Shown here: in pieces, positions 1 to 64,000 of the stretch
How the letters are laid out: each line of letters begins with the position of its first letter
Numbering within the stretch: the stretch's first letter is position 1
Assembly (NCBI GenBank): GCA_030431755.1
Contig: JAUIIK010000001.1
Span: 42,184-106,183, forward strand
DNA from: Chloroflexia bacterium
GTDB taxonomy: Bacteria > Chloroflexota > Chloroflexia > Thermomicrobiales > CFX8
Reading direction: 5' to 3'
DNA: 64,000 nt
Translations under genes and position numbers: made by a program
Notes under the pieces: model-generated
What the model saw: only the letters and a program-made list of their open reading frames with translations
Databases searched by the model: none
Told to the model about the DNA's origin: nothing

Positions 1-107
1 ATAACTACGGCATCATGGCTATTCGCAATGAAGTCAGAAACTTCGGGCCGAACACAACGCTCTTTGAGCTTGAGCCTGAATTCACCAACTGCTGGCTAGA
101 GAGCTAG
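1..107 (+). CDS. 3' end of a gene cut by the window edge; by context probably the solute-binding protein of the downstream Dpp/Opp-type ABC importer
   Basis: Frame 3 is open from the window edge to TAG at 105-107 (..NYGIMAIRNEVRNFGPNTTLFELEPEFTNCWLES*). It lies directly upstream of two DppB/DppC-like permease genes. Product is contextual only. Confidence 0.35.
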   Translation, partial: NYGIMAIRNEVRNFGPNTTLFELEPEFTNCWLES

Positions 108-163
108 CACAACGTGGATGCGCGGCGGGATCCCGCCGGCCTTGCACGGCGGCCCGGCGCGTA

Positions 164-219
164 GGTTGTGAACGGCGCAGCTCGCTGGCTACATCCACCG
201 GCGGCTGCGCCGTTCACAA
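164..219. repeat. Perfect 17-bp inverted repeat (GTTGTGAACGGCGCAGC ... GCTGCGCCGTTCACAAC) with a 22-nt loop; REP-like hairpin in the leader of the permease genes
   Basis: Arms read directly at 164-180 and 203-219. The CACAACG / GGTTGTGAA motif recurs at 108-114, 163-171, 214-220, 2278-2284 and 2295-2303. Confidence 0.6.
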
Positions 220-380
220 CGCAACCGCAGACCGATATGATGGCAGGTGAACGCAAGTGCACATGAGCGGCGTCACGGCAACCAGGGTTCGCGTTTCGTG
301 CGTGCCTCGGTTGCCGGCGGCACACCGAGAGGCGGAGTGCAGTTGACCGGGACGAGCAAACGAGCTGATGGAGCAGCGCA

Positions 381-1331
381 ATGACGGCATACATTCTGCG
401 CCGGATCGCGTTGATGGCTCCGGTGCTAATCATCGTAGCCGTCATCATCTTTTCTCTGATTCACATCACTCCCGGTGATCCTGCCGCCGTGATGGCGGGG
501 GAGGAGGCCACCCAGCAGCAGGTCGAGGAGATGCGCGAGCGTCTCGGCCTGAACGAGCCGATCTACATCCAGTTCATCGAGTGGACGGCCAATGCGTTGC
601 GGTTGGACTTCGGTGAGTCGATCTTCCTGCGTCAATCGGTGTCGAGCGCGATGGTGGAACGAGTGCAGCCTACGCTGCTGCTAACCATCTACTCTCTCAC
701 GCTGGCGATGTTGATCGCTATCCCGTCGGGCGTGATCGCCGCGGTTCGGCGTAACTCCATCGTGGATCGCATCCTGATGGTGTTCGCCATCGGTGGTGCC
801 GCCGTGCCGAACTTCTTCTTTGGGATCGTGCTGATCCTCCTGTTCGCCGTGATTCTTGGCTGGCTTCCGGCGGGCGGCTACGTCGACATCGACGACGATC
901 CGGTTCAGCACTTCAGGCGCATGATACTGCCGTCCGTGACGCTCGGCTTTGCCGCGGCGGGTCTGCTGGCCCGGATGGTGCGCTCGACGATGCTCGATGT
1001 GCTCAATGAGGACTACGTGCGGACGGCGTATGCCAAGGGGCTGCGTCAGAATCGCGTCGTCCTGCTCCACGCCCTTCGCAACGCAATGATCCCGGCGATG
1101 ACGGTGCTCGGCATCTCGTTGGCCGGTTTGCTCGGAGGTTCAGTCGTCATCGAAACGGTCTTCAGCTTGCCCGGTATGGGCAGGCTCGTCGTCCAAAGCA
1201 TCCAGCGGCGCGACTACCCGGTTATTCAAGGGGTTGTGCTTGTGACCGCCGTCATCCAGCTCGTTGTCATGCTCCTCATCGATGTGTTGTACGTCTATGT
1301 AGATCCGAGGGTCCGCTATGGTTCTGACTAG
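381..1331 (+). CDS. ABC transporter permease, DppB/OppB-like (peptide/nickel family)
   Basis: 316-aa polytopic ORF with N-terminus MTAYILRRI.. typical of DppB/OppB. It has the conserved permease loop (YVRTAYAKGL..RVVLLHALRNA) and overlaps the next permease gene by 14 nt. Confidence 0.9.
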   Translation: MTAYILRRIALMAPVLIIVAVIIFSLIHITPGDPAAVMAGEEATQQQVEEMRERLGLNEPIYIQFIEWTANALRLDFGESIFLRQSVSSAMVERVQPTLLLTIYSLTLAMLIAIPSGVIAAVRRNSIVDRILMVFAIGGAAVPNFFFGIVLILLFAVILGWLPAGGYVDIDDDPVQHFRRMILPSVTLGFAAAGLLARMVRSTMLDVLNEDYVRTAYAKGLRQNRVVLLHALRNAMIPAMTVLGISLAGLLGGSVVIETVFSLPGMGRLVVQSIQRRDYPVIQGVVLVTAVIQLVVMLLIDVLYVYVDPRVRYGSD

Positions 1332-2241
1332 ATCACAGGAGCAGTTGGCGGATCTCGCCGGAGGGGAGCATCAGCGGCGCTTCAGCCTCTCGTCGATTCC
1401 GCCCTCATCGCGCTATTACTGGATTCGCGTACTGCTGGAGAATCCGGCTGCGCTGGCCAGCCTGATCTTCCTTAGCACAGTCATCATCCTTGCCGTCTTC
1501 GCGCCGCTCGTGACATCCTACGCTCCGACCTTTGTCAATCCCGTATCGCGGCTCCAGGGGCCGTCAGCCGACTACTGGTTCGGGACCGATACACTCGGGC
1601 GCGATGTCTTCAGCCGCTCGGTCTATGGCGCGCGCATCTCGTTGCTCGTTGGTGGAGCGGTCATGTTCGGCGCAGGCTTTCTCGGCTCTGCCTTTGGGCT
1701 TGTCGCCGGCTACTATGACCGCGCCGACACGCCGATGATGCGGGTTATGGACGGTTTTGAGGCCTTCCCGGGGATTCTCCTGGCGATCGCGATTATGGCC
1801 TCGCTCGGGGCAGCGACGCGCAACGTCATCGTTGCCTTGATCATCGTCTTTACGCCCAACGTCGCGCGGCTCATGCGCGGCACGACGCTCGTGACCAAGC
1901 GCCAGCTCTACATTGAGTCGGCGCGGGCGATTGGGATGCGCGACCATGCCATCCTGCGCAAGTACGTCTTCATGAACTCGCTATCGCCCTTGATCGTCCA
2001 GTGCACCTTTGTCGTGGCGTTCGCGATTCTGGCCGAGGCGTCGCTGTCGTTCCTCGGCGCGGGTGTGCCGGCCGGCACGGCGACCTGGGGCAACATGGTC
2101 AGCGAAGGTCAGACCTACTTACAGCGCGCCTGGTGGATGGTCTTGTTCCCCGGCCTGCTGCTATTCATGACCGTGATGGCGATCAATCTCATCGGCGACG
2201 GACTCCGCGACGCGCTTGACCCGCGCTCGCGAGATCGCTAG
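1318..2241 (+). CDS. ABC transporter permease, DppC/OppC-like
   Basis: 307-aa polytopic ORF with motifs GTDTLGRDVFSR and ESARAIGM typical of DppC/OppC. Coupled to the upstream permease. Confidence 0.9.
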   Translation: MVLTRSQEQLADLAGGEHQRRFSLSSIPPSSRYYWIRVLLENPAALASLIFLSTVIILAVFAPLVTSYAPTFVNPVSRLQGPSADYWFGTDTLGRDVFSRSVYGARISLLVGGAVMFGAGFLGSAFGLVAGYYDRADTPMMRVMDGFEAFPGILLAIAIMASLGAATRNVIVALIIVFTPNVARLMRGTTLVTKRQLYIESARAIGMRDHAILRKYVFMNSLSPLIVQCTFVVAFAILAEASLSFLGAGVPAGTATWGNMVSEGQTYLQRAWWMVLFPGLLLFMTVMAINLIGDGLRDALDPRSRDR

Positions 2242-2321
2242 CCGACGGCGAGCGCGGCCCGCTTAGCTAGCAAATTACACAACGCTAGCCGGCGGGTTGT
2301 GAAGCGATCGAGAACAGCGCT

Positions 2322-2395
2322 GTCGGGGTGGAGTTCATCTCCACCCGGTTTTGTATTCGGTCCCACAGCCCGGTGGAGATGAACTCCACCCCGAC
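2322..2395. terminator. Composite palindrome: two 24-nt arms in perfect inverted orientation, each arm itself a hairpin (GGGTGGAG-TTCAT-CTCCACCC). The left sub-hairpin is followed by GGTTTTGTATT, so it is a likely intrinsic terminator of the permease operon.
   Basis: Arms at 2322-2345 and 2372-2395 are exact reverse complements, with a 26-nt loop. A T-rich tract follows the left sub-hairpin on the plus strand. The site lies in a convergent intergenic region. Confidence 0.5.
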
Positions 2396-2451
2396 AATTC
2401 ACGAGACGCAGCCGTCCGTAATGTAGTGCGAGCACCTGGACAGCGGCATAC

Positions 2452-2480
2452 GCAAATGACGCCCTCGTTCGAGGGCGTCA
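2452..2480 (-). terminator. Intrinsic terminator-like hairpin downstream of hup
   Basis: TGACGCCCTCG/CGAGGGCGTCA stem at 2457-2480, followed on the minus strand by ATTTGCG. It lies 36 nt after the hup stop. Confidence 0.55.
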
Positions 2481-2515
2481 TTCTGATTCCGTTGCTGCGT
2501 GGTTGACCGTCTGGT

Positions 2516-2794
2516 CTAGCTCTCCGAGACCGCGCGCTTGAGCTGCGTGCCGGGCCGGAAGCGCGGTGTCTTGCCGGCTGGAATCTGCATCGGCTCGCCG
2601 GTCTGCGGGTTACGACCCTCACGGGCGGCGCGTTCGGTGATCCCGAAGGTGCCGAAGCCGGTGATCGTAACGTCTTCGCCGCCGGAGAGGCTTTCGACGA
2701 TCGTGTCGAATGTCGCGTTCACGAACTCGCCGGAGAGCGACTCAGGCTGCTTCGTCCTGCGAGCGACCTCTTTAATCAGGTCTTGCTTACGCAT
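2516..2794 (-). CDS. hup: HU family DNA-binding protein
   Basis: 92 aa with the GFGTFGITERAAREGRNPQTGEPMQIPAGKTPRFRPG arm motif typical of HU/IHF. Confidence 0.9.
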   Translation of the reverse strand: MRKQDLIKEVARRTKQPESLSGEFVNATFDTIVESLSGGEDVTITGFGTFGITERAAREGRNPQTGEPMQIPAGKTPRFRPGTQLKRAVSES

Positions 2795-2922
2795 AGATTT
2801 CCCCCTGTTCTTGGCAGTATCGTCGGGACATAAGATTTCTGCGTCCCGAAACGTATGTCAACGGGCCGGACTATAGCACAGTTTTCGCATGTTTTCCCAT
2901 AAAATCGGCATACGTACGGAGT

Positions 2923-3726
2923 CTATTCAGGGGCACAATCACGGATAGCTTCGAAGAGCAGCACCGCCGCGGCCGCTGCGACATTGAGTGATTCGATGCC
3001 TGGTGCCATCCGGATGCGGACATGCTCGGTCGCTATCGCAGACCATTCTGCGCTCGGCCCCGACGCCTCGTTGCCCAACACGAGGATGTACGGGACTTGC
3101 CAGTCGAAAGCGGTGTGCGGCGTGCCTGTCGAGCTGTCGGCAAGGATGATCCGCCGCGGAAACCCGGCGAACTCGGGCGCGGCCAGCGCCTCCGGTGATG
3201 ATACCGGGATGATGGGCAGCGCGGTGAACTGCCCGCTGGTGGCGCGGATGACCTTTGGGCTGTAGGGGTCGACAGTACCTCTTGACATAAGTACCGCATC
3301 CACGCCCGCCGCTCGGCACGATCGTAGGATCGATCCCAAGTTACCAGGGTCCTGGATGCCGTCCAGCGCAATGACCGATTTGGGCGTTTGCGGCGGCGAT
3401 GGGTCGTGCATCTCGAAGACGCCGATAGCGGGCTGGGCTGTCTCGACATCGGAGAGCTCGGCGTAGAGCACCGGGTCGACGGCAAGCACAGGGGCGTCCG
3501 CGCGATGGGCCGCGTAGACGATCTCATCCGGCACGTCAGCGAAACGGGATGCATCGATCAAAAGCCGGCTGAGGCGGCTGCCGTGATCGAGCAGGCTCGC
3601 GATGGAGCGCATGCCCTCCGCGACGAAGAGCCGTTCGCGGTAACGCGCCGCGCGGCGTTGAAAGAGAGAACGCACCAGCCGGACTGTTGGATTCGTCCGG
3701 CTGGTGATCGTATCAATGGTGTTCAT
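2923..3726 (-). CDS. TrmH/SpoU family RNA 2'-O-methyltransferase
   Basis: 267 aa with SpoU motifs (DGIQDPGNLGSILRS, LVLGNEASG, ESLNVAAAAAVLLFE). Confidence 0.85.
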   Translation of the reverse strand: MNTIDTITSRTNPTVRLVRSLFQRRAARYRERLFVAEGMRSIASLLDHGSRLSRLLIDASRFADVPDEIVYAAHRADAPVLAVDPVLYAELSDVETAQPAIGVFEMHDPSPPQTPKSVIALDGIQDPGNLGSILRSCRAAGVDAVLMSRGTVDPYSPKVIRATSGQFTALPIIPVSSPEALAAPEFAGFPRRIILADSSTGTPHTAFDWQVPYILVLGNEASGPSAEWSAIATEHVRIRMAPGIESLNVAAAAAVLLFEAIRDCAPE

Positions 3727-3747
3727 GTTGGATTGTATCGGCGTTGG

Positions 3748-4101
3748 CTAGAGCGCTGCCTTGGCAACTGAGACGTATTCGCCAAATGCATCGGGATCAC
3801 GCACCGCGAGGTCGGCGAGGATCTTGCGGTCGATCGCGACGCCCGACTTGTTCAGCCCGTTGATGAACTGGTTGTAGGGTAGGCCATGTTCGCGCGCGGC
3901 GGCATTGATGCGCTGAATCCAGAGCCGGCGCATCTGGCGCTTGCGGGCGCGCCGGTCGCGGTAGGCGGTTGCGTCGGCGCGCATGACGGCTTCATTGGCG
4001 CGCTTGAACAGACGTTTGCGTGTGCCGCGGAACCCTTCTGCGCGCTTGAGTACTTTGCGGTGTCGGCGGTGGCTCGTCACGCCGCGCTTGATGCGTACCA
4101 T
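3748..4101 (-). CDS. rplT: 50S ribosomal protein L20
   Basis: [26 protein letters not shown].. is a canonical L20 N-terminus. 117 aa. Standard infC-rpmI-rplT order. Confidence 0.97.
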
Positions 4102-4135
4102 CGGTTGCGTCCTCTCTCAGGAAGTCGTGAACGGG

Positions 4136-4339
4136 CTACTTGACGCCGTACGGGAGCAGGCGCTTGATACGCTTGCGGTCCTGCGGCGCAACCTCGTGCA
4201 TCTTGTCGAACATCCGCTTGGTGCGCTTGGCCTTGCGGCGCCGAAAGTGAGATTTCATGCCTTTGGCGCGCATGACTTTGCCCTTGCCGGTGATCTTGAA
4301 TCGCCTGGCTGCGGCCTTGTTGGTCTTCATTTTTGGCAT
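4136..4339 (-). CDS. rpmI: 50S ribosomal protein L35
   Basis: MPKMKTNKAAARRFKITGKGKVMR.., 67 aa. GAGGG Shine-Dalgarno upstream. Confidence 0.95.
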   Translation of the reverse strand: MPKMKTNKAAARRFKITGKGKVMRAKGMKSHFRRRKAKRTKRMFDKMHEVAPQDRKRIKRLLPYGVK

Positions 4340-4376
4340 GATAACCTGCCCTCATCGTGATTACTGCGGCACTCAA

Positions 4377-4400
4377 ACGGCACCGCACAAGCGGTGCCGT
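4377..4400 (-). promoter_or_regulatory. Perfect 10-bp stem hairpin (ACGGCACCGC-TTGT-GCGGTGCCGT, then TTTGAG) between infC and rpmI; possible attenuator or L20 operator mimic
   Basis: Read directly from the sequence. It lies in the 120-nt infC-rpmI spacer. The T-run is only 3 nt, so it is weak as a terminator. Confidence 0.35.
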
Positions 4401-4459
4401 CTGTTGCGACCTCTAATGATAGCAGCCGGGCGCGACGAACGCTATGGTGTCATTGCGGG

Positions 4460-5005
4460 TTAGGCTTCCTCGTCGACTTCCATGGCCACGGCATCGGGGT
4501 CGGGACTGAGCAACATCGACATGTCCCGGCCCTCCGAACGCGGCATCTGGTCCACCTGGGCAATATCGTCAAGCATGTCAATAACGCGCATGAGAAGTTC
4601 ACGCCCAAGATCGCGATGCAGGTTCTGGCGGCCGCGGAAGCGGACCGATACCTTGACCTTGTCGCCGTTGCTGAGGAACTTGCGACCGTGGCGTACCTTG
4701 GTCTCGAGATCGTGGGTGTCGATATTCGGCGTGAACCGAATCTCTTTGACCTGCGCCTGCTTCTGCTTCTTCCGCGCTTCCCGCTCTTTACGGCTTTCCT
4801 CGTAGCGGAACTTGCCGTAGTCCATGAGCCGGGCAACGGGCGGGTTGGCGTTTGGCGCAACCTCGACCAGATCAAGGCCCTTATCTCGGGCAGCCTGCAG
4901 CGCCTCCACTGTCGGGACAACGCCGAGCTGGTTGCCTTCTTCGTCGATCAGACGTACTTCTCGGATGCGGATGCGTTCGTTGACGCGCGCCGTTCTGGAG
5001 CTTAT
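4460..5005 (-). CDS. infC: Translation initiation factor IF-3, with proposed non-canonical ATA start
   Basis: The track ORF (4460-4909) lacks the conserved N-domain. The same frame stays open upstream and reads ISSRTARVNERIRIREVRLIDEEGNQLGVVPT.., a typical IF-3 N-terminus. No ATG/GTG/TTG occurs in that stretch. ATA at 5005-5003 sits 5 nt after GAGGAGG (5017-5011). Confidence 0.85.
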   Translation of the reverse strand: MSSRTARVNERIRIREVRLIDEEGNQLGVVPTVEALQAARDKGLDLVEVAPNANPPVARLMDYGKFRYEESRKEREARKKQKQAQVKEIRFTPNIDTHDLETKVRHGRKFLSNGDKVKVSVRFRGRQNLHRDLGRELLMRVIDMLDDIAQVDQMPRSEGRDMSMLLSPDPDAVAMEVDEEA

Positions 5006-5086
5006 CGAGTCCTCCTCATGGTCTCAAGCACTGGGTACAACAAGTCACACGTTGTTGTTTCGCGTGTGTCTAGAATAACAGATACG

Positions 5087-7387
5087 TCAATACACCTCAA
5101 TCGCTGCCGCCAGAACCGGGTCGCCGGCACGTGCCAGGATCGTTGTCTGACCCTCCTGAAACGCAATCTGCCAGCCCAGCTCCTCAAGCGCCGCCACCTG
5201 CTGGGGACCGCGCGCGACAAGCTGCTCACAATCAGCGGAGGTGGAGCGTTCGATCACGCCCATGACGATGAAGCGGGGTTCGATGCCGTTCGGAGTTGGG
5301 CCCGGAGCGCCATTGAGCCAGCTCTGAGCCAACTGGTCTCGGCCACCAATCGCGAGTGTCAGGTCGGTGAATTCGCCGCGCCGCCACTGGCGTTCATGAT
5401 TGGCCCAGCCGAGCATCGTCGGGACGCCGGTGAACGCCGAGAAGCGGTTCATGGGCACGCCGCCGAGCGATTGATAGGCGCATCCCGGCGCTTCAACGAT
5501 GACGTCGCCTGCGCCGGCTTCGGACGCCAGCCATGCAACCGCCGCGGCTTCACCTGGGTTCGATTGCGCGAGATAGGCCGAGCCATCGAGGGTTCCGGAC
5601 ACCACGCCCATGTCCATCCAGTCCTCGGCCGAGAGCACAGCGTATGGCATGGAGACGAGCACGGCGACGACGATTGCCACGGAGCCGGCTCGACGAAAGA
5701 TGGCGCGGTTGCTTGCAGCGACGATGGCGAGGCTCGCCGCGCTCGCGACGCCGAGGAGTATCCACGCCTGGAAGTTCAGCTTGAAGACGGTGTTCATGCG
5801 GCTGCCAAACGAGTCCTGGATGTAGAGGAACTCCGGAACCAGCGCCAGCGCAAAACCGGCGGCAAAGAGGCCGGCGACGATCCGCGCCGGTTGGCGTGTG
5901 TCCCAGACGGAGACCGCGAGGAGGAACGCGCCAGGAATTCCGAGCAACACAAGCGCCGGTGCCCAGGCGATTGCCAACGCGAGGACCACGAGTCCAGCGG
6001 GCACTACGTATGGGATGAGGCCTGCCGTCCTGCTTGCCAGCGTCTCCGACGTGCGGAACACCCAGGCTGAAAAGACGCAGGCGCTGACGATCCACAGGCC
6101 GTGTACCGTCAGCAGCTCCGTGGCCGATGACGGCCGCCAGGTCACAATGGCGATCGTGTCGGGCAACGTACCGAGGACCGGGATGCGCGCGAACCACGCC
6201 GGCACGTCATTGGTTGCAACGCCAACCGGGGCGGTGTAGTGGATAGCAAAGGGCAGCGCGGCAACGGCAGCGCCGGCCAACGCCGCGCCGGCTCGCAGCA
6301 ACAGCTCCTGGTTCAGCGACTTGATGGCGAGCGCCAGCGCGCCAAGTACGACGACAACGCCGACTGGCGCGTCCCAGCTATTCGAGGCATAGAGTAGGCC
6401 AGCGCTCGCGCCGACGGCCGCCACGCGCTGGTAGCTGCACCAGGCACGGCCCGCGGCAAGTCCAGTAGCCAACACAACCACGGAGAGCAGCATTGGCAAC
6501 GTCGTCAAATGCGGGTGAAGGTCGCCGAGGACGAAAGAGAAGGCGGGAAACTCGTTGATCGTGTCAACCGCGTCCGGGTTGCCGTTGATGCCCGTGTCCG
6601 AAATGACGCGGCTCGCCTGCCAACCGACGCCGTCCCACCAGCCGGCCGAGACCGTAGCCGACGGGTCGCGCACGAGCCTGACGAAGGTCTCGAGATTGCC
6701 GGCGACGCCGACGAAGAACGCGGCCAACGCGCCGGCAACCCAGACAGCTGTCGAGGTGAGACGCGCTCGCTCGGCCAGCCATGCGCCGAGGCCAGCGGCG
6801 CAGGTCAATGTCGAGGCGAAGATACTGGCAAGCATGAGATTGAAAGCGACGGCAGTCTCGACCCGGCTGAGGTGGACGAGCGTTGCAACGGACTGGTAGC
6901 CAAAATAGTAGTAGTTGATTGGTGATCCGGCGAACCAGGGATCCGGCGCGGGCACGTCGCTGGAGATCACGACGGAGTTGAGCAGCGCGATCTCCATTGG
7001 TTTCTCGGTAAACGCGATGTCGGGATTCGCCACCCGGAAGACGACATATCCCAATATTCCAAACAACCACAAACCTTCAAACAGAACGATCGCACGCCAC
7101 TCAACCAGAGCGGGCGAACCGTCTCCGTGCTGGCGCACATGCGCCGCCCACGCCACAACACCAACAACCAGCGCTGCCACGCTGACTGTCGTGGTGTTGA
7201 AGGGTACGCCGAGCAACGCTGCTGGCCACCAGACGACGAATGTGGCCAGTGCCAGTCCAACGGGTCGCAGGAGCGCGTGCCGGTACGGGCCGAGCCCTGC
7301 CGCCATCCACCAGACGACGGGCGCAAGGGCGACGGTTATCAGGCTGTACGCGAGCCACCAGCGCAGGACCGCCTCAGCAACGCTCAT
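5087..7387 (-). CDS. DUF2298 / 'Chlor_Arch_YYY' domain polytopic membrane protein (GT-C-like candidate)
   Basis: 766 aa with many TM segments. Motifs: SPINYYYFGY, INEFPAFSFVLGDLHPHL, RMNTVFKLNFQAW. There is a C-terminal soluble domain. ATGA overlap with the upstream paralog (7384-7387). Confidence 0.85.
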   Translation of the reverse strand: MSVAEAVLRWWLAYSLITVALAPVVWWMAAGLGPYRHALLRPVGLALATFVVWWPAALLGVPFNTTTVSVAALVVGVVAWAAHVRQHGDGSPALVEWRAIVLFEGLWLFGILGYVVFRVANPDIAFTEKPMEIALLNSVVISSDVPAPDPWFAGSPINYYYFGYQSVATLVHLSRVETAVAFNLMLASIFASTLTCAAGLGAWLAERARLTSTAVWVAGALAAFFVGVAGNLETFVRLVRDPSATVSAGWWDGVGWQASRVISDTGINGNPDAVDTINEFPAFSFVLGDLHPHLTTLPMLLSVVVLATGLAAGRAWCSYQRVAAVGASAGLLYASNSWDAPVGVVVVLGALALAIKSLNQELLLRAGAALAGAAVAALPFAIHYTAPVGVATNDVPAWFARIPVLGTLPDTIAIVTWRPSSATELLTVHGLWIVSACVFSAWVFRTSETLASRTAGLIPYVVPAGLVVLALAIAWAPALVLLGIPGAFLLAVSVWDTRQPARIVAGLFAAGFALALVPEFLYIQDSFGSRMNTVFKLNFQAWILLGVASAASLAIVAASNRAIFRRAGSVAIVVAVLVSMPYAVLSAEDWMDMGVVSGTLDGSAYLAQSNPGEAAAVAWLASEAGAGDVIVEAPGCAYQSLGGVPMNRFSAFTGVPTMLGWANHERQWRRGEFTDLTLAIGGRDQLAQSWLNGAPGPTPNGIEPRFIVMGVIERSTSADCEQLVARGPQQVAALEELGWQIAFQEGQTTILARAGDPVLAAAIEVY

Positions 7388-10300
7388 AGATTGTGAACTG
7401 CGTCGGCTGCCGGGCGGATCATCGGGAAATCCAGTACCTCGTAGACGCGCGTTGGCCCGCTGACGAAGGCGAGCCGCAGTGACTCGCCGAGCATCGACTC
7501 GAATGCCTGCAAGCCCGCTTCGGAGGCGTAATACTCTGGAGCTTCCTGGTAGTTCCAGTAGCGTTCAACGTCGCCAACGACGACGTAGCGGACGTTATAG
7601 CGACGTAGCAGGTCGAGCTTCTCGGCAGGGACGGTCGAGTTGTAGATCGTCTTGACGTCGGCCATGCGTTTCGCGATGCCCTCTGGATAGCGTTGTTGGT
7701 ACTGGTGCCGGTCCCAGCCGATGACGGCCGGCATGCCGGTCGCGCTCGAAATGCGTGCGCCGTTGCCGCGATATGGGCCGATTCCGGCTTCGACGATGAC
7801 CGCTGTCTGGTCCTCCTGGCCGTTGAGCCAGTTGATCGCGTCCAAATCCCCGGCAAATGAGATCGTGTCGCCGGTTGCGTTCGTGATCCAGCCCTCTTCC
7901 ATCCAGGCGTAGCCATCAAGCGTCAGTGCGGAGGGGGACGTTGGCATGTCCTGACGTAGCCGTACCGGGGTCGCAAAGAAGGGATATGTCAACCCGGCCA
8001 CCAAGGCGACCACGCCGACGCCAGCGAACGCCGGACGGAGAAACCGTCGCCATTGACTTACCGTATGCGGCTCGGATCTTGCGTGTTCGGCCGGCGAAGC
8101 GACGATCCCCAATTGCTGGTTTGCGCCGCTGAGCGATGGCCAGGAGACTGAGCCCACTAGCCGCGCCAGCAGCACGCCGGAGCCGATTGCCAGAAGCATC
8201 CAGGCCTGGAGGTAGAACTTGAAGACCGTGTTCATCCGCTGCCATGAACCGTTCTGCAGGTCATCGACGACGTAGACGAACTCGGTCGAGGCTATCGTCA
8301 AACTCCCGACCGCGATGAACGCCCAGGGGAGAAAATAGCGCGGTTCCCGCCAGCGGCTTACGGCAAACATCGCGCTGTCGGCAGCAAGGCCAACCGCAAC
8401 GGCGGCGGCGGGCGCGGTCGGACTCAGGAATCCGGCTGCGACGACGAGCACGCATATCGCTACGACGGGCAGTGGATGCCGACCAAGCGGCCGCGTCGCC
8501 ATCGCCGCGCCGCCGATAGTCGCAATGACGAGCACAAGCGCAGCAAATACTTCACCGAGTGGCGCGCGTGCGAGTCCCGGCACGCCAATAATCGCACCCG
8601 GCGCGACTGCCGCGAGTCCCAATAGCAGCAAGGGCAACGCCTGCCGCGCACTGTCTGGTCTCGCCGTCGCAGTCAATCCACGGTACAGCATGACGGCTAC
8701 GACGACCATGAAGAAGACGCCCCAGACGGTCAGGAACTGGCGCAGGTTTGACCCAGCGTCGGCCCTTCCAACGCCTTCGACGACGCTATAGAAGTTCGTG
8801 TGAAATGGTAGGAACGCCGTGTAGCCGGCCGCGAGCACCACGCCTCCAGACAGCGCCAGCGTGAACGCAGCGCGAGTGGAGCGCAGCAGGCCGGCGTAGA
8901 AGAGTGTCGCAACCGTTACGGCGATCATCAGCGGCAGGTCCCAGGCGTTGATGACGAAGACACTACCGACCGCGAGCGCGCCAACGACGGCCAGCCCTAT
9001 CGCTCGATCAATCATCAGCGCATCAACTTGTAGCCCCTTGACATACGCGGTCGTTGCGACGAGGAGTGCCAGCGTTAACACGACAATTGGCATACCCATC
9101 AGATGCGGGTGCAGGTCCGCCCAGAGGAACGAGAAGTAGGGGAACTCGTTGATCGTGAAGTCGATGACGCGCGTGCTGCCCCAGAAGTCGAAGAAGTCCG
9201 GCACGTCGCGCCGCAGCTCAAGCACCTGTCGCAAGGCATCGAGGTTGCCCACGAAGAGCACGGCGACGAGCGCGAGTCCCGGCGCGAGGATCGCTCGGCC
9301 AATCCGCCCGGCCTCCCATCTGACACCGGAGAGCATCATCGCGACCAGCGCGACCTGCATCGCTAGCAACGCCGCGAGCGTCGGCACGGCAAGCTGGAAT
9401 GCGTGGGTCACGCCAACCCCGGGCACGCGGCCAATGGTGCTCACGAGATGCCAGCCGTAGTAGTAGTAGTTGATCGCGCCATCGCTGTACCAGGGATCGT
9501 AGGGCGGCATCTCGCCGGACGCCGCCACTGCGCGGAGATAGGCCAGCTCGAACGGCTTTTCGCCGCCGAGAAAGGTCTGCCAAAAATCTGGATACAGCGC
9601 GCGCGCCAACAGGAACGGAGCGAATACCGCCAGCATGAGCCCGGCAGCCAGACCGTAGGCTCGCAGTGATGGGAGGGCTGGCGCGCGCTTCGCATTGTCC
9701 CGCCACTGGAACCAACCCCAACAGGCGATGGCAAGCGCTGCGAGACACATCACAACGGTGGAGGTCGTTGCGCGCCAGAAGCCGAGGCTGGCCCCGATCC
9801 AGATGAGCCAACCGACGATGACGATGCCGACGAGTCTGGTCGCCAGCGCGCCGCGATCCGGCGTCCGGCTGAAGACGAGGGCACTCAACGGCAGAGCCGC
9901 CAGGCCAAAGAGCTCCAGCGCGATCAGCCAGACCAGGAGCGCGACCAACCCGCTGTCCACCGCCAACGCATTCCAGCCGATGTCGGCGACCGCCTCGCGT
10001 TCTCCAACTGGCTCATCGAGTAGGAGCCACTGCTGGGATGGATAGCGTTGCGGCTCCCACGGTTGATTGATGCCCCAGAGCAGCCGGTCGCGAAATTCCG
10101 CCTCGCTCAAGCGCTCAACACGCTCGAAGATCATGACCCGTGGGTGGTCGTATACCGTGAAGCTCTCATCGGCTCCGGAGTCGTCATAACGCACGCCGAA
10201 CAATTCTGGGCGCAGCTCTGCCTGGTACACAAGCTGGTAGCCGAGCTGCCCGTTGACCAAGCGCCGGTAGTACTCGTTCTGGACGCCGTAGCGCCAGGGC

Positions 10301-11847
10301 AGATTGTCAACGGAGTAGATCAAGCGATCGCTGGACATAACGACGTAGTCAACCGGCTCCAGTGCTTCGTAGAGGTAGCTGACTTTCTCCTCGGGTGGCA
10401 GGTCACCGTAGATGTCAAGCGACTGGATGTTGTAGCTACTCGTCTCGCCATCAATGCGTAACGGAAGAGCATCGTCCCATGACTCGGCGCTCAACGTCGC
10501 GCCCGGCTCGACGTTGTCGTAGATCCAGTGCGACGCGGCGATGCGCGGGTGCTCGCCGGAGTAGATCGAGCTGAACCCGAAGGCCCAGAGCGCCGTGACG
10601 CCGAGCACCACGACCGCCGCCGCCAGCGCCGTGCGTCGCGCCTCCGGCCGTTGCATCCAACTCCACAGCATCCCGCCGGCGAAGAGCGCAAAGACCGGCA
10701 ATAGTGGCAGCGCGTAGCGCAAGAAACGCGCCTCGGTGATGAGCAATGTTGGGATGTAGGCGACGATCCAGACAAGCGGTATCGCTAGCGCGACATCGCG
10801 CGATTTCGCCACCCGGAAGACCACGAAGGCAACGCCAGCAAGGCTTGCCAACAGGAGGGCCGGGCCAGCGGTATAGGCAAAGAGGTTCTGCAGCTCGTAG
10901 ACACCGGGTGTCAAGCCGACGAATTGACGGGTAAACGGGACGTCCCAGATCCCGCGCACGATACGCGCTTGCGTCCGGATATCTTGGATAAACGGTTCAC
11001 GGCGAATTAGCGCGTAGGGCTCGAAGAGCGTGAAGACCGCAAGCGCGGTCAGCGCGCCAGCGGCGGCTTGGCCGACGACGTGTTGCCGTCTGTCGGAGCG
11101 CCAAAACACCACACCGAAAGCCAGCAGCAACGGCCCCAACAGCGCCGGCACGCTCGCCTTAGTTGCGAAGGCGCAACCGACGACGATGCCGAGCAGCGCC
11201 GCGCGCTGTAGTGTCGGACGGTCCAAGTAGCGAATTGCAAGGAACAGTGCCGTCGTCACGAACGCTGTCAGCCACGGATCGACGGTGAAGTAGTGGCTCA
11301 GCTGGATTGGCAGCACTGCCAGCGCGTAGAGCGCCGCGCCGATCAATCCTGCGGCGTCGCCAAAGAGCCGCCGGCCGAGGAGAAAGACGACGACGAGGGT
11401 CACGAGATCAAGTAGAGCGGTGAGCGTGCGGCCGACGTGATACAGATCCCGGTATTCGCCGTATTGAGTATCGAAGACCAGGTCGATGGCCCAGCTCACC
11501 GCGCCCTGAACGTAGATCGGCAGCGTGCCGTAGGCAAATGACTGCGGGTTGCCGTTAGCATCGTCGCGGCGCGGGTTGATCGGGCTGTTGGCAGGATCGA
11601 AGACATCGCGCAGGCGGTCTGCCGGCAGCGTGACCCGGTCGCTGGAGACGCTGGCGATGAAGCGCTCATCGGGGTGCAGGTAATGGCCGTCGTCCCAATT
11701 CTGACCATAGAGGCGTAATCCCGCAGCGACGAACATGATCAACAGCAGCGCTAGCCAGGTCTTACTTAGGGTTGATAGACGCTGGGACATGGAGCTGGTT
11801 CCGACTCCCGGATAAGTACTAATCTCCGATGGCTCGTGTCGCTCCAT
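7384..11847 (-). CDS. Fusion of an N-terminal GT39/PMT_2(ArnT)-like glycosyltransferase module with a DUF2298 / YYY-domain module
   Basis: 1487 aa. The N-terminal ~600 aa have the GT-C loop-1 motif (YLHPDERF) and ArnT/PMT-like TM topology. The C-terminal ~850 aa are paralogous to the neighbour (AINYYYYGWH, INEFPYFSFLWADLHPHL, RMNTVFKFYLQAW). Confidence 0.85.
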   Translation of the reverse strand: MERHEPSEISTYPGVGTSSMSQRLSTLSKTWLALLLIMFVAAGLRLYGQNWDDGHYLHPDERFIASVSSDRVTLPADRLRDVFDPANSPINPRRDDANGNPQSFAYGTLPIYVQGAVSWAIDLVFDTQYGEYRDLYHVGRTLTALLDLVTLVVVFLLGRRLFGDAAGLIGAALYALAVLPIQLSHYFTVDPWLTAFVTTALFLAIRYLDRPTLQRAALLGIVVGCAFATKASVPALLGPLLLAFGVVFWRSDRRQHVVGQAAAGALTALAVFTLFEPYALIRREPFIQDIRTQARIVRGIWDVPFTRQFVGLTPGVYELQNLFAYTAGPALLLASLAGVAFVVFRVAKSRDVALAIPLVWIVAYIPTLLITEARFLRYALPLLPVFALFAGGMLWSWMQRPEARRTALAAAVVVLGVTALWAFGFSSIYSGEHPRIAASHWIYDNVEPGATLSAESWDDALPLRIDGETSSYNIQSLDIYGDLPPEEKVSYLYEALEPVDYVVMSSDRLIYSVDNLPWRYGVQNEYYRRLVNGQLGYQLVYQAELRPELFGVRYDDSGADESFTVYDHPRVMIFERVERLSEAEFRDRLLWGINQPWEPQRYPSQQWLLLDEPVGEREAVADIGWNALAVDSGLVALLVWLIALELFGLAALPLSALVFSRTPDRGALATRLVGIVIVGWLIWIGASLGFWRATTSTVVMCLAALAIACWGWFQWRDNAKRAPALPSLRAYGLAAGLMLAVFAPFLLARALYPDFWQTFLGGEKPFELAYLRAVAASGEMPPYDPWYSDGAINYYYYGWHLVSTIGRVPGVGVTHAFQLAVPTLAALLAMQVALVAMMLSGVRWEAGRIGRAILAPGLALVAVLFVGNLDALRQVLELRRDVPDFFDFWGSTRVIDFTINEFPYFSFLWADLHPHLMGMPIVVLTLALLVATTAYVKGLQVDALMIDRAIGLAVVGALAVGSVFVINAWDLPLMIAVTVATLFYAGLLRSTRAAFTLALSGGVVLAAGYTAFLPFHTNFYSVVEGVGRADAGSNLRQFLTVWGVFFMVVVAVMLYRGLTATARPDSARQALPLLLLGLAAVAPGAIIGVPGLARAPLGEVFAALVLVIATIGGAAMATRPLGRHPLPVVAICVLVVAAGFLSPTAPAAAVAVGLAADSAMFAVSRWREPRYFLPWAFIAVGSLTIASTEFVYVVDDLQNGSWQRMNTVFKFYLQAWMLLAIGSGVLLARLVGSVSWPSLSGANQQLGIVASPAEHARSEPHTVSQWRRFLRPAFAGVGVVALVAGLTYPFFATPVRLRQDMPTSPSALTLDGYAWMEEGWITNATGDTISFAGDLDAINWLNGQEDQTAVIVEAGIGPYRGNGARISSATGMPAVIGWDRHQYQQRYPEGIAKRMADVKTIYNSTVPAEKLDLLRRYNVRYVVVGDVERYWNYQEAPEYYASEAGLQAFESMLGESLRLAFVSGPTRVYEVLDFPMIRPAADAVHNL

Positions 11848-11926
11848 CGAACCTATACTCTACGTCAAGACAATGCAGTTTCCGCATATACGCCACGCCG
11901 TTCACGGTTAGCGGGGGTCCACGCGA

Positions 11927-12439
11927 ATGATACGCACATTGAAGGTCATTGTTGGCGGCGAAGGAGCAGTCGGAAAGACATCGCTCATCCGGCAATACGC
12001 GAAAGCCAAATTCAGCGAGGCACGCAACATCACGCTTGGGATTGACGTCACGACCCAGGAGTTCAACATCGACGGTCAAGACGTCAAGCTCGCCATCTGG
12101 GACATCGAGGGTCAGGCTGGCAACCGCCCGAACTTCTTCCTCGGCGCGCAGGCCGCGCTCCTCGTTTACGACACCACGATTGACGGCTCGCTCCAGGCGC
12201 TGACCGAGTGGCACGCGCGCTGCAAGCGCTATTGCCCCGACGCGCCGATCATCGTCGTCGGCAACAAGATCGACCTCGGCCTCTGGTTTCCCTCTGAGTG
12301 GCCGCGCACGCTGGCATGGTACTCTCGCGCGAAGCACGGCTTCCTGTCGGCGAAGACCGGCGAGAACGTCGGGCAGGGCTTCGAGCTGCTGGCCCGGTCG
12401 GCAATGAACCACGCGGGAGTGCTAGAGACGAGCGCCTGA
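11927..12439 (+). CDS. Ras-superfamily small GTPase (Rab/Rup-like)
   Basis: 170 aa with all five G motifs: G1 GGEGAVGKTS, G2 ITLGIDV, G3 WDIEGQ, G4 GNKIDL, G5 LSAKTG. Confidence 0.85.
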   Translation: MIRTLKVIVGGEGAVGKTSLIRQYAKAKFSEARNITLGIDVTTQEFNIDGQDVKLAIWDIEGQAGNRPNFFLGAQAALLVYDTTIDGSLQALTEWHARCKRYCPDAPIIVVGNKIDLGLWFPSEWPRTLAWYSRAKHGFLSAKTGENVGQGFELLARSAMNHAGVLETSA

Positions 12440-13368
12440 TCCACCGCATCGTATTTCTTGGATCGCCGGAGTTTGCCGTCCCGAGCTTGAACGAGCTGGC
12501 GGCCCATCCTGAGCTGGATGTCGTGCTGGTCGTGACCCAACCGGACCGGCCGGCTGGCCGTGGCCGCAAACTCACGCCACCGCCGGTCAAGCAGGCCGCG
12601 GAAGCGCTCGGCATACCGGTCTATCAGCCTGAATCCCTACGCACCGTTGATGCCTCCGCGCCGCTGCGGGAAGCCGCGCCGGATCTTCTTGTGGTTGTCG
12701 CATACGGCGAGATCCTGCGAAAGCATGTTCTCGACCTTGCGCCCGCCGGGGCGCTGAACGTCCATCCCTCGCTCCTGCCGCGCTATCGCGGTTCAGCGCC
12801 GGTGCGCGCCGCGATCCTCAACGGCGACGCTGAAACCGGTGTCACGATCATGCGTCTGGTGCGCAAGCTCGACGCTGGCCCCATCGTCCGGCAGGAACGC
12901 GTGCCATTGGCGGGAAACGAGGACGCGGAGAGCTTGTCCGACGAGCTCGCGAAGCTCGCGGCGGAGTTCCTGCCCGAGACATGCGTCAACTGGATCAACG
13001 GCTCGCTCGAGGCCGTAGAGCAGGACGACGCGCTTGCGACGATGACGCGCGAGTGGTCGCGGGATGACGCCCGCATCGACTGGACCGCCGATGCCGTCGA
13101 TACCGAGCGGCTGGTGCGAGCGTCACAACCGTGGCCGGTTGCGTGGACCATGCTGGACGGCGAGCCGTTTCGTATTCATCGCTCCGCCCTAGCGACTGGG
13201 TCGGGGCTTGCTGCCGGCACGGTTCGGCGGCAAGGGAAGAAGATCATCGTTGGCTGTGGCAGCGGCGTGCTTGAGCTCGTGAGCGTGCAACCCGCCGGCA
13301 AACGGGCGATGCCTGCGCCAGGCTGGTGGAACGGCGTCCGGCAGGATGAGGTCCAGTTCGACGCCTGA
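12436..13368 (+). CDS. fmt: Methionyl-tRNA formyltransferase (start uncertain)
   Basis: ..IHRIVFLGSPEFAVPSL.. and ..VVTQPDRPAGRGRKLTPPPVK.. are canonical Fmt. The conserved N-terminus begins at about 12436. The only candidate codon there is CTG (12436-12438), overlapping the GTPase TGA. The alternatives, GTG 12298 and ATG 16 nt further in, would add a ~40-aa non-conserved extension inside the GTPase gene. Confidence 0.8.
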   Translation: MIHRIVFLGSPEFAVPSLNELAAHPELDVVLVVTQPDRPAGRGRKLTPPPVKQAAEALGIPVYQPESLRTVDASAPLREAAPDLLVVVAYGEILRKHVLDLAPAGALNVHPSLLPRYRGSAPVRAAILNGDAETGVTIMRLVRKLDAGPIVRQERVPLAGNEDAESLSDELAKLAAEFLPETCVNWINGSLEAVEQDDALATMTREWSRDDARIDWTADAVDTERLVRASQPWPVAWTMLDGEPFRIHRSALATGSGLAAGTVRRQGKKIIVGCGSGVLELVSVQPAGKRAMPAPGWWNGVRQDEVQFDA

Positions 13369-13380
13369 GTGCGAAGCGGC

Positions 13381-13911
13381 CTACAACACAACATAATCCG
13401 GCATCTTTAGATTACGCCAGATAGAGTAGGGCGACTCGTCGCGCAAACGCGCTATGTACAGCGCCATTACCGTCCCGTGACTGACGATTCCCAACCTGCC
13501 TGAGACACACTGCGACATTTTTCGCGCCTCGTCGACAGCGCCGGCGAACCGCGTCAATGCCTGCGCCGCCGTCTCAAGTCCGAACACGAGTTCGTCGGGA
13601 GTCTCGAAGAACCGTTTCAGCTGCGCGTGCCAGGCATCTGCGCCCAACCACGGGAGCGCCTCCCGACCGTGTTCGCCCAGGTTTGGCACGGTCGACCAGG
13701 GAACATCGAGCGCGGCAGCGATTGCCTCCGCCGTGCCGGCAGCCTTTGGTTCCTCACTCGACACAAGCTGCTCGATATCGAACGCTCGCAGTTCTTCTCC
13801 GAGCCACATCGCCGCGGCTCGCCCATCTTGCGCGAGCGGCCACCGGGCAGCCGGGATCGACGGATCAACGTTCGGTTGCGCGTGCCGGATCAGAACAAGA
13901 TCGGCGCTCAT
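13381..13911 (-). CDS. Histidine phosphatase (phosphoglycerate mutase-like) family protein
   Basis: N-terminal LVLIRHAQP (RHG-type motif). 176 aa. ATGA overlap with the upstream gene. Confidence 0.7.
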   Translation of the reverse strand: MSADLVLIRHAQPNVDPSIPAARWPLAQDGRAAAMWLGEELRAFDIEQLVSSEEPKAAGTAEAIAAALDVPWSTVPNLGEHGREALPWLGADAWHAQLKRFFETPDELVFGLETAAQALTRFAGAVDEARKMSQCVSGRLGIVSHGTVMALYIARLRDESPYSIWRNLKMPDYVVL

Positions 13912-14933
13912 CTGTGTGGTTCTGGGAATGCTACTGACTCAACCACAAGGTTGCGTGCTGCGCCGCCAAACGGATCCTGCCATTGCCAGTCGCCGGCAAC
14001 CGACGCGAAGACGCGGCCACCCGAGCAGAGCGCCCAGACTTCGCCCTCTGGCGTCTCGACAAAGCGCTCGACCATGTCGTCCAGCGGCGTGTCGATGCCG
14101 GCGTTGAGCGGCTCCCACGATGCGCCTCGATCCCGCGTGCCAACGACCCAGCCGCCTTCGTTCGTGCGTGCCGCCGGCCCGGCGATCAGCCAGTCGGTGC
14201 TCGTTGACGGTATGTGGACGGCGCGGGTGTAGTGCGGCAGCAGCTTCGTCCAGGTCATCCCGTCGTCGCGTGAGACGGCGACACCGCCAATCTGGCGCGG
14301 CTCCATCAGCCACTCTCCATGTGTGCGGTCGACCAACGCGCCGCCGAGCGCCACGATGATGGCGTCGTCAATCGGATCGATCAGAACCTGGTGAACGTCG
14401 TCATGCACGCGCGGTCCGGGATCGACAGCCAGGAGCTCCCAGATCGCGCCCCGGTCAGAGCTCACCAGCAACCCGCCAACTTCGACCGAGGCATAGAGTG
14501 TGCCGTTCGCACTCGCCGCAAAGTTGCGGACCGCCCCGGCGCGCGGTGAGTAGGGTAGAAACCAGTCTTCTACACCCGACAGCTCGCAGATCGTCTCAAA
14601 CTCGTGCCAGCTTGCGCCAGTGTCAGCGCTGCGGAACACGCGCGCCGGTTCAGTTCCTGCCAGAATCGCGGTCCTGTCAAAGGGGTCGCGCTGCAAGGTC
14701 CTGAATGCGGCCGCCGTCAAGCCCGCGTTGGATGCGCTCCAGCTCGCTCCACCATCGCTACTTCTGAACATGCCAGAGCCATAAGAACCGGCCAATAGCG
14801 TTGTCTCGCCCACGTCTCCCGTACGCGCATACAGCGCCCAGATACGGTGCGCCTCCAAGCCCAGCCGCTCGATGCGTCCCGTAGCCCGGTCGAAGCCCCA
14901 AACACCGGAAGTCGTACCCAGGTACACCGTCAT
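13908..14933 (-). CDS. BNR/Asp-box repeat beta-propeller protein (sialidase-fold / Ycf48-like)
   Basis: Repeated S-x-D-x-G-x-(S/T)-W boxes: SSDGGASWS, SADTGASWHE, SSDRGAIWE, SRDDGMTWT, TRDRGASWE. Confidence 0.75.
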   Translation of the reverse strand: MTVYLGTTSGVWGFDRATGRIERLGLEAHRIWALYARTGDVGETTLLAGSYGSGMFRSSDGGASWSASNAGLTAAAFRTLQRDPFDRTAILAGTEPARVFRSADTGASWHEFETICELSGVEDWFLPYSPRAGAVRNFAASANGTLYASVEVGGLLVSSDRGAIWELLAVDPGPRVHDDVHQVLIDPIDDAIIVALGGALVDRTHGEWLMEPRQIGGVAVSRDDGMTWTKLLPHYTRAVHIPSTSTDWLIAGPAARTNEGGWVVGTRDRGASWEPLNAGIDTPLDDMVERFVETPEGEVWALCSGGRVFASVAGDWQWQDPFGGAARNLVVESVAFPEPHR

Positions 14934-15472
14934 GATGACGCTCCCTCACCGTTATCTCGATCGGTCAGCGCCACGATCCAACCTAGATGCTCGTCGTAGT
15001 GGAAAAAAGTATTGCCGGCGACGTAGGCGAACGCCGGAGCTCCGGGGCCATCGCCTGGTTCGTCTGGCGCAAAGTGCGCATAGGGTTGTTGCAGCCCATC
15101 CCAGCCGACATCCCGCAGCGTCGCGGTCAGTTGCTTATGCACCTCGTCGAACTCCGCGCGCACATCCGGCCAGTCCCGATCACGGTGCTGCCGGTAGATC
15201 TCAGCGTTGATCTCGTCGAAGTCGTGCGCTAGATAGGTCTCAAGCGCAACGCCGAGCCCTTCATGCCGAGGTCTGCCGGAGAGCAGATAGACCATTGACC
15301 GCTCCCAGTAGATGAGATGAGCAACGTGGTCCTTGGCGGACCAACCGGCCTGATCGCGCAGCTCGTCGCGTTCCTGTGACGTGAGACCGTCGACATACAA
15401 GAACAGCGCGGTGCGACCGCTCTCAATCCGCTCTTCTAGTTCGGTCAGGGACGTGGGATGCGCTTCAGCCAC
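14930..15472 (-). CDS. Hypothetical protein, DinB-like helical-bundle candidate
   Basis: 180-aa ORF with coding-like composition and His-containing helices (DHVAHLIYWE, FFHYDEHLGW). First gene of a three-gene ATGA-coupled set. Family call is tentative. Confidence 0.5.
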   Translation of the reverse strand: MAEAHPTSLTELEERIESGRTALFLYVDGLTSQERDELRDQAGWSAKDHVAHLIYWERSMVYLLSGRPRHEGLGVALETYLAHDFDEINAEIYRQHRDRDWPDVRAEFDEVHKQLTATLRDVGWDGLQQPYAHFAPDEPGDGPGAPAFAYVAGNTFFHYDEHLGWIVALTDRDNGEGASS

Positions 15473-15622
15473 TCGATCTTCCCTCCATACTCCGGTCCGG
15501 CGCGCCCGTGCGGAACGTCGAGCACGGGAATAGACGCAGGCCGCGGGCGTTGATAATCGTGTTCAAGATATTATCGTGACGAGGTCAGACAGACTACAGG
15601 ATCACTGGGAGAGGGGCACACG

Positions 15623-16165
15623 ATGGCAGGTAGCGCCAATCAGGCAGAGATCAATGAGCTGATGAAGCACGTCCGGCAATCACGCCAGTATGAAGCAGGC
15701 GCGGTGACGGAAGAGCAGGTCCAGCAGCTACTCGAGGTCGCGCAGTGGACCGGCAGCTCGCGCAACACGCAGCCCTGGCACTTCGTCGTCGTGAACGACG
15801 CGGATCAGCTGAAGGCGCTCAGCGATGTTCGCACTCCGATCAATTGGGTGGCCGACGCGCCGCTGGGCGTCGCAATCGTCCTCGACGGCAACAGCGAGGT
15901 CAGCGAAGCCTATGACGAGGGCCGGGTCACCGAGCGGCTGATGATCTCAGCGCACGCAATGGGCCTCGGCGCGGGCGTTGCCTGGTTCGGAGACGCCGAT
16001 CAGCAAGCGGAGGCCAAGCGTATTCTCGGGATACCGGCGGAGCGCACGGCGCGTTCGGTGGTCGCTATCGGCCCATCGAGGACCAGCAAGGACCCGCGTC
16101 CCAACCCGTCGCAGGGCGGCCGCAACCCGCTGTCCGAGATCGTCAGCTACAACAAGATGGACTAA
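15623..16165 (+). CDS. Nitroreductase family protein
   Basis: 180 aa with motifs SSRNTQPWHFVVV and a C-terminal GxG region typical of NfsA/NfnB-fold nitroreductases. Confidence 0.8.
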   Translation: MAGSANQAEINELMKHVRQSRQYEAGAVTEEQVQQLLEVAQWTGSSRNTQPWHFVVVNDADQLKALSDVRTPINWVADAPLGVAIVLDGNSEVSEAYDEGRVTERLMISAHAMGLGAGVAWFGDADQQAEAKRILGIPAERTARSVVAIGPSRTSKDPRPNPSQGGRNPLSEIVSYNKMD

Positions 16166-16190
16166 CACTTGACCAACGCGTGGGACTGAC

Positions 16191-16805
16191 GTGCCGGACG
16201 GTGATTCACTCGGATCATGGGAGCCGCTAGAGCCGGCTGCAGTCGCCCGGCTATTCGACGGCTTCAGCGAACCGTGGTGGGTTGGCGGCGGATGGGCGCT
16301 CGATCTGTTCCTCGGTCGTCATACGAGAGTTCACGAAGACATCGACGTGGAGATCCCGCATGCATCTCAGGCGGCGCTAGCAGCGCTGCTTGCCGGCTGG
16401 GATCTGCGGCTCGCGGCCGATGGCGTGTTGACGCCATGGCACCCCGAGACCGAGATCCCGGCCCACGTCAATAGCCTGTGGTGCCGACGCGCTGGGGGGC
16501 CCTGGCAGCTCCAGGTGATGTTGGCAATGACGGAAGGTGAGCAGTGGCTCTACCGCCGCGATCACCGCATCCGCCGCGCCCTGACTGAGGTCTATAGTCT
16601 GTCGGATGACGGCATTCCCTACGTTGCGCCTGAGATCCAGCTACTCTTCAAATCAAAGTCACCGCGACCGAAAGATGAGCGGGATTTCGAGGCCGTGGCC
16701 GGCATGCTTTCACCAGCGCAGCGGGACTGGCTAGAAGCCGCATTGGGCATGACCGCGCCTGACCATCCCTGGCTGGAGCAGTTGCTAGTGTTTGGCAACA
16801 CATGA
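16191..16805 (+). CDS. Nucleotidyltransferase related to aminoglycoside 2''-adenylyltransferase (ANT(2'')-like)
   Basis: WWVGGGWALDLFLGRHTRVHEDIDVEI matches the ANT(2'')-Ia signature (WIGGGWAIDARLGRVTRKHDDIDL, recalled from memory). 204 aa. Confidence 0.6.
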   Translation: MPDGDSLGSWEPLEPAAVARLFDGFSEPWWVGGGWALDLFLGRHTRVHEDIDVEIPHASQAALAALLAGWDLRLAADGVLTPWHPETEIPAHVNSLWCRRAGGPWQLQVMLAMTEGEQWLYRRDHRIRRALTEVYSLSDDGIPYVAPEIQLLFKSKSPRPKDERDFEAVAGMLSPAQRDWLEAALGMTAPDHPWLEQLLVFGNT

Positions 16806-16854
16806 CTTGCTCGACTATCTGATACCGATTCACGGTGAGATTGTCGCGATCGAT

Positions 16855-16935
16855 GTAGGGGCGTGATTCATCACGCCAACGCTGCGATCCATGCGTACGT
16901 TCGAGGGAAGCGGCTGCATGGGTCCACGCCCTTAC
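16855..16935. repeat. Nested stem-loop module (local GGCGTGA-TTCA-TCACGCC hairpin, CCATGC/GCATGG stem, long-range GTAGGGGCGTG/CACGCCCTTAC pairing)
   Basis: Complementarities read directly. Lies in a 426-bp convergent spacer of lower GC. Confidence 0.45.
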
Positions 16936-17012
16936 CGACGTTTGTCAGTCTATGCCACCAACAAAACGAAACAGTATGGGGCTCTCTAGAGGACTCAACA
17001 AGTACCAAGCTT

Positions 17013-17108
17013 GTCATTTCGACCAGCGGGAGAATCTCAGTCGAACACCAGCGAAGCGCTGCACTGAGATTTCACGCACCCACGACGTGGGTCCCTGCTC
17101 GAAATGAC
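17013..17108. repeat. 96-nt imperfect palindromic element of the 'GTCATTTCGA...TCGAAATGAC' type (REP/MITE-like or structured RNA)
   Basis: Outer arms GTCATTTCGACCAGCGGGA / TCCCTGCTCGAAATGAC. Inner arms AATCTCAGT / ACTGAGATT. Two small internal hairpins (CAGCG-AAG-CGCTG and ACCCAC-GAC-GTGGGT). Confidence 0.5.
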
Positions 17109-17231
17109 AGATTCGTTGCGGTTGAGTTGCCCAGCGACGTGAGACGATTCCTTCACATCGCCTGTGACACATGATTTAGCCGATGATCCGGGGCTTCCCG
17201 AATGACTCACCAGCTCGCGCGTGACTGCCTG

Positions 17232-17804
17232 CTAGACGGGTTCCAGGTGTTGGTGGGGGTGGGCCGGCAACGACGGCGCGATCACATCGCCTGAGCGAAC
17301 TTCCCCGCCGGTTACCACGACACCCATCACGCCGGCCTTACGGACGAGATTGCCGTCTTCGTCGCGGTCCAGCACTGCCATCATCAGGCCTGCCTGTATC
17401 GATTCCAGCTGGGCGCAGGGATTCCGCAACCCGGTGACTTCGACCACTACCTCAGCCCCGATGCGCAGGCGCGTTCCAGTCGGCAATGCAAGCAGGTCGA
17501 TGCCACGGGTGGTAATGTTCTCGCCCATCTGTCCCGGAGCAATGGGAAATCCCACAGCCGCGAGTTCGTCGAACAGCTCGGCGTGAATCAGATGTACCTG
17601 GCGCAGGTTTGGTTGCGTCGGGTCCTGCCGCACTCGCGAGCGGTGTTTCACAGTCTCGCCCATGTGAGCATCGCCCTCTACACCGAGCCCCGCGAGTAGC
17701 CGTATAACCCGCTCATTCGGCTTCGACAGCGTGTGCGCGCCGCTGCGGCTAACCGCGATGACCTCTCCGCATGCGTTTGCTTCCAGATCGGTCACGCTCA
17801 CCAT
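17232..17804 (-). CDS. MOSC domain-containing protein (YiiM-like)
   Basis: 190 aa with GLGVEGDAHMGETVKHRSR..NLRQVHLIHAELF and GENITTRGIDL motifs typical of MOSC domains. Confidence 0.8.
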   Translation of the reverse strand: MVSVTDLEANACGEVIAVSRSGAHTLSKPNERVIRLLAGLGVEGDAHMGETVKHRSRVRQDPTQPNLRQVHLIHAELFDELAAVGFPIAPGQMGENITTRGIDLLALPTGTRLRIGAEVVVEVTGLRNPCAQLESIQAGLMMAVLDRDEDGNLVRKAGVMGVVVTGGEVRSGDVIAPSLPAHPHQHLEPV

Positions 17805-18090
17805 CCTCTGCTGCTAGCGGCGGGCCAATCCCGCGCTCAATCAGTCCACCTCGCGCGACTATAGACAATCCATCGAGGCCACGCCAAAGACGTTAACGCG
17901 CCTGAGGGCTGGTCGTCCAACAGTTGAGAAATTTGGCTTCACTGTTGCAGGATCATAGACTTACCTCTAGTATGAAGCGCGACGGGGGAATGAATCATCG
18001 CGTCCGAATTTTCTACCAGGGGGTCGAAGCCAGAGGCTTTGTGGCCCTGTCCATGTCGGGCGAACGGTCGATCGCGGAAGGGCATCCAAC

Positions 18091-21000
18091 GTGCTGATTC
18101 GAATACTGACATTGTTCGCGCTGGTCGTGCCAATGTTCGCGGGTCTGGCCGTTGCGCCCGCCGCCAACGCGCAGGCCACGCCGGTCCGGTTCTTCGTCGA
18201 AGGTCCTGAGCGCGTCGACGTCGATAGCCCGATCGAGTTGCGCATCGGCGTGGACGGGGTGGAGAACCTGGCCGGATTCGAAGCTGTCGTGCTCTTTGAC
18301 ACCAACGCGGCGGTCTTCCGCGGGCATGAGCTGCGCGGCAGCGATCTCGCCCGCAACGGCCGGAGCGTGGCCCCGCTATCGGCCGTCGAACAGGACTACG
18401 GCATCGCCATTGGCGCGTACACCTGCTCGGCCAGCTCCTGTCTCAACGAACAGGTCGGCAACACGGAGTCCGGCAAGGACGGCCGGGTCAACCTCGGCTC
18501 GATCTCGCTGTTGACCGTGCTCGAAGGGCAGCTAGAGATCTCAATCGCGGCGATCAAGCTCGTGAACGCACGCGGCGAGGAGATCGGCCCGGCGCTGCCG
18601 GCCTTCAATTTGCGTATCAGCGTCGGCGAAAGCGGCGCGCGCGGGAGTCGCTTCGCCGCGCCAGCGCCGCCCTGGAAGCTCAAGCCGGATCCGGGCCTGG
18701 CGCGCAACTACGACATCGTCGCTGACAGCGTCGTCTCCTACGCGGACGCGGCTGAGGTCGCCGTGGCCTGGGTTGACCAGCGCGAACAGCGCAATCCCTG
18801 TCGCTCGCTCTGGGACGCGCGTATCGACGTCAACGGCGATGGCTGCGTCGATGTCGCCGATATCCAGCTCGTCGCCGCGAACTTCGGCAAAGCCACGAAT
18901 GACAGCGACGGCCCGCCGGACAATGGCCGCGATCAAACCGGCGCGGAGCTGGCACAGGGCGGCACGACATTCGTCGTCAACTCAACCGGCGATGAAGATG
19001 ACAACAACATCGGCAACGGCGTCTGCCAGACGCCGGCCGGCACCTGCACCTTGCGAGCGGCGATCCGCGAAGCCAACACCAGTCCCGGCCCAAACACGAT
19101 CGCCTTCAACATTCCCGGTGGCGGCGTCCAGCGCATCCAGGTGACCAAGCAGCTGCCGGCGCTTGGCGACCAGAGCGGCGGGACGACGATCGACGGCTAC
19201 ACACAACCGGGCGCGTCGGTCAATACGGCTGCGTTGGCCAGCAATGCCAACCTGCGCGTCGAGCTGCGCGGTGGCGGCGAAGACCAGTACGTCGCGATTA
19301 AGATCACGTCATCCAACAACGTCATCCGTGGTCTGTCCCTGTTCCGCTTCCGCAAGGCGATCTGGATCTTCGGTAGCGGCGCGTCGAACAATACTCTGAT
19401 CGGCAACTTCATCGGTACAGACGCTGCCGGTAGCTACGTGTCGCCGGTAATCCAGGGCGCCGGCCATGGCGTTCATATCGAGCAGGGCGCGCATGACAAC
19501 GTCATTGGCCGGCCGAATCTGGCCGACCGCAACGTCGTCTCCGGTAATGGCCGCCACGGCATCGGCATCTGGCACGCCCCGAGCAACGACAACGTCATCC
19601 AGAACAACATCGTCGGCCTGAGCCCGGCGGGTACCGCAGCCCGTCCCAACCGCAAGCACGGCATCGACATCAACTACGGCTCGGCCAACAATCTCATCGG
19701 CGGTGCGGGCGCGAACCAGCGCAACGTATCATCCGGCAACGACGACACCGGCGTCGAGATCTCGCACCTCGAATCGACGAGCGGCAATCAGGTCATCGGA
19801 AACTTCATCGGCTCCGACCTGACCGGCAACGGCGCGCCGGGCTACACGGCCAACCAGGGACGCGGCATCATGATGGAAGACGGCGTCCGCAACAACATCA
19901 TCGAAGGCAACGTCATCGTCAACAGCCAGCAAGCCGCCGGCATCGAGGTCCGCCACGACTACACCTCCGGCAACATCATCCGCGACAACCGTATCGGCAT
20001 CACGCTCAATGGCACAGCCGCGCCGAACCCAACCGGCATCGATGTCAACGGGAACAACACCCAGGTTGGGCCGGACAACACCATCGCCTTCAATCTCTTC
20101 GCCGGGATCAACCTCGGCACGGACACCGGCGACTTCAACACGATCACCCGTAACTCGATCTTCTCGAACGCCGGTCTCGGCATAAACATCGCTCCGGGCG
20201 GCGTCAACCCCAACGATCCGGGGGATGGCGACACCGGGCCGAATGAGGGGCTGAACTTCCCGGTGCTGAATCCGCCGACCACGTCGACGGCTACCGGCGC
20301 TGCCTGCGCCAACTGCGTCGTCGAGATCTTCGAGGCAGACAGCGCCGCCGGACAGCATGGCGAGGGCATGACCTTCGTTGCCAGCGCCAACGCCAACGGA
20401 TCGGGCGCGTTCTCGGTTGCGATCGGCGGACTCTCGCCGGGCACGGTTCTGACGGCAACGGCAACGGACCAGACCGGCAACACGTCGGAATTCGCCCAGA
20501 ACGTCGCCATCACCGGATCAAGCTCGCGGATTAAGGACATGACCTTCGAGAATGGCGCGGTCCAGCATCCAATCACTGGCGCTGACACCGACTTCGGGCC
20601 GATTTCAGCCGTCGCGCCTGGTTCTATCTCCGGCAACTTCTCAGCGGCCGTCGACACCAACACCTTCACCCGCGCCTACCTCCAGGAGGACTTCGCGGTC
20701 GCCGCCGACCTCTACGTCGCGTTCGAGTTCCGCATCGACGACCTGCCGGCAACGAACCTGCGCATATTCGAGATCTACAACCTGGGTTCGCTTGCAGGGA
20801 ACATCGGCCTGAGCTCTAACGGCGTGCTCACGCTGCGCTTTGGCTCAACCTTTATCGGTCAATCTGCCCCGTTGCAGGAAGGTCAGGTCTACCGCATCGG
20901 CATCCACCAGCAACGCGGAACCGGCGGCAACGCGGTGCTGGAAGCCTTTGTCGTACAGGGCGCCGGCGGCTTCGGCGCACCGTTTGCGTCAACGAGCTCA

Positions 21001-21108
21001 GGCAACTGGACGACGTTTGCGAACCGCATCCGGCTGGGAACGACCACCTCGACGATCTTTGAGGCAACGATTGACAACGTCTCGCTCGACACCGCCATGA
21101 TGCCTTGA
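18091..21108 (+). CDS. Secreted multidomain protein: signal peptide, cohesin-like domain, dockerin-like EF-hand repeat, long right-handed parallel beta-helix, C-terminal lectin/LamG-like domain
   Basis: Signal peptide ..AGLAVAPAANAQA. Cohesin-like segment (IELRIGVDGVENLAGFEAVVLFD). DVNGDGCVDVADIQLVAANFG (18823-18888). CTLRAAIREAN motif followed by many N/G-rich PbH1-type repeats. Confidence 0.8.
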   Translation: MLIRILTLFALVVPMFAGLAVAPAANAQATPVRFFVEGPERVDVDSPIELRIGVDGVENLAGFEAVVLFDTNAAVFRGHELRGSDLARNGRSVAPLSAVEQDYGIAIGAYTCSASSCLNEQVGNTESGKDGRVNLGSISLLTVLEGQLEISIAAIKLVNARGEEIGPALPAFNLRISVGESGARGSRFAAPAPPWKLKPDPGLARNYDIVADSVVSYADAAEVAVAWVDQREQRNPCRSLWDARIDVNGDGCVDVADIQLVAANFGKATNDSDGPPDNGRDQTGAELAQGGTTFVVNSTGDEDDNNIGNGVCQTPAGTCTLRAAIREANTSPGPNTIAFNIPGGGVQRIQVTKQLPALGDQSGGTTIDGYTQPGASVNTAALASNANLRVELRGGGEDQYVAIKITSSNNVIRGLSLFRFRKAIWIFGSGASNNTLIGNFIGTDAAGSYVSPVIQGAGHGVHIEQGAHDNVIGRPNLADRNVVSGNGRHGIGIWHAPSNDNVIQNNIVGLSPAGTAARPNRKHGIDINYGSANNLIGGAGANQRNVSSGNDDTGVEISHLESTSGNQVIGNFIGSDLTGNGAPGYTANQGRGIMMEDGVRNNIIEGNVIVNSQQAAGIEVRHDYTSGNIIRDNRIGITLNGTAAPNPTGIDVNGNNTQVGPDNTIAFNLFAGINLGTDTGDFNTITRNSIFSNAGLGINIAPGGVNPNDPGDGDTGPNEGLNFPVLNPPTTSTATGAACANCVVEIFEADSAAGQHGEGMTFVASANANGSGAFSVAIGGLSPGTVLTATATDQTGNTSEFAQNVAITGSSSRIKDMTFENGAVQHPITGADTDFGPISAVAPGSISGNFSAAVDTNTFTRAYLQEDFAVAADLYVAFEFRIDDLPATNLRIFEIYNLGSLAGNIGLSSNGVLTLRFGSTFIGQSAPLQEGQVYRIGIHQQRGTGGNAVLEAFVVQGAGGFGAPFASTSSGNWTTFANRIRLGTTTSTIFEATIDNVSLDTAMMP

Positions 21109-22118
21109 GCGCCGGGCAGTCCCAGACCGCGCCGACGCTCTACACGGTCGGCGGCAAACAGCGCCAGGCACGGACGTTGAGCGAGCGCGAGGTCGACTGG
21201 TACCGCTTCGGCCAGGGCTTGATCCTTGAGGTCGAGCCTGACACGGGGGATACACGCGAGGTGGTCTCCTACGTCTCACCGCCGGATGTCTGCGCCCCGG
21301 ATGACCCGGCTATTCTCTTCAAGGGCGCGGCGCTGTGCGGCGACGAGATGTACGTCTGCACGCCGACCGAGGTGCTCGTCTACGAACTACCCGGATTCGA
21401 GCTTCGCAGGTACATCTCGCTGCCGGCGTTCAACGATCTGCATCACGCGCGGCCAGACTCGCACGGCAACCTGCTCGTGGCAGTCACTGGTCTCGATCTC
21501 GTGTTGGCCATAGATCAGGCGAACTCGATCAGCGATTACTGGAGCGTTGCCGCCGGCCACAACGCGAGCCACCATATCGGCTCGTCGGTCGACTTCCGGC
21601 TGGTGGCCAGCACGAAACCGCACATGGCCCACCCCAACCAGCTCTTCTTGATCGACGACGAGCCCTGGGTGACGCGTTTCGAGCAGCGGGATGCGGTGAG
21701 CCTGCGATCTCCCGCGCGGCGCATCAACATCGGCTGCGAGCGCGTACACGATGGCTATGTCGACGGCGGCTGGGTCTACTTCACGACTGTCGACGGCCGC
21801 ATTGCCGTGGCGTCGACGACAACGCTGATCGTTGAAGACGTACTGGATCTCAACGAGATGTCCGGGACGTTGCTGGGCGATCGGCATCTCGGCTGGTGCC
21901 GGGGACTGTACATTGACGGCCCGCGCGCGTGGGTCGGCTTCTCGCGGCTGCGCCTGTCGCGGGTGCGCGCCAATCTCTCCTGGGTGCGTTGGGGCTTCAA
22001 ACCGTTCGCGCCGACCCGTATTGCCTGCTACGACCTCGAGCGCCGCTGCCTCGTCCACGAGGTCGACTTGCAGCGGCACGGCCTCGACGCCATCTTCAGC
22101 ATTCTGCCGGCCAGCTAG
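21105..22118 (+). CDS. Hypothetical protein (beta-rich, possibly propeller-like), coupled to the upstream secreted protein
   Basis: 337-aa ORF. The TTG start overlaps the upstream TGA (TTGA at 21105-21108). Composition is coding-like. No motif I can name with confidence. Confidence 0.55.
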   Translation: MSAGQSQTAPTLYTVGGKQRQARTLSEREVDWYRFGQGLILEVEPDTGDTREVVSYVSPPDVCAPDDPAILFKGAALCGDEMYVCTPTEVLVYELPGFELRRYISLPAFNDLHHARPDSHGNLLVAVTGLDLVLAIDQANSISDYWSVAAGHNASHHIGSSVDFRLVASTKPHMAHPNQLFLIDDEPWVTRFEQRDAVSLRSPARRINIGCERVHDGYVDGGWVYFTTVDGRIAVASTTTLIVEDVLDLNEMSGTLLGDRHLGWCRGLYIDGPRAWVGFSRLRLSRVRANLSWVRWGFKPFAPTRIACYDLERRCLVHEVDLQRHGLDAIFSILPAS

Positions 22119-22160
22119 ACACTGCGGCTGCGTGATCGACCTCAATGTGTGCGGCGCGGT

Positions 22161-22985
22161 CTAGAGGACGGCTGGGAGGACTACCAGCATCGAGATCGTC
22201 ATAAGGGCGTGAGCGCCGACCGGCCCCCAGAGCGATCCGGTCCAGTAGCGGCCGAAGCCAAACAGCAACCCGGCGACGAATGCAATCAGCACGGCAGCCG
22301 GCGAGCGACTACCGGTGTAGAGCACCGCAAAGAGCAGCCCGGACCAGACGACGCCGATCCAGCCAAGGGTCGAGCTGAGCGGCGACTGAAACATCCCGTG
22401 GATCAGCAGCTCCTCTACCAGCGCCGAGCAGACGAGCAGGACCAGGCCGAAGGCGACAATTTGGACGATGCTCGGGTTCTCGACGAGTGGCCGCGGCTCC
22501 ACCATGATGTAGCCAACGTATCCCAGCGCAGCCCCGGCCGGCAGGAGGGCCAGTTCCACCGGCGTGAATGAGCCGGTCAAACCTAGCTGCCGCAGATTGA
22601 TCGTGCCGGAGTAGATGAGCACCACCGCGGCCAGCAATCCCGTTGTTCCCGCGCCCACGTACCAGACCACAGGCGACGTCGACGCCATCGGCAATGCCAG
22701 GCTCGCAATGCGCACGATTGCAGTCGAAAGCAGCGCAAATGCGACCACCCGCCGCCCGCCGCCGGTGGCGGACAGCGCGACATGGCACGCCAGGCTGAAC
22801 GCGCCTACGGCATACATGCTCGCGCCGTAGAGCGGACTCACAAAGGTCGCTAGCACCTCGGCCACAATCGCGAACTGAATCGCCACCGCGACGTATGCGG
22901 TGAGCGACGCTCTGCTGTCCAGGCGACCAATGCCCAACCGTGGTTCAGGTCTTGATGCCGGCGTGGTTGAAAGCGGTGTGTTCAT
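22161..22985 (-). CDS. CPBP (CAAX/Abi) family intramembrane protease-like protein with variant catalytic motifs
   Basis: Polytopic. Motif 1 is EELLIHG (usual EExxxR), motif 2 is FAVLY (usual FxxxH), motif 3 is HALMT. ATG at 22985 forms an ATGA overlap with the upstream gene, so it is preferred over 23027. Confidence 0.6.
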   Translation of the reverse strand: MNTPLSTTPASRPEPRLGIGRLDSRASLTAYVAVAIQFAIVAEVLATFVSPLYGASMYAVGAFSLACHVALSATGGGRRVVAFALLSTAIVRIASLALPMASTSPVVWYVGAGTTGLLAAVVLIYSGTINLRQLGLTGSFTPVELALLPAGAALGYVGYIMVEPRPLVENPSIVQIVAFGLVLLVCSALVEELLIHGMFQSPLSSTLGWIGVVWSGLLFAVLYTGSRSPAAVLIAFVAGLLFGFGRYWTGSLWGPVGAHALMTISMLVVLPAVL

Positions 22986-23239
22986 AGCCAGTTGAGGATA
23001 GTCATGATGCGCACCGCGATAATGCATCCGGCAACAAAGGCAAGCGGCAGAATCGCAACATAGAGTCCGGTTGGTGGACTGGCTGGACCGTCAGCCGTGC
23101 GGTAGGCGCGCAGCGCTTCGTTCAACACCAGCAGCGCAAGCAGCAGCAGCACCGGGACGAGCGCGGTTTCAGTCGAGAGCACGGAGAGAGCCGAACCCTC
23201 TGCCGTCCGGTAGGACGTTTCGTTGATCGTGCCAGTCAA
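22982..23239 (-). CDS. Small two-TM membrane protein
   Basis: 85 aa with two hydrophobic helices. TTGA overlap upstream and ATGA overlap downstream. Confidence 0.45.
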   Translation of the reverse strand: MTGTINETSYRTAEGSALSVLSTETALVPVLLLLALLVLNEALRAYRTADGPASPPTGLYVAILPLAFVAGCIIAVRIMTILNWL

Positions 23240-23649
23240 TGCTGCGCTCCTTGCGGCTCCGACGGCGGTCCACGTAGCGCCGCCAATGCGACCAGCACTA
23301 GTGTCAGCGCCGCCAGACCAAAGAAGACCAGCTCGGGTTCCCAGATGCCGGCATAGAGCAGCGAGCCGGCCAGGATGATATTTGCTGCGATGCTCGTCGC
23401 AATCGCGAAGACCAGTGTTCCCGCCAGTCCTTGGATACCGAGCGCCCGCGCCAGGGCCAGTCCAGGCGCGGCCAACATGAAACCCAACAGGACTACGACC
23501 CGGAGCGGGGACTGCCGGTCGTCGATCACAAGCGCGAGCGCCAGGGCTGTGAGCAGCATGATGCCCCAGAGCCAGAATGCCCCGGGCGCATGGAGATAGC
23601 CATTGGCTGTCCGCTTGATCAACTGCTCCAACCTTCGCCGTCCAGACAT
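23236..23649 (-). CDS. Four-TM membrane protein, function unknown
   Basis: 137 aa with a basic N-terminus followed by four hydrophobic helices. First gene of a coupled three-gene set, divergent from wzm. Confidence 0.5.
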   Translation of the reverse strand: MSGRRRLEQLIKRTANGYLHAPGAFWLWGIMLLTALALALVIDDRQSPLRVVVLLGFMLAAPGLALARALGIQGLAGTLVFAIATSIAANIILAGSLLYAGIWEPELVFFGLAALTLVLVALAALRGPPSEPQGAQH

Positions 23650-23718
23650 CGCGCGACGATCATCAGAGACATTCTATACGCTTCCGTAGATACATACTAT
23701 TCGTGAGATACTTCGGGC

Positions 23719-24609
23719 ATGAAATCTCTCGATGCCCCGCACGATAGTCGCGCCCAATACTCGCACACCGCAGGCCTCCAGACTGCTGGCGACGACGTTA
23801 CAACAGTCCGCGCAACCGACGGCGTGACGGTGGCCGTTCTCGGCGAGGCGCTGAAGTATCGGGAGCTGCTGGGCTTTCTCGTCTGGCGTGATATCAAGAT
23901 CCGCTACAAACAGACTGCGCTCGGCGGCGCGTGGGCGATTCTCCAGCCGCTGCTATCGATGGCGATCTTCAGCGTCGTCTTCGGTCGGCTGGCGGGATTG
24001 GACAGCGACGGCGTACCCTATCCGCTATTCGCCTACGCGGCGCTCGTGCCCTGGACCTATTTCTCAACGGCTGTCAGCCAGGCCGCTAGCAGTCTCGTCG
24101 ACCAGGAACGCCTGCTCACCAAGGTCTACTTCCCCCGTGCCCTGATGCCGGCTGCGCCGGTCGCCGGCGGGCTGCTCGATTTCGCAGTCGCCTTCGCCCT
24201 CTTGCTTCTGATGCAAGCGTTCTATGGGATCACGCCGGGCTGGGGCATCGTCGCTTTGCCGTGCTTCCTGGCGCTCGCCGTCGCCGCTGCGCTCGGCATC
24301 GGTTTCTGGCTCGCTGCCTTGAACGTCGAATACCGCGACGTGCGCTACGTCGTGCCTTTCTGCCTTCAAGCGCTCTTGTTCGCAACTCCCGTCGCCTACT
24401 CCAGCTCGCTCGTGCCGGAACGCTGGCGTCCGCTCTTCGGGCTGAACCCGATGGCGGGCGTCATCGAGGGCTTTCGCTGGAGTCTGTTCGACCTGCCAGG
24501 TCCGTCGTGGGCGATGATCGCGGTCTCACTTGCTACCACTATCGGTCTGCTCGGCAGCGGCTACCTCTACTTCGCGCGCATGGAGCGTACCTTTGCTGAC
24601 CGCATCTAG
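23719..24609 (+). CDS. wzm: ABC-2 type polysaccharide/O-antigen exporter permease (Wzm/TagG/RfbA-like)
   Basis: LKYRELLGFLVWRDIKIRYKQTALGGAWAILQPLL is the canonical Wzm N-terminal signature. Six predicted TM segments. Confidence 0.85.
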   Translation: MKSLDAPHDSRAQYSHTAGLQTAGDDVTTVRATDGVTVAVLGEALKYRELLGFLVWRDIKIRYKQTALGGAWAILQPLLSMAIFSVVFGRLAGLDSDGVPYPLFAYAALVPWTYFSTAVSQAASSLVDQERLLTKVYFPRALMPAAPVAGGLLDFAVAFALLLLMQAFYGITPGWGIVALPCFLALAVAAALGIGFWLAALNVEYRDVRYVVPFCLQALLFATPVAYSSSLVPERWRPLFGLNPMAGVIEGFRWSLFDLPGPSWAMIAVSLATTIGLLGSGYLYFARMERTFADRI

Positions 24610-24622
24610 GCACAACCGCACG

Positions 24623-25864
24623 GTGATAACGGCGCGCGGTCTCGGCAAGCAGTACCAACTTGGCGGACGCGACAACTACCGGGCGCTCCGCGATGTCCTG
24701 ACGGATTCGACACGCAAGCTCTTTTCCCGCAGCGCTGACCAGCATGATGTCAAGGACAATATCTGGGCGCTGCGAGAGGTGAGCTTCGACATTCGCCAGG
24801 GCGAGATCGTCGGGGTGATTGGTCACAATGGCGCGGGCAAGAGCACATTGCTCCGTATCCTCTCGCGCATCACCCACCCAACGACCGGAGAGTTCAGCTT
24901 TCGCGGCCGCATTGGCTCGCTGCTCGAGGTCGGGACCGGATTCCACCCGGAGCTGACCGGCGGCGAGAACATCTACCTGAGCGGCGCGATCCTCGGCATG
25001 TCGCGCGATGAGATCCGTGCCCGCTTCGACGAGATCGTCGCCTTCGCCGAAATCGAGCCGTTCGTGGACACACCGGTGAAACGCTTCTCAACCGGCATGT
25101 ACATGCGGCTGGCCTTCGCGGTCGCCGCCCATCTCGATACGGATATCCTGCTCGTTGATGAGGTTCTGGCGGTGGGCGATGCGCGCTTCCAGCAGCGCTG
25201 CATCGGCGCGCTTGAGAATGCGGCCTTCGAGCATGGGCGCACGGTGCTCCTGGTCAGCCATAACATGGCAACGATTGAGAAGCTCTGCGGACGCGCGCTG
25301 CTGATCGATCACGGTCGGCTCGCTGTCGACGGCAGTCCAACGGAGGCGCTCGAAGCCTATCTCGCAGACGTCCCGACGGCGAGCAAACCCGGTGAGTGGA
25401 TCGACCTTGGCGACGCGCGCAGATCTGGGAGCGGCGAGGCGCGCTTCATCGCGCTGCGCTACTCCGCCGGCAGCGTTGAGCAGCAGCGGCGTGTGCAGCC
25501 CGGCGCGTCAATCGCCATCGATCTCCGCATCAACACCAAGCAGGCCATGACAGTCAACCACCTCGCTGTATCGATCACCGATCGGCGGAGCACGAAGCTG
25601 ATCCATGCCGATGTCGCCCAATCCGGTGATTTCATCAGGCTCGACGAAGGCAACAACGTCTTTCGCGTGTCGCTGCCGTCACTGGCGCTCAATCCGGGTC
25701 GCTATGCGCTTGAGCTGCGGCTTGCGCGGCGGCGCAACAGCGTCGTCGACGCGCTCGAGCCAGCGATCGAATTCGACGTATTCAGCCCTGATGGCGCTGA
25801 TGCCGTGGACCCCACCGAGCACGGCTACCTCTGGACAGCAGCTACCTTCGACCGCATCACGTAG
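24623..25864 (+). CDS. wzt: Polysaccharide ABC exporter ATP-binding protein with C-terminal glycan-binding beta-sandwich (Wzt-like)
   Basis: Walker A GHNGAGKST, signature FSTGMYMRLAFA, Walker B ILLVDEVLAVGD. A ~170-aa C-terminal extension (..RRSGSGEARFIALRYS..) resembles the Wzt C-terminal domain. GTG 24623 gives the usual short N-terminus (VITARGLGKQY). Confidence 0.85.
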   Translation: MITARGLGKQYQLGGRDNYRALRDVLTDSTRKLFSRSADQHDVKDNIWALREVSFDIRQGEIVGVIGHNGAGKSTLLRILSRITHPTTGEFSFRGRIGSLLEVGTGFHPELTGGENIYLSGAILGMSRDEIRARFDEIVAFAEIEPFVDTPVKRFSTGMYMRLAFAVAAHLDTDILLVDEVLAVGDARFQQRCIGALENAAFEHGRTVLLVSHNMATIEKLCGRALLIDHGRLAVDGSPTEALEAYLADVPTASKPGEWIDLGDARRSGSGEARFIALRYSAGSVEQQRRVQPGASIAIDLRINTKQAMTVNHLAVSITDRRSTKLIHADVAQSGDFIRLDEGNNVFRVSLPSLALNPGRYALELRLARRRNSVVDALEPAIEFDVFSPDGADAVDPTEHGYLWTAATFDRIT

Positions 25865-25893
25865 CGCTTACACCCACGACCAAGTGGCCAGGC

Positions 25894-27531
25894 TCACGCT
25901 TGCACAAGCGGCAGCAGCGCCGCGAGCAGTCCGGCGAACTCATTGTGATGGCTCCTACGCTGCCGCTCGCCGAGATGCCTCTCGCGGCGCTCGCGCTCGA
26001 CGCCGTGCTCCAGCAGCATGACGATCCAAAACGGGATGAGATAGTCCCGACTGATCTCGAATGCTGCCCGGTAGCGGTCGATCTCTTCGCTGGCGGCCTG
26101 CATCGCGTCGGTATGCTCCGCAGCAGGGCCGAGAAGGGCAAGGAGCCATGCTGCACTATCGTCACGCCCATCGACAGCGCAGCCCCAGTGCAACGTGAAG
26201 TAGAGCAGGTCACAGATCCCTGGCCCGGGAGGCGCGTCCGGCGACGCGTTCTCCCAATCGATCACGCTCAGATGAGCTCCGTCGCGCAGCACGTTCCACG
26301 GTGTGAAATCGCGATGGCGCAACGTTACGCTGAGCGGGTCGTCCACGAGGCGCTCAACACGCTGTCGCGTCGCGTCGACCGTCAGGAGCGCATCTGGGTA
26401 ATGCCTGGCCCACATGGAGCGAACTGCGGCCGGCATGTCGAGCGACCCGGCGAACCAAGCGCGCGCGCTGGCCCGCTCGCTCGGTTCGAGGTGACGATGC
26501 GCACGGCGCAGCCAATGCGCCGCCAGCCGCAGGTCGAGCTGTTTCTCGCCAAAGGCCCGGTTTCGTCTCCAGGCCAGGTCAATGACTCGAGTGCCTGGGG
26601 TCCACGATTCTGTCACGGTGAGCGTTGTCCCGTCCCGCCGTTCCGCAAGCGGCATCGGGACCGCCACCGCCAACTCCTCCGGAAGCATCCTATGAAGATG
26701 CGCTAGTGTCGACTGCTCGCGCGCGATCTGTTCATCGAAGTTCGGGTGGCGTGCTGTCTTCGCCACACGCATGGGCTGCGAGCTCTCGTCCGAAAACCAG
26801 AGCGTCACGACGCGGCTGCCGTCGTCGACACCGCTCGTCATCTGAATTCGGGCCGTTTCGTTCAACTGAGATTCAACGGCACAACGATCAATCCGGCTCA
26901 GGGCTCCTGGTGGTGCCAGGGTGGAGAGGAACTCCACCCCTACGGCGCTCCGGGTGCGGCGACGTTCGGTGCGGCCTTGTACAGCAGGTCCTGCCGTGGG
27001 CGGGAGCTTCCAGGCTACTGTCCCGATCGCGGCTCCCCGTCGCATCGCCAACCGGCTAGCAATGCGTGGGGACCGCGAAAGCATCCACCTGGCAACCTGC
27101 TGAACTGCACTAGCACCGGAGACTAAACTACGCGCGTACCAGGCCATGGTCCGGTCGTCGACCTGAACATAGCGACGAGCGTTCGCCGGGCCGAGGAGCA
27201 GATAGTGCGTGATTGAGACATCCCGTATGTCGGTCTGCTCTATCGGTCCCTCGAAATAGAGCGCCTGGCCCGGCGTCAACAGCGCGCAGGCATCCCGGAA
27301 CGACAACGGCGACCCCGGCAACACGGCCAATGCTTGATACTCGTTCGAGCGACTGGAGATCGGGGCGACATGCCGGGCAATACCGCAATCCACGAGCAGA
27401 TCACCTAGCCCTGCCGGACCGCCCGAAAGGGCGAGGAGGTCGAATTCCGGACCGACCTGCGGACCAAACAGGAAGCGCCAATCAGCGTGCCGTAGCGTCG
27501 ATTCGCCCGTCACCGGACGAGCCCGTGACAT
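25894..27531 (-). CDS. Two-domain protein: N-terminal Rossmann-like (possibly degenerate methyltransferase) region plus C-terminal APH/protein-kinase-like phosphotransferase; WbdD-like chain-terminator candidate
   Basis: Kinase-fold catalytic loop HRDFTPWNVLRDGAHLSVIDWENA..ICDLLYF. N-terminal G-rich segment LLALSGGPAGLG..LLTPGQALYFEG. Last gene of the glycan operon, convergent with wzt. Confidence 0.65.
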   Translation of the reverse strand: MSRARPVTGESTLRHADWRFLFGPQVGPEFDLLALSGGPAGLGDLLVDCGIARHVAPISSRSNEYQALAVLPGSPLSFRDACALLTPGQALYFEGPIEQTDIRDVSITHYLLLGPANARRYVQVDDRTMAWYARSLVSGASAVQQVARWMLSRSPRIASRLAMRRGAAIGTVAWKLPPTAGPAVQGRTERRRTRSAVGVEFLSTLAPPGALSRIDRCAVESQLNETARIQMTSGVDDGSRVVTLWFSDESSQPMRVAKTARHPNFDEQIAREQSTLAHLHRMLPEELAVAVPMPLAERRDGTTLTVTESWTPGTRVIDLAWRRNRAFGEKQLDLRLAAHWLRRAHRHLEPSERASARAWFAGSLDMPAAVRSMWARHYPDALLTVDATRQRVERLVDDPLSVTLRHRDFTPWNVLRDGAHLSVIDWENASPDAPPGPGICDLLYFTLHWGCAVDGRDDSAAWLLALLGPAAEHTDAMQAASEEIDRYRAAFEISRDYLIPFWIVMLLEHGVERERRERHLGERQRRSHHNEFAGLLAALLPLVQA

Positions 27532-28376
27532 GCGCGCGCCAATGCCCCGATACGCCGCGCTCCGCCAACAAGCCGAAGAACGACCTCGAGTTGGAGCAGT
27601 CGCAACTTGCCGTAGTGCTTCCGATAGTAGCGCCGCGCTCCCGTCTGCCAGCGGCGCCAGACGCCGTCAGGGGCATCGGGACTACTCCCACCTCCGACAT
27701 GCGCGACCGTCGCAAACGGCGCGAAATGCACCTCGCGGCCAAACGCCCAGCACCGCGCGCAGTAGTCAGTCTCCTCGTAGTAAAGCGGAAACTGCTCATC
27801 GAAGCCCCCGAGCCGGTCAAATGTCTCCCGCTCGATGAGCAACGCAGCGCCGAGCAGCCAGCGCACTCTCCGTGGACGGCGATGATCCCACCAGCGCACA
27901 GAGAGACGCCCCGCGCCCGGCAGACGAGCAAGCAGCGGGCTCAGCCCGCTTGAATCGATCAACACGTTCAATGGTGTCGGCTCCGGATAGCACGATGGCT
28001 GGAGCGTGCCATCCGGATTGACGATGCGCGGCCCGATGACGGCTGCTTCCGGATGCCGCTTCGCGTATGCCGCAAGCTGGCTGACCGTGCCAGGCTCGGA
28101 CACGGTGTCGGGATTGAGCAGCAGCGCATACGGGGTGGTGGTCTCGCGAATACCCTGGTTGGCCGCCGGTCCGTAGCCGCGGTTGCGCCCGTTCAAGATA
28201 GCCCGTACCTGAGGGAACTCCGTGCCTAGCATCTCGATCGTGCCGTCAGTAGATGCATTGTCGACGACGACCAATTGAGCGAGGCCCTGACCTCCGAGCG
28301 CGGCAAGGCAGCGCCGAAGGTGATCGCGGGAGTTGTAGCTGACGATGCAAGCTGCGACCGGGTACAGCGCGCTCAT
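27510..28376 (-). CDS. Glycosyltransferase family 2
   Basis: CIVSYNSRDHLRRCLAAL..VVVDNASTDGT and a DxD-type region (LLNPDT). 288 aa. ATGA overlap with the upstream gene. Confidence 0.85.
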   Translation of the reverse strand: MSALYPVAACIVSYNSRDHLRRCLAALGGQGLAQLVVVDNASTDGTIEMLGTEFPQVRAILNGRNRGYGPAANQGIRETTTPYALLLNPDTVSEPGTVSQLAAYAKRHPEAAVIGPRIVNPDGTLQPSCYPEPTPLNVLIDSSGLSPLLARLPGAGRLSVRWWDHRRPRRVRWLLGAALLIERETFDRLGGFDEQFPLYYEETDYCARCWAFGREVHFAPFATVAHVGGGSSPDAPDGVWRRWQTGARRYYRKHYGKLRLLQLEVVLRLVGGARRIGALARACHGLVR

Positions 28377-30253
28377 TCGCTAGAGTTGAAGGCGGTGCTA
28401 TCGAGTGGTTCGCTCAGCACGAGAATTGTCGCGTCATCGGTATCGAGCACAGCGCGGAACTCGCCCGACTCGAGCAGTTCATCAACCAGATGATCCAGCG
28501 CGCCGGTCTCCAGCCCGTAGAAGATATCAACCGCCGCGCTCGTTGCCCGCGTGACGACGAAATAGACCTCATTCCGGTTCGTCTCGCGGACCTCGCGCAT
28601 GTAGGTAGCGATCTGGTCGGGGTCGCCCTCGCGGATCATACGCGCCGGGATGACGCGCTCGCTAAGATCCTCGTAGCGCTCGGCCTTCCAGGGCACGCTC
28701 GGCCCGCCGGCCACCAACACCGCGCCCTCGGGCGCTTCGGCATAGAGATACGCAATCGCAGCCACCTCCTCGGCGGTGTAGTAGTCCATGCGCTCGTTTC
28801 CGAAGCGCGCGAAGAGAAATCCGCCGAACAAGACGAGACTGAGCGCTCCAGCAACGAGCGAGGTCCGCAGCTGAGTCTGCCCCGGACGCGCGTAGATCGC
28901 GAGCGCGGCCAGCAACGCCAGGCCCGGCAACGCGAAGAAGAAGGCACGCAGCACGCCCTCGCCGCCGTAGGCCTGCAAGCCCAGGATGACGACCGGCGCG
29001 CCCGCCAGCAGGATTGGGACGATATCCCAGCGACCGGAGCAAACCCGCATCACGATGCCGATCCCGGCCAGGATGATGTAGGCGACGGCCATCACGAGCC
29101 GCATCTGGACGACGAAGACATGCTCCCGGCTGCCGCTGACCCGGCCGGCGACGCCGGCATTCACGTTGCCGCTCAACTGGCCGACGCCACTAGCAACACC
29201 TTCGAGGTGCCCCAGCAAGAACGGCACAGTCGCGAAGGCGATCCAGCTTCCGACGACCAGCCCGGCATAGAGCGCGATGCCGGTTGGCTGAATCCGCCGG
29301 AAGATCACCAGTGCGCCGAGCATGATGACCAACGCCACCGGCGTGAGCTGGTGGCTCGGGGCCATCGCGGCAATGATCAGCAGCGTTGCCAGCATGAGCC
29401 CGACACGCTGCCACGGTCCGGCCAGGCCGGTGTCGCCGTCGATCTCACTCGCCGCTGCGAGCTGCCGCGAAACCACGGGAAAGCGCTCCAGATGAGCGGC
29501 CGTCCAGGCCCGGAATCTGCTCGGCTCGGCGCTCAGGGGCATCGGGAACCAGTGCAGAAGGATGGCCAGGACCGACAGATAGAGCAAATAGTCCAACGCT
29601 TGCGGCGCGAAGTAATCCTGGCCAATCCAGTTGCCGAGGTAGAAGAGCCAGATCCCGAACCAGCGCGCCCGCTCGTCGCGGACGATGGACTTGAAGATGA
29701 CATACAGCGGCGCAAGATAGAGCGCGTTGAAGACGAGCGAGGCCCAGCCGGCCAACGCTGACGGGTCATCGACGCCGGTCAGTTCGGTGAGCAGCGCCGC
29801 GAGGATAAATGCGCCCGGCCAGCTGAAGTAGGCATCGAGTCGTGTGTCGAGCTGTTCATTGCGGATGATGTACTCGGTAATCCCGATGTGTTTCCAGGTC
29901 GCTGCAAAGCGCGGCGCTTCCTCAACCGCCGAGGTCGTCGCAAAGAGAATCACGATCATCGCCGCAATATGTAGAAAGACCGCAACTTGAGAGACCTTTG
30001 CGCCGCGGAGCGACGATACAAAGCCACAGGTGAGCGTCGCAAACGCCGCGTAGTACAGCACCGGCAGCACCGACACCAGGCCGAGGTCGTTCATCCCCTC
30101 GACCGAGATGCGGTCGAGCGAGAGCGCCCAGAGGACCAGCGCCAGCGGCGGAAACGCAAGCTCTACCGGAGGCAGGCGCAACCAGCCGCTGCGGCCACGC
30201 AACGCACTGGAGAATCTGCGTTCGCCTGGTTCTAGTCGAACGGATTCAGCCAT
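28373..30253 (-). CDS. Large polytopic membrane protein with C-terminal soluble domain (polymerase or GT-C-like candidate)
   Basis: 626 aa, about 14 hydrophobic segments, then a ~130-aa hydrophilic tail (YYTAEEVAAIAYLYAEAPEGAVLVAGG..). Embedded in the glycan operon. No named family recognised by eye. Confidence 0.65.
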   Translation of the reverse strand: MAESVRLEPGERRFSSALRGRSGWLRLPPVELAFPPLALVLWALSLDRISVEGMNDLGLVSVLPVLYYAAFATLTCGFVSSLRGAKVSQVAVFLHIAAMIVILFATTSAVEEAPRFAATWKHIGITEYIIRNEQLDTRLDAYFSWPGAFILAALLTELTGVDDPSALAGWASLVFNALYLAPLYVIFKSIVRDERARWFGIWLFYLGNWIGQDYFAPQALDYLLYLSVLAILLHWFPMPLSAEPSRFRAWTAAHLERFPVVSRQLAAASEIDGDTGLAGPWQRVGLMLATLLIIAAMAPSHQLTPVALVIMLGALVIFRRIQPTGIALYAGLVVGSWIAFATVPFLLGHLEGVASGVGQLSGNVNAGVAGRVSGSREHVFVVQMRLVMAVAYIILAGIGIVMRVCSGRWDIVPILLAGAPVVILGLQAYGGEGVLRAFFFALPGLALLAALAIYARPGQTQLRTSLVAGALSLVLFGGFLFARFGNERMDYYTAEEVAAIAYLYAEAPEGAVLVAGGPSVPWKAERYEDLSERVIPARMIREGDPDQIATYMREVRETNRNEVYFVVTRATSAAVDIFYGLETGALDHLVDELLESGEFRAVLDTDDATILVLSEPLDSTAFNSSE

Positions 30254-30363
30254 CGTCCCTATCCGTTGAACGCTCCGCCACCTGCGCCACCAGCCAACGC
30301 AGCGAGGCCAGCATCATTCGATGACAATACGCACGTTCTGTAATAGTAATACAGTGCATACGA

Positions 30364-31383
30364 TCATCGCGCCGCAAAGGTCCGTTGCGCCAGCCGCTCC
30401 ACCAGCGGTTTCGGAGCTGCACCGGCGGCGGCGAACCAGGCCGCGAACCCGGCCCTCCGCCAGACCGGTGCGTCGTCACGCCGCTTCGCCGCCCATATGC
30501 CGGATGAAACGAGTGACGCGCGCGAGTCATGCCGGCGTGGATGCCCTTCCGGATCAAGCCGGAGCGACACCAGCCGGGCTGCCAGATCCGTCACCGAGAG
30601 CTGCCCACGGCCATCGCCGGCGTCCGGATCGAGACCCAGCTCGCAGGCCCGCCGGCGAACATGCGCGTCCCCGGCTTGATTGCGTTCGATGAGCCCACGC
30701 AGCGCAGCAAGATCAAGCGACGTCCGGTGGTGGGCATTCCCACCATGCACACGGTAGCGCCCGAGAACCTGATCGAGCGAGACGACGTCGCCGTAGAGCG
30801 GGGTGAGATTCAGCAGGTAGAGATCAGCGAGTACCGCGCCATACTCGGCCTCCGGGATCGGCAGTATCCGCTCGAGCACGCGCCGCCGATAGGCGTTGCC
30901 ACTCATCGGCGGACAGCGGACGTCGTGTGGATAACGGAGGATCTCCGAGCGGAGGTCGCCGTCAGGCATACGCCTGTGCTGAGGCGGGGTCGTGCCCGGC
31001 AGCGACACGCCGTTCCCATCGACATGGCCAAGCCGAAACTGCACCCGCGCCGCGTCCGGGCGCTCGGCAAACGCCTGCGCGACGAGCCCGGCCGCGTGCG
31101 GCTCCAGCCAGTCGTCGGCATCGAGAAAGTGCACGACATCGCCACGGGCCAGCCTGAAGCCAGTGTTGACGGCCGCGGCCTGGCCCGCGTTCGAGCGCTG
31201 GCGCGCGGCTTGAATCGAGCTGCCGTATGACTCGATCGTGGTCCAAGATTCGTCAGTCGATGCATCATCAACGACAACGACCTCAACATCGACGCCCTGC
31301 TGCCCGAGCGCGCTCTCGATAGCATCCGGTAGATAGCGGGCGTAGTTGTAGTTCGAGATGATGATGCTGACTGCCGCCTTCAT
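30364..31383 (-). CDS. Glycosyltransferase family 2
   Basis: MKAAVSIIISNYNYARYLPDAIESALGQ..VEVVVVDDASTDES, DADD motif. ATG 31383 forms an ATGA overlap with the flippase stop. The 35-aa Arg-rich extension to 31488 is rejected. Confidence 0.85.
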   Translation of the reverse strand: MKAAVSIIISNYNYARYLPDAIESALGQQGVDVEVVVVDDASTDESWTTIESYGSSIQAARQRSNAGQAAAVNTGFRLARGDVVHFLDADDWLEPHAAGLVAQAFAERPDAARVQFRLGHVDGNGVSLPGTTPPQHRRMPDGDLRSEILRYPHDVRCPPMSGNAYRRRVLERILPIPEAEYGAVLADLYLLNLTPLYGDVVSLDQVLGRYRVHGGNAHHRTSLDLAALRGLIERNQAGDAHVRRRACELGLDPDAGDGRGQLSVTDLAARLVSLRLDPEGHPRRHDSRASLVSSGIWAAKRRDDAPVWRRAGFAAWFAAAGAAPKPLVERLAQRTFAAR

Positions 31384-32798
31384 GGCAGCCGGCTCGAAGG
31401 CTCCGGATGCAATGCCGGCGAACTCGCGGCCCGCGTTCGCGTGAGCATGGGACTGAGCCGAAGCGCCGCGACCACCGCGCCGACGCATTGGGCGATCAGC
31501 CAGAATGCAGCGACGCCGACAAGCCCAAACTCAAGCGCGCCAAACGCCGCGCCGGCCAGGGAAAGGAAGCTGATGCCGCCGGCCACGATTGCAGGTTCCG
31601 TCAGATCGCGGGTGGCGCGCCGGACGGCAACATAGGTCTCGATGAAGGTGCGTGGAAGAACACCCAGCGCCACGAGCCGCAACGCAGCCGCGCCCTCACG
31701 CGCATAGTCTGCGCCCATGATCGAAAGCAGGAGATCGGCGCTAACGATGAGCACAAGCGCGACAGGCACGCCGATTGCAAGCGCAGTCGTTACGCTCTTC
31801 CGCACGCTCACGTCGACGCTCCGGCGGTTCGCGGCGGCCTGGGAGAAGAGCGCCTGGGCACTCGCGCTTGGCACGACCATCACCAGGACGCCAAACATCC
31901 ACACCGCATACCAGTAGGCCGCCGCGCTCGCCCCGAGCAGCTCCGCGACCAGGATCGGCAGTATCCAGATCTGCGCGAGCAGCGCCAGCGATAGCCGGTA
32001 GTTCGGCAGCCCGATTGAGAGCATCACCTTCATCGTCCTGCGCCGGAACTTCGGTAGCAACGTGAGCTTCGGCAGATGCCATGTCAATTGCACGATGCCC
32101 AGAACGTTCGAGAGCAGCAACGCGACAGACCAGGCGAGCATGATCGCCGCGACGCCGTCCGTCGACGACGCCAGGGCGGCGGCCGCGAGAACGGCGACGC
32201 TAACGACACCCTGCACTGCGCTGCGCACGACGATGCGCTCGGCGCGCCGTACGGCGAGCAACACGGCGTCGATTGCGACCGATAGTGTCCAGAGCAGGCT
32301 CAACAAGACGAACCCGGCGGCATAGCCGGGCTCTCGCGCGAGCGCCGCCATGTCGTCCAGCACAACTGAAGCGGTCAGCAGGAATGCAGTGTTAACAACC
32401 AGCGCGGCAAGCAGCACCGTCGAGAAGAAGGTGCGCATGAGGCCGGACGAATGCCGGCGGACACCAGGCAGCATCGTGATGACCGCAGCGTTGAGCCCAA
32501 GCAGGGCGAGCTGCGCCGAGAGCCGCATCGCCGACGTTGCGCCAGCGCCGAGCCCAACCGCGTCGGCTTCAAATAGCCGCGCGGCAAGCAACCAGAATGG
32601 GTAACCGAGCGCTGCCGAGAGCATGACGTTCAGCATGAGTGCGAGTGCATTGGCCCGCATCGGAAGTGCCCGGTAGTCGATGTCTCCACGGGCACGCCAG
32701 ATCAATCCACGCCAGCCGTCGTCGAGGAGCTCGCTCAGCTCATCCAGCGCGCCCTGGACGAAACCCGTCGCGGCGCGGCTGCGGCGCCGCAGGTTCAT
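31380..32798 (-). CDS. MOP-superfamily oligosaccharide flippase-like protein (Wzx-like)
   Basis: 472 aa, about 12-14 TM segments, typical polysaccharide-biosynthesis-protein topology. ATGA overlaps on both sides. Confidence 0.7.
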   Translation of the reverse strand: MNLRRRSRAATGFVQGALDELSELLDDGWRGLIWRARGDIDYRALPMRANALALMLNVMLSAALGYPFWLLAARLFEADAVGLGAGATSAMRLSAQLALLGLNAAVITMLPGVRRHSSGLMRTFFSTVLLAALVVNTAFLLTASVVLDDMAALAREPGYAAGFVLLSLLWTLSVAIDAVLLAVRRAERIVVRSAVQGVVSVAVLAAAALASSTDGVAAIMLAWSVALLLSNVLGIVQLTWHLPKLTLLPKFRRRTMKVMLSIGLPNYRLSLALLAQIWILPILVAELLGASAAAYWYAVWMFGVLVMVVPSASAQALFSQAAANRRSVDVSVRKSVTTALAIGVPVALVLIVSADLLLSIMGADYAREGAAALRLVALGVLPRTFIETYVAVRRATRDLTEPAIVAGGISFLSLAGAAFGALEFGLVGVAAFWLIAQCVGAVVAALRLSPMLTRTRAASSPALHPEPSSRLP

Positions 32799-34024
32799 GC
32801 TGCCCGTCCTTGCGCCAGGAGGTCTTGGTAGACGGTTTCAGTTGCAAGCACTGCTCGCTCTTCGCTGAACATCGCCGCCGTCCGGCGCGCGCCGGCAGCA
32901 AGCCGCGCCCGCAAGGCCTCGTCACCGGCAATATGAGCGAGCGCAGCCGCCAGCGCAACCGGATCGTCGGGCGGCGCCAGTAGGCCGTTATCGCCATCGT
33001 TGACGACATCGGGAATTCCGCCCACGCGCGAGGCGACAACCGGCTTGCCGGCGTTCATCGCTTCAAGCAGCACCAGGCCGAACGGCTCAGCCCAGACCGA
33101 CGGGACGACCCCGGCCAGCGCCCGTTGCCAGGCGAGCTGGACGGCGTCGTTGGGCCATTCGCCAAGATTGACGGCACGGGCAGGCAGATCCGCCAGTCCA
33201 GCGTCCCAGGTCTTGCCAATCAACACCAGCGGCGGACGAGACTCATCGAGTCTAGCATAGGCGTCGAGGAGTACGCCGATGCCCTTGTCGCGCCTGAAAT
33301 CGCCGACAAACAGGAAGTACGGCCTTTCTGGCAAGCGCTCGTAGTAGTCGGAGTAGTCATGGTTTCCAATGGCAGGTTGCGTGATGAAGTTGGGAATGAC
33401 CGACACGTTGCGCCGATCTGCGATCTGGTTGCCCTGCACCGTAGCCGAGCTCACCGCAATGAAGTGATCGACCAGCTTCCGCTCGGCTAGCGTGCCGGCG
33501 CGGTGCAGGGCCAGCGCGACCGGCCCTTTGGCCGTGCCATAGTGCTCCACCGAGCACGCAAGGCAGCGCAGCGCGTCGGGCCCGGCACATGGCGCATCGT
33601 GCCTCATCAAGGTCTTCTTCGCACATGCCGCCGTGTAGTAGTGGAGTGACATAACAAGCTTCGCGGGGAACAGCGGCTTTAACGGCAGGTACGACCGCGC
33701 CAGCCATTCGTGGCCGTGGACGACATCGGGCTTGAACCGCCGCACAATCCGCGCAAGCGTCTGAGTGGCGAGCGGATCAGGGGCTGGCGGTGCCCAGCGC
33801 CGTTGTGTATGCGCGTGCAACCCGTTCGCGCGCTGCGCCAACCCCTGCAGACGCACCACCCGTACTGGACCATCAAGCTCGTGCGCCGGGCGCTCCGGGT
33901 GGGCAAGCGTGGCGACGACGACCTGGTGTCCTCGCCGGGCGAGCGCGTGACTGAGGCCGCGCACATGCTGTTCGACGCCGCCAACATAGGGATGATAGAA
34001 GTCCGCGATCATTAGGACACGCAT
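32795..34024 (-). CDS. Glycosyltransferase family 4 (GT-B) with a four-Cys insertion
   Basis: MRVLMIADFYHPYVGGVEQH.. N-terminus and a C-terminal EPFGLVLLEAMNAGKPVVASRVGGIPDVV (EX7E-type) motif. Cys cluster C-x11-C-x7-C-x2-C at about 33554-33625. Confidence 0.85.
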   Translation of the reverse strand: MRVLMIADFYHPYVGGVEQHVRGLSHALARRGHQVVVATLAHPERPAHELDGPVRVVRLQGLAQRANGLHAHTQRRWAPPAPDPLATQTLARIVRRFKPDVVHGHEWLARSYLPLKPLFPAKLVMSLHYYTAACAKKTLMRHDAPCAGPDALRCLACSVEHYGTAKGPVALALHRAGTLAERKLVDHFIAVSSATVQGNQIADRRNVSVIPNFITQPAIGNHDYSDYYERLPERPYFLFVGDFRRDKGIGVLLDAYARLDESRPPLVLIGKTWDAGLADLPARAVNLGEWPNDAVQLAWQRALAGVVPSVWAEPFGLVLLEAMNAGKPVVASRVGGIPDVVNDGDNGLLAPPDDPVALAAALAHIAGDEALRARLAAGARRTAAMFSEERAVLATETVYQDLLAQGRAA

Positions 34025-35196
34025 TGACGCTCCGCCGCGATCTCGTAGTAGAGCTGCTCGAGCTCGGCCGTGCAGCCTTCCCATGTTGGCAGTTCGAACT
34101 CCGCCGTCATCTCCGGCGCGTCGATGCGCTCGATGATCGCCGCGGCGACAGCTTCGGGCGAGCTACCCGGCGGAATCGTGCGCACCGGCGGGTAGCGCCC
34201 AAACTGGGCCAGGCCGGAGGTGTCCGCCACGAGCACCTTGGAGCCACAGGTGAGGGCCTCCAACACGGCGATCGGATAGGCTTCGTAGTCGCTCAGCGCC
34301 GTGACGACGTCGGCCGACCCAAGCAGCCGCGCCATGCCTTCGCGGTCGTCGTGTGGAACTCGCGCGATCTGTACGCGGCCGCCAACGCCAAGCTCGTGAG
34401 CAAGCTCCCGCAGCTTGTGCCCGTATGGTCCCGCCCCGGCAATCCTCAGCTGGACGTCCGGGTAGACCTTCGCTACGTGGGGCAGGGCCTCGATAACTCG
34501 CTGGTGTCCCTTGTAGCGTTCGAGCCTCCCGGGCGACACGATTAGTGTGTGGTCAACGGCTGCCTGCCGAGCGGAGTCGGGGATGCGGGCAACCGAGTCC
34601 GCCCCATTCAGAATGACTGTGAAGTCGTCGCGCGGGATATCGAGCTCGCGGCTAAAGTGATCGGCCTCGAATTCCGAGACGCCAACGAGCCGGTCGGCCC
34701 GGGCAATCAGGGGCCGCAGCATCCGCCACTGCACGGGCCGCGCCAACACCCGCAGCCGCGACGAGTGGCCGCCGCTGTGAAAGGTAACCACATAGGGGAT
34801 GTCATGCTGTCTGGCTGCGAGCATCGCCGCCGGCGCAACGAACGTGTGATAGCCCTGACAGTGCACGACATCCCAGTCCCGGGCAGTCACAAAGTCGTAG
34901 ATTTGCGGCGCGATGTAGAGATCGAGATTCGATAGGAGCGTTGGCACACGGATCACCCGCACGCCATCGATGATCTCGCGCGAGGGCACGTCATCGCCTG
35001 GATCGGTCGTCAGGACGGCGACCTCGTGGCCGCGCGCGGCGAGCCTCCGGCCAACCTCGTAGACGTGCGTCTCTGTGCCGCCGACAAGCGGCTGGAAACG
35101 CGCCGAGACCATTGCGATGCGCAATGGACGCTGCCGGCATTGCGCCTCCGGCTGTGCCTGCTCCCGTGGAGCAAGGTCAAGAACTGAGGTAGCCAT
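34012..35196 (-). CDS. Glycosyltransferase family 4 (GT-B)
   Basis: LRIAMVSARFQPLVGGTETHVYEV.. and EAYPIAVLEALTCGSKVLVADTSGL motifs. 394 aa. Confidence 0.85.
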   Translation of the reverse strand: MATSVLDLAPREQAQPEAQCRQRPLRIAMVSARFQPLVGGTETHVYEVGRRLAARGHEVAVLTTDPGDDVPSREIIDGVRVIRVPTLLSNLDLYIAPQIYDFVTARDWDVVHCQGYHTFVAPAAMLAARQHDIPYVVTFHSGGHSSRLRVLARPVQWRMLRPLIARADRLVGVSEFEADHFSRELDIPRDDFTVILNGADSVARIPDSARQAAVDHTLIVSPGRLERYKGHQRVIEALPHVAKVYPDVQLRIAGAGPYGHKLRELAHELGVGGRVQIARVPHDDREGMARLLGSADVVTALSDYEAYPIAVLEALTCGSKVLVADTSGLAQFGRYPPVRTIPPGSSPEAVAAAIIERIDAPEMTAEFELPTWEGCTAELEQLYYEIAAERQCVS

Positions 35197-36175
35197 AGCG
35201 TGCCAATACAGGGAGCGTCATCGCAGACATCGCCGCTTGCTGCCAGCGTGGCATCTGCTCCCGCCAGGCGTCGTCGGTGCGGATGACCGCTCGACCGGAA
35301 CTGAACCTGTTCGGGTTCCCGCCAATCGTGTGGTCGATTCCGAACTCGACGCCGCGGCCCGTTTCATCCCAGGGTGGTCGGGACCAATCGGCCTCGAATG
35401 CCCCGGCGAGCTGCTCGACCGTCCCGGCTGGGTCAGCCGTCAGATCCTCGTAGCGCAGCACCACGTGGCGGTCAAAGCGACGCATGGCCAGCGCCAGGAG
35501 CGTGTGCATGCTGTTCCACTCGAACGCCGATTTCGCGAGGCTGTAGCGCTCCATGTAGCGCTCCTCCCAGTGCACCTCGGGCCGTAGCTTCTTGCGCTGC
35601 CAGGAGTATGCCGTCGCCCGGCTGTCGCGCACGAGCTGAATCCCGTCGATCTTGAGCTCGTCGACCTCGCCAAGCATAAAGGCATAGGAGGCGAGCTTCG
35701 ACGAATCGACGATCAGCGACGCGCCGGACACATCGCGTATGGCCCGGTAGAGCCGCCCGAGAATGCGCTGATAGCGTTCCAGCCGGCGCGCATAGGCCGG
35801 CGGCCGCAGATGCGGGAAGACCAGGTAGGGCAGATACTTGCGATCCTGGACCGAGTTCCAGAGCCGCATCATCTTGTCCGTCTCGACCTTCTCGAAGCCG
35901 CCGAAGGCCGTGTCGAAGACCTCGGTCCAGAATGGGCAGCTACGGATCGGCACGCCGCAGCCGCAGAGCTGGTTCTCCTGCAGCCCGACCCGCCAGATAT
36001 GCCAGACCTCGCCGACCGCGAGGTGATCGTCGATCGTCGCCAGCAGGCGATTGAACATCGTGCTGCCGCTGCGGGTATACCCGCCGATGTAGAGCATGTG
36101 GACTGGTTCGACCACGCTAACCCGCCCATTCGTGGACAAGCTCGTCGCTGCCGGTGTCTCAAGCATCCCAGTCAT
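35177..36175 (-). CDS. Sulfotransferase family protein
   Basis: 5'-PSB-type P-loop LYIGGYTRSGSTMFNRLL near the N-terminus. A later VRDSRATAYSW segment is consistent with a 3'-PB region. 332 aa. Confidence 0.8.
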   Translation of the reverse strand: MTGMLETPAATSLSTNGRVSVVEPVHMLYIGGYTRSGSTMFNRLLATIDDHLAVGEVWHIWRVGLQENQLCGCGVPIRSCPFWTEVFDTAFGGFEKVETDKMMRLWNSVQDRKYLPYLVFPHLRPPAYARRLERYQRILGRLYRAIRDVSGASLIVDSSKLASYAFMLGEVDELKIDGIQLVRDSRATAYSWQRKKLRPEVHWEERYMERYSLAKSAFEWNSMHTLLALAMRRFDRHVVLRYEDLTADPAGTVEQLAGAFEADWSRPPWDETGRGVEFGIDHTIGGNPNRFSSGRAVIRTDDAWREQMPRWQQAAMSAMTLPVLARYGYLSS

Positions 36176-37046
36176 AGTCAGTCCCCAACATTCGGTAGAG
36201 ACGCTGGTTGGCGTCTCGAAAGCGCTCCGCGAGTAGCTCCCGCCGCTCCGGTTTCAACTTCGGATACTTGTATGATTTGTGCCCGTGGTATGGCTCCGGT
36301 TGCCAGTCGTCCAGCTCCAGGAAGGCCGCGACCCGCCGCAGCGAGCCAGCGGGATCGCGGAAGAACGCCTCCGACTGGAGCACCAGCAGCTGGTCGTCGC
36401 CGAAGTGCTCCGTCCACCACGGGAGTTGGTCGGCGTAGTAGCCGCGTGAGAGATATGAGAAGTGGTTGCGGGCGAAGCTGAAGTAGCCAGGGTCCGCCAG
36501 CACCTTCTTGGTCTCGCCAGCCAGGCGCTCCGGCTCGCGCTCAAACGCCTCTGATACCGGCAGCGACTCGAAACCCAGCCGGACCTCGTGGTGATAGTGC
36601 GAGAGTGCCCGGTCAATCGGGTTCCGCAGCAGCGCGATCAGCTTGACGCCGGGTAGTTCACGGGCAATTCTGGCGGGCGCATGCGGGTAATAGATGTAGC
36701 CGCTGGCTTCGCCGCTAATGATCCCGGCTTCTCGCGCGTCGTCGGGAAAGTTGGCCCGGTACCAGTCAAGACCTTTCCCGTAACGGCGGTGGAAGTAGTG
36801 GATCTCGCCGTCGTTCAACGACTCGAACAGACAGGCCTTGACCTGCGGGTGCTCGATCAGGCGATCGTAGAGATAGGTCGTCCCGCACTTCTGGCCGCCG
36901 ATGACGATGAACGCCGGCGCGGTACCGGTCTTACCCGCCGCCATCCGCGCGGAGAGCGCCGCATCCAGCACCGTCTCACGCTGGCGCAGGATGCCTCGCT
37001 TGACTCCGGGCGGAAGCGTCCGGACGGCGATCTCGCGAATCTGCAC
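36159..37046 (-). CDS. Sulfotransferase (Sulfotransfer_1-like)
   Basis: 5'-PSB motif FIVIGGQKCGTTYLYDRL and 3'-PB motif LIALLRNPIDRALSHY. GTG start 17 nt after the sat-cysC stop. Confidence 0.85.
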   Translation of the reverse strand: MQIREIAVRTLPPGVKRGILRQRETVLDAALSARMAAGKTGTAPAFIVIGGQKCGTTYLYDRLIEHPQVKACLFESLNDGEIHYFHRRYGKGLDWYRANFPDDAREAGIISGEASGYIYYPHAPARIARELPGVKLIALLRNPIDRALSHYHHEVRLGFESLPVSEAFEREPERLAGETKKVLADPGYFSFARNHFSYLSRGYYADQLPWWTEHFGDDQLLVLQSEAFFRDPAGSLRRVAAFLELDDWQPEPYHGHKSYKYPKLKPERRELLAERFRDANQRLYRMLGTDYDWDA

Positions 37047-37063
37047 GTCGTCCTCGCCCTCGC

Positions 37064-39968
<2,905 letters not shown>

Positions 39969-39969
<1 letters not shown>

Positions 39970-40829
39970 CAACCAGTCCCGAGGTCGGACTCGAAGGCGG
40001 GCGACGTGCTCTGTGCAAGCCGCACCGCCTCTGGGCCACGGCGCAGCCGCCGCGCTTGTGAGCGGAGCAAGGCGTTGATCTCGCCCATTACCCGGTTCCG
40101 GTCATCCAGCTCGGAATGCTCCGGAATCGGCGTATGGCGCTCGTGCCAGATCGTGCGCAGCACGCGCAAGCCGTCGGGAATCGTCTTGAGACGGCCCTCG
40201 CCATAGACCCGCTTCGCTTCAAAGCTCGGCACCTCAGCGATTTGCAGCCCGGCACGGAGCGCTCGGACGTTCATCATCGTCTCGATTTCGAAGCCATCGC
40301 CGTTGAGTTGCAGCAGATGCGTTGTCGAGGTCCAGAAGGCGTTGTAGCCGTAGCAGAGATCGGAGAAGCGCCCGCCATAGAGCAACCGCACAAAGTAGAC
40401 GAAGGCGAGGTTTCCGAACTGCCGGTAGCGCGGCATGTCCGCCGTACCGCCGCCGTGCAGGAAGCGCGAGCCTTTGGCGAAGTCCGCGCCGGCCAGCAAC
40501 GCGCCGACATACTGCGGGATCTCGCGCGGATCGGTCGAGCCGTCGGCGTCGAGCATCACGATGATGTCGCCGGTGACAGCCTCGAAGCCCGCCCGCAGCG
40601 CGTCGCCCTTGCCTTTGCCGGGTTGTTGGACTACACGGATGTCGGGTAGGAGCTGCCTTGCGACGGAGATCGTATCGTCGACTGAATGGCCGTCGATCAG
40701 AATGACTTCATGAACGCCGTCGGGAATGTGTGGCAGGACGTAAGGCAGGTTCTCAGCTTCGTTGAGCGCCGGGATAACGACACTTACGCGGCATCGTGGT
40801 GGCCAGATGCCGGTCTCATACGCGGCCAT
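39969..40829 (-). CDS. Glycosyltransferase family 2 (polyprenol-phosphate glycosyltransferase-like)
   Basis: VSVVIPALNEAENLPYVL..VHEVILIDGHSVDDT and MLDADGS motifs. ATG 40829 is preceded by AAGGAAG, so it is preferred over 40880. Confidence 0.8.
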
Positions 40830-40961
40830 GCGCGCTTCCTTTCCCCTTGACCGTGGCAGCGAGCAATGGGGCTCCCACATACCAACTTGCTCGCCATGCA
40901 GACCGATCAGTGCGAGGCAAGCGTTGAACCCAGACCCCTGTCCTTGCCCCAGATGGTCAGT

Positions 40962-40990
40962 AACTTACGATTAAGAAGATACAGTGTCAA
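40962..40990 (-). promoter_or_regulatory. Sigma-70-like promoter candidate for the glycan operon: TTGACA-N17-TAAGTT
   Basis: The minus strand reads cccTTGACActgtatcttcttaatcgTAAGTTa. It lies in the lower-GC spacer about 130 nt upstream of the first operon start. Confidence 0.45.
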
Positions 40991-41100
40991 GGGATAGTAG
41001 CTAGCGTCAGGTTATATTTGCGAACAGCTAACGACAGGCTAATACGCGCGTAATCCGTGGCGGCGCCGCACATGAACGGGGACTGTGCCAGGCATACGAA

Positions 41101-41130
41101 AGCGACCCGCGACGTTACGCGCGGGTCGCT
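41101..41130 (-). terminator. Intrinsic terminator-like hairpin downstream of the beta-helix gene
   Basis: AGCGACCCGCG / CGCGGGTCGCT 11-bp stem, followed on the minus strand by TTCGTAT. Lies 39 nt after the stop at 41169. Confidence 0.5.
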
Positions 41131-41168
41131 GTGTCTCGGAACGAAGTAGAGCGGAAGCGGCTCTGCCG

Positions 41169-43244
41169 CTAGTCGAAGACCACGATGGCGTCGAGGTCGA
41201 CGCGCTTCGACGAAGAGTTCTGATTCTTCGCGCCGAGCACCTTGATCTCCAGCGTGTGCGTGAAGTTGGGATCCAGGCCATCGGCGGTGAAGGCCACACG
41301 CCGGGACATCGCGCCGCCATTGACATAAAGGTCAACGGTCTGCATCTTTACGCCGTCGAGCCAGACTTCCGCTTTGCCGCGGTTGTTGCCTCGCACGGAG
41401 ATCCAGCTCACGCTGGTTCCGGTGAAGGTGAAGGTCACATTTGATCCCTTGGCGCTGGCGTGCTTGAGCGCGCCACCATATGCGCCGCTCATGGATGCCG
41501 TCGTCCAGCTACCGCTGTAGGGGATCGAGCTCGAGCTTTCCTCGTAGAGTCTGATCGAGAATGTCTCGCCGGTAGACCAATCGCTCACCGCGCCGAGATT
41601 GTCGGTTGCCCGGACACGCAGCTGGTAGTCATGCCAGGGCGGCAGGTTCAAGGCGGTCGATTGATTCTCGGCGCCGCTGGCGATCGTCTTGACCGTCACG
41701 AACGCGCCGCCGTCGGTGCTCAGCTGGAGTTCGTGAAGGCTGACGCCATCGCTGTCGCTGCCCGACCAGGCAACCGGCACCGGCACAGCGCTCGGCGTCA
41801 GCCGGAAGACCGGCGGAGCATAGGTTGGCGCGCTAACCGTGGGCGGCTCGTTGATCGTCGCGCCCGGTCCGTCGCGCTCGTCGACGCCGATCTCCATCGC
41901 CGCGGCGCCGGGGGCGGCGTCGCCGTCGAGGTCCTCGGTGTAACCCTCGCCGGCAGGCTCGTTCGTGCCCCGGTCGATGACCGGGCTATTGCCGCTGACG
42001 TGGAAGTCTTTGCCGGCCGGATTGACGAAGTGCGGGTCGGCGATGATCGAGGTTGGACTGATCTCCCAGTTCTGAATGAAGTTGTTCGGAAGTGGAAGCC
42101 CGCCGGGATGCCAGTAGAGATTGTGTGTCTCATTGATCGTGTTGCCGGAGTTGACGTAGATCGCCTTGTCCGACGCGACGATGATGTTGTTCTTCATCTC
42201 CAACACCTGGTTGGAGCAGGACATGCAGACGACGCCCTGGCCATCGTTGCCGATGTTGTAGACGACGTTGTTGTAGAGCGATGTGCGCCAGACCGGGCCG
42301 TGCGGTTCGCCCGCGCCCCGCGTTACGACGAAGCGGCTACGCTCCTCGTTGTTCGAGTGGACGTTGTAGGCAAACGTATTGTCCGCCGACGTGATCGACG
42401 AGCTGCTACCCATCTCAACGAAGATGCGATCATACGAAACATTGTGATGCACGTTCGAGTTCGTCGCATTGAAGAGCTCGATCGAGATGCTGGATGTGTA
42501 CTGGCCAATGCCGCCATCCGGGGCTTTCGTGCAGAGGCTGTTGTTGTTGGCGAATGTGTTCCAGGCGACCTCGTTGGCATTGCCATGGAGATTCACCCCC
42601 AGGCCGCCGAGCGGGTCCCCGGGCTCGTTGCGCCAGAGGCCGACATTATCGCGAATCTCATTGCGAAAGATGACATTGTGGTGCGAGTTGTCGGACATGC
42701 CGAAACCCATGCTGTGATTCGAGGTCTTCGAGTGGCGAACCGTGTTGTGGTGTGCCGCGCCATCGAACTGGAAGCCAATCTTCCAGCCCACCGGCTGATT
42801 CAGGCAGCTGCCATCCAGCTCGTAGGCCGTCATGTCATGGCGCGTCTGCAGGTACTGGACGATGATGTAGGAGCCGGAGATCTTGACGTTGGCGTTCGGC
42901 GCGTTCTTGATCATCGGGCGGTCGCCCGAGCCATAGGCGCTGATCATGATCGGGTTGGCCGACGTTCCATGCCAGCTCGCCTTGAGCGGACCGTCCCAGC
43001 TGCAACCGCGTTTGAGCAGCAGCTGGTCGCCGGCTGAGAGGGTAGCGCTGTTGACGGGGTCGAGCGACTTCCAGGCGTTGCTCGATGAGGTTCCGCTGGC
43101 GCCGTCATTGCCGGCCACACAGTCAACATAATACTTGGTGCCGCCTGCGGCCAGAGCCTGTTGGGTGAGTCCTGGCGTGATGGCGGCGAAGCCGGATACG
43201 ACTACAGCGCACGCCAGGAGAAGACAAGTGAACTTGCGGGGCAC
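41169..43244 (-). CDS. Secreted right-handed beta-helix protein with Ig-like and C-terminal carbohydrate-binding-like domains (glycan lyase/hydrolase or surface-protein candidate)
   Basis: GTG 43244 is preceded by GGGAG and gives the signal peptide VPRKFTCLLLACAVVVSGFAAITPGLTQQALA. GTKYYVD..GNDGASGTS..WKSL entry motif, then N/H-rich beta-helix repeats. C-terminal beta-sandwich (YSGSWTTASMSGAYGGALKHA..VDLDAIVVFD). Confidence 0.75.
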   Translation of the reverse strand: MPRKFTCLLLACAVVVSGFAAITPGLTQQALAAGGTKYYVDCVAGNDGASGTSSSNAWKSLDPVNSATLSAGDQLLLKRGCSWDGPLKASWHGTSANPIMISAYGSGDRPMIKNAPNANVKISGSYIIVQYLQTRHDMTAYELDGSCLNQPVGWKIGFQFDGAAHHNTVRHSKTSNHSMGFGMSDNSHHNVIFRNEIRDNVGLWRNEPGDPLGGLGVNLHGNANEVAWNTFANNNSLCTKAPDGGIGQYTSSISIELFNATNSNVHHNVSYDRIFVEMGSSSSITSADNTFAYNVHSNNEERSRFVVTRGAGEPHGPVWRTSLYNNVVYNIGNDGQGVVCMSCSNQVLEMKNNIIVASDKAIYVNSGNTINETHNLYWHPGGLPLPNNFIQNWEISPTSIIADPHFVNPAGKDFHVSGNSPVIDRGTNEPAGEGYTEDLDGDAAPGAAAMEIGVDERDGPGATINEPPTVSAPTYAPPVFRLTPSAVPVPVAWSGSDSDGVSLHELQLSTDGGAFVTVKTIASGAENQSTALNLPPWHDYQLRVRATDNLGAVSDWSTGETFSIRLYEESSSSIPYSGSWTTASMSGAYGGALKHASAKGSNVTFTFTGTSVSWISVRGNNRGKAEVWLDGVKMQTVDLYVNGGAMSRRVAFTADGLDPNFTHTLEIKVLGAKNQNSSSKRVDLDAIVVFD

Positions 43245-43782
43245 GATGGATACTCCCTTGCAGTTTCGCGATCCCCATACATCACCATGCTCCCATCGGG
43301 GAGCTTGCGGTGGCAGGCCCCGATAGGTTGTCTCAGGCCCCGACAAGCGGCCTAGGACCACCCAGACCAACGGTCTAGGAGGGCTCGCAAACTACGGGGT
43401 CGACGCTGCTTCGGGATCGGGAATAGGCCGGCAGCCTGTGCCGCGGAGTGGCTCTCGTGCGGGCATGGAAAGAGCCGCGTACACGGTCTCTGTTGACAAC
43501 CGAGGCGGTGCTAGTTTGCCCGGGAATATCTCATATACACGCCGAAAAGCAGCATCAACGCCCCAACGACTCCGACTGCGAAACCTGGCATCCGGCATCC
43601 CGCTACGCCGCCGCCGATGCGGAGCGCAACGAACCGTCAAACCCGGTCAGCACGTGATTACCGCCTACCGACCGTCGAGCGGTAGGCTAGCCACTACCAT
43701 ACACTAACCCAATGCGATAAAACTAATCATTAGTATGTTAATAATTACTAGCAACCAGCGCTCGTATCCATTTCATAGCCAC

Positions 43783-45084
43783 TCACGCTCTCTGTTCAGA
43801 GAAGCTGCGCATCGTCCGGATGGGTGCATGTCCCACCCACAGGGTAGAAAGCAGCATCCCCAGAGCTCCAATGGCCAGCGTCGGACGCAGCCCGATGGCC
43901 GTTCCCAAGACGCCGCCCAGCAGCCCGCCAATGGGGATTGTTCCCCAGATGATGAAGCGCATCGAGGCGTTCATCCGGCCAAGCAGTCTATCTGACGTAA
44001 GCATCTGCCTCAGGCTCACCTGGTTGATGTTGTAGATGGTCGAACCAAATCCCAAGAGCATCCGTGACACCATCAGGATCAAGGTCAGGGCAACCAATGA
44101 ACCCGAGGCGATCGGAATCAACGCAACACCGACGCCGGCAATCAACCTGCCGGCAATGATCGTCCGGCCAATCCCAAACCTCTCCGTCATCGGTGCTGCC
44201 AGCACTGAAGCCGAGAGTGCGCCGATGCTCCCGATCGCGAAGATAAGCCCCAGTAGCCCGCCACCAATGTCCAGCGTGCGTGTCGCATACAGTACGAAGA
44301 CTGCCAGAATCAGTGCTCGCGAGAGATTCGCCGTGGCAGTACACCCAGCGAGCGAGCGTAGCAACGAGTTCCCGAGCACGGTTTGCAGACCCTCGCGAAT
44401 GTCCGGCCAGATACTCCGCCGCGAGGGTGTCTCCGTGGGAGCCGCTTCAGGCGTGCGGATCGAGCGCAGCAACAGCGCCGAAATCAGGAAGGTCACGGCA
44501 TCGACAACCAGCGCAAACGGCGCGCTGGCGATCTGTACCAACCCGCCCGCCAGCCCCGGCCCGGCAAACTGGGCGATCGAGCGACTGGCAGTGAGTCTGC
44601 CGTTGGCGTCTGGGAGCTGGGCACGGCCAACGAGGGATGGGAGATAGGACTGATAGGCGACATCGAAGAACACGCGAAACAGCCCAGCGAGAAAGACGAT
44701 GATCAGGAGGTGCGTGATCTGCAGCCTATCGAGGAATGCCAGTATCGGAATGACGAGCAGCAGTGCGAAGCGAGTGAGATCGGAAACGACCAGGATCGGT
44801 CGCCGGCGGAAACGGTCGGCCCACACACCCGCAAACAGCCCGACGAGCAAGGCCGGTGCCTGGCCGGCGAAGGTCAGAAAGCCCATCTCCAGGGCTGTTG
44901 CATCCAGCGTCAATGCCGCAACGAGCGGGATCGCCAGCAAGGATATCTCTGAGCCAAACTGCGAGGCGGACTGCGCGGCCCAAAACCTGAGGAAGTCGGT
45001 ATGTCGCCAGAGGTTGCCGCCAGCGATCTGCACGCGGGACGAATCACACGGTGCAGCATCATCCCGTGGCCCTGCGCCGGACAT
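43783..45084 (-). CDS. MFS transporter
   Basis: 433 aa, 12 TM segments, N-terminus FLRFWAAQSASQFGSEISLLAIPL typical of an MFS subfamily. Confidence 0.85.
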   Translation of the reverse strand: MSGAGPRDDAAPCDSSRVQIAGGNLWRHTDFLRFWAAQSASQFGSEISLLAIPLVAALTLDATALEMGFLTFAGQAPALLVGLFAGVWADRFRRRPILVVSDLTRFALLLVIPILAFLDRLQITHLLIIVFLAGLFRVFFDVAYQSYLPSLVGRAQLPDANGRLTASRSIAQFAGPGLAGGLVQIASAPFALVVDAVTFLISALLLRSIRTPEAAPTETPSRRSIWPDIREGLQTVLGNSLLRSLAGCTATANLSRALILAVFVLYATRTLDIGGGLLGLIFAIGSIGALSASVLAAPMTERFGIGRTIIAGRLIAGVGVALIPIASGSLVALTLILMVSRMLLGFGSTIYNINQVSLRQMLTSDRLLGRMNASMRFIIWGTIPIGGLLGGVLGTAIGLRPTLAIGALGMLLSTLWVGHAPIRTMRSFSEQRA

Positions 45085-45086
45085 AC

Positions 45087-45869
45087 CTAGAAGGTCACAT
45101 CACGATTGACGTCCTTGTAGAGCAGGTAGGCAGCCTCTTCCCAGCCGGTGCAGAAGCAGAACTGCGGGCAGTAGTGATTCATCCAGATGAAATCGTGAGC
45201 TTGCACTTCGTGGAGGTCGCCGGCCAGCTGGTAGAGCATCTGGCCCTCGAGCATGTAAAGACCGTGCTCCATGATATGCGTTTCGACGTAAGGGAAGTAG
45301 ACGCCCGGTTCGAAGCCGAGGATGTTCATCTGCATGTCGAATGCGATGTCATCAATCGGCAGCAGATACTGCCAGTAACGGCCGACAGTGTCATGGCGAC
45401 TACGCTCGACATTGTCCCGGTGGCCGATCAGCGCGTCCGGCGTCGGCAGGTCGATTGCCGCATAGGGGCGCTTGATCCACAGCAGGCGGCTCTCCTCGTC
45501 GCTGTCGCTCCGGATGTCGTATGTGTGACCGGCGGGGACATACGCGTAGCCGTGGGGCGTCAGGTGGTGAGACTGACCGTCGATGCTGATCGAGACAGCG
45601 CCGCTGACCAGGTAGAAGAAATGCTCCAGGCCATCGTTGCGGGCTGCGGTCGTGCCGCCGCCGGATTCGATCTCGAGCGCTGCCTGGGCGAAATGCGCAC
45701 CCATCTCAGGCGATGTCTGAAATCGGACGACCGTCTTTTCGAAGCCTGGTAGGCGGCTCGTCAAGATGCCTTCCGGCGGCATAACGGCATACTGGGGAGT
45801 GACCACCCCCCGGTTGTGCGCGAAGATGTTCGGCGGTAGCGTGGTCAGTTCTGAACGAGTCACAAGCAT
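45087..45869 (-). CDS. Bicupin protein, (S)-ureidoglycine aminohydrolase-like
   Basis: Start at ATG 45869 (MLVTRSELTTLPPNIF..). Two cupin barrels. Resembles the AllE/YlbA family by eye, so the family call is tentative. Confidence 0.6.
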   Translation of the reverse strand: MLVTRSELTTLPPNIFAHNRGVVTPQYAVMPPEGILTSRLPGFEKTVVRFQTSPEMGAHFAQAALEIESGGGTTAARNDGLEHFFYLVSGAVSISIDGQSHHLTPHGYAYVPAGHTYDIRSDSDEESRLLWIKRPYAAIDLPTPDALIGHRDNVERSRHDTVGRYWQYLLPIDDIAFDMQMNILGFEPGVYFPYVETHIMEHGLYMLEGQMLYQLAGDLHEVQAHDFIWMNHYCPQFCFCTGWEEAAYLLYKDVNRDVTF

Positions 45870-45910
45870 GTTCCTTTCATAGCGTTCCCAGAGCCGGAAA
45901 CATCGCGGTG

Positions 45911-47299
45911 CTAGCCGTTGGTTGCGCCGGGCATTCGGATCTCGGCGCAGTCGCCGAGAATGTCGATGCATGTCCCGAACGGCGCTGAAAGCCGCGCAAC
46001 GTCGGACAGTATTTCCCGGGCCTCGTCGCCTGTCGCGAGCGCGGGCCGTCCACGCCTTTGGGGCGCGTCATGCTGGCCGAGAGAAACCGGGAGAAGCTCA
46101 ACGCGGTTCAGGTTGTCCCCTGCGAAGTCGCAGATGGGCACGACCGTCTGCCAGTACCGCCGGTCGGCAACGAAGCCGCCAGCGCCACCCTTGTTACGGC
46201 TCCGTGCCATCTCGGCGGGGGTAGCGGCTGGGTCGAGTCGGAATTTCTCATACGCGTCAGCCGGGTGCTTGTAGATCAGGTCATGCTGATCGATGAAGTT
46301 GCCAAGACTGTAGAAGATCGGCTTGCCGCGATAGATCTCGATTCCGCGGAGCAGATGCGGTCCGTGTCCTGCGATCACATCTGCGCCCTCGTCAATCATG
46401 CGCTGGGAGAACTCCCGGATGAAAGCTGCGGGCTCCTCCTTCGTGTCACCCGGCTCGTGTGCGTGGAGGCTAACGAGGACGAGATCGGCCCGCCGGCGTG
46501 CATCACGGACCCAGGCGGCGAGCTGCTCGACATCGCGCTCATTCAGCACGCGCTCCGTAGCCGGCGTGTCTCCAGCCTTGAAGTGCATGCCTCCGAAGGG
46601 GAAGCGGCCCGGATCGTCTGGCGGGAAGCTGAACCCGAGTTCGATGCCATCCTTCCGGCGCTTTTCGAATCCCAGCTCCTCGGCCATCGTCTGGATAACC
46701 GCCAGCTGATCCGGCTTGATCCGGTACGTTGTCGTGAAGCGCAGTGGGTTGATGCCCGGGCGTCCCTGCATGTCGGGGCGTTGCTCGCCGGCTTGCTGCC
46801 CGCGCTTGAACGTCGAGCAACAGGCGATCAGCGCGACCGCGCCGCGCGGGCTGTCGTAGTAGGCCGGCATGCGTGCCTCGCCGAGATTCCGTCCAACCCC
46901 GGCATATGCAACGCGCCGCTGTTCGAGCGCATCAATCATCGCGAGCAACCCCTCGATGCTGTAGTCCAGGGAATGGTTGGTCGCAGTAGCGAAGAGATCG
47001 AAACCCATCGCGATGAGCTCGTCGAGCACCCAGCTATGCCCGGCCATGTGATCGCCGCCAGTTTCCTGGGCTGGGTAACCCTGGAAGTTGTTGGCCAGCA
47101 CTTCGAGGTTGGTGAAGGTAACGTCCGCGGCACGCAAACGCTCGACCAGGTCTTGCACCGCTTGTTCAGTTGAGCCGGCAATGCCGCCGCGCATGATCGC
47201 GCTGTCGCCGGTCAACGCAATTGACAGGCTTCTCTGATTGTCCTCCAAAATCGCCCTCTTTGCTGCTGCAGTTCTTTGCCCTGTATCACTGGAATACAC
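45911..47299 (-). CDS. CapA/PGA_cap family metallophosphatase-like protein
   Basis: 462 aa with IALTGDSAIMRG, FTNLEVL, ATNHSLDYSIEGL, SLHAHEP and GHGPHLLRGIE motifs characteristic of CapA-type proteins. Confidence 0.8.
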   Translation of the reverse strand: MYSSDTGQRTAAAKRAILEDNQRSLSIALTGDSAIMRGGIAGSTEQAVQDLVERLRAADVTFTNLEVLANNFQGYPAQETGGDHMAGHSWVLDELIAMGFDLFATATNHSLDYSIEGLLAMIDALEQRRVAYAGVGRNLGEARMPAYYDSPRGAVALIACCSTFKRGQQAGEQRPDMQGRPGINPLRFTTTYRIKPDQLAVIQTMAEELGFEKRRKDGIELGFSFPPDDPGRFPFGGMHFKAGDTPATERVLNERDVEQLAAWVRDARRRADLVLVSLHAHEPGDTKEEPAAFIREFSQRMIDEGADVIAGHGPHLLRGIEIYRGKPIFYSLGNFIDQHDLIYKHPADAYEKFRLDPAATPAEMARSRNKGGAGGFVADRRYWQTVVPICDFAGDNLNRVELLPVSLGQHDAPQRRGRPALATGDEAREILSDVARLSAPFGTCIDILGDCAEIRMPGATNG

Positions 47300-47348
47300 T
47301 CGGCACGCGTACGCGCATTGATGACGCAGGCGCGTTCGATATGGCTTC

Positions 47349-47374
47349 CAACTAATATACTAGTTGTCATATGA
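47349..47374. promoter_or_regulatory. Candidate GntR operator(s) in the divergent promoter: CAACTA-ATATAC-TAGTTG and the adjacent perfect palindrome TCATATGA
   Basis: Palindromes read directly in the AT-rich 130-bp spacer between capA-like and gntR. GntR/FadR-type operators are short AT-rich palindromes built around GT..AC. Confidence 0.3.
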
Positions 47375-47432
47375 TAAATGGCAAGCACAGCAAGCGTCAC
47401 CGCACCAATGCGCAGGAAATGAGAACGCACGT

Positions 47433-48158
47433 ATGCCGATACCGCCGAACGTCCACCGAGAAGAAGCGGACAGACCGGCGCGGGAGGTCGTCCTGAGCCA
47501 TCTCCGGAACTGGATCGTCGAGGGCATTCTGGCGCCCGGCGAGATCATCAAGGACACGGAGATTGCCCGAACCTTCGACGTGAGCCGTACACCGGTGCGC
47601 GAGGCATTGCTCCAATTGCGGGCCGAAGGATTGATCGAGACAAAACCGCAGGGCTGGACCCAGGTCAAGCCGCTTGATCTAGCACAGGTCAAACTACTAC
47701 TGCCGGTTGTGCTCAATCTCGAAGGGTTGGCCGCGCGCATGGCCGCCGAGCAGCCGGATCGGGAAATGCGCGAGCTCGAGCAGGCACACCGAGACCTTAT
47801 CGATCTGCTTGAGGAAGCCGGTGTGCCGGTGCCGGCGGATAGCGCCGAAGCCGTCATCGTCGCTGACGACCACTTTCACGCGACCGTGCTGGCAATGGCA
47901 AACAACGTGTTTCTCTCGGGCGCGTTGCAGCCCCTGAAGATGCTGATGCGGCGCTACGAGCGCATCTACTACGGCCGCATGACGGTAGTGGACCACGATT
48001 CGCTGACGCTACACCAGCGAATACTCGACGCCATCCGCGCTGGCGACGGCGAACAGGCGGCAGCGCTGATCATCCGCAATCTTTCGAACTCTCCGCTGCA
48101 TGCGGCAATGAACCGACTGGATTCCAGCTTGGCCGCCGAGAGCGGCGGTAGCGAGTGA
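47433..48158 (+). CDS. GntR family transcriptional regulator (FadR/FCD subfamily)
   Basis: wHTH segment EIARTFDVSRTPVREALLQLRAEGLIE followed by an all-helical C-terminal domain. ATG 47433 is preferred over the TTG at 47364, which lies inside the operator palindromes. Confidence 0.85.
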   Translation: MPIPPNVHREEADRPAREVVLSHLRNWIVEGILAPGEIIKDTEIARTFDVSRTPVREALLQLRAEGLIETKPQGWTQVKPLDLAQVKLLLPVVLNLEGLAARMAAEQPDREMRELEQAHRDLIDLLEEAGVPVPADSAEAVIVADDHFHATVLAMANNVFLSGALQPLKMLMRRYERIYYGRMTVVDHDSLTLHQRILDAIRAGDGEQAAALIIRNLSNSPLHAAMNRLDSSLAAESGGSE

Positions 48159-48223
48159 CAACAGCCTATTCTCTAATGCGGATAATCTAGCTTATTCGCA
48201 TACTGGCGGGACTAGAACCTGCT

Positions 48224-49169
48224 TCATAGAGCTTGTCCATCATCGAAGGCGTAGCCACAGTGCTGAAACCAACCGCGCGCATCTTGGACGGTGATCCGAT
48301 CAAGCCCTTGCGCGATCGCTTCCCAGAGCCCCTCGACCGCGCGTTGGTTGGCTCGTCGAAGATGGGCTTTGAGTTTGGAAAAGAGCTGCTCGATGGGGTT
48401 GAAGTCCGGCGAGTAGGGCGGTAAAGGGAGCACCCGACATTCGGCGGCCTCGATGAGCACTACGGCATCGCTACTCTTATGCACACTGAGGTTATCCCAG
48501 ATGACAATCTGCCCCGCACGCAATTGCGGGACGAGGAATTGGGCGATGAACTGATCGAAGACGGGCCGGTCCATGGCCCATTCAATGACCACCGCCGTCT
48601 CGACACCACCAAGGGTCATGGCCGCCATCACTGTCGTGTTCTTGCCCCAGTTGCGCGGCACCTGGCCGATGCAGCGCGCTCCGCGTGGAGCCCGGCCGTA
48701 GCGTGGCGTCAACGTGATGTTGGCGCCACTCTCATCGACAAAGATCAACTGCTCTGCGGCAACACCCTCGATCTCAGCCCACCAGGCAGTGCGTGCTTCT
48801 GGATCCTGTTCGCTGGCGATCAGCCGCTTTTTTTCGCGTCAATTCCAGCCGCTGCAGCGTGCGGCACATGGTCGCGGCACTGACCCTGACCCCGCTGACT
48901 CCCATCCACTGATGGCAGTAGTCGCTCAGGGTGGCATCGGCGCTGGCACGCACCAGGGCTGTCAGCGCCGCATGCTGGTCGGCTGGGATCAGCGGCGGGC
49001 GTCCCGGGCTGGTGCGCGCCACAACCGAGCCTTCCGCACGCCACTGCTGGCGATAGCGCCGCACAGTGCGGGCCGAGACGGCGAACCGCCGCGCGACCTC
49101 TGCCACCGTCTGCCCCAACTCCAGAGCGGCGATGATCCGTTCACGGAGATCCGGACTGTAGGCACGCAT
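48224..49169 (-). CDS. IS630 family transposase; the HTH part (49169-48774) and DDE part (to 48224) lie in different frames that meet at an A7 run
   Basis: N-terminal part MRAYSPDLRERIIAALELGQTVAEVARRF.. . After CGAAAAAAAG the +1 frame continues ..KKRLIASEQDPEARTAWWAEIEGVAAEQLIFVDESGANITLTPRYGRAPRG..DNLSVHK..LPPYSPDFNPIE (DDE_3 signature). Confidence 0.8.
48828..48834 (-). other. A7 homopolymer (T7 on the plus strand) at the transposase frame junction; candidate +1 recoding or transcriptional-slippage site, or an inactivating indel
   Basis: Read directly: CGA AAA AAA GCG in the orfA frame versus GAA AAA AAG CGG in the orfB frame. Confidence 0.6.
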
Positions 49170-49315
49170 CACCCCTCCTGCCTTTCACCCTGCGTGCCAC
49201 AGTGTCACCGAGGAACAGCCTATTCGCAATAGGGTCTAGTGTTCCGGGGCACGCAGTTTTTCTGCAGTTGGTCCTCGAACTGAGCTAACACAATGTGCGA
49301 TATTGCGTCACCTGT

Positions 49316-50638
49316 TCAGCCTCGGCATGGTAGAGTGAAACTTGCAGTTGTCCCGGTTCCCGGCTCGCTGACGACCCCGATCGTGCCGCCGTGCGCCTCA
49401 GTGATGGCACGCGCAATGGCGAGGCCAAGTCCAGTACCGCCAGTACGCCGCGATCTAGATCGGTCAACTCGATAGAACCGGTCGAATATCCGATGCAAGT
49501 GCTCCGGTGGAATGCCGCTACCGGTATCGGATACCGACACGACGGCTGTCTCACCACCGTTTTCGACGAGTACGTCGACGCTCCCGCCCGCTGGCGTATG
49601 TTTTCGAGCGTTGTCGAGCAGAATGCGAACGACCTGGGCGATTCTTCCTTGGTCGATAGATGCTGTGGCTGCTGAGCGCGCCGCGAACGACAGGCGGATA
49701 CCGGCTGCTTCGAAGATTGGCCGCATCTCGTCGACGGAAGCCGCGACCGTTTCCGACAGATCGCTAGGTTGCGTCTGCAGGTCAAGCGCCTGGCTGTCGA
49801 GCCGCGCGATGAGCAGGAGATCACCGATGAGCCGGTCGATGTGGTCGATCTCCCGCAAGATACTCTTGATCTCTGGCGTGATCGGCTGCGCTTCTTCAGG
49901 CGCTTCCATGAGTGCCATTTCCGCGTTCGCGCGAATGAGCGTCATCGGAGTCCGCAGCTCGTGCGATGCGTCGGCGACGAACTGGCGTTGCCGGTCGAAC
50001 GCAGAATTGATCGGCTGCATTGCGCGACGTGAGAGATAAAAGCCGGCCGGCGCGGCAATCAGGCCGCCGAGTGCAACACCGAGCAGTATCACGCGCCGGA
50101 GCTCTGCCAGTCGCCCGTCCAGCTCGTCAAGACTCCGAATACCTTGGACGGCGCCGACAACTTCGTCGCCACTGTAGACCGGTACCGTAAGTACGCGAAC
50201 TCGATACCCGCCATTGAGTGTCACCGAGCGGACATCGGAGTCGCCAGTCAGCGCGGCCGGTATGCCACCAGCCACCGGCACGTCGTCGAGGTGAATCTCG
50301 CGAGGGTTACCGACGATCCGGCCATCTGAGCCGATGACCATTAGGACGGTATCGCCGGAGCCGATGATTTGCCACTCGCGCTCGTAATCTTCCTCGACAT
50401 TTGGGGGCCGTTCGTCGGTGACTCGTGATGTGTTGGCGAAGAGATCCTCACCTCGAACGAACGCCGCCGGGTCGTCAGGCAGTTCGGCGGACTCGACTCG
50501 CTCGTTGAGCGCCTTGTCCAGCTCCTGGAAGTGGCTGTGTCGCAGCGCGATGTACACGACAGCGCCAACGATCGAAATCAGAAGTATCACAGTTGCCGCG
50601 TTGAGAATGGCGAGCTGGCGTCCGACGCGTGTGAACAT
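49316..50638 (-). CDS. Sensor histidine kinase (two TM segments, periplasmic loop, HAMP, HisKA, HATPase_c)
   Basis: H-box ASHELRTPMT, N-box LLDNARKHT, G1 DTGSGIPPE, G2 GGTGLGLAIARAI. 440 aa. Confidence 0.9.
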   Translation of the reverse strand: MFTRVGRQLAILNAATVILLISIVGAVVYIALRHSHFQELDKALNERVESAELPDDPAAFVRGEDLFANTSRVTDERPPNVEEDYEREWQIIGSGDTVLMVIGSDGRIVGNPREIHLDDVPVAGGIPAALTGDSDVRSVTLNGGYRVRVLTVPVYSGDEVVGAVQGIRSLDELDGRLAELRRVILLGVALGGLIAAPAGFYLSRRAMQPINSAFDRQRQFVADASHELRTPMTLIRANAEMALMEAPEEAQPITPEIKSILREIDHIDRLIGDLLLIARLDSQALDLQTQPSDLSETVAASVDEMRPIFEAAGIRLSFAARSAATASIDQGRIAQVVRILLDNARKHTPAGGSVDVLVENGGETAVVSVSDTGSGIPPEHLHRIFDRFYRVDRSRSRRTGGTGLGLAIARAITEAHGGTIGVVSEPGTGTTASFTLPCRG

Positions 50639-50647
50639 ATGCTGCCC

Positions 50648-51322
50648 TCAATCCGCGCGCAGGCGATATCCGACGCCGCGCACGGTTTCAATCGGAGAGC
50701 CCGGTCCATCGACTTGCAGCTTGCGGCGCAAGTAGTGGATGTAGAGATCGACGACGTTGCCTTCTGGATCGGCGTCGTAGCCCCAGACATGTTCCAGGAT
50801 CTGGTCGCGGGTGAGCGCCTGGTCGGCGTTTCGCAACAAGAACTCGAGCAACGAGAATTCTGTTGGTGTCAACTCCACGGCCCTGCCGCCAACAGAGACC
50901 GAGCGTCTGTGAATATGCATCGCGACGCTCCCGACAGCCAGGACATCCGGCAAGTACCGCTGGCTTGCGCGGCGTGTCAACGCGTGGACGCGCGCAATGA
51001 GCTCCTCGAACGCGAATGGTTTGCCAAGGTAGTCATCGGCGCCGTTTTCCAGCCCCTCGACGCGACGGTCGAGGTCGCGGAGCGCACTGAGAATAAGCAC
51101 CGGCGTATTGACGCCGGCAAGCCGCAACTCATAGCAGATCGATAGACCGTCCATGCCGGGAAGCATGCGATCGAGGATGATCCCGTCGAATGTTCCGGTG
51201 AGCGCTTTCTCAAGCCCTTTATCGCCTGTATGAGCCAGTTCAATGTCAATGCGCTCGCGCTCGAGGGCGCGTCGGATGAGACGTGCCAGCTCGATTTCAT
51301 CTTCGACGACGAGGATACGCAT
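50648..51322 (-). CDS. OmpR/PhoB family response regulator
   Basis: MRILVVEDE.., phospho-acceptor region IILDRMLPGMDG, winged-helix LTPTEFSLLEFLL..VWGY. Confidence 0.93.
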   Translation of the reverse strand: MRILVVEDEIELARLIRRALERERIDIELAHTGDKGLEKALTGTFDGIILDRMLPGMDGLSICYELRLAGVNTPVLILSALRDLDRRVEGLENGADDYLGKPFAFEELIARVHALTRRASQRYLPDVLAVGSVAMHIHRRSVSVGGRAVELTPTEFSLLEFLLRNADQALTRDQILEHVWGYDADPEGNVVDLYIHYLRRKLQVDGPGSPIETVRGVGYRLRAD

Positions 51323-51364
51323 CAGACAAACCCGCCGTCTGACGCCGACGCCATGCTAGCTGGC

Positions 51365-52768
51365 TCAGTCATCATCGTCATCATCGGAGCCTGAGTCACC
51401 GTCATCATCGTCTTCATCATCGCCGCCTGACCCAGGCCCGGAATTGTCGTCGTCCCCACTACCGGAACCGCTCCCTGAGCTGTCATCGTCACTGTCATTG
51501 TCGCCGGATCCGGGTCCCGAGTTGTCATCATCATCGTCGTCATCGTTGCCTGATCCTGGCCCGGAATCATCATCGTCATCTCCGCCGGAACCAGGGCCCG
51601 AGCTGTCATCTTCGTCGCCTGGTCCTTCGCCCGCATCGTTTACACCAACGTCACCGTCGTCGTCCCCGCCGGAGCCGGGTCCGGAGTTGTCATTTTCCTC
51701 ATCGTCATCGTCGTTGGATCCGGGACCTGAGTTGTTCCCATCGGAATTGTCATCGTCGCCCTCGCCAGAGCCAGGTCCGGAGCTATCATCCTCGTCGCCA
51801 TTGCCATCGCCATCGTCGCCTGGTCCCGGCCCGGAGCTGTCGCCTTCATGGTCGCCGTTCTCATTGGAGCCGAGCTCTGCGTCATCCCCGTCGCTATCGT
51901 CATCGCGGCCTGACCCGGGCCCGGAACTGTCGTCATCTCCCCCGCTGGAACCGCTCCCGGAATCGTCGTCCTCGTCGTTGTCATCGTCAGTGGATCCAGG
52001 GCCAGAGTTATCTCTCTCCTCGGAGCCGGGACCGGAATCATCGTGGTCACCGTCGCTAACCCGGGCGCCACTGTCGTCGTCGCCGGATCCCGAGATGTCC
52101 TCACGCTCGTCATCGACGTCATCTGAACCCGGACCGGAGTTGTGCTCTTCCGGCTCATCATTGCTGCTCCCGTTTCCTGCCGGGCCCGGATCTTCCTCAC
52201 GGTCGTCGTCATCGGCGCCTGACCCTGGTCCAAAGCTGTCGTCATCTTGGGCCACCGTTCCGGGTGTGCCGTCGTCGCCGTCACCCGGTCCCGAGCCGCT
52301 TGCGGGTTCCTGCTCGGTTTCGCCGCTGGGCTCAGCATTGTCATCGCGATCGTCTTCGTCACGCGCCAATCCGAACGAGCTCGCGGGGGATGGGTTCGGA
52401 GGTTGGGCGCCACGCGAATCGGCTGGAAGCTGAAGGTCACCACTGTCGTCACCCGGCGGCGCGGTCGCATGGATGTTTTCTCCGTCGAGTCGCTTCGTTG
52501 CCAGGCCAGTTGACGCGCCGGAGCGTGCGATTGTGTCAATTTTCGCAGCTGCCGCGGTTGGGGAAGCAAGCGCCACGTCTCCATTGGCCGCCTCATCCGC
52601 GTCGTCACCGGCGTCATCTACAAGTTCGCCGGCATTGAGGCGCGCGAGCGGATTGAACCGGTCCAGATCGAGCACCGGATAGATCATGAGGCTGATCACC
52701 AATAGGACGGCAGCCATCCATGATGTCGATAGTGCCCAGACCGGCAGTCTTTGCCGCACTCGAACCAT
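51365..52768 (-). CDS. Membrane-anchored, extremely acidic low-complexity protein with about a dozen (D/E/N)n-S-G-P-G-S repeats
   Basis: N-terminal hydrophobic anchor (LPVWALSTSWMAAVLLVISLMIYPVL). GAGGGA Shine-Dalgarno before the ATG. The C-terminal ~300 aa are Asp-rich blocks separated by SGPGS/SGSGS. Lies 42 nt upstream of the RR-HK pair on the same strand. Confidence 0.7.
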   Translation of the reverse strand: MVRVRQRLPVWALSTSWMAAVLLVISLMIYPVLDLDRFNPLARLNAGELVDDAGDDADEAANGDVALASPTAAAAKIDTIARSGASTGLATKRLDGENIHATAPPGDDSGDLQLPADSRGAQPPNPSPASSFGLARDEDDRDDNAEPSGETEQEPASGSGPGDGDDGTPGTVAQDDDSFGPGSGADDDDREEDPGPAGNGSSNDEPEEHNSGPGSDDVDDEREDISGSGDDDSGARVSDGDHDDSGPGSEERDNSGPGSTDDDNDEDDDSGSGSSGGDDDSSGPGSGRDDDSDGDDAELGSNENGDHEGDSSGPGPGDDGDGNGDEDDSSGPGSGEGDDDNSDGNNSGPGSNDDDDEENDNSGPGSGGDDDGDVGVNDAGEGPGDEDDSSGPGSGGDDDDDSGPGSGNDDDDDDDNSGPGSGDNDSDDDSSGSGSGSGDDDNSGPGSGGDDEDDDDGDSGSDDDDDD

Positions 52769-52841
52769 GCGTATCCCTCGCTTCAGCCACCTGCGGTCAG
52801 TTACGTCCGATCCATCCTACGTGCGACAGATTGGAGTTACA

Positions 52842-53927
52842 TTAGAATCCACTTCCGGTTCCTGAAAGCGGCCCGGCAAGCCGTTCTTCGACAAGTTCCA
52901 GGAGCATTCCGGTCGCGCTCTCACGGCCTGCAATCTGACTGCTGAGTGAGACGTGACGCGCAAGCGTTAGCGTCTTCGTGATCTCCACATCAGCGGCGGA
53001 AATCCTCCCGGACTGTACGTCGATTGACCGCTCAATAAAAGTCTGTTCGGTTCTCTCAAGGTACGGAGTTCCAGGTGACGCGCGTACCCGCAGCTCACTG
53101 AGGTGCCCAGCGAAGTTGCCGACGTCAATCGCCGCGGGTCCACGAGAGTACAGGTCGACGTCGAGGATCCAGACCCTGCTCCCGTCGATGAGCACATTGT
53201 CCTGGTAGAAATCACGGTGGAGACCGACCGTCGGAGCATCGCTCAAGCCGGATGCTACCTGGCGGCATTGCTCGAACACACTTCCCAGTCGTTCGCTGAG
53301 CTCCGGTCGCACGGTCGACAAGCTGCGGAAGCGCTCCTCCAGGATTGCGAGTTCGTGTGGAACTGCGTGCCGTCGTGTGCAGCCGGCGGCGCACGCGTGA
53401 AAGACGGCCAGCGCCTCGGCTACCCGTCGCGCCACGATGTCACCGTTCGTGCCGGTCAGGGCGATCTCCGCAGGTACACCTGGGACTCGATGTTGGAGCC
53501 ACATGTGAAAGGCAGGGATATAGCCGGCAACGGGAGGGACCGAGACGCCATGACGGCTACTTGGCCCAAGCCCGAGGCTGGCGAGCCGGTACTGGATGCC
53601 GTAGGCATGGCTGTCCAAGCCCTTTGCGCGGACTTTGCCGATGAGAGCGATTGAGCGCGAGCCGCGCCATGGCGCGCTGATCTGCAAGCCGTACTCGATG
53701 AGGCAGCGCCGGCCCGGTTTGTGTCGAATGACCCGAATCGACGAGAGCCCGCAATGGTTTGCACAGCGTCCGAGGGGGCCGGTCGGCTGCGTTAGCGCCG
53801 CCAATGCTGTACGAGGGTCGAGGGCCGGCTTGAGGAACTGAAATGCTGGATCGTTGCGTACTCCGGCCGAGTCTTCAACCGTCGCGGCCGGCACTAGCGT
53901 TTCCTGTTCGGAGATGTCACGAGACAA
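52842..53927 (-). CDS. Phosphotransferase (APH / kinase-like fold) family protein
   Basis: Catalytic loop LHRDFYQDNVLIDGSRVWILDVDL..AIDVGNFAGHL. 361 aa. Confidence 0.7.
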   Translation of the reverse strand: MSRDISEQETLVPAATVEDSAGVRNDPAFQFLKPALDPRTALAALTQPTGPLGRCANHCGLSSIRVIRHKPGRRCLIEYGLQISAPWRGSRSIALIGKVRAKGLDSHAYGIQYRLASLGLGPSSRHGVSVPPVAGYIPAFHMWLQHRVPGVPAEIALTGTNGDIVARRVAEALAVFHACAAGCTRRHAVPHELAILEERFRSLSTVRPELSERLGSVFEQCRQVASGLSDAPTVGLHRDFYQDNVLIDGSRVWILDVDLYSRGPAAIDVGNFAGHLSELRVRASPGTPYLERTEQTFIERSIDVQSGRISAADVEITKTLTLARHVSLSSQIAGRESATGMLLELVEERLAGPLSGTGSGF

Positions 53928-55207
53928 CGGCGATCCATGAGCCTGGATACGCGTTGCAGACCCTGATCGATCCGATGATGCCAGTCCGGGTCACGCCGCC
54001 GGAAGTGATGCACCAGCAAGCCGAACAGACCGGCAGCACGATAGATCTGGATCTCGCGACGATCCACCACTCCTCCGGCCGCGACGTACGCAGTCACCAG
54101 TTGCTCCTCGGCATCATCTGCAAAGTCGGGAGACCACCCGAGCCAGTAGCTGTTCCGGTCAAGATGCGCAAGGAATAGGCCAAGATCTTCGGCTGGATCT
54201 CCTCGACCGGCTTCATCAAGATCGATCAGCCCGATGCCCCGGCCACGCAATAGCACCTGTTTTGGGTGGAGATCACCGTGTACGAGTGCCGTTCCAACCG
54301 GGAGCGCCGGCAGCGTGGCTAGCAGCCGTGACGTTACCTGCTCCACCTGTTGCGTCAGAGAGGGCGCAAGCCAGCTGATCATGTTCGCGTTTGCGATGGT
54401 CTTGTTGGCGAGGTCGGACGGAAGCCGCTGCGGCATGCCTGATGTGTCCTGCGCGTGGAATATGGCAAGGCCATGTGCCAGGGCGTCAATCCACTGCTCA
54501 TGCTCCGGGGCGGCCGGCAACACGGATGCGAGCGATACGCCGTTCAGCCAGTCCAGAGCCAGCGCACTCCGGCGCCGCGTCTTGCCCAGGTGTTGAGGCA
54601 GTGTCAGCTCGGACTCTGAGGCCGTTGGCGTGCGTTTCGATCGACCGATCTCGTAGTCGGTACTCCGGTAGATACGCACCACGACCCGGCGCCCAGCGCT
54701 ATTTGAGACCAGCCCGACGAACCTGCGCTCCGGCTTGTAGTTCAACTCCTCTACGCTCCACTGACCCTGTGACGCATCCGAGCCGAGCAAGCGGCGCATG
54801 ATCTGGCTTCGCCGGTGAGGAAGCAGCAATTGAGGAAGCCCTTTGAGCTTGTTATCCAGCGGCGTGAAGACGAGTTCCGTCGAGTGGTCCCGCAGTAACA
54901 GACGACCGGGATACTCGCGATGCCCACTGTCGGAGGGATGGCGTGGCATCCCGAGCTTGGCTGCAGCATCGTCACGATAGGCCTTTGCGTAGCCTGTTAG
55001 CTCCTGGCCGCCGGACTGTATCCGGAACCTGCAGAGGCAGTTCATGCCTGGCTTGTAGCGTGTGTAGTCGACGCGCAGTTCGTCCACTCCGAGATCCGGG
55101 ACTGCCCGGCGCACACGGTCCGCCAGTTCGGCGCTGTCGAGCACAAGCGCGAGTCCACGCAGCTGGGAGTCGCGCGCGCAGAGGATCGCCTCAGTCTGAG
55201 GCAACAT
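53894..55207 (-). CDS. Phosphotransferase (APH / kinase-like fold) family protein
   Basis: Catalytic loop LVHGDLHPKQVLLRGRGIGLIDLDEAGRGDPAEDLG. ATG 55207 is preceded by GGAGGAA, so it is preferred over 55273. Confidence 0.7.
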   Translation of the reverse strand: MLPQTEAILCARDSQLRGLALVLDSAELADRVRRAVPDLGVDELRVDYTRYKPGMNCLCRFRIQSGGQELTGYAKAYRDDAAAKLGMPRHPSDSGHREYPGRLLLRDHSTELVFTPLDNKLKGLPQLLLPHRRSQIMRRLLGSDASQGQWSVEELNYKPERRFVGLVSNSAGRRVVVRIYRSTDYEIGRSKRTPTASESELTLPQHLGKTRRRSALALDWLNGVSLASVLPAAPEHEQWIDALAHGLAIFHAQDTSGMPQRLPSDLANKTIANANMISWLAPSLTQQVEQVTSRLLATLPALPVGTALVHGDLHPKQVLLRGRGIGLIDLDEAGRGDPAEDLGLFLAHLDRNSYWLGWSPDFADDAEEQLVTAYVAAGGVVDRREIQIYRAAGLFGLLVHHFRRRDPDWHHRIDQGLQRVSRLMDRRCLVTSPNRKR

Positions 55208-57008
55208 ACTCGTTCCTCCGGTCATGGGTGGTGGTGTGCACCGCGGATAAGCGTGCGTAGCGACCGCCGGCATCGATCAAGCTTGCGTGTGTGCCGCGTT
55301 CTACGATCTCACCGTTCTCGATGTACAGAATGTAGTCAGCGCGGGATGCGAAGGCGAGGTCGTGTGTTACAAGCACCGTCGTGGTGTGCTCGGAGAGACG
55401 TTTCAGCGCGTTGATCACTGATTGCTCATTTGCCTCGTCGAGACCGGTCGTTGGCTCGTCCAAGACGAGAATCGGCGCTTGCCGGACGGCGGCGCGCGCA
55501 ATCGACAGGCGCTGCCGCTGGCCGCCGGACAAGGTCGTACCGCGTTCGCCGAGTACCGTCTCGTAACCATGTGGGAGATCGCCGATGAAGAGATGGGCGT
55601 TGGCCAGGCGCGCCGCCGCGACAATGTCCGCTGCTGTCGAGTCGGGACGCCCATACGCAATGTTGTCGCGCACCGACGCTGCGAACAGCAGGGTCTCCTG
55701 CATAACAACGCTCATCTGCCGGCGGAGGGACTCGACCTTGTAGCTACGAATGTCTCGCCCGTCGATCTCGATCCCGCCGTCGGTCGGATCATACAGGCGC
55801 AGCAGAAGACTGGCGATGGTCGATTTCCCGTGGCCCGATGGACCGATCAGCGCGACCGTCTGACCAGGCTGGATCGTGAACGAGATGTTGCGCAGGACCG
55901 GATGTTGAGGATCGTACCCAAATGACACATTTCGGAACGCAATCTCGCCCAGAAATGGCGGCGCGTCGATTGCCCCCGCAGTGTCCTTGATGTCTGGTGT
56001 GCGCTCGAAGACGTCAAGCACGCGTTCGCCGGCCGCCGACGCCTTGGCCAATCGCCCGGTGTACTTGGCGTAGCTCTGAATCGGCCGGTAGGAAGACTTG
56101 AGGTAGGAGAGAAAGACCAGCAGTTCGCCGGCTGTCAGCGCGCCTTGCAGTACCAGGCGGACCCCGTACCAGAGCACGAGAGCGGAACCGCAGGCTGTCA
56201 GCACGTCAACAGACCGTTCAAGGCGTGCCTCCAGCCGCTTCGCTCGCACCGACTCCGCCTGACTCCGGTTGTTCTGCCGCGCGAACTGATTGCCAAACGT
56301 GTCTTCGAGCGACAGTGCCTGGACAGTCCGAATCGCGCTGATTGCTTCCGCCGCGGTTGCGGCGACTGCGCCTTCACGTTGTCGCTGCTTGCGCGACACC
56401 TGGCTAATCCGCTTGCTGAGCCGGATCGAGCGAATCAGGAACAGCGGGAGCACAGACGCCGCGAGGAGTGCGAGTTGCCAGTTAAGCCAGAAGGTGACCG
56501 AGAGCATGCCAACGAGGATGAGCGCATTTGCGATCAGCGGCAGGACCGCCGTGACCGTCACATCCTTGAGCATTCCGATGTCACCAATAACCCGAATGGT
56601 GAGATCGCCGGTGCGTGTACTGTCGTGATAGGAGAGCGAGAGGCGTTGCATGTGATGGTAGAGGTCCGCGCGAACAGCAGTGAGTACGCGATTCCCAACG
56701 AGCGCCATCCCAATCGTGCTCGCGTACGATGTAACTGCCCGTAGTAAGGCGACGACCACGACCGCGCCAGCCATCAGTGTGAGCCAGACAAGTTGGTTGT
56801 CGACTTCCTCTCCGGCCGGTGGGCTGATCAGGCGGTCGAAGACGAACTTGAGTGGCCACGGCTCGAGCAATCGAAATCCAACCTGCGCCAGCAAGGCAAC
56901 GAAGGAGCCGCCGAGGAGCATCTTGTGCTGTCGGATGTAAGGCCAGAACGCTCTGACGAACCGGAACAGGCCAGGTAGCGCGGCAGCGATGGACGATGTC
57001 CGCGCCAT
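55191..57008 (-). CDS. ABC exporter, fused permease/ATPase (MsbA/type IV exporter-like)
   Basis: Six-TM N-domain. Walker A GPSGHGKST, signature LSGGQRQRLSIARA, Walker B ILVLDEPT. ATG 57008 lies 1 nt after the upstream stop. Confidence 0.9.
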   Translation of the reverse strand: MARTSSIAAALPGLFRFVRAFWPYIRQHKMLLGGSFVALLAQVGFRLLEPWPLKFVFDRLISPPAGEEVDNQLVWLTLMAGAVVVVALLRAVTSYASTIGMALVGNRVLTAVRADLYHHMQRLSLSYHDSTRTGDLTIRVIGDIGMLKDVTVTAVLPLIANALILVGMLSVTFWLNWQLALLAASVLPLFLIRSIRLSKRISQVSRKQRQREGAVAATAAEAISAIRTVQALSLEDTFGNQFARQNNRSQAESVRAKRLEARLERSVDVLTACGSALVLWYGVRLVLQGALTAGELLVFLSYLKSSYRPIQSYAKYTGRLAKASAAGERVLDVFERTPDIKDTAGAIDAPPFLGEIAFRNVSFGYDPQHPVLRNISFTIQPGQTVALIGPSGHGKSTIASLLLRLYDPTDGGIEIDGRDIRSYKVESLRRQMSVVMQETLLFAASVRDNIAYGRPDSTAADIVAAARLANAHLFIGDLPHGYETVLGERGTTLSGGQRQRLSIARAAVRQAPILVLDEPTTGLDEANEQSVINALKRLSEHTTTVLVTHDLAFASRADYILYIENGEIVERGTHASLIDAGGRYARLSAVHTTTHDRRNEYVASD

Positions 57009-57009
57009 C

Positions 57010-58188
57010 TCAAACTGACACTTCTCGCGGCTGGGCAGCTTCGAATGCCGCGGCAACGACCCGGTCAACGATCGCGTCCCACGTGTATTGCCGGACGGCC
57101 GCGGCGCGCGCGCTCGTGCCAAGGCGGGCGCGAAGCCCCGAGTCACCTGCCAGCCTCACTAATGTGAGCGCCAGGTTGTCGGCATCGCCCGGGCGGCTGA
57201 GCAAGCCTCGTTCGCCGTCCTGGATGATTTCCGGGATCTGGCCGGTTGCGCTCGCGACGACCGGCAAGCCCGCGGCCATGTATTCGAAGATCTTGAGCGG
57301 CGAAAAGTAGAAACCTGGGATCGTGTCGTACGGGGCGACGCCGATGTCCATCGAAGTCAACATCCCCGGCATGCGCTCCGGGTCAACGGGGCCCACGAGC
57401 CGCACGACCTGATCGAGCTCAGCAGTCTGGACGGTTGATTCAATCTCTTGCCGGAGCGGACCGTCCCCAACAATCAGCAGCCGCAGTGCGGGACACTTCC
57501 GACTTGCGATCTTGAACCCATCGATGAGCGTGAGCAAGCCGTGCCAGCGTTTCATCGAGCCGGCAAAACCTACGGTGATCGTCCCTGGCTGCCGCGCAAT
57601 CATCGGAGGTATGTCGGGACTGAAGCGGGTAGGGTCTACGCCGTTTGGCTCAATATGTATGTGTTCCGCCGGCGCGTCCCGCTGTCTGACATAGTCAGCT
57701 ACTGCGTCCGAGACGACGACAATATGACTCGATGCCACGAAGGCCCGTCGGGCAACACCTTCGGCCAGCTCGCGGTCGGCCAGTTCGCGGTAGGTTGCCT
57801 GCTCTTCGATTAGTGGCGCGTTGACCTCCAGTACGCGAGGGATACCCGCCACGCGGCCGAACTCCATTGCCGCGGCGCTCCACAGTGAGTGGCGCTCGTA
57901 GATCAGGTCGAATGGCGTTCCCTTCATCAGCGCTCCCCGTATCGCGTCATTGAGCAGACTTATCGTGCGCTCCCGCGCGATCGGGGAGGACGAAGAGAGC
58001 TCGGGGAGTTGCGTGACGGAGACCGCATCAAGTCCACGTCGTACCGGACCGCCCAGAGAGGCGGCGATTAGCTCGACCTGCCAGCCACGTTTGACGAAGG
58101 TCCTTAGCACTTCCTGAACGTGGATCGAGCAGCCCTTGTGGCCGAACACCGGCACTCCAGCGTCGGCGCAGACGTATGCGATTTTCAC
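57010..58188 (-). CDS. Glycosyltransferase family 4 (GT-B)
   Basis: VKIAYVCADAGVPVFGHKGCSIHVQEV.. N-terminus and YFSPLKIFEYMAAGLPVVASATGQIPEII motif. GTG 58188 forms a GTGA overlap with the upstream stop. The Arg/Pro-rich 116-aa extension to 58536 is rejected. Confidence 0.85.
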   Translation of the reverse strand: MKIAYVCADAGVPVFGHKGCSIHVQEVLRTFVKRGWQVELIAASLGGPVRRGLDAVSVTQLPELSSSSPIARERTISLLNDAIRGALMKGTPFDLIYERHSLWSAAAMEFGRVAGIPRVLEVNAPLIEEQATYRELADRELAEGVARRAFVASSHIVVVSDAVADYVRQRDAPAEHIHIEPNGVDPTRFSPDIPPMIARQPGTITVGFAGSMKRWHGLLTLIDGFKIASRKCPALRLLIVGDGPLRQEIESTVQTAELDQVVRLVGPVDPERMPGMLTSMDIGVAPYDTIPGFYFSPLKIFEYMAAGLPVVASATGQIPEIIQDGERGLLSRPGDADNLALTLVRLAGDSGLRARLGTSARAAAVRQYTWDAIVDRVVAAAFEAAQPREVSV

Positions 58189-59420
58189 GACACCGCTCCC
58201 GCCAGCGCGCATTCGCGGTGCCAGGCATTCACGGCCCTGACAGTGAAGAGCTTCCGAACCCGAGCGGCGTTCTGGAGAATGTTGAAATCGGATTCGACGC
58301 GCATCCTGGCATTCTGCGCGAGCCGTTGCCGGAGGGCGGGATCTTCGAGGAGGCGCTTGAGTGCCGCCGCCAGCTCGAATGGATCTTCGGGCGGGACGAG
58401 TAGGCCGCCTTCGCCATGCCGGATCATCTCCGGGATCCCGGTGAGCTGTGTGGAGACGCACGCCGTTCCAAGTGCCATCGCTTCCAGCAGTACCGTGGGC
58501 AGGCCGTCCCTGTTGCCGTCGCGGGCCAGGCGGCACGGAGCGGCAAACAGGCTCGCGCGCGCGACACGGTGCTTGACCTCGGCCTGCGGCAACGGGCCGG
58601 CGAGCGTAACCTTGCTTGAAAGCCCAGCGCGCTCAATGTGCTCAGCAAGGGCAGGTCGAAGCTCGCCGTCGCCGACGATGTCGCAGGTGAACTCGACACC
58701 ATCGCGAGCCAGCAGGTCACAGGCGTCAATAAGTATGTCGAATCCCTTTTTCTCGACCAGCCTGCCGACAGCCACGAGCTTTGCAGTCTCTCTGTGGTCC
58801 GCGCTGAAGTGGAATGCGTCGAGATCGAGGCCGTTGTAGATCCGGCGCACGCTTCGAGCATCGGGGCCGAATTGCTGCCTGAGGTAGTCCGCATTGAAAT
58901 CGCTGACGGTGACTACGGCCGTCGCGTCAGCCATCTTGCGGCGGAGATCCTCCGGTTCGACTGTCTCGTGGTAGATGTCTTTGGCATGGGCTGTGAAGCT
59001 ATAAGGCACTCCGGACATCATTGCCGCAAGGCGGGTGACCGTCGTCGCGACGCTCGCAAAATGCGCGTGGAGATGGGTGATACCGCGTTCGCGCACCTCC
59101 GCAGCGATGATCGCGGCCTGGTAGACATCCAGTGCCCGCACACCCTGTGCCGCCGCGAATGCTTCAGAGTACCGGCGTGGGCTGTCACCAGCTGCCTGAG
59201 CAAGAGCAGCCCAGAGCGCATCGCCTCCAATCTTGCCTGCCGGGACGTAGGTCACACCGGCCTTGACTCGGGCGAGAACATCCTGAAAATGCGTGTCGGC
59301 GGGCGGCCGCAATGAGAAGATGTCGATGTCGAGCCCAGATGCCTCATGCGCCAGAATCTCGCTGACGACAAAGGTCTCGGAGTAGCGCGGGTACCGCTTG
59401 ACAACATAGCCAACTCGCAT
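58185..59420 (-). CDS. Glycosyltransferase family 4 (WcaL-like)
   Basis: MRVGYVVKRYPRYSETFVVSEILAHEASG.. N-terminus typical of WcaL-type GT4 enzymes. C-terminal DGLPTVLLEAMALGTACVSTQLTGIPEMI. Confidence 0.85.
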   Translation of the reverse strand: MRVGYVVKRYPRYSETFVVSEILAHEASGLDIDIFSLRPPADTHFQDVLARVKAGVTYVPAGKIGGDALWAALAQAAGDSPRRYSEAFAAAQGVRALDVYQAAIIAAEVRERGITHLHAHFASVATTVTRLAAMMSGVPYSFTAHAKDIYHETVEPEDLRRKMADATAVVTVSDFNADYLRQQFGPDARSVRRIYNGLDLDAFHFSADHRETAKLVAVGRLVEKKGFDILIDACDLLARDGVEFTCDIVGDGELRPALAEHIERAGLSSKVTLAGPLPQAEVKHRVARASLFAAPCRLARDGNRDGLPTVLLEAMALGTACVSTQLTGIPEMIRHGEGGLLVPPEDPFELAAALKRLLEDPALRQRLAQNARMRVESDFNILQNAARVRKLFTVRAVNAWHRECALAGAVS

Positions 59421-59421
59421 G

Positions 59422-60714
59422 TCAGTCTCCCGATATTCGTGTATCAGCGTGGATGGCGTGTGGGGCATTCGAAATCAGATCGTTGAGAAAGACCGGGATC
59501 TTCGTAAGCCCTGCCAAGTCGAGGGCTTCAAACGCGCGGGGACGGTCGGCCGATGTGTCTGCCAGCCAGGCTTCAAGCGCGTCCGGCGAGAGGTCGGCCG
59601 GGTGAAGCATGTCAACCAGCCCTCGTTCGCTCAGTCGAGTGGCACGCAGTAATTGCTCTCGACGCGGCGTGGTTCGCGGAACGATCAAGGCGGATGCGCC
59701 ATAGGACAGCACCTCGCCTACTGCGTTGTAGCCGCCCATCGAGATGACCCGGTCGGCGGCTTCGATCAGTGACGCCGGCTCGGACACGAAGCCGAGGACA
59801 TCGAGGTCATTTCGTCCGCTTGCGAGTCTGGCGATGTCGTTTGCAGTTTCAGCCGGCATGTACGGTCCAGTCAGCAGCACTCCGGCTGCATCGGACGGGA
59901 AGCGCGTTGCAGCGAACGCTGTGGCGAGCGTGCCGCCATCCTGGCCGCCTCCGACAAGACAGAGAAGCAGGCGTTGGCCTGATGATCGAATTTTCTCGAC
60001 CAGACTGGCGACGCGTTCGTCGGGAACCCGGGGACGTGATTGCTGATCCAGGTACCCGGTGAACCGGACAATGCTTCGCACGTTTGCGAGGAACTTGTAC
60101 TCCCGCGTTGCGTCGTAGACAGCCCTGTCGCCGTAGATCCAGATGGCGTCGTAGACCGATTGGACCAACCTGTCCGCTCCCGTTTTCCTCCACTCTGCCT
60201 CAATGACGGCTGGAGCGTCCAGGATGTCCCGCAAGCCAAGAACGATCTTTGTCACCCCTTCCTGGCGAAGACGGTTGAGTGCTGGTAGCAGTTCACCGCC
60301 CGCGCCGGCCGGTACGTTGTCGACGATCAGCACGTCGGGCCGAAAGCTCTCCAGTGCGGAACTGATGATCGCTGAACGCAGCGCGATCAACGAGTCGAAT
60401 GAGCAGGTCAGCCGCCGCGCGGTGTAGGACCCTGCGCCGTTCTTGTAGAGCGAGGGCAGGGTGACGAGGTCTGTCCCAGCCGGCAGCTTGAATGAGCGAG
60501 TCTCGAGCGCGCCCGAGAGGAGCAGAATCGAACATCCGTGAACGTGGTTGGAAATTGCCTGCGCGATAAGTAAGTTGCGGCGAGTGTGCCCGAGTCCCTG
60601 GGAGTCGTGCGCGTACATCGCAATTCGTGGGGCTCTGCCGCCATGCGCAACGTTCCACGCTCCGGGGCCGAACCTCGTCGTACCGAACATCTCCGTGACG
60701 TTGAATGTGCTCAT
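59422..60714 (-). CDS. GT-B glycosyltransferase, MurG/GT28-like (COG4671-type, recalled from memory)
   Basis: RIAMYAHDSQGLGHTRRNLLIAQAI N-terminal motif and C-terminal ..RVISMGGYNAVGEVLSYGASALIVPR. 430 aa. Start codon uncertain because no SD is seen. Confidence 0.65.
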   Translation of the reverse strand: MSTFNVTEMFGTTRFGPGAWNVAHGGRAPRIAMYAHDSQGLGHTRRNLLIAQAISNHVHGCSILLLSGALETRSFKLPAGTDLVTLPSLYKNGAGSYTARRLTCSFDSLIALRSAIISSALESFRPDVLIVDNVPAGAGGELLPALNRLRQEGVTKIVLGLRDILDAPAVIEAEWRKTGADRLVQSVYDAIWIYGDRAVYDATREYKFLANVRSIVRFTGYLDQQSRPRVPDERVASLVEKIRSSGQRLLLCLVGGGQDGGTLATAFAATRFPSDAAGVLLTGPYMPAETANDIARLASGRNDLDVLGFVSEPASLIEAADRVISMGGYNAVGEVLSYGASALIVPRTTPRREQLLRATRLSERGLVDMLHPADLSPDALEAWLADTSADRPRAFEALDLAGLTKIPVFLNDLISNAPHAIHADTRISGD

Positions 60715-60992
60715 CGGCGGTGCGCCAGACTCGGCTCGCTGGCGGCCTGCATCCAGATCATCCCTCGGCTCCTCTCAGCTACAGGAGGACACTATAAGGA
60801 TTCGATTAGAGAGAGATTAGAGAGTAATGGTCGAGATTCGAGTTAGAGCCGATTTGACATGCTTTCCGCGTTTCGGACCAAGGATAGTGAGAGTCCATAA
60901 CCCGATGAAGGGGGACTTTCATGCGCATGACGTGCACCCGGTATCTGGTCCAGCGAGAATGAGAGTCCGCCGCTCGACGACGGGAGACTTTC

Positions 60993-61259
60993 ATGCGTAA
61001 GAGCTGCTACAGCGAGGAGCAGATCATCGATATCCTGCGGGAGCATGAAGCGGGCGCCAGCGTCACCGACCTGAGTCGCCGGCACGGGGTTAGTCAGTTG
61101 ACGATCTACCGCTGGAAACAGAAGTATGACGGGTTGGAACTCTCCGAGCTCAAGCGGCTGAAAGCGCTTGAGGCGGAGAATGCCCGGCTGAAGAAGCTCG
61201 TGGCAGACCAGGCCTTTGACAACCAGATGCTCAAGGAGTTGCTCGGAAAAAAGTGGTGA
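60993..61259 (+). CDS. IS3 family transposase OrfA (HTH)
   Basis: MRKSCYSEEQIIDILREHEAGASVTDLSRRHGVSQLTIYRWKQKY..LKALEAENARLKKLVADQ is a canonical IS3-family OrfA with a leucine zipper. Confidence 0.85.
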   Translation: MRKSCYSEEQIIDILREHEAGASVTDLSRRHGVSQLTIYRWKQKYDGLELSELKRLKALEAENARLKKLVADQAFDNQMLKELLGKKW

Positions 61260-61444
61260 CGGCGGAGGCACGGCGCGAGGCGGTGGCGCATCTGCGAGAG
61301 CGCTTTCCCGTCTCCGAACGCTGTGCTTGCCGGCTGGTCGGCGTTGCACGTATGCGAGCAGATTCCGACCGTGCTGGGCGAGATGACGCCTGTCGATGGG
61401 TTGGACGTGATGCTCGCCACCTGCGCCCTGATGGTCATCGTTGA
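61253..61444 (+). pseudogene. 5' remnant of IS3 family transposase OrfB
   Basis: The -1 frame after A AAA AAG (61247-61253) reads ..VVTAEARREAVAHLRERFPVSERCACRLVGVAR.., the typical OrfB N-terminus. It then degenerates and stops, and no integrase/DDE core follows. Confidence 0.6.
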
Positions 61445-61527
61445 CCTGTGAAAGACGCAATGTGGTTGATCGGGACGATCGTTCGCAACTCTGTCGGTAG
61501 GGCGAGGCTACTCGGGCCAGGAGAGGA

Positions 61528-61700
61528 GTGCCTATGGCTGCACGCATCGCAGTGATCGTGATCGACTGTAACGATTCTGCGCCGGTGGCTGCGTTCTGGA
61601 TGGCCGCGCTGGGCTACGGGGTGGCGGCGCAGAGCGGTGACTGGATCAAGCTGCGCGATCCGGCAGGCAAGGGACCACCACTAGCGTTCCAGCCCAAGGA
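61528..61700 (+). pseudogene. 5' fragment of a VOC/glyoxalase-like domain gene
   Basis: MAARIAVIVIDCNDSAPVAAFWMAALGYGVAAQSGDWIKLRDPAGKGPPLAFQP matches the N-terminal half of glyoxalase-like domain proteins. The expected ..KNR.HLD.. continuation is absent, and the rest of the ORF overlaps the opposite-strand gene. Confidence 0.5.
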
Positions 61701-62232
61701 CGGATTTGCATGGCCCGCTCGAATGAAGTCGCGGACTTCGTCGAGGGAGATGTGCGCTAAAGAACAGGTTACGAGTCGTGTCCTGCTCAGTCTTGAGCGC
61801 TCCGATCGCCGCAGAGCACAGCATCCCATCGACCATATCCGTGAGATTCATTGCGGGCGCCGTCCAACGGAGGAACGAGTCCATGTTGTCGGTCGCGATC
61901 ACAACCAGGCACCCGCGTTCGCGGAGCGCAGCAATCAAATCCGGAATCACGGGTGAGACGAGTGTCATCCGCTGGCAGCTGGAAACGAACTCCGCCATCA
62001 CGAAGTCAACCTCAAGCACGGTGTGATCCGCGACGACCTCGATGACCGCCTCAGTCGACAGCGAACCGCGCATCCACGGGACAATGAGACTCTGGTTCAC
62101 GTCGAACAAGGACGCACGCAACCGGGCATACCGATGCTCGTGAGCAGCCGACCGCGCAAGCGTTTGGTCCCAGAACAGCGATGTCGACAACGTATTGTGC
62201 CAATCGATAAACACGCACTTGTATTGGCTCAT
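61681..62232 (-). CDS. HAD-like hydrolase candidate with atypical motif I; 3' end probably not native
   Basis: KCVFIDWHNTL (DxDxT-like with His in place of the second Asp), VVIATDN and ..LKTEQD.. segments. The last ~25 codons run antisense through the VOC fragment. Confidence 0.4.
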   Translation of the reverse strand: MSQYKCVFIDWHNTLSTSLFWDQTLARSAAHEHRYARLRASLFDVNQSLIVPWMRGSLSTEAVIEVVADHTVLEVDFVMAEFVSSCQRMTLVSPVIPDLIAALRERGCLVVIATDNMDSFLRWTAPAMNLTDMVDGMLCSAAIGALKTEQDTTRNLFFSAHLPRRSPRLHSSGPCKSVLGLER

Positions 62233-62297
62233 CGTTCACCCTGTTGGCGGACCTGCTGCTTCTATAGATCGACAGCACCGACTGGAGGGTTGAAGGT

Positions 62298-62834
62298 CTA
62301 TGCAGCCCGGTCCGAGTGCAGCACGCCCATATAGACGACGTCGACGTAGCGGCCGTTGCTGTACATGTGCTCGCGCAGGCGGCCTTCTTCCGCGAAGCCG
62401 CAAGCACGGTAGGCGCGGATGGCGCGCTCGTTGTCGGCGTGAACCCAGAGCCAGACACGCCGGAAGTTGCGGTAGCGGAAGGCGTAGTCAACGAGCAGGT
62501 TGACGGCTTCGCGACCATAGCCCTGACCCCAGTAGCGCTTGTCGCCAATGACGATTCCGAGCTGGGCGGTGCGCGCCGTCTCGTTGAAATCGAACAAGCC
62601 GCACTGGCCGGCAAACGCGCCATCGATTTCAATTGCAAACCATGCGCCGTCGCGGTCACCTTCGGCAGCCTGACGGTCGAAGTCCGCTTCGAGGCGCTGA
62701 ATCGATTGGGGCATCGGTGGATCGCCGCCGCCGGCCAGCTCAACATCAAGATCATTATTGAAACGCCAGAGCGGCTCCAGATCGTCGCGCCGCAAACCCC
62801 GCAGCGTCACTCGTTCTCCAACCAGCATCGGCAA
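62298..62834 (-). CDS. GNAT family N-acetyltransferase (RimJ/RimL-like)
   Basis: VTLRGLRRDDLEPLWRF.. N-terminus and acetyl-CoA motif YWGQGYGREAV. 178 aa. Confidence 0.85.
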   Translation of the reverse strand: MPMLVGERVTLRGLRRDDLEPLWRFNNDLDVELAGGGDPPMPQSIQRLEADFDRQAAEGDRDGAWFAIEIDGAFAGQCGLFDFNETARTAQLGIVIGDKRYWGQGYGREAVNLLVDYAFRYRNFRRVWLWVHADNERAIRAYRACGFAEEGRLREHMYSNGRYVDVVYMGVLHSDRAA

Positions 62835-62888
62835 GCTCCTCCCGACCTCGCTACGGTGGCATTATAGGCACGAGCGGCTTCCAACCCG

Positions 62889-63458
62889 ATGCAAGGAGCG
62901 CCCATGACGCAACCAGACATCCAGGTGCGACCTGCCAGACCCGGTGACGCGACCGGCATCGCGCAGGTACACGTCGACTCCTGGCGCACAACCTACAAGG
63001 GCATCGTCTCGGACGCGACGCTCGCTGCACTCTCGGTCGAAGCACGGGCCGATTTCTGGGGCCGGACGCTGGCGGAACCTGACAACGACGCTTTGACCTA
63101 TGTTGTCGACGATGCAAGCGCCAAGAAGATCGTCGGCTTCGCCTCGGCTGGTCCGGAGCGCGAAAATAACCCGGAGTTTCGTGGCGAACTCTATGCGATC
63201 TACCTGCTTGAGGAGCACCAGGGGCAGGGACTTGGCAAGCGACTCACAGCCGCAGCCGTCGACGGCCTACGATCTACCGGATACGGCACAATGCTCGTCT
63301 GGGTGCTTGCTGACAATCCGGCACGCCGCTACTACCAGGCCATCGGTGGAGCCGAGATCGGCAGCAAACCAGTTGAGATCGGTGGCGACACGTTCGAGGA
63401 AATCGCCCTCGGCTGGCGCGACATCGAAACGCTCGCTGCCCGGCTCCGGGCGCGGTGA
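62889..63458 (+). CDS. GNAT family N-acetyltransferase
   Basis: IQVRPARPGDATGIAQVHVDSW.. and acetyl-CoA motif HQGQGLGKRLTAAAV. 189 aa. Confidence 0.85.
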   Translation: MQGAPMTQPDIQVRPARPGDATGIAQVHVDSWRTTYKGIVSDATLAALSVEARADFWGRTLAEPDNDALTYVVDDASAKKIVGFASAGPERENNPEFRGELYAIYLLEEHQGQGLGKRLTAAAVDGLRSTGYGTMLVWVLADNPARRYYQAIGGAEIGSKPVEIGGDTFEEIALGWRDIETLAARLRAR

Positions 63459-63467
63459 CTGCCCATC

Positions 63468-64000
63468 CTAACTCTTTATGTCGAGTCTCCTGACGACACC
63501 CCGCCCTGCCAGGGCTGACGTAAACGTGGCCTCGAGCGCGTCCGCCTCGGCCCGCCGTACGTCGACGATGATCTCTGTCTCCTCGGTATAGCGCGTGTCG
63601 CGAATCGGCGCATCGAACTGGCCAATCGTGTGCATCGCCGGGGATGTGTCGTCGTACTGAAATGTCAGACTGACGCGCTCGCGCAGGATCTTCGTCACGA
63701 CACGCGCTACGTCGAGCGCGCCGGCAGCGGCATCACCGTAGGCGCGAATGAGACCACCGGTCCCGAGGTTGGTGCCGCCGTAGTAGCGCGTCACCACCAC
63801 GATCAGATTCGTTAGCTCGCGGCCATCGATGTGCCGCAGGATCGGTGGACCGCCGGTTCCGTTCGGCTCGCCGTCGTCGCTGTAGCGGAAGTCCTCGGCC
63901 TGATGACCCAGGCGGTAGGCAAAGCAATGGTGGGACGCGTTGTATTCCCGTTTCCGGATCGCCTCAAGGTACTCGGTAGCCTCCTCGACGCTCTCCGCCG
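63468..64000 (-). CDS. YigZ / IMPACT family protein (5' end beyond the window)
   Basis: The frame is open to the window edge and reads ..ASHHCFAYRLGHQAEDFRYSDDGEPNGTGGPPILRHI..VVVTRYYGGTNLGTGGLIRAYG.., the canonical UPF0029/YigZ core. The track ORF starts at an internal GTG. Confidence 0.85.
   Translation of the reverse strand, partial: AESVEEATEYLEAIRKREYNASHHCFAYRLGHQAEDFRYSDDGEPNGTGGPPILRHIDGRELTNLIVVVTRYYGGTNLGTGGLIRAYGDAAAGALDVARVVTKILRERVSLTFQYDDTSPAMHTIGQFDAPIRDTRYTEETEIIVDVRRAEADALEATFTSALAGRGVVRRLDIKS

Follow-up and report, generated by a model that had tools for sequence, protein, structure and literature searches.

A mobile glycosyltransferase, kinase and exporter cassette that may produce an exported anionic glycoconjugate in a Thermomicrobiales-type genome

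Nine co-directional genes at one locus

The window analysed here is a 64,000-nucleotide stretch of DNA from a Chloroflexia bacterium. Positions 49316-60714 carry nine open reading frames, all on the minus strand and with overlaps or gaps of 73 nt or less, so that the ORF coordinates confirm the orientation and spacing given in an earlier reading of this DNA (hereafter the original prediction). From the upstream to the downstream flank, the features are:

60993-61259, plus strand: IS3-family OrfA (Pfam HTH_Tnp_1, 76 bits), upstream flank of the block
59422-60714, minus strand: GTA, soluble GT-B glycosyltransferase, 430 aa (Pfam Glyco_tran_28_C)
58185-59468, minus strand: GT4B, GT4 glycosyltransferase, 427 aa (Pfam Glycos_transf_1 and Glyco_transf_4)
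57010-58188, minus strand: GT4C, second GT4 glycosyltransferase, 392 aa (Pfam GT4 domains)
55191-57008, minus strand: ABC exporter, fused TMD-NBD of the ABCB / type IV exporter kind, 605 aa (Pfam ABC_membrane and ABC_tran)
53894-55207, minus strand: K1, APH-fold kinase, 437 aa (Pfam APH)
52842-53894, minus strand: K2, APH-fold kinase, 350 aa as called (Pfam APH)
51365-52768, minus strand: membrane-anchored polyacidic protein, 467 aa (without Pfam match)
50648-51322, minus strand: RR, OmpR/PhoB-family response regulator, 224 aa (Pfam Response_reg and Trans_reg_C)
49316-50638, minus strand: HK, sensor histidine kinase, 440 aa (Pfam HisKA and HATPase_c)
48224-49172, minus strand: IS630-family transposase remnant in two ORFs (Pfam DDE_3 and HTH_Tnp_IS630), downstream flank of the block

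GTA and GT4B overlap by 47 nt, or are separated by 1 nt if GT4B starts at its Met17. The stop of GT4B and the GTG start of GT4C share a GTGA overlap that can be read directly from the DNA, as had been predicted for the third glycosyltransferase. GT4C and the exporter lie 1 nt apart, the exporter and K1 overlap by 17 nt and K1 and K2 by 1 nt; gaps of 73, 42 and 9 nt then separate K2 from the acidic protein, the acidic protein from RR, and RR from HK. Because the same nine genes occur in identical order in two Thermomicrobiales-type relatives, L001 and L009, this arrangement is not due to chance; all nine genes exist and make up a coherent set.

The first six genes form a mobile cassette

We found that the first six genes (GTA, GT4B, GT4C, the ABC exporter, K1 and K2) are a self-contained, horizontally mobile cassette, present in at least 193 species genomes from about ten phyla with its order mostly kept. 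We fetched and inspected 80 of the 193 matching loci, most of which have the six-gene core. The cassette is also found on IncF virulence plasmids of E. coli (18 of 5426 complete genomes) and on a Paracoccus plasmid, and across these plasmids and the fetched loci the synteny check proposed in the original prediction revealed a strongly conserved gene order. As in the window, the E. coli copy is bounded by IS fragments; the E. coli island contains a nucleotide-sugar dehydrogenase. Identities are flat across phyla, at 45-62% for GT4B, the most conserved cassette enzyme, and 51-59% for the exporter outside the two close relatives. A literature search found no published description of the cassette.

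Such a pathway had been considered notable in a lineage thought to lack classical LPS. The cassette is not confined to such a lineage: it occurs in monoderms and equally in LPS-bearing diderms, and in E. coli it sits alongside normal LPS.

Glycosyltransferases and exporter

GTA is identical to database protein P0014; its family exceeds 3000 members, all annotated simply as "glycosyltransferase". It scores 35.8 bits against Pfam Glyco_tran_28_C and has an invariant N-terminal YSHDxxGxGHxRRN motif. A fold search with its AF2 model (pLDDT 85.8) returned GT1 macrolide, natural-product and plant UGT enzymes as the closest folds, with MurG at rank 44; on this modelled fold, GTA is probably a GT1/GT28-like enzyme carrying out the first (priming) sugar transfer.

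GT4B had been called WcaL-like. The resemblance stands and the assignment does not, as the WcaL row reaches 125.6 bits (cutoff 537.6), below that of EpsE at 202.7 bits (cutoff 400). PglA, PglJ and PglH are among the better matches of GT4B, and the PDB neighbours of GT4C are PimA, MshA, Tll1590 and PimB'. The three glycosyltransferases and the two kinases have no transmembrane segments and are thus cytoplasmic.

The exporter had been described as MsbA-type. It does have the fused TMD-NBD architecture, and its top NCBIfam rows are MsbA_rel (455.7 bits, cutoff 780) and MsbA (418.3 bits, cutoff 602). Both scores lie under their cutoffs, and among PDB matches Sav1866 (346 bits) is closer than MsbA (305 bits), so that a likeness to MsbA is retained and membership in that family is not.

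These enzymes bear on the product that was originally proposed, a phosphorylated glycolipid or lipid-anchored oligosaccharide, phosphorylated in a WaaP-like manner at the inner face and flipped into the envelope in an MsbA-like manner. We regard this model as possible but doubtful. Lipophilic aglycones are the substrates of GTA's closest folds, and the cargo of ABCB exporters is usually amphipathic, both of which favour a glycolipid, as do the likeness of GTA to MurG, the resemblance of GT4C to PimA and PimB', which act on phosphatidylinositol, and the identity of the exporter's top NCBIfam rows. The exporter's sub-cutoff scores and its closer match to Sav1866, together with the coexistence of the cassette with normal LPS in E. 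coli, count on the other side.

The two kinases belong to the APH family

K1 and K2 are identical to database proteins P0001 and P0140, and match Pfam APH at 64 and 39.6 bits, respectively. Both kinase motifs quoted in the original prediction were found: HGDLHPKQ...IDLD in K1, where the catalytic HGD..Q and D.D residues are invariant among homologues, and HRDFYQDN...LDVD in K2, where RHK.GRR, GK.RAKG.D, HRDF and D.DL are invariant. The longest K2 ORF starts with TTG at 53927 and would encode 361 aa. K2 homologues amount to 635 cluster representatives at E<=1e-30, mostly K1-K2 fusions of about 800 aa, and Stanieria has K2 only; K2 is the core kinase of the cassette.

When the kinases were classified by HMM, the Pfam search returned APH only, and the Kdo/WaaP family matched neither protein even at E<=10, which argues against WaaP-like phosphorylation of a glycolipid. 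The basic character of both kinases (pI 9.4 for K1 and 8.6 for K2) is in keeping with such a substrate. K1 and K2 could also be regulatory.

The AF2 model of K1 (pLDDT 86.8) has an additional N-terminal beta-sheet unit, and its fold neighbours are PsiK, macrolide phosphotransferases, the corramycin phosphotransferase, methylthioribose kinase and LxmK. In both sequence and fold, K1 lies nearest to kinases of small molecules and antibiotics, an outcome that counts against the original prediction. A corresponding alternative is that the product is a saccharide-type secondary metabolite, an antibiotic or a signal, whose phosphorylation would be a self-protection or pro-drug step, with the phosphate removed outside the cell; streptomycin-6-phosphate is a precedent for such a step before export. 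Consistent with this, capreomycin, corramycin, viomycin and macrolide phosphotransferases are neighbours of K1, macrolide, calicheamicin and vancomycin glycosyltransferases are among the closest folds of GTA, the exporter belongs to the ABCB drug-exporter type, the mobile cassette has a patchy distribution, and in three Chloroflexia loci K2 is followed by a secreted calcineurin-like phosphoesterase lipoprotein. We nevertheless consider this alternative improbable: the resemblances are distant (no identity exceeds 21%, TM-scores to known structures of 0.4-0.65 for K1 and GTA), NCBIfam antibiotic-kinase scores are far under their cutoffs, the phosphoesterase occurs in just three of the 80 loci, the cassette has no conserved association with scaffold-forming genes (PKS, NRPS, cyclitol or aminosugar enzymes), and the core enzymes are strongly conserved over about ten phyla, which is unusual for antibiotic clusters.

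Natural fusions and accessory genes

In 27 of 50 loci, K1 and K2 form a single fusion protein. We also found ABC-K1-K2 and ABC-K2 proteins (P0276, P0266 and P0284), a GT4-K1-K2 protein (P0210) and sulfotransferase-K1-K2 proteins. These fusions are predicted to tie tailoring and export to one substrate, and together with the conserved synteny they bear out the view that the genes are one functional module. Those joining kinase and exporter would place phosphorylation at the membrane, as expected for a glycolipid.

A sulfotransferase lies within the cassette in 17 loci, about a fifth. In diderms an outer-membrane barrel directly follows K2, as seen in 30 loci (19 Alginate_exp+DUF5666, 6 OprB+SLH and 5 unnamed barrels); none is present in Chloroflexota or Actinobacteriota loci, including the window copy. 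The alginate-export and OprB types are water-filled carbohydrate channels, not lipid transport machines, and they point to a hydrophilic product at least as much as to a membrane lipid. The barrels could, however, serve uptake rather than export.

In the fetched loci the cassette lacks a nucleotidyltransferase, which makes it unlikely that the kinases supply sugar-1-phosphate for donor synthesis. Nor is a ligase, polymerase or oligosaccharyltransferase conserved beside it in these loci, an argument that what leaves the cell is already the finished product; a terminal glycolipid, too, would need no ligase. The lack of acyltransferase, lipid-synthesis and polyprenyl-phosphate glycosyltransferase genes in or beside the cassette speaks against a glycolipid.

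The acidic protein and the two-component system

The acidic protein (pI 4.05, net charge about -129, 25% Asp) has a single N-terminal transmembrane helix at residues 8-38 and an Asp-rich tail with 13 SGPG motifs embedded in Asp runs; it matches neither Pfam nor NCBIfam. Counterparts occupy the same position in L001 (404 aa) and L009 (211 aa), and all three share the N-terminal anchor motif YP[VI][LF]DLD[RQ][FY]NPL. The L009 protein has DDWDDD repeats in an Asp/Trp-rich tail devoid of Ser, so that only charge is conserved. Among the loci examined, the protein is absent from cassettes of other lineages.

SdgA and SdgB modify Ser-Asp repeat adhesins, and in the same manner the Ser-Gly-Pro-Gly-Ser / Asp repeats might be glycosylated and phosphorylated in the cytoplasm before export, with the acidic protein as the substrate of the cassette. 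The SGPG motifs, the SdgA/SdgB NCBIfam rows of GT4B and GT4C, and a position after K2 that is kept in three relatives would fit. We consider this idea very improbable; it is largely refuted by the serine-less L009 tail, by the equal conservation of the enzymes in all the other loci, where the protein is missing, and by the weakness of the SdgA/SdgB scores (47 and 31 bits against cutoffs of 800); an ABCB half-transporter, moreover, does not export proteins of this kind, 467 aa long and held in the membrane by an N-terminal anchor.

RR identity in L001 and L009 is 69-70%. HK has transmembrane-like segments at 5-36 and 177-203 with an outside loop of about 140 aa between them, and its full-length conservation is limited to L001 (74%) and L009 (66%). 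Only in the Thermomicrobiales group have the acidic protein and this HK sensor domain been added. A two-component system adjoins the cassette in several phyla, in line with the control originally suggested, but the histidine kinases there have only the transmitter core in common with that of the window, so that the regulatory link may be coincidental or lineage-specific.

A proposed pathway

Taken together, these results lead us to favour, with moderate confidence, a cassette that makes, phosphorylates and exports a small anionic glycoconjugate, each enzymatic step being assigned from family membership and the modelled folds reaching TM-scores of only 0.4-0.65 to known structures. An exported phosphorylated glycoconjugate, as originally predicted, is the most economical reading. 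GTA, as a GT1/MurG-like enzyme, would put the first sugar on an acceptor from general metabolism, and GT4B and GT4C would attach two further sugars from common nucleotide-sugar donors. K1 and K2 would phosphorylate the product as a pair with ATP, joined in about a fifth of loci by a PAPS-dependent sulfotransferase that would add sulfate. The tailoring enzymes would work at the cytoplasmic face of the ABCB-type half-transporter, which may then export the finished molecule; in diderms this molecule would pass the outer membrane through the dedicated barrel. In the Thermomicrobiales-type genome, the cassette is instead joined to an OmpR-type two-component system and a poly-Asp protein anchored at the surface; through these, an envelope or cation signal would probably govern expression of the anionic product.

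That the product is hydrophilic, and released or wall-associated, has a little under an even chance by our estimate. A membrane glycolipid is a more tentative proposition, and the hydrophilic product is somewhat more likely.

Comparison with known systems

The LPS inner core of Gammaproteobacteria is built by the GT4 enzyme WaaG, the kinases WaaP, WaaY and WapP, and MsbA. The cassette is similar in its cytoplasmic GT-B enzymes, its several sugar kinases of protein-kinase-like fold that add negative charge, and its ABCB-type exporter of a phosphorylated product. It is not an LPS-core pathway, and the architecture invoked in the original prediction is an analogy, not homology: the kinases are APH and not Kdo/WaaP, the exporter is under the MsbA cutoff, the fold of GTA is closest to GT1 small-molecule glycosyltransferases, GT9/GT30 heptosyl or Kdo transferases and lipid A genes are lacking, an alginate-export or OprB barrel takes the place of Lpt at the outer membrane, and the cassette is found in monoderms and beside ordinary LPS in E. 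coli.

In the Campylobacter Pgl pathway, GT4 enzymes (PglA/PglJ/PglH) likewise make a short oligosaccharide that an ABCB-type exporter, PglK, moves over the membrane. Kinases are missing there and present here, no initiating phosphoglycosyltransferase or oligosaccharyltransferase is conserved with the cassette, and its exporter scores 146 bits against the PglK model (cutoff 1000).

Antibiotic tailoring and self-resistance sets with ABC exporters follow the same logic of cytoplasmic small-molecule modification and then export, and the solved structures nearest in fold to GTA and K1 are OleI/OleD (2iya, 4m60), macrolide 2'-phosphotransferases (5igh) and the corramycin phosphotransferase (8agy). 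Identities, however, are 12-21% at TM-scores of 0.4-0.65, NCBIfam scores are far under cutoff (MGT 17 against 260, Mph(C) 23 against 550), and the cassette is without scaffold biosynthesis genes and conserved across phyla, not strain-specific.

ABC exporters of the NdvA/ChvA type export cyclic beta-glucan or periplasmic glucan. They share with the cassette a fused TMD-NBD exporter of the MsbA-like class, and their cargo is a cytoplasmically made hydrophilic glycan that is finally anionic. The cassette exporter reaches 338 bits (cutoff 733) against this family, represented by NCBIfam NF010178 and TIGR01192. The glucan polymerases are large GT84/GT2 enzymes, whereas the cassette has GT1-like and GT4 enzymes, and anionic groups are added outside the cytoplasm, whereas the kinases and sulfotransferase of the cassette are cytoplasmic and sometimes fused to the exporter.

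Finally, a kinase-less sister cluster lies on Rhizobium/Sinorhizobium megaplasmids (S. meliloti 1021 pSymB, 837-841 kb; R. etli p42e); a literature search found no characterisation of it. It is likewise plasmid-borne, and in it a GTA homologue (35-37% identity) precedes a GT4B homologue (35%) and an ABC exporter. It differs from the cassette in a second GTA-like enzyme in place of GT4C, a distant exporter (22-24% identity, 904 aa) and the absence of APH kinases, and its linked genes encode an adenylate/guanylate cyclase, a cNMP-binding/Crp protein, an ABC importer and a polysaccharide lyase.

A conserved nine-gene block in the window

The ORF survey of the window revealed nine ORFs running in the same direction on the minus strand, and at each junction neighbouring genes either overlap by 1-47 nt or are separated by 1-73 nt. 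They encode, in order, a GT1/GT28-like glycosyltransferase (GTA), two GT4 enzymes (GT4B and GT4C), an ABC exporter, two APH-fold kinases (K1 and K2), an acidic protein, a response regulator (RR) and a histidine kinase (HK); we refer to the first six genes as the cassette. Remnants of two transposases bracket the block:

49316-60714, minus strand, nine-gene block
52842-60714, minus strand, six-gene cassette (GTA to K2)
48224-49172, IS630-family transposase remnant
60993-61259, IS3-family transposase remnant

The GT4B/GT4C junction is a GTGA start/stop overlap that can be read directly in the sequence, and three gene starts agree exactly with those of database proteins, namely GTA (P0014), K1 (P0001, start at 55207) and K2 (P0140, start at 53894). 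Pfam assigns Glyco_tran_28_C to GTA, GT4 domains to both GT4B and GT4C, ABC_membrane and ABC_tran to the exporter, APH to each kinase, Response_reg and Trans_reg_C to RR, and HisKA and HATPase_c to HK. We found no Pfam match for the acidic protein, and none of the nine proteins reached a curated NCBIfam cutoff. Transmembrane-like segments are present in the exporter, HK and the acidic protein and absent from the five enzymes. Promoter and terminator scans of the block stayed at chance level and are silent on co-transcription. The original prediction had thus described the nine co-directional minus-strand genes correctly, as ORFs, junctions and Pfam domains attest, and its family nicknames (MsbA-type, WcaL-like, WaaP-like) are looser than they sound, all of them falling below NCBIfam cutoffs or lacking a match.

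Next we examined synteny, the check that the original prediction had called for. All nine genes occur in identical order in a metagenomic locus (L001; K1 52% identical) and in a Thermomicrobiales MAG (L009), where the acidic protein is shorter, and the closest named relatives are Thermomicrobiales. The flanks of these three copies are unlike, with transposase genes adjoining two of the three; in L001 an IS256-type transposase and a third APH gene lie just downstream of HK.

The six-gene cassette is widespread and mobile

We scanned one genome per species using the K1 family alignment as query, and found 193 loci, 80 of which were fetched and their gene order read by mapping the nine window proteins onto them. 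The loci belong to Chloroflexota, Rubrobacter and other Actinobacteriota, Cyanobacteria, Gamma-, Beta-, Alpha- and Deltaproteobacteria, Planctomycetota, Verrucomicrobiota, Acidobacteriota, Rhodothermales, Calditrichaceae, Gemmatimonadales and Entotheonella. Most fetched loci have the order GTA-GT4B-GT4C-ABC-K1-K2, so that the six-gene order is kept across phyla, and an alternative fixed order, GTA-K1-GT4B-GT4C-K2 with the ABC gene nearby, is found in Woeseia, Lysobacterales and some Rhodothermales. Identity hardly varies with phylum (GT4B 45-62%; ABC 51-59% outside L001 and L009; kinases 27-42%), and GTA alone belongs to a family of more than 3000 members. In Stanieria PCC 7437, K2 is the sole kinase of the cassette, which makes it the core kinase and K1 a paralogue added to it. 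Judging from record names, our impression is that many hosts originate from environments that are dry, saline or alkaline, or belong to desiccation-tolerant taxa (Rubrobacter, soil Chloroflexia and Thermomicrobiales, Gloeocapsopsis, Nostoc commune, Thioalkalicoccus, Ectothiorhodospiraceae, Rhodothermales).

A plasmid search identified a complete cassette on a Paracoccus plasmid. Of 5426 complete E. coli genomes, 18 have the complete cassette, at least 99% identical and plasmid-borne every time. The carriers are IncF virulence plasmids such as p1RM9088 (NZ_CP042296.1, 32389-42567; loci L091/L096), on which the cassette is bounded by IS fragments, within an island that also holds an alginate-export gene and a nucleotide-sugar dehydrogenase and has K88-like fae fimbrial genes and an S6 autotransporter protease as neighbours. 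The E. coli cassette goes unmentioned in a paper on cryptic clade I plasmids. Because it resides on Paracoccus and E. coli plasmids and is IS-flanked both in E. coli and in the window, we conclude that the cassette is mobile.

The kinases belong to the APH fold

Both kinases are members of the APH family (Pfam PF01636, cutoff 23.2), with scores of 64.0 bits for K1 and about 39.6 bits for K2. Among K1 relatives the HGD..Q and D.D motifs (catalytic loop and metal-binding Asp) are invariant, as are HRDF and D.DL among K2 relatives; since the catalytic residues are kept across the family, both kinases are probably active. The original prediction had called them APH/WaaP-like. HMM classification does not uphold the WaaP part: neither K1 nor K2 matches the Kdo/WaaP family (PF06293) even at E<=10, the matches being APH and a faint TCAD9.

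We then compared the kinases with NCBIfam and Pfam models for APH(3'), Mph, viomycin/capreomycin phosphotransferase, thiamine kinase, homoserine kinase II, LxmK, fructosamine kinase and maltokinase. None scored above cutoff, the best being LxmK (31 against 315 bits) and APH(3') (29 against 205 bits), and no match to the Pfam fructosamine-kinase or Mak_N_cap families was found in K1 or K2 at E<=10. A K1 profile search of the PDB returned capreomycin, corramycin and viomycin phosphotransferases, APH(3'), maltokinase and YihE, and the nearest folds to the K1 AlphaFold model (pLDDT 86.8) are PsiK, macrolide and corramycin phosphotransferases, methylthioribose kinase, LxmK and choline kinases, with TM scores of 0.4-0.67. 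A cassette making a saccharide antibiotic, in which phosphorylation would serve as self-protection, appears improbable to us.

Three further roles were considered and rejected. A maltokinase/GlgE-type role for K1 rested on a match confined to the catalytic loop, no match to the cap domain was found and the top folds do not include maltokinase. For K1 and K2 as anomeric salvage kinases feeding donor synthesis, no nucleotidyltransferase is conserved alongside. For a spore-coat kinase and GT4 pair resembling CotS/CotSA, neither NCBIfam nor Pfam gave support, and non-sporulating diderms carry the cassette too.

GTA, two generic GT4 enzymes and a generic exporter

GTA scores 35.8 bits for Glyco_tran_28_C (cutoff 22) and 15.9 bits for the murG model TIGR01133 (cutoff 250). 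The nearest folds to its structural model (pLDDT 85.8) are GT1 macrolide, enediyne and glycopeptide glycosyltransferases together with plant and sterol UGTs, and MurG ranks 44th. GT4B and GT4C each carry Glyco_transf_4 and Glycos_transf_1 above cutoff, which places them in the retaining GT4 family; scores for WcaL (125.6 bits, cutoff 537.6) and EpsE (202.7 bits, cutoff 400) amount to resemblance and not to equivalog membership. Their neighbours include PglA, BshA, PimA, PimB', MshA and a sucrose-phosphate synthase, and both are best predicted as generic GT4 enzymes.

The exporter is an ABCB-type (type IV fold) half-transporter by its ABC_membrane (160.8 bits) and ABC_tran (121.9 bits) domains, with six transmembrane-like regions and no binding-protein gene in the block; its transmembrane domain carries conserved charged residues. 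It stays below every MsbA cutoff (418.3 bits against 602 for TIGR02203, 365.7 against 867 for NF008381, and 455.7 against 780 for MsbA_rel), and in the PDB Sav1866 scores higher (346 bits) than MsbA (305 bits). Its assignment as MsbA is accordingly not sustained, and we predict a generic ABCB half-transporter. Faint GT4-conflict and TCAD9 matches led us to consider a defence system; PADLOC returned only generic nucleotide-binding-domain matches of the ABC protein, and this candidate was rejected.

Neither heptosyl/Kdo transferase (GT9/GT30) nor lipid A domains were found in the nine genes, and none recur in the 80 fetched loci. With kinases that do not match Kdo/WaaP and an exporter below the MsbA cutoff, the specific homology to LPS-core assembly falls away. 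At the level of sequence and predicted structure, these enzyme resemblances remove that homology and do not fix the substrate.

In three Chloroflexia MAGs, we observed that the exporter extends past the nucleotide-binding domain into an extra transmembrane helix and a roughly 300-aa WD40 beta-propeller, which would lie outside the cell:

L019, 6835-9945, WD40-extended exporter
L029, 6865-9987, WD40-extended exporter
L033, 6847-9969, WD40-extended exporter

Fusions that join tailoring to export, and accessory genes

K1 and K2 form a single polypeptide in 27 of the 50 loci that hold both, and an exhaustive HMMER search with K2 returned 635 cluster representatives at E<=1e-30, mostly K1-K2 fusions of about 800 aa. 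Longer fusions also exist (P0276, P0266, P0284, P0210 and P0144), each of which could be a gene-calling or assembly artefact:

ABC(TMD-NBD)-K1-K2, 1404 and 1379 aa
ABC-K2, 954 aa
GT4-K1-K2, 1197 aa
sulfotransferase-K1-K2, 1128 aa

In these fusions, the steps of glycosyl transfer, sulfation, phosphorylation and export come together as a single assembly line on the cytoplasmic side of the membrane. Given that kinases are found joined to ABC, GT and sulfotransferase domains, tailoring may be coupled to the exporter, with phosphorylation acting as a licence for export.

To survey accessory genes, all ORFs of the fetched loci were clustered and representatives scanned with Pfam. A Sulfotransfer_3 enzyme lies within the cassette in 17 loci, and a histidine kinase and regulator adjoin it in 14. 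An outer-membrane barrel immediately follows K2 in 30 loci, none of them from Chloroflexota or Actinobacteriota: Alginate_exp with DUF5666 in 19, OprB with SLH in six cyanobacteria, with Stanieria as a further case, and an unnamed barrel in five. The occupation of the same position by three unrelated barrel families suggests that some route through the outer membrane is generally needed for a carbohydrate-like solute. In the three Chloroflexia loci L019, L029 and L033, a secreted calcineurin-like phosphoesterase lipoprotein follows K2. No recurring initiating phosphoglycosyltransferase, polymerase, ligase, acyltransferase or nucleotidyltransferase was found among the clustered ORFs.

In a Rubrobacter MAG (L004; side genes at 6631-7482 and 4624-5631), a sulfotransferase sits between K1 and K2, and the protein after K2 is faintly ATP-grasp or inositol-trisphosphate 5/6-kinase-like. 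The window itself holds another large glycan cluster (25894-43370, minus strand). It encodes four GT2 and two GT4 enzymes, two sulfotransferases, an ATP-sulfurylase fused to an APS-kinase for PAPS synthesis, a beta-helix protein similar to chondroitinase B, and a 545-aa APH-like protein whose relationship to K2 is distant; these genes suggest a pathway for a sulfated polysaccharide.

The acidic protein and the two-component system

The acidic protein (51365-52768) has a pI of 4.05, a net charge of about -129, 25% Asp and 13 SGPG motifs. Its acidic tail is read as lying outside the cell because the single transmembrane helix is N-terminal and preceded by positive residues. Orthologues share this anchor and the motif YP[VI][LF]DLD[RQ][FY]NPL, and their tails differ, with NSGPGSG/Asp repeats in L001 and serine-less DDWDDD repeats in L009, so that charge, and not a modifiable serine, appears to be the conserved property. 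Scores for a Ser-Asp repeat system of the SdgA/SdgB type are 47 and 31 bits, respectively, against 800. The idea that this protein is the substrate of the cassette, glycosylated or phosphorylated on serine, is essentially excluded: the L009 tail has no serine and the protein is missing in all other cassette loci. Residues 1-108 found no match in an index of 5.8 billion proteins, not even to themselves, and K1 and GTA are present there; the gene may be absent from the source annotation.

RR and HK form an OmpR/PhoB-type two-component system, with a receiver and winged-helix regulator and a membrane-spanning HisKA-HATPase_c kinase. Named equivalogs stay below cutoff (RppA 193 against 250 bits, RppB 242 against 400). 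HK is conserved over its full length in the window, L001 and L009 only, and cassette-linked histidine kinases of other phyla share the transmitter core only, which indicates that coupling between cassette and two-component system recurs but that the window sensor is lineage-specific. We would guess that its signal is cation- or envelope-related. In Thermomicrobiales, the cassette, a surface poly-Asp protein and a dedicated sensor may together make an inducible anionic surface layer.

A proposed model for the cassette

Taken together, these results define the cassette as a conserved, mobile and uncharacterised unit with a distinctive dual-kinase module, predicted to make and export a glycoconjugate. 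With moderate confidence, we propose that it assembles a small glycoconjugate in the cytoplasm, phosphorylates it and exports it. Three sugars would be assembled on a metabolite-derived acceptor, the K1/K2 pair would phosphorylate the product, with sulfation in some variants, and the ABCB exporter would carry it out, in diderms onward through a dedicated outer-membrane barrel.

The original prediction read the product as a phosphorylated glycolipid or lipid-anchored oligosaccharide. In favour of a glycolipid, GTA is GT1-like, GT4C is PimA-like and ABCB exporters usually move amphipathic substrates; set against the alginate-export and OprB-type barrels and the absence of lipid genes, we regard this reading as rather unlikely. 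Within the general scheme we weigh a hydrophilic product slightly above a glycolipid because of these barrels, the lack of lipid genes and of a ligase, and the uronic-acid-forming dehydrogenase of the E. coli island.

More tentatively, the cassette could produce phosphorylated, and in some variants sulfated, glycoconjugates for export that form a class not described so far. On this view the cassette, having been transferred horizontally among ten or more phyla and onto E. coli virulence plasmids, would couple tailoring to export, and in Thermomicrobiales it may be joined to the poly-Asp protein and the sensor. If true, an unnamed exported anionic-sugar pathway would be common to hundreds of desert, soil, sediment and cyanobacterial-mat genomes and to E. 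coli virulence plasmids. Were the main reading right, the two kinases would represent a carbohydrate-directed branch new to the APH fold and the kinase-exporter fusions would offer a natural model for export-coupled tailoring. As a complete cassette is carried on an E. coli plasmid, the product should be identifiable by routine genetics and mass spectrometry.

Comparison with known systems

We found no description of the cassette in the open-access literature, and PGAP names for its proteins are generic only, even in E. coli. The labels 'aminoglycoside phosphotransferase' and 'MsbA-like' are misleading here, and the LPS analogy should not be propagated. LPS inner-core assembly and Pgl-type oligosaccharide export are alike in outline, and NdvA/ChvA-type glucan export is alike in the kind of exporter, but the cassette falls outside all three by their membership tests. 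A sister cluster is carried on more than 200 rhizobial plasmids:

L093, R. etli p42e, sister cluster
L094/L095, S. meliloti pSymB (837144-840796 in strain 1021), sister cluster

This megaplasmid cluster comprises GTA, a GT4, a second GTA-like enzyme and a 904-aa ABC protein, and differs from the cassette in being kinase-less and in its flanks, which hold an adenylate/guanylate cyclase, a polysaccharide lyase, an ABC importer and a cNMP-binding/Crp protein.

Follow-up and report, generated by a model that had tools for sequence, protein, structure and literature searches.

A polyacidic (N/S)SGPGSG tail that recurs on bacterial signalling proteins, and its most extreme observed form beside an OmpR-family two-component system

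Polyacidic tails carrying an (N/S)SGPGSG motif form a recurrent module on bacterial signalling proteins and are linked with the genes of two-component systems (TCS) and ECF sigma factors. The most extreme example among those found, a protein with 13 units and a net charge of about -131 beyond its transmembrane helix, is encoded next to an OmpR-family response regulator (RR) and a sensor histidine kinase (HK) in the DNA analysed here, a 64,000-nucleotide stretch of a Chloroflexia contig (JAUIIK010000001.1) referred to as the window. The reading that we favour, to which we give roughly an even chance, is that this protein serves as an extracytoplasmic, disordered polyanionic "antenna" that is accessory to the adjacent kinase.

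The gene for the tail protein is located at positions 51365-52768 on the minus strand and encodes 467 amino acids, with an ATG start and a stop codon at 51365-51367 (ORF list and translation). A Shine-Dalgarno-like GAGGGA is seen by inspection of the same strand at 52774-52779, 5 nt before the ATG. Both the ORF and its own ribosome-binding site had been proposed in a first-pass annotation made from the sequence alone, and both were confirmed, on the minus strand. Within the repeat units, the codons for GPGS have an entropy of 0 at positions 1 and 2 and of 1.3-2.0 bits at position 3, and since the units are fixed at the first two positions and scrambled at the third, the frame appears to be selected at the protein level. 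In one of the units, Phe (TTT) replaces the Ser that precedes GPGS. Tandem Repeats Finder (TRF) yielded only short, imperfect arrays from this DNA, which argues that the region coding for the tail is not a DNA simple-sequence tract. Together with the synonymous scrambling of the repeat codons, this rules out an artefact of simple sequence or replication slippage and contradicts the possibility, named in the first-pass annotation as one that would count against it, that the repeats are non-coding. The codon-usage log-odds were +0.14 for the frame of the tail protein versus -0.25 and -0.07 for two overlapping shadow ORFs. We conclude that the gene is real and that its frame is under selection at the protein level.

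It has to be asked whether the ORF is nevertheless without a function, as a rapidly evolving orphan of low complexity or as a shadow that simple sequence casts on the annotation. Such a reading draws on the orphan status of the protein in homology searches, on the three long ORFs that overlap at this position and on the atypical codon usage of the gene (GC3 of 0.615 versus 0.765 for the window, and a synonymous score of about 0 versus 0.14-0.47). However, an invariant amino-acid motif with synonymous scrambling is the opposite of what slippage-made simple sequence looks like, no clean array was obtained with TRF, the ORF has a proper Shine-Dalgarno sequence, start codon and transmembrane (TM) anchor, and the motif is also kept in distant proteins and in orthologues. 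We therefore consider this explanation very improbable.

The protein starts with a basic N-terminus of 8 amino acids, followed by a single TM helix, a linker of about 120 amino acids and a repeat tail of 317 amino acids. The signal-anchor or TM helix (aa 9-31, PVWALSTSWMAAVLLVISLMIYP; positions 52676-52744, minus strand) was identified by hydropathy and AF2, is preceded by the basic MVRVRQR and is flanked by charges of +3 on its N-terminal side and -7 just on its C-terminal side. Kyte-Doolittle windows above 1.6 are confined to aa 8-38. The N-terminus shows neither a lipobox nor a Tat motif, and no AxA site is present around the place where the hydrophobic segment ends; with about 23 amino acids, this segment fits an uncleaved signal-anchor rather than a lipoprotein or a cleaved Sec/Tat protein, as far as its sequence can tell. 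The linker (aa 32-150; 52319-52675, minus strand) is Ala/Asp/Pro-rich and non-repetitive in composition with a net charge of -16. The polyanionic repeat tail (aa 151-467; 51368-52318, minus strand) has a net charge of -116, contains 12 GPGS units and consists of 31% D, 24% G, 16% S and 7% E. Asp makes up 25% of the whole protein, and the net charge beyond the TM helix is about -131 to -132.

The repeat units are far more frequent than expected from composition. In 2000 composition-preserving shuffles, exact GPGS was expected 0.18 times (no single shuffle had more than 2) and exact SGPGS 0.03 times, as compared to 12 and 11 observed occurrences, respectively. The units follow the consensus [DE]-D-D-[NS]-S-G-P-G-S-G-x-D-D-D-D at irregular spacings of 10-48 amino acids, and the acid-flanked pattern [NSH]SG[PRSH]G[SGN] has 13 hits beyond the TM helix. 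The first-pass description of one N-terminal hydrophobic anchor (about aa 9-31, the sole hydrophobic segment), of an Asp-rich tail of some 300 amino acids with about twelve GPGS units and of a C-terminal DDDDDD thus held in every part.

Its suggestion that disorder and topology be predicted was also followed, and the tail is predicted to be disordered and outside from the charges around the TM helix and from AF2. The AF2 model contains one helix (aa 14-29) and no other secondary structure; beyond about aa 58, pLDDT values stay <50 over the rest of the protein except for scattered residues, with 32-47 over the repeat tail, and the linker is likewise <50 and devoid of secondary structure. Composition, pLDDT and the positive-inside charge pattern agree with an extracytoplasmic intrinsically disordered region (IDR) on an anchored protein. 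On this basis, the tail protein is modelled as a type-II (N-in, C-out) single-pass protein with a disordered polyanionic region of about 430-435 amino acids outside the membrane and merely 8 amino acids in the cytoplasm; in the repeat tail, conserved (N/S)-S-G-P-G-S-G turns would set the Asp runs apart. It does not qualify as a canonical Ca2+-binding repeat protein, since the defining patterns are not matched: EF-hand PS00018, RTX GGxGxD and Excalibur gave 0 matches each, DxDxDG and a TSP3-like pattern gave 1 match each, and the loose pattern D.[DN].[DNS]G was in mild excess with 10 matches versus 4.5 +/- 2.0 in shuffles. A staphylococcal SD-repeat or MSCRAMM surface protein was rejected as well, because a motif scan found neither an (SD)3 run nor an LPXTG-like motif in the protein.

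The tail gene is separated by 42 nt (51323-51364, minus strand), containing only a weak 5-bp hairpin at 51333-51350, from the gene for an OmpR-family RR of 224 amino acids (50648-51322, minus strand; Pfam Response_reg and Trans_reg_C); the gap is as first annotated. The best NCBIfam resemblance of the RR was to RppA, well under the equivalog cut-off. After another 9 nt follows the co-oriented gene for the HK of 440 amino acids (49316-50638, minus strand; Pfam HisKA and HATPase_c), which has two TM segments by hydropathy and an acidic extracytoplasmic loop of about 150 amino acids with a net charge of -13. Between TM2, which ends at about aa 203, and the HisKA match (217-282) lie only about 13 amino acids, too few for a HAMP domain. 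The tail gene, co-oriented and closely spaced with the RR and HK genes, has the layout of a TCS accessory gene and is probably co-transcribed with them. Promoter and terminator scans around the gene stayed at chance level (3 terminator-like sites versus 2.0 +/- 1.5 expected from shuffles). We discarded the possibility that the protein is a transmembrane anti-sigma factor, because only 8 residues precede the TM helix and the neighbours are the RR and HK with no sigma factor.

Directly upstream are two overlapping genes for APH-fold proteins (Pfam APH; 53894-55273 and 52842-53927, minus strand), which are tentative companions of the tail gene and show only weak sequence matches in PDB, to capreomycin, viomycin and aminoglycoside kinases. 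The 60-kb stretch around the tail gene is devoted to envelope glycans, including sulfated ones. It encodes GT4, GT2 and GT28-like glycosyltransferases, Wzm/Wzt and GT-C type PMT_2/DUF2298 membrane enzymes, as well as a PAPS synthase and two sulfotransferases, the latter about 15 kb from the tail gene and apparently in separate operons. Rfam and tRNA scans of the window revealed no riboswitch or other RNA element. A horizontally acquired island was ruled out by the flat GC content (0.60-0.64 across 40-64 kb), although fragments of insertion sequences flank the cluster.

The first-pass statement that no characterised family has this repeat was borne out, since the protein is without a match in Pfam-A or NCBIfam at E <= 0.01, is essentially without homologues and has no relevant motif literature. 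A full-length word-index search gave two weak matches to the tail region only, while the N-terminal 156 amino acids gave none and the linker had no homologue in any search. In an exhaustive phmmer (HMMER) search of 1.84 billion representatives, the sole match was P0001, again weak and restricted to the tail. Papers on SGPGS or SGPGSG concerned only unrelated linkers and peptides. The exact sequences of the tail protein, the RR and the HK had no record in the assembly index. A search of JGI metagenomes and of the species genomes in GTDB with the HK yielded only distant kinases with at most 43% identity, mainly in the catalytic core, and no acidic or motif-bearing ORF was located near them. By these sequence comparisons, this particular pairing of tail protein and HK is not directly conserved, orthologues of both being absent from the collections searched.

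A different picture emerged for the tail itself. Using a profile built from an alignment of three tails, we recovered small proteins, either anchored or secreted, in which DDNSGPGSGDD is repeated, one of them from a metagenome-assembled genome of Actinobacteria. We defined the group by a hydrophobic anchor or signal followed by at least two acid-flanked [NSH]SG[PRSH]G[SGN] units towards the C-terminus. Besides the window protein, 19 proteins or ORFs at 11 loci have this layout, and no similarity was found among the N-terminal parts of the tail-bearing proteins. The genes of two members, P0001 and P0011, overlap an ECF sigma gene at its 3' end and are thus in the anti-sigma position, whereas two others, P0002 and a 505-aa protein at locus L089, are ECF sigma-TM-tail fusions. 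P0004 comes after a HisKA_3 HK, P0013 adjoins a NarL RR/HK pair and P0008 is located upstream of an OmpR-HK pair, like the window protein. P0006 lies between an OmpR RR and its HK in an operon that also includes an APH-fold kinase and a second tail protein. Locus L091 repeats the arrangement of APH kinase, OmpR, HK and tail seen in the window; its APH-fold gene is translationally coupled to the RR, tail proteins and HK, and the encoded protein is 22% identical over about 400 amino acids to the second APH protein (APH2) of the window. Two or three separate tail proteins surround one regulator in several of the related loci. The only hints of metal binding come from related loci, in the form of His-rich variants and of a neighbour that weakly resembles a cupredoxin.

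To quantify the association, we counted independent contexts in which an ECF sigma or TCS gene is located within two genes of, or fused to, the tail gene. This was the case in 7 of 8 contexts, compared to a base rate of 5.9% per gene on the same contigs (P about 1.4e-4), a value that covers 8 loci found by a low-complexity profile, for which E-values are unreliable. No ORF with two or more motifs was present in 160 HK-centred control loci (1.96 Mb). A comparison of P0001 and P0011 further indicates that the motif is retained in orthologues that have drifted elsewhere: the two are 31% identical, their sigma partners 62%, and they keep 8 and 4 units. The link to a sensor system suggested by the first-pass annotation thus extends beyond local adjacency, since tails of this type accompany TCS and ECF-sigma genes, as neighbours or as fusions, at unrelated loci. 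The synteny with the TCS that was observed, where the annotation had asked for it in relatives, is one of the tail motif and not of orthologous genes, and includes one distant APH-kinase/OmpR/tail/HK layout.

We propose that the tail protein serves the co-oriented OmpR/HK pair on its input side. As a polyelectrolyte, the tail would report the physical and ionic state of the envelope, with divalent cations, cationic compounds and the wall or anionic-glycan matrix as candidate signals, and its expansion, collapse or binding would be relayed to the HK through the membrane anchor or juxtamembrane contacts. Cation binding is plausible for such a sequence. In this scheme, the physical contact with the HK and the kind of signal sensed are both presumed; direct electrostatic docking of the tail to the HK is unlikely without bridging cations, because the sensor loop of the kinase is itself acidic (-13). 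In the sigma fusions and in the proteins at the anti-sigma position, the tail is the far extracytoplasmic end, and nothing besides the tail is recognised outside the membrane in the fusions. This location at the outer end of the signalling proteins themselves argues for an input rather than an output role.

Taken alone, the adjacency of the tail gene to the RR and HK genes is equally compatible with a regulated output. The protein could be an envelope polyanion, functioning as a cation reservoir, charge layer or spacer, whose expression is controlled by the adjacent TCS as a member of its regulon, similar to teichoic acids or the staphylococcal SD-repeat stalk. The length and enormous negative charge of the tail are in line with this, the envelope-glycan setting, sulfated glycans included, suits a function in charge homeostasis, and two or three tail proteins per regulator, as seen at several loci, would be expected for structural regulon members. 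However, in P0002, the L089 sigma protein and P0001/P0011 the transmembrane signalling protein itself carries the tail, which is hard to reconcile with a purely structural role, and the window gene precedes the RR and HK genes in an operon-like manner, as known accessory genes do. We rate the output role as a serious but clearly less probable alternative to the accessory antenna.

The glycan genes raise the additional question of whether the tail is a carrier of modifications. Acidic-cluster SGxG sites are used for the attachment of glycosaminoglycans in eukaryotes, and 20 SGxG sites with acidic surroundings are present in the tail protein, besides 20 S/TxxD/E sites. Nearby enzymes might glycosylate the acid-flanked SGxG serines, possibly with sulfated glycans, or phosphorylate them, to yield a proteoglycan-like or phosphoprotein-like envelope polymer; candidates in the window are the glycosyltransferases, PMT_2/DUF2298 enzymes, Wzm/Wzt, PAPS synthase and two sulfotransferases, and the APH-fold kinases directly upstream, which also occur at L091. 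We think this unlikely, as no glycosyltransferases or sulfotransferases are located near any other tail-protein locus, the tail is predicted to lie outside the membrane and the APH-fold proteins carry no signal sequence, and the sulfotransferase genes are distant and apparently in operons of their own. Somewhat less likely still is a more specific version, according to which the protein is the core of a proteoglycan-like molecule with the SGxG units as glycan attachment sites, and the TCS monitors or controls the resulting anionic layer. The surrounding glycosyltransferase, PAPS-synthase and sulfotransferase genes would then supply the enzymes that build the chains, which may be sulfated; Wzm/Wzt would export them, and the GT-C (PMT_2/DUF2298) enzymes would carry out the transfer on the outer side of the membrane.

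Little is known, as far as we are aware, about how transmembrane sensors gauge the physical condition of the envelope, and RsgI and PBP1 in Bacillus are the one case known to us in which a disordered sensor region outside the cytoplasm has been worked out. Signalling accessory proteins with disordered regions were thus known already; what is new is a sequence-defined polyanionic tail. This one type of tail is found on three classes of signalling proteins, namely TCS accessories, anti-sigma-position proteins and ECF-sigma fusions, and the (N/S)SGPGSG polyacidic tails may represent a widespread, hitherto undescribed extracytoplasmic sensing module in high-GC bacteria. If the antenna reading is correct, the tail would offer a portable and testable module for the sensing of cations, cationic antimicrobials and wall state by disordered regions. 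Recognition of the group would also aid the annotation of "hypothetical" low-complexity ORFs that are dropped by gene callers and homology filters. The window protein is a good biophysical model because it is the most extreme example seen.

Small membrane proteins or lipoproteins such as SaePQ, LiaF, YycHI, MzrA, CseA and QseG (for QseG, PMC12691602 and PMC6075780) are accessories of TCS. The tail protein resembles them in that its gene shares an operon-like unit with those of the RR and HK, in being anchored to the membrane with its bulk predicted outside, and in its presumed role as a modulator of the kinase. In contrast to the tail protein, these accessories are folded or polytopic, and searches with Pfam, NCBIfam and phmmer found no sequence similarity to them. 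We know of none among them that is a polyanionic IDR built of repeats and longer than 400 amino acids. The periplasmic acidic patch of PhoQ senses Mg2+/Ca2+ and cationic peptides. By analogy, the mechanism that may apply to the tail is one in which the activity of the kinase is set by the divalent cations that occupy an extracytoplasmic acidic cluster, but the PhoQ patch is short, with few residues in the folded PDC domain of the kinase itself, whereas in the window about 146 acidic residues are located on a separate protein that is predicted to be disordered.

The Ser residues in the SD repeats of staphylococcal Clf/Sdr proteins are glycosylated by GT4 enzymes. Similarities include the long, acidic, low-complexity repeats spanning the envelope, maintenance of the repeat despite codon variation and the presence of GT4 genes in the window; unlike Clf/Sdr, the window protein lacks an (SD)n array, an LPXTG signal and a ligand-binding domain, and has an N-terminal anchor and a link to signalling genes. 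In its extreme Asp content, predicted disorder and expected polyelectrolyte behaviour, dependent on counterion valency, it is also reminiscent of Aspein, AGARP and Starmaker-like proteins; for acid-rich disordered proteins, a collapse that depends on counterion valency has been described (PMC12557392). Aspein, AGARP and their like are secreted matrix proteins of eukaryotes without a membrane anchor, an SGPGS unit or a signalling context.

The extracytoplasmic IDRs of the anti-sigma factor RsgI of B. subtilis and of PBP1 are needed for sensing cell-wall defects and tolerate scrambling (Brunet et al. 2022, PMC9732909). Like the proteins that bear these, the window protein is predicted to be anchored and to extend a long, charged and polar disordered tail outside the membrane, and its type of tail is also found on anti-sigma-position proteins and ECF-sigma fusions. 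The IDR of RsgI, however, is not polyacidic, has no conserved unit and acts through cleavage of a SEAL domain and intramembrane proteolysis, whereas the window protein lacks any folded or cytoplasmic domain and is paired with a TCS. The RsgI and PBP1 tails work by composition, while the retention of an exact SGPGS unit suggests that the window tail is under some sequence-specific constraint.

The minus-strand gene for the acidic protein (51365..52768) starts with an ATG that is preceded by GAGGGA at a distance of 5 nt and encodes 467 aa, of which 25.3% are D, 18.4% G, 13.7% S, 7.1% P and 6.0% E; Cys is absent. The sole hydrophobic segment (approximately aa 9-31) has MVRVRQR (+3) on its N-side and a stretch of net charge -7 on its C-side. 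By the positive-inside rule, the 8-aa N-terminus is predicted to be cytoplasmic and the remaining 435 aa to be located outside, and since a motif scan identified no lipobox, Tat motif or AxA site near the hydrophobic region, the N-terminus is most likely an uncleaved signal-anchor. Beyond the transmembrane (TM) segment the protein has a net charge of about -131 and terminates in DDDDDD. GPGS occurs in 12 exact copies at aa 180-447, 11 of which are SGPGS, with the unit consensus [DE]-D-D-[NS]-S-G-P-G-S-G-x-D-D-D-D and an irregular spacing of 10-48 aa, whereas 2000 composition-preserving shuffles of the tail (aa 151-467) yielded 0.18 +/- 0.42 copies with a maximum of 2. The single-sequence AF2 model contained one helix (aa 14-29) and pLDDT values <50 from approximately aa 58 onwards except for scattered residues, with two 2-residue strand marks as the only secondary structure, in agreement with the G/S/P/D composition.

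The gap to the downstream gene for the OmpR-type response regulator (RR; 50648-51322, minus strand) is 42 nt, and another 9 nt separate the RR from the histidine kinase (HK; 49316-50638, minus strand). Re-reading of the sequence bore out the first-pass annotation in its description of the ORF, the single anchor, the GPGS repeats, the DDDDDD end, the GAGGGA Shine-Dalgarno sequence and the 42-nt gap. This gap also contains a weak GC hairpin of 5 bp with GGTTTGTCTG behind it (51333-51350, minus strand), which could attenuate read-through into the two-component system (TCS) genes but does not exceed chance matches in the region in strength. The HK has two TM segments and an acidic extracytoplasmic loop of about 150 aa (net charge -13, pI about 4.5), in which no sensor domain was recognised with Pfam. 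The HisKA match, which begins at aa 217, follows the end of TM2 (about aa 203) too closely to leave room for a HAMP domain.

Three long ORFs overlap at this locus: the acidic frame, a Ser/Pro-rich ORF of 329 aa on the plus strand (51444-52433) and a Thr/Met-rich ORF of 325 aa on the minus strand (51640-52617). The codon-usage log-odds score was best for the acidic frame, +0.14 versus -0.25 and -0.07 for the two others, which have no start context, exist because the codons of the acidic gene are repetitive and could mislead gene callers. Among the 12 units, codon positions 1 and 2 of G-P-G-S were fixed (entropy 0) and position 3 was near-maximally variable (1.3-2.0 bits), with Gly encoded by GGA, GGT, GGC and GGG, Pro by CCA, CCC, CCG and CCT, and Ser by TCC, TCA, TCT and TCG; a single unit has Phe (TTT) in place of Ser ahead of GPGS. 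Tandem Repeats Finder detected only short arrays with 69-76% matching. Invariant first and second positions, scrambled third positions and poor DNA arrays together indicate that the peptide motif is under purifying selection in the acidic frame. An origin of the repeat in slippage-generated DNA was rejected on account of the third positions and the short, imperfect arrays. As a caveat, the synonymous codon choice of the gene is atypical for the window (GC3 0.615 versus 0.765; synonymous score about 0 versus 0.14-0.47).

No family was reported for the protein in Pfam or NCBIfam, and no description of an SGPGS-type motif was found in these curated libraries or in full-text literature searches, in keeping with the initial view that no characterised family with this repeat is known. 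A word-index search with the full-length protein yielded two matches (E of about 1e-3), both to the tail only, and none when the N-terminal 156 aa were used as query. An exhaustive phmmer search of 1.84 billion cluster representatives recovered one of these, P0001, as the sole match (E = 2.7e-4), again in the tail only. Searches of GTDB species genomes and JGI metagenomes yielded no close relative of the HK; identities were at most 43%, mainly in the catalytic core. By these searches, the acidic protein and its particular TCS are orphans among the available data.

The two weak matches, P0001 and P0002, both end in DNSGPGSGGDD repeats, and a profile built from these two tails and that of the acidic protein (A2) retrieved 11 further proteins, all of which are small and have an N-terminal signal or TM segment followed by the same units. 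The gene for the single-pass protein P0001 overlaps an ECF sigma gene at the 3' end of the latter, in the position of an anti-sigma gene (locus L081), and that of its orthologue P0011 likewise overlaps an ECF sigma gene in loci of conserved synteny (L084, L085). P0002 is itself a fusion of ECF sigma, TM and tail (L082), and P0010 is encoded 14 nt upstream of a 505-aa ECF sigma factor with DDHSGPGGG units after a TM segment at its C-terminus (L089). P0004 is located 56 nt downstream of a HisKA_3 HK (L083), P0013 abuts a NarL-type RR/HK pair (L086) and P0006 lies between an OmpR RR, with a 1-nt overlap, and an HK N-terminus with HAMP (L091). In L088, P0008 is followed on the same strand by a 121-aa ORF, an OmpR RR and a HAMP-HK, which is the layout of the window. 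Among the nine proteins whose genomic contexts were examined, only P0012, an SGSGS variant among the weakest matches, had no signalling neighbour within its 5.8-kb contig (L092). A motif scan identified additional tail-bearing ORFs clustered in L081, L082, L084, L086, L088 and L091, and none in HK-centred control loci of 1.11 Mb and 0.85 Mb.

The metagenomic contig L091 (1-6177) contains much of the gene set of the window in a different order, as an operon for a 169-aa tail protein, an APH-fold kinase, the RR, the 159-aa P0006 and the HK. Alongside are a PGA_cap gene, as also found in the window at 45911-47299, and another OmpR RR gene, accompanied by the first part of a membrane-protein gene that may encode its HK. 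Other tail proteins are encoded beside a weakly cupredoxin-like 121-aa ORF (L088, 5001-8289) and a secreted, His/Asp-rich 121-aa ORF with DDHSGRGHDGDDDHDDDHHDDDDDHDDDHDDD (L086, 923-2123), and a small Cys-loop motif occurs before or after the repeats (CDEAEHANDPRC in P0003, P0007, P0008 and P0009; CDDPGDILEHPEC in L086). These ORFs and motifs look like metal-binding features.

With P0001 and P0011 taken as one and the window left out, a TCS or ECF gene was fused to or at most 2 positions from the tail gene in 7 of 8 contexts, and fused or immediately adjacent in 6. Using a base rate of 3/51, obtained from genes at least 3 positions away on the same contigs, the probabilities were about 1.4e-4 and 5e-5, respectively, and about 3e-3 and 9e-4 at a conservative base rate of 10%. 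Although the sample is small and the base rate rough, the association is unlikely to be due to chance. P0001 and P0011 have sigma partners that are 62% identical and share Ldh, Icd, citrate synthase, FolD, MFS and PurH genes in their loci, yet the two proteins are only 31% identical over the first 170 aa and contain 8 and 4 exact (S/N)SGPGSG units, indicating that unit number is free to vary and that the unit and the acidity are retained. In every tail protein except P0013 the tail is at or near the C-terminus, and in all it follows a hydrophobic segment, which implies the same outside location.

On the sigma fusions and the proteins in anti-sigma position, the tail would form the distal extracytoplasmic end of a signalling protein, and no further extracytoplasmic domain was identified in the two fusions, which points to signal input. 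By extension, the acidic protein is best interpreted, with about an even chance, as an accessory antenna of the neighbouring HK. It has no cytoplasmic domain, and communication would therefore proceed only via the TM/juxtamembrane region or the ectodomain. The extreme acidity suggests that the variable read is electrostatic, with divalent cations, cationic peptides and the anionic glycan matrix as candidate signals. A cation-specific version is more tentative. One report describes acid-rich intrinsically disordered proteins as compacting according to counterion valency (PMC12557392), and His-rich variants, HDNSGHGSGHDNDDD and DDHSGRGHDGDDDHDDDHHDDDDDHDDD among them, occur in related loci. A metal or cation theme would fit these observations and the cupredoxin-like ORF, which fall short of demonstrating it, and a motif scan identified no canonical Ca2+-binding motif in the acidic protein.

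The gene is the seventh in a co-directional minus-strand run (GT28-like, GT4, GT4, ABC exporter, two APH-fold proteins, acidic protein, RR, HK) with short gaps or overlapping genes (part upstream of the acidic gene, 52842-60714); a third APH-fold ORF is located at 25894-27531. A block for sulfated-glycan biosynthesis (23719-40880) contains several GT2 and GT4 genes, Wzm/Wzt ABC-2 transporter genes with a Wzt_C domain (23719-25864), two sulfotransferases (35177-36175; 36159-37046) and a bifunctional ATP-sulfurylase/APS-kinase (37064-38896). The organism is likely to produce an envelope polysaccharide that is sulfated and strongly anionic. Two very large DUF2298 membrane proteins (5087-11847), one of which has 1487 aa and an additional PMT_2 domain (ArnT/protein-O-mannosyltransferase-like, GT-C), may transfer glycosyl groups on the outward-facing side of the membrane. 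Directly after the HK is an IS630-type transposase in two parts (HTH, 48774-49172; DDE_3, 48224-48748), probably split by a frameshift, and upstream of the cluster, ORF 60993-61259 on the plus strand resembles, by eye, an IS3-family orfA fragment. No GC-content island signal was observed around the cluster (GC 0.60-0.64).

Both its charge and this envelope-glycan neighbourhood match a reading of the acidic protein as a regulated envelope polyanion, output rather than input, which we consider rather unlikely and which leaves the fusions of tails to signalling proteins unexplained. It is improbable that the protein is a carrier of Ser modifications: such a role would fit its 20 acid-flanked SGxG sites, the many glycosyltransferases, GT-C type PMT_2/DUF2298 proteins, Wzm/Wzt, PAPS synthase and two sulfotransferases of the window, and the APH-fold kinases directly upstream and in L091, but such genes are absent from the other tail loci and the kinases are apparently cytoplasmic. 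Least probable is a non-functional ORF, which is contradicted by the codon evidence and the retention of the motif.

In position the acidic protein is similar to TCS accessory proteins, in its proposed chemistry to the acidic patch of PhoQ and, as an acidic envelope repeat, to staphylococcal SD repeats; it lacks the features that define anti-sigma factors, MSCRAMMs and canonical Ca-binding repeats. The closest worked precedent, alike in predicted architecture, is provided by RsgI-type intrinsically disordered regions (IDRs): those of RsgI and PBP1 in B. subtilis are needed for sensing cell-wall defects and tolerate scrambling (PMC9732909). The evidence for a family comes from about ten loci. 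The protein would belong to a known kind, the accessory or IDR modules that serve transmembrane signalling outside the cytoplasm; its gene is real and extreme, and the comparative signal is new.
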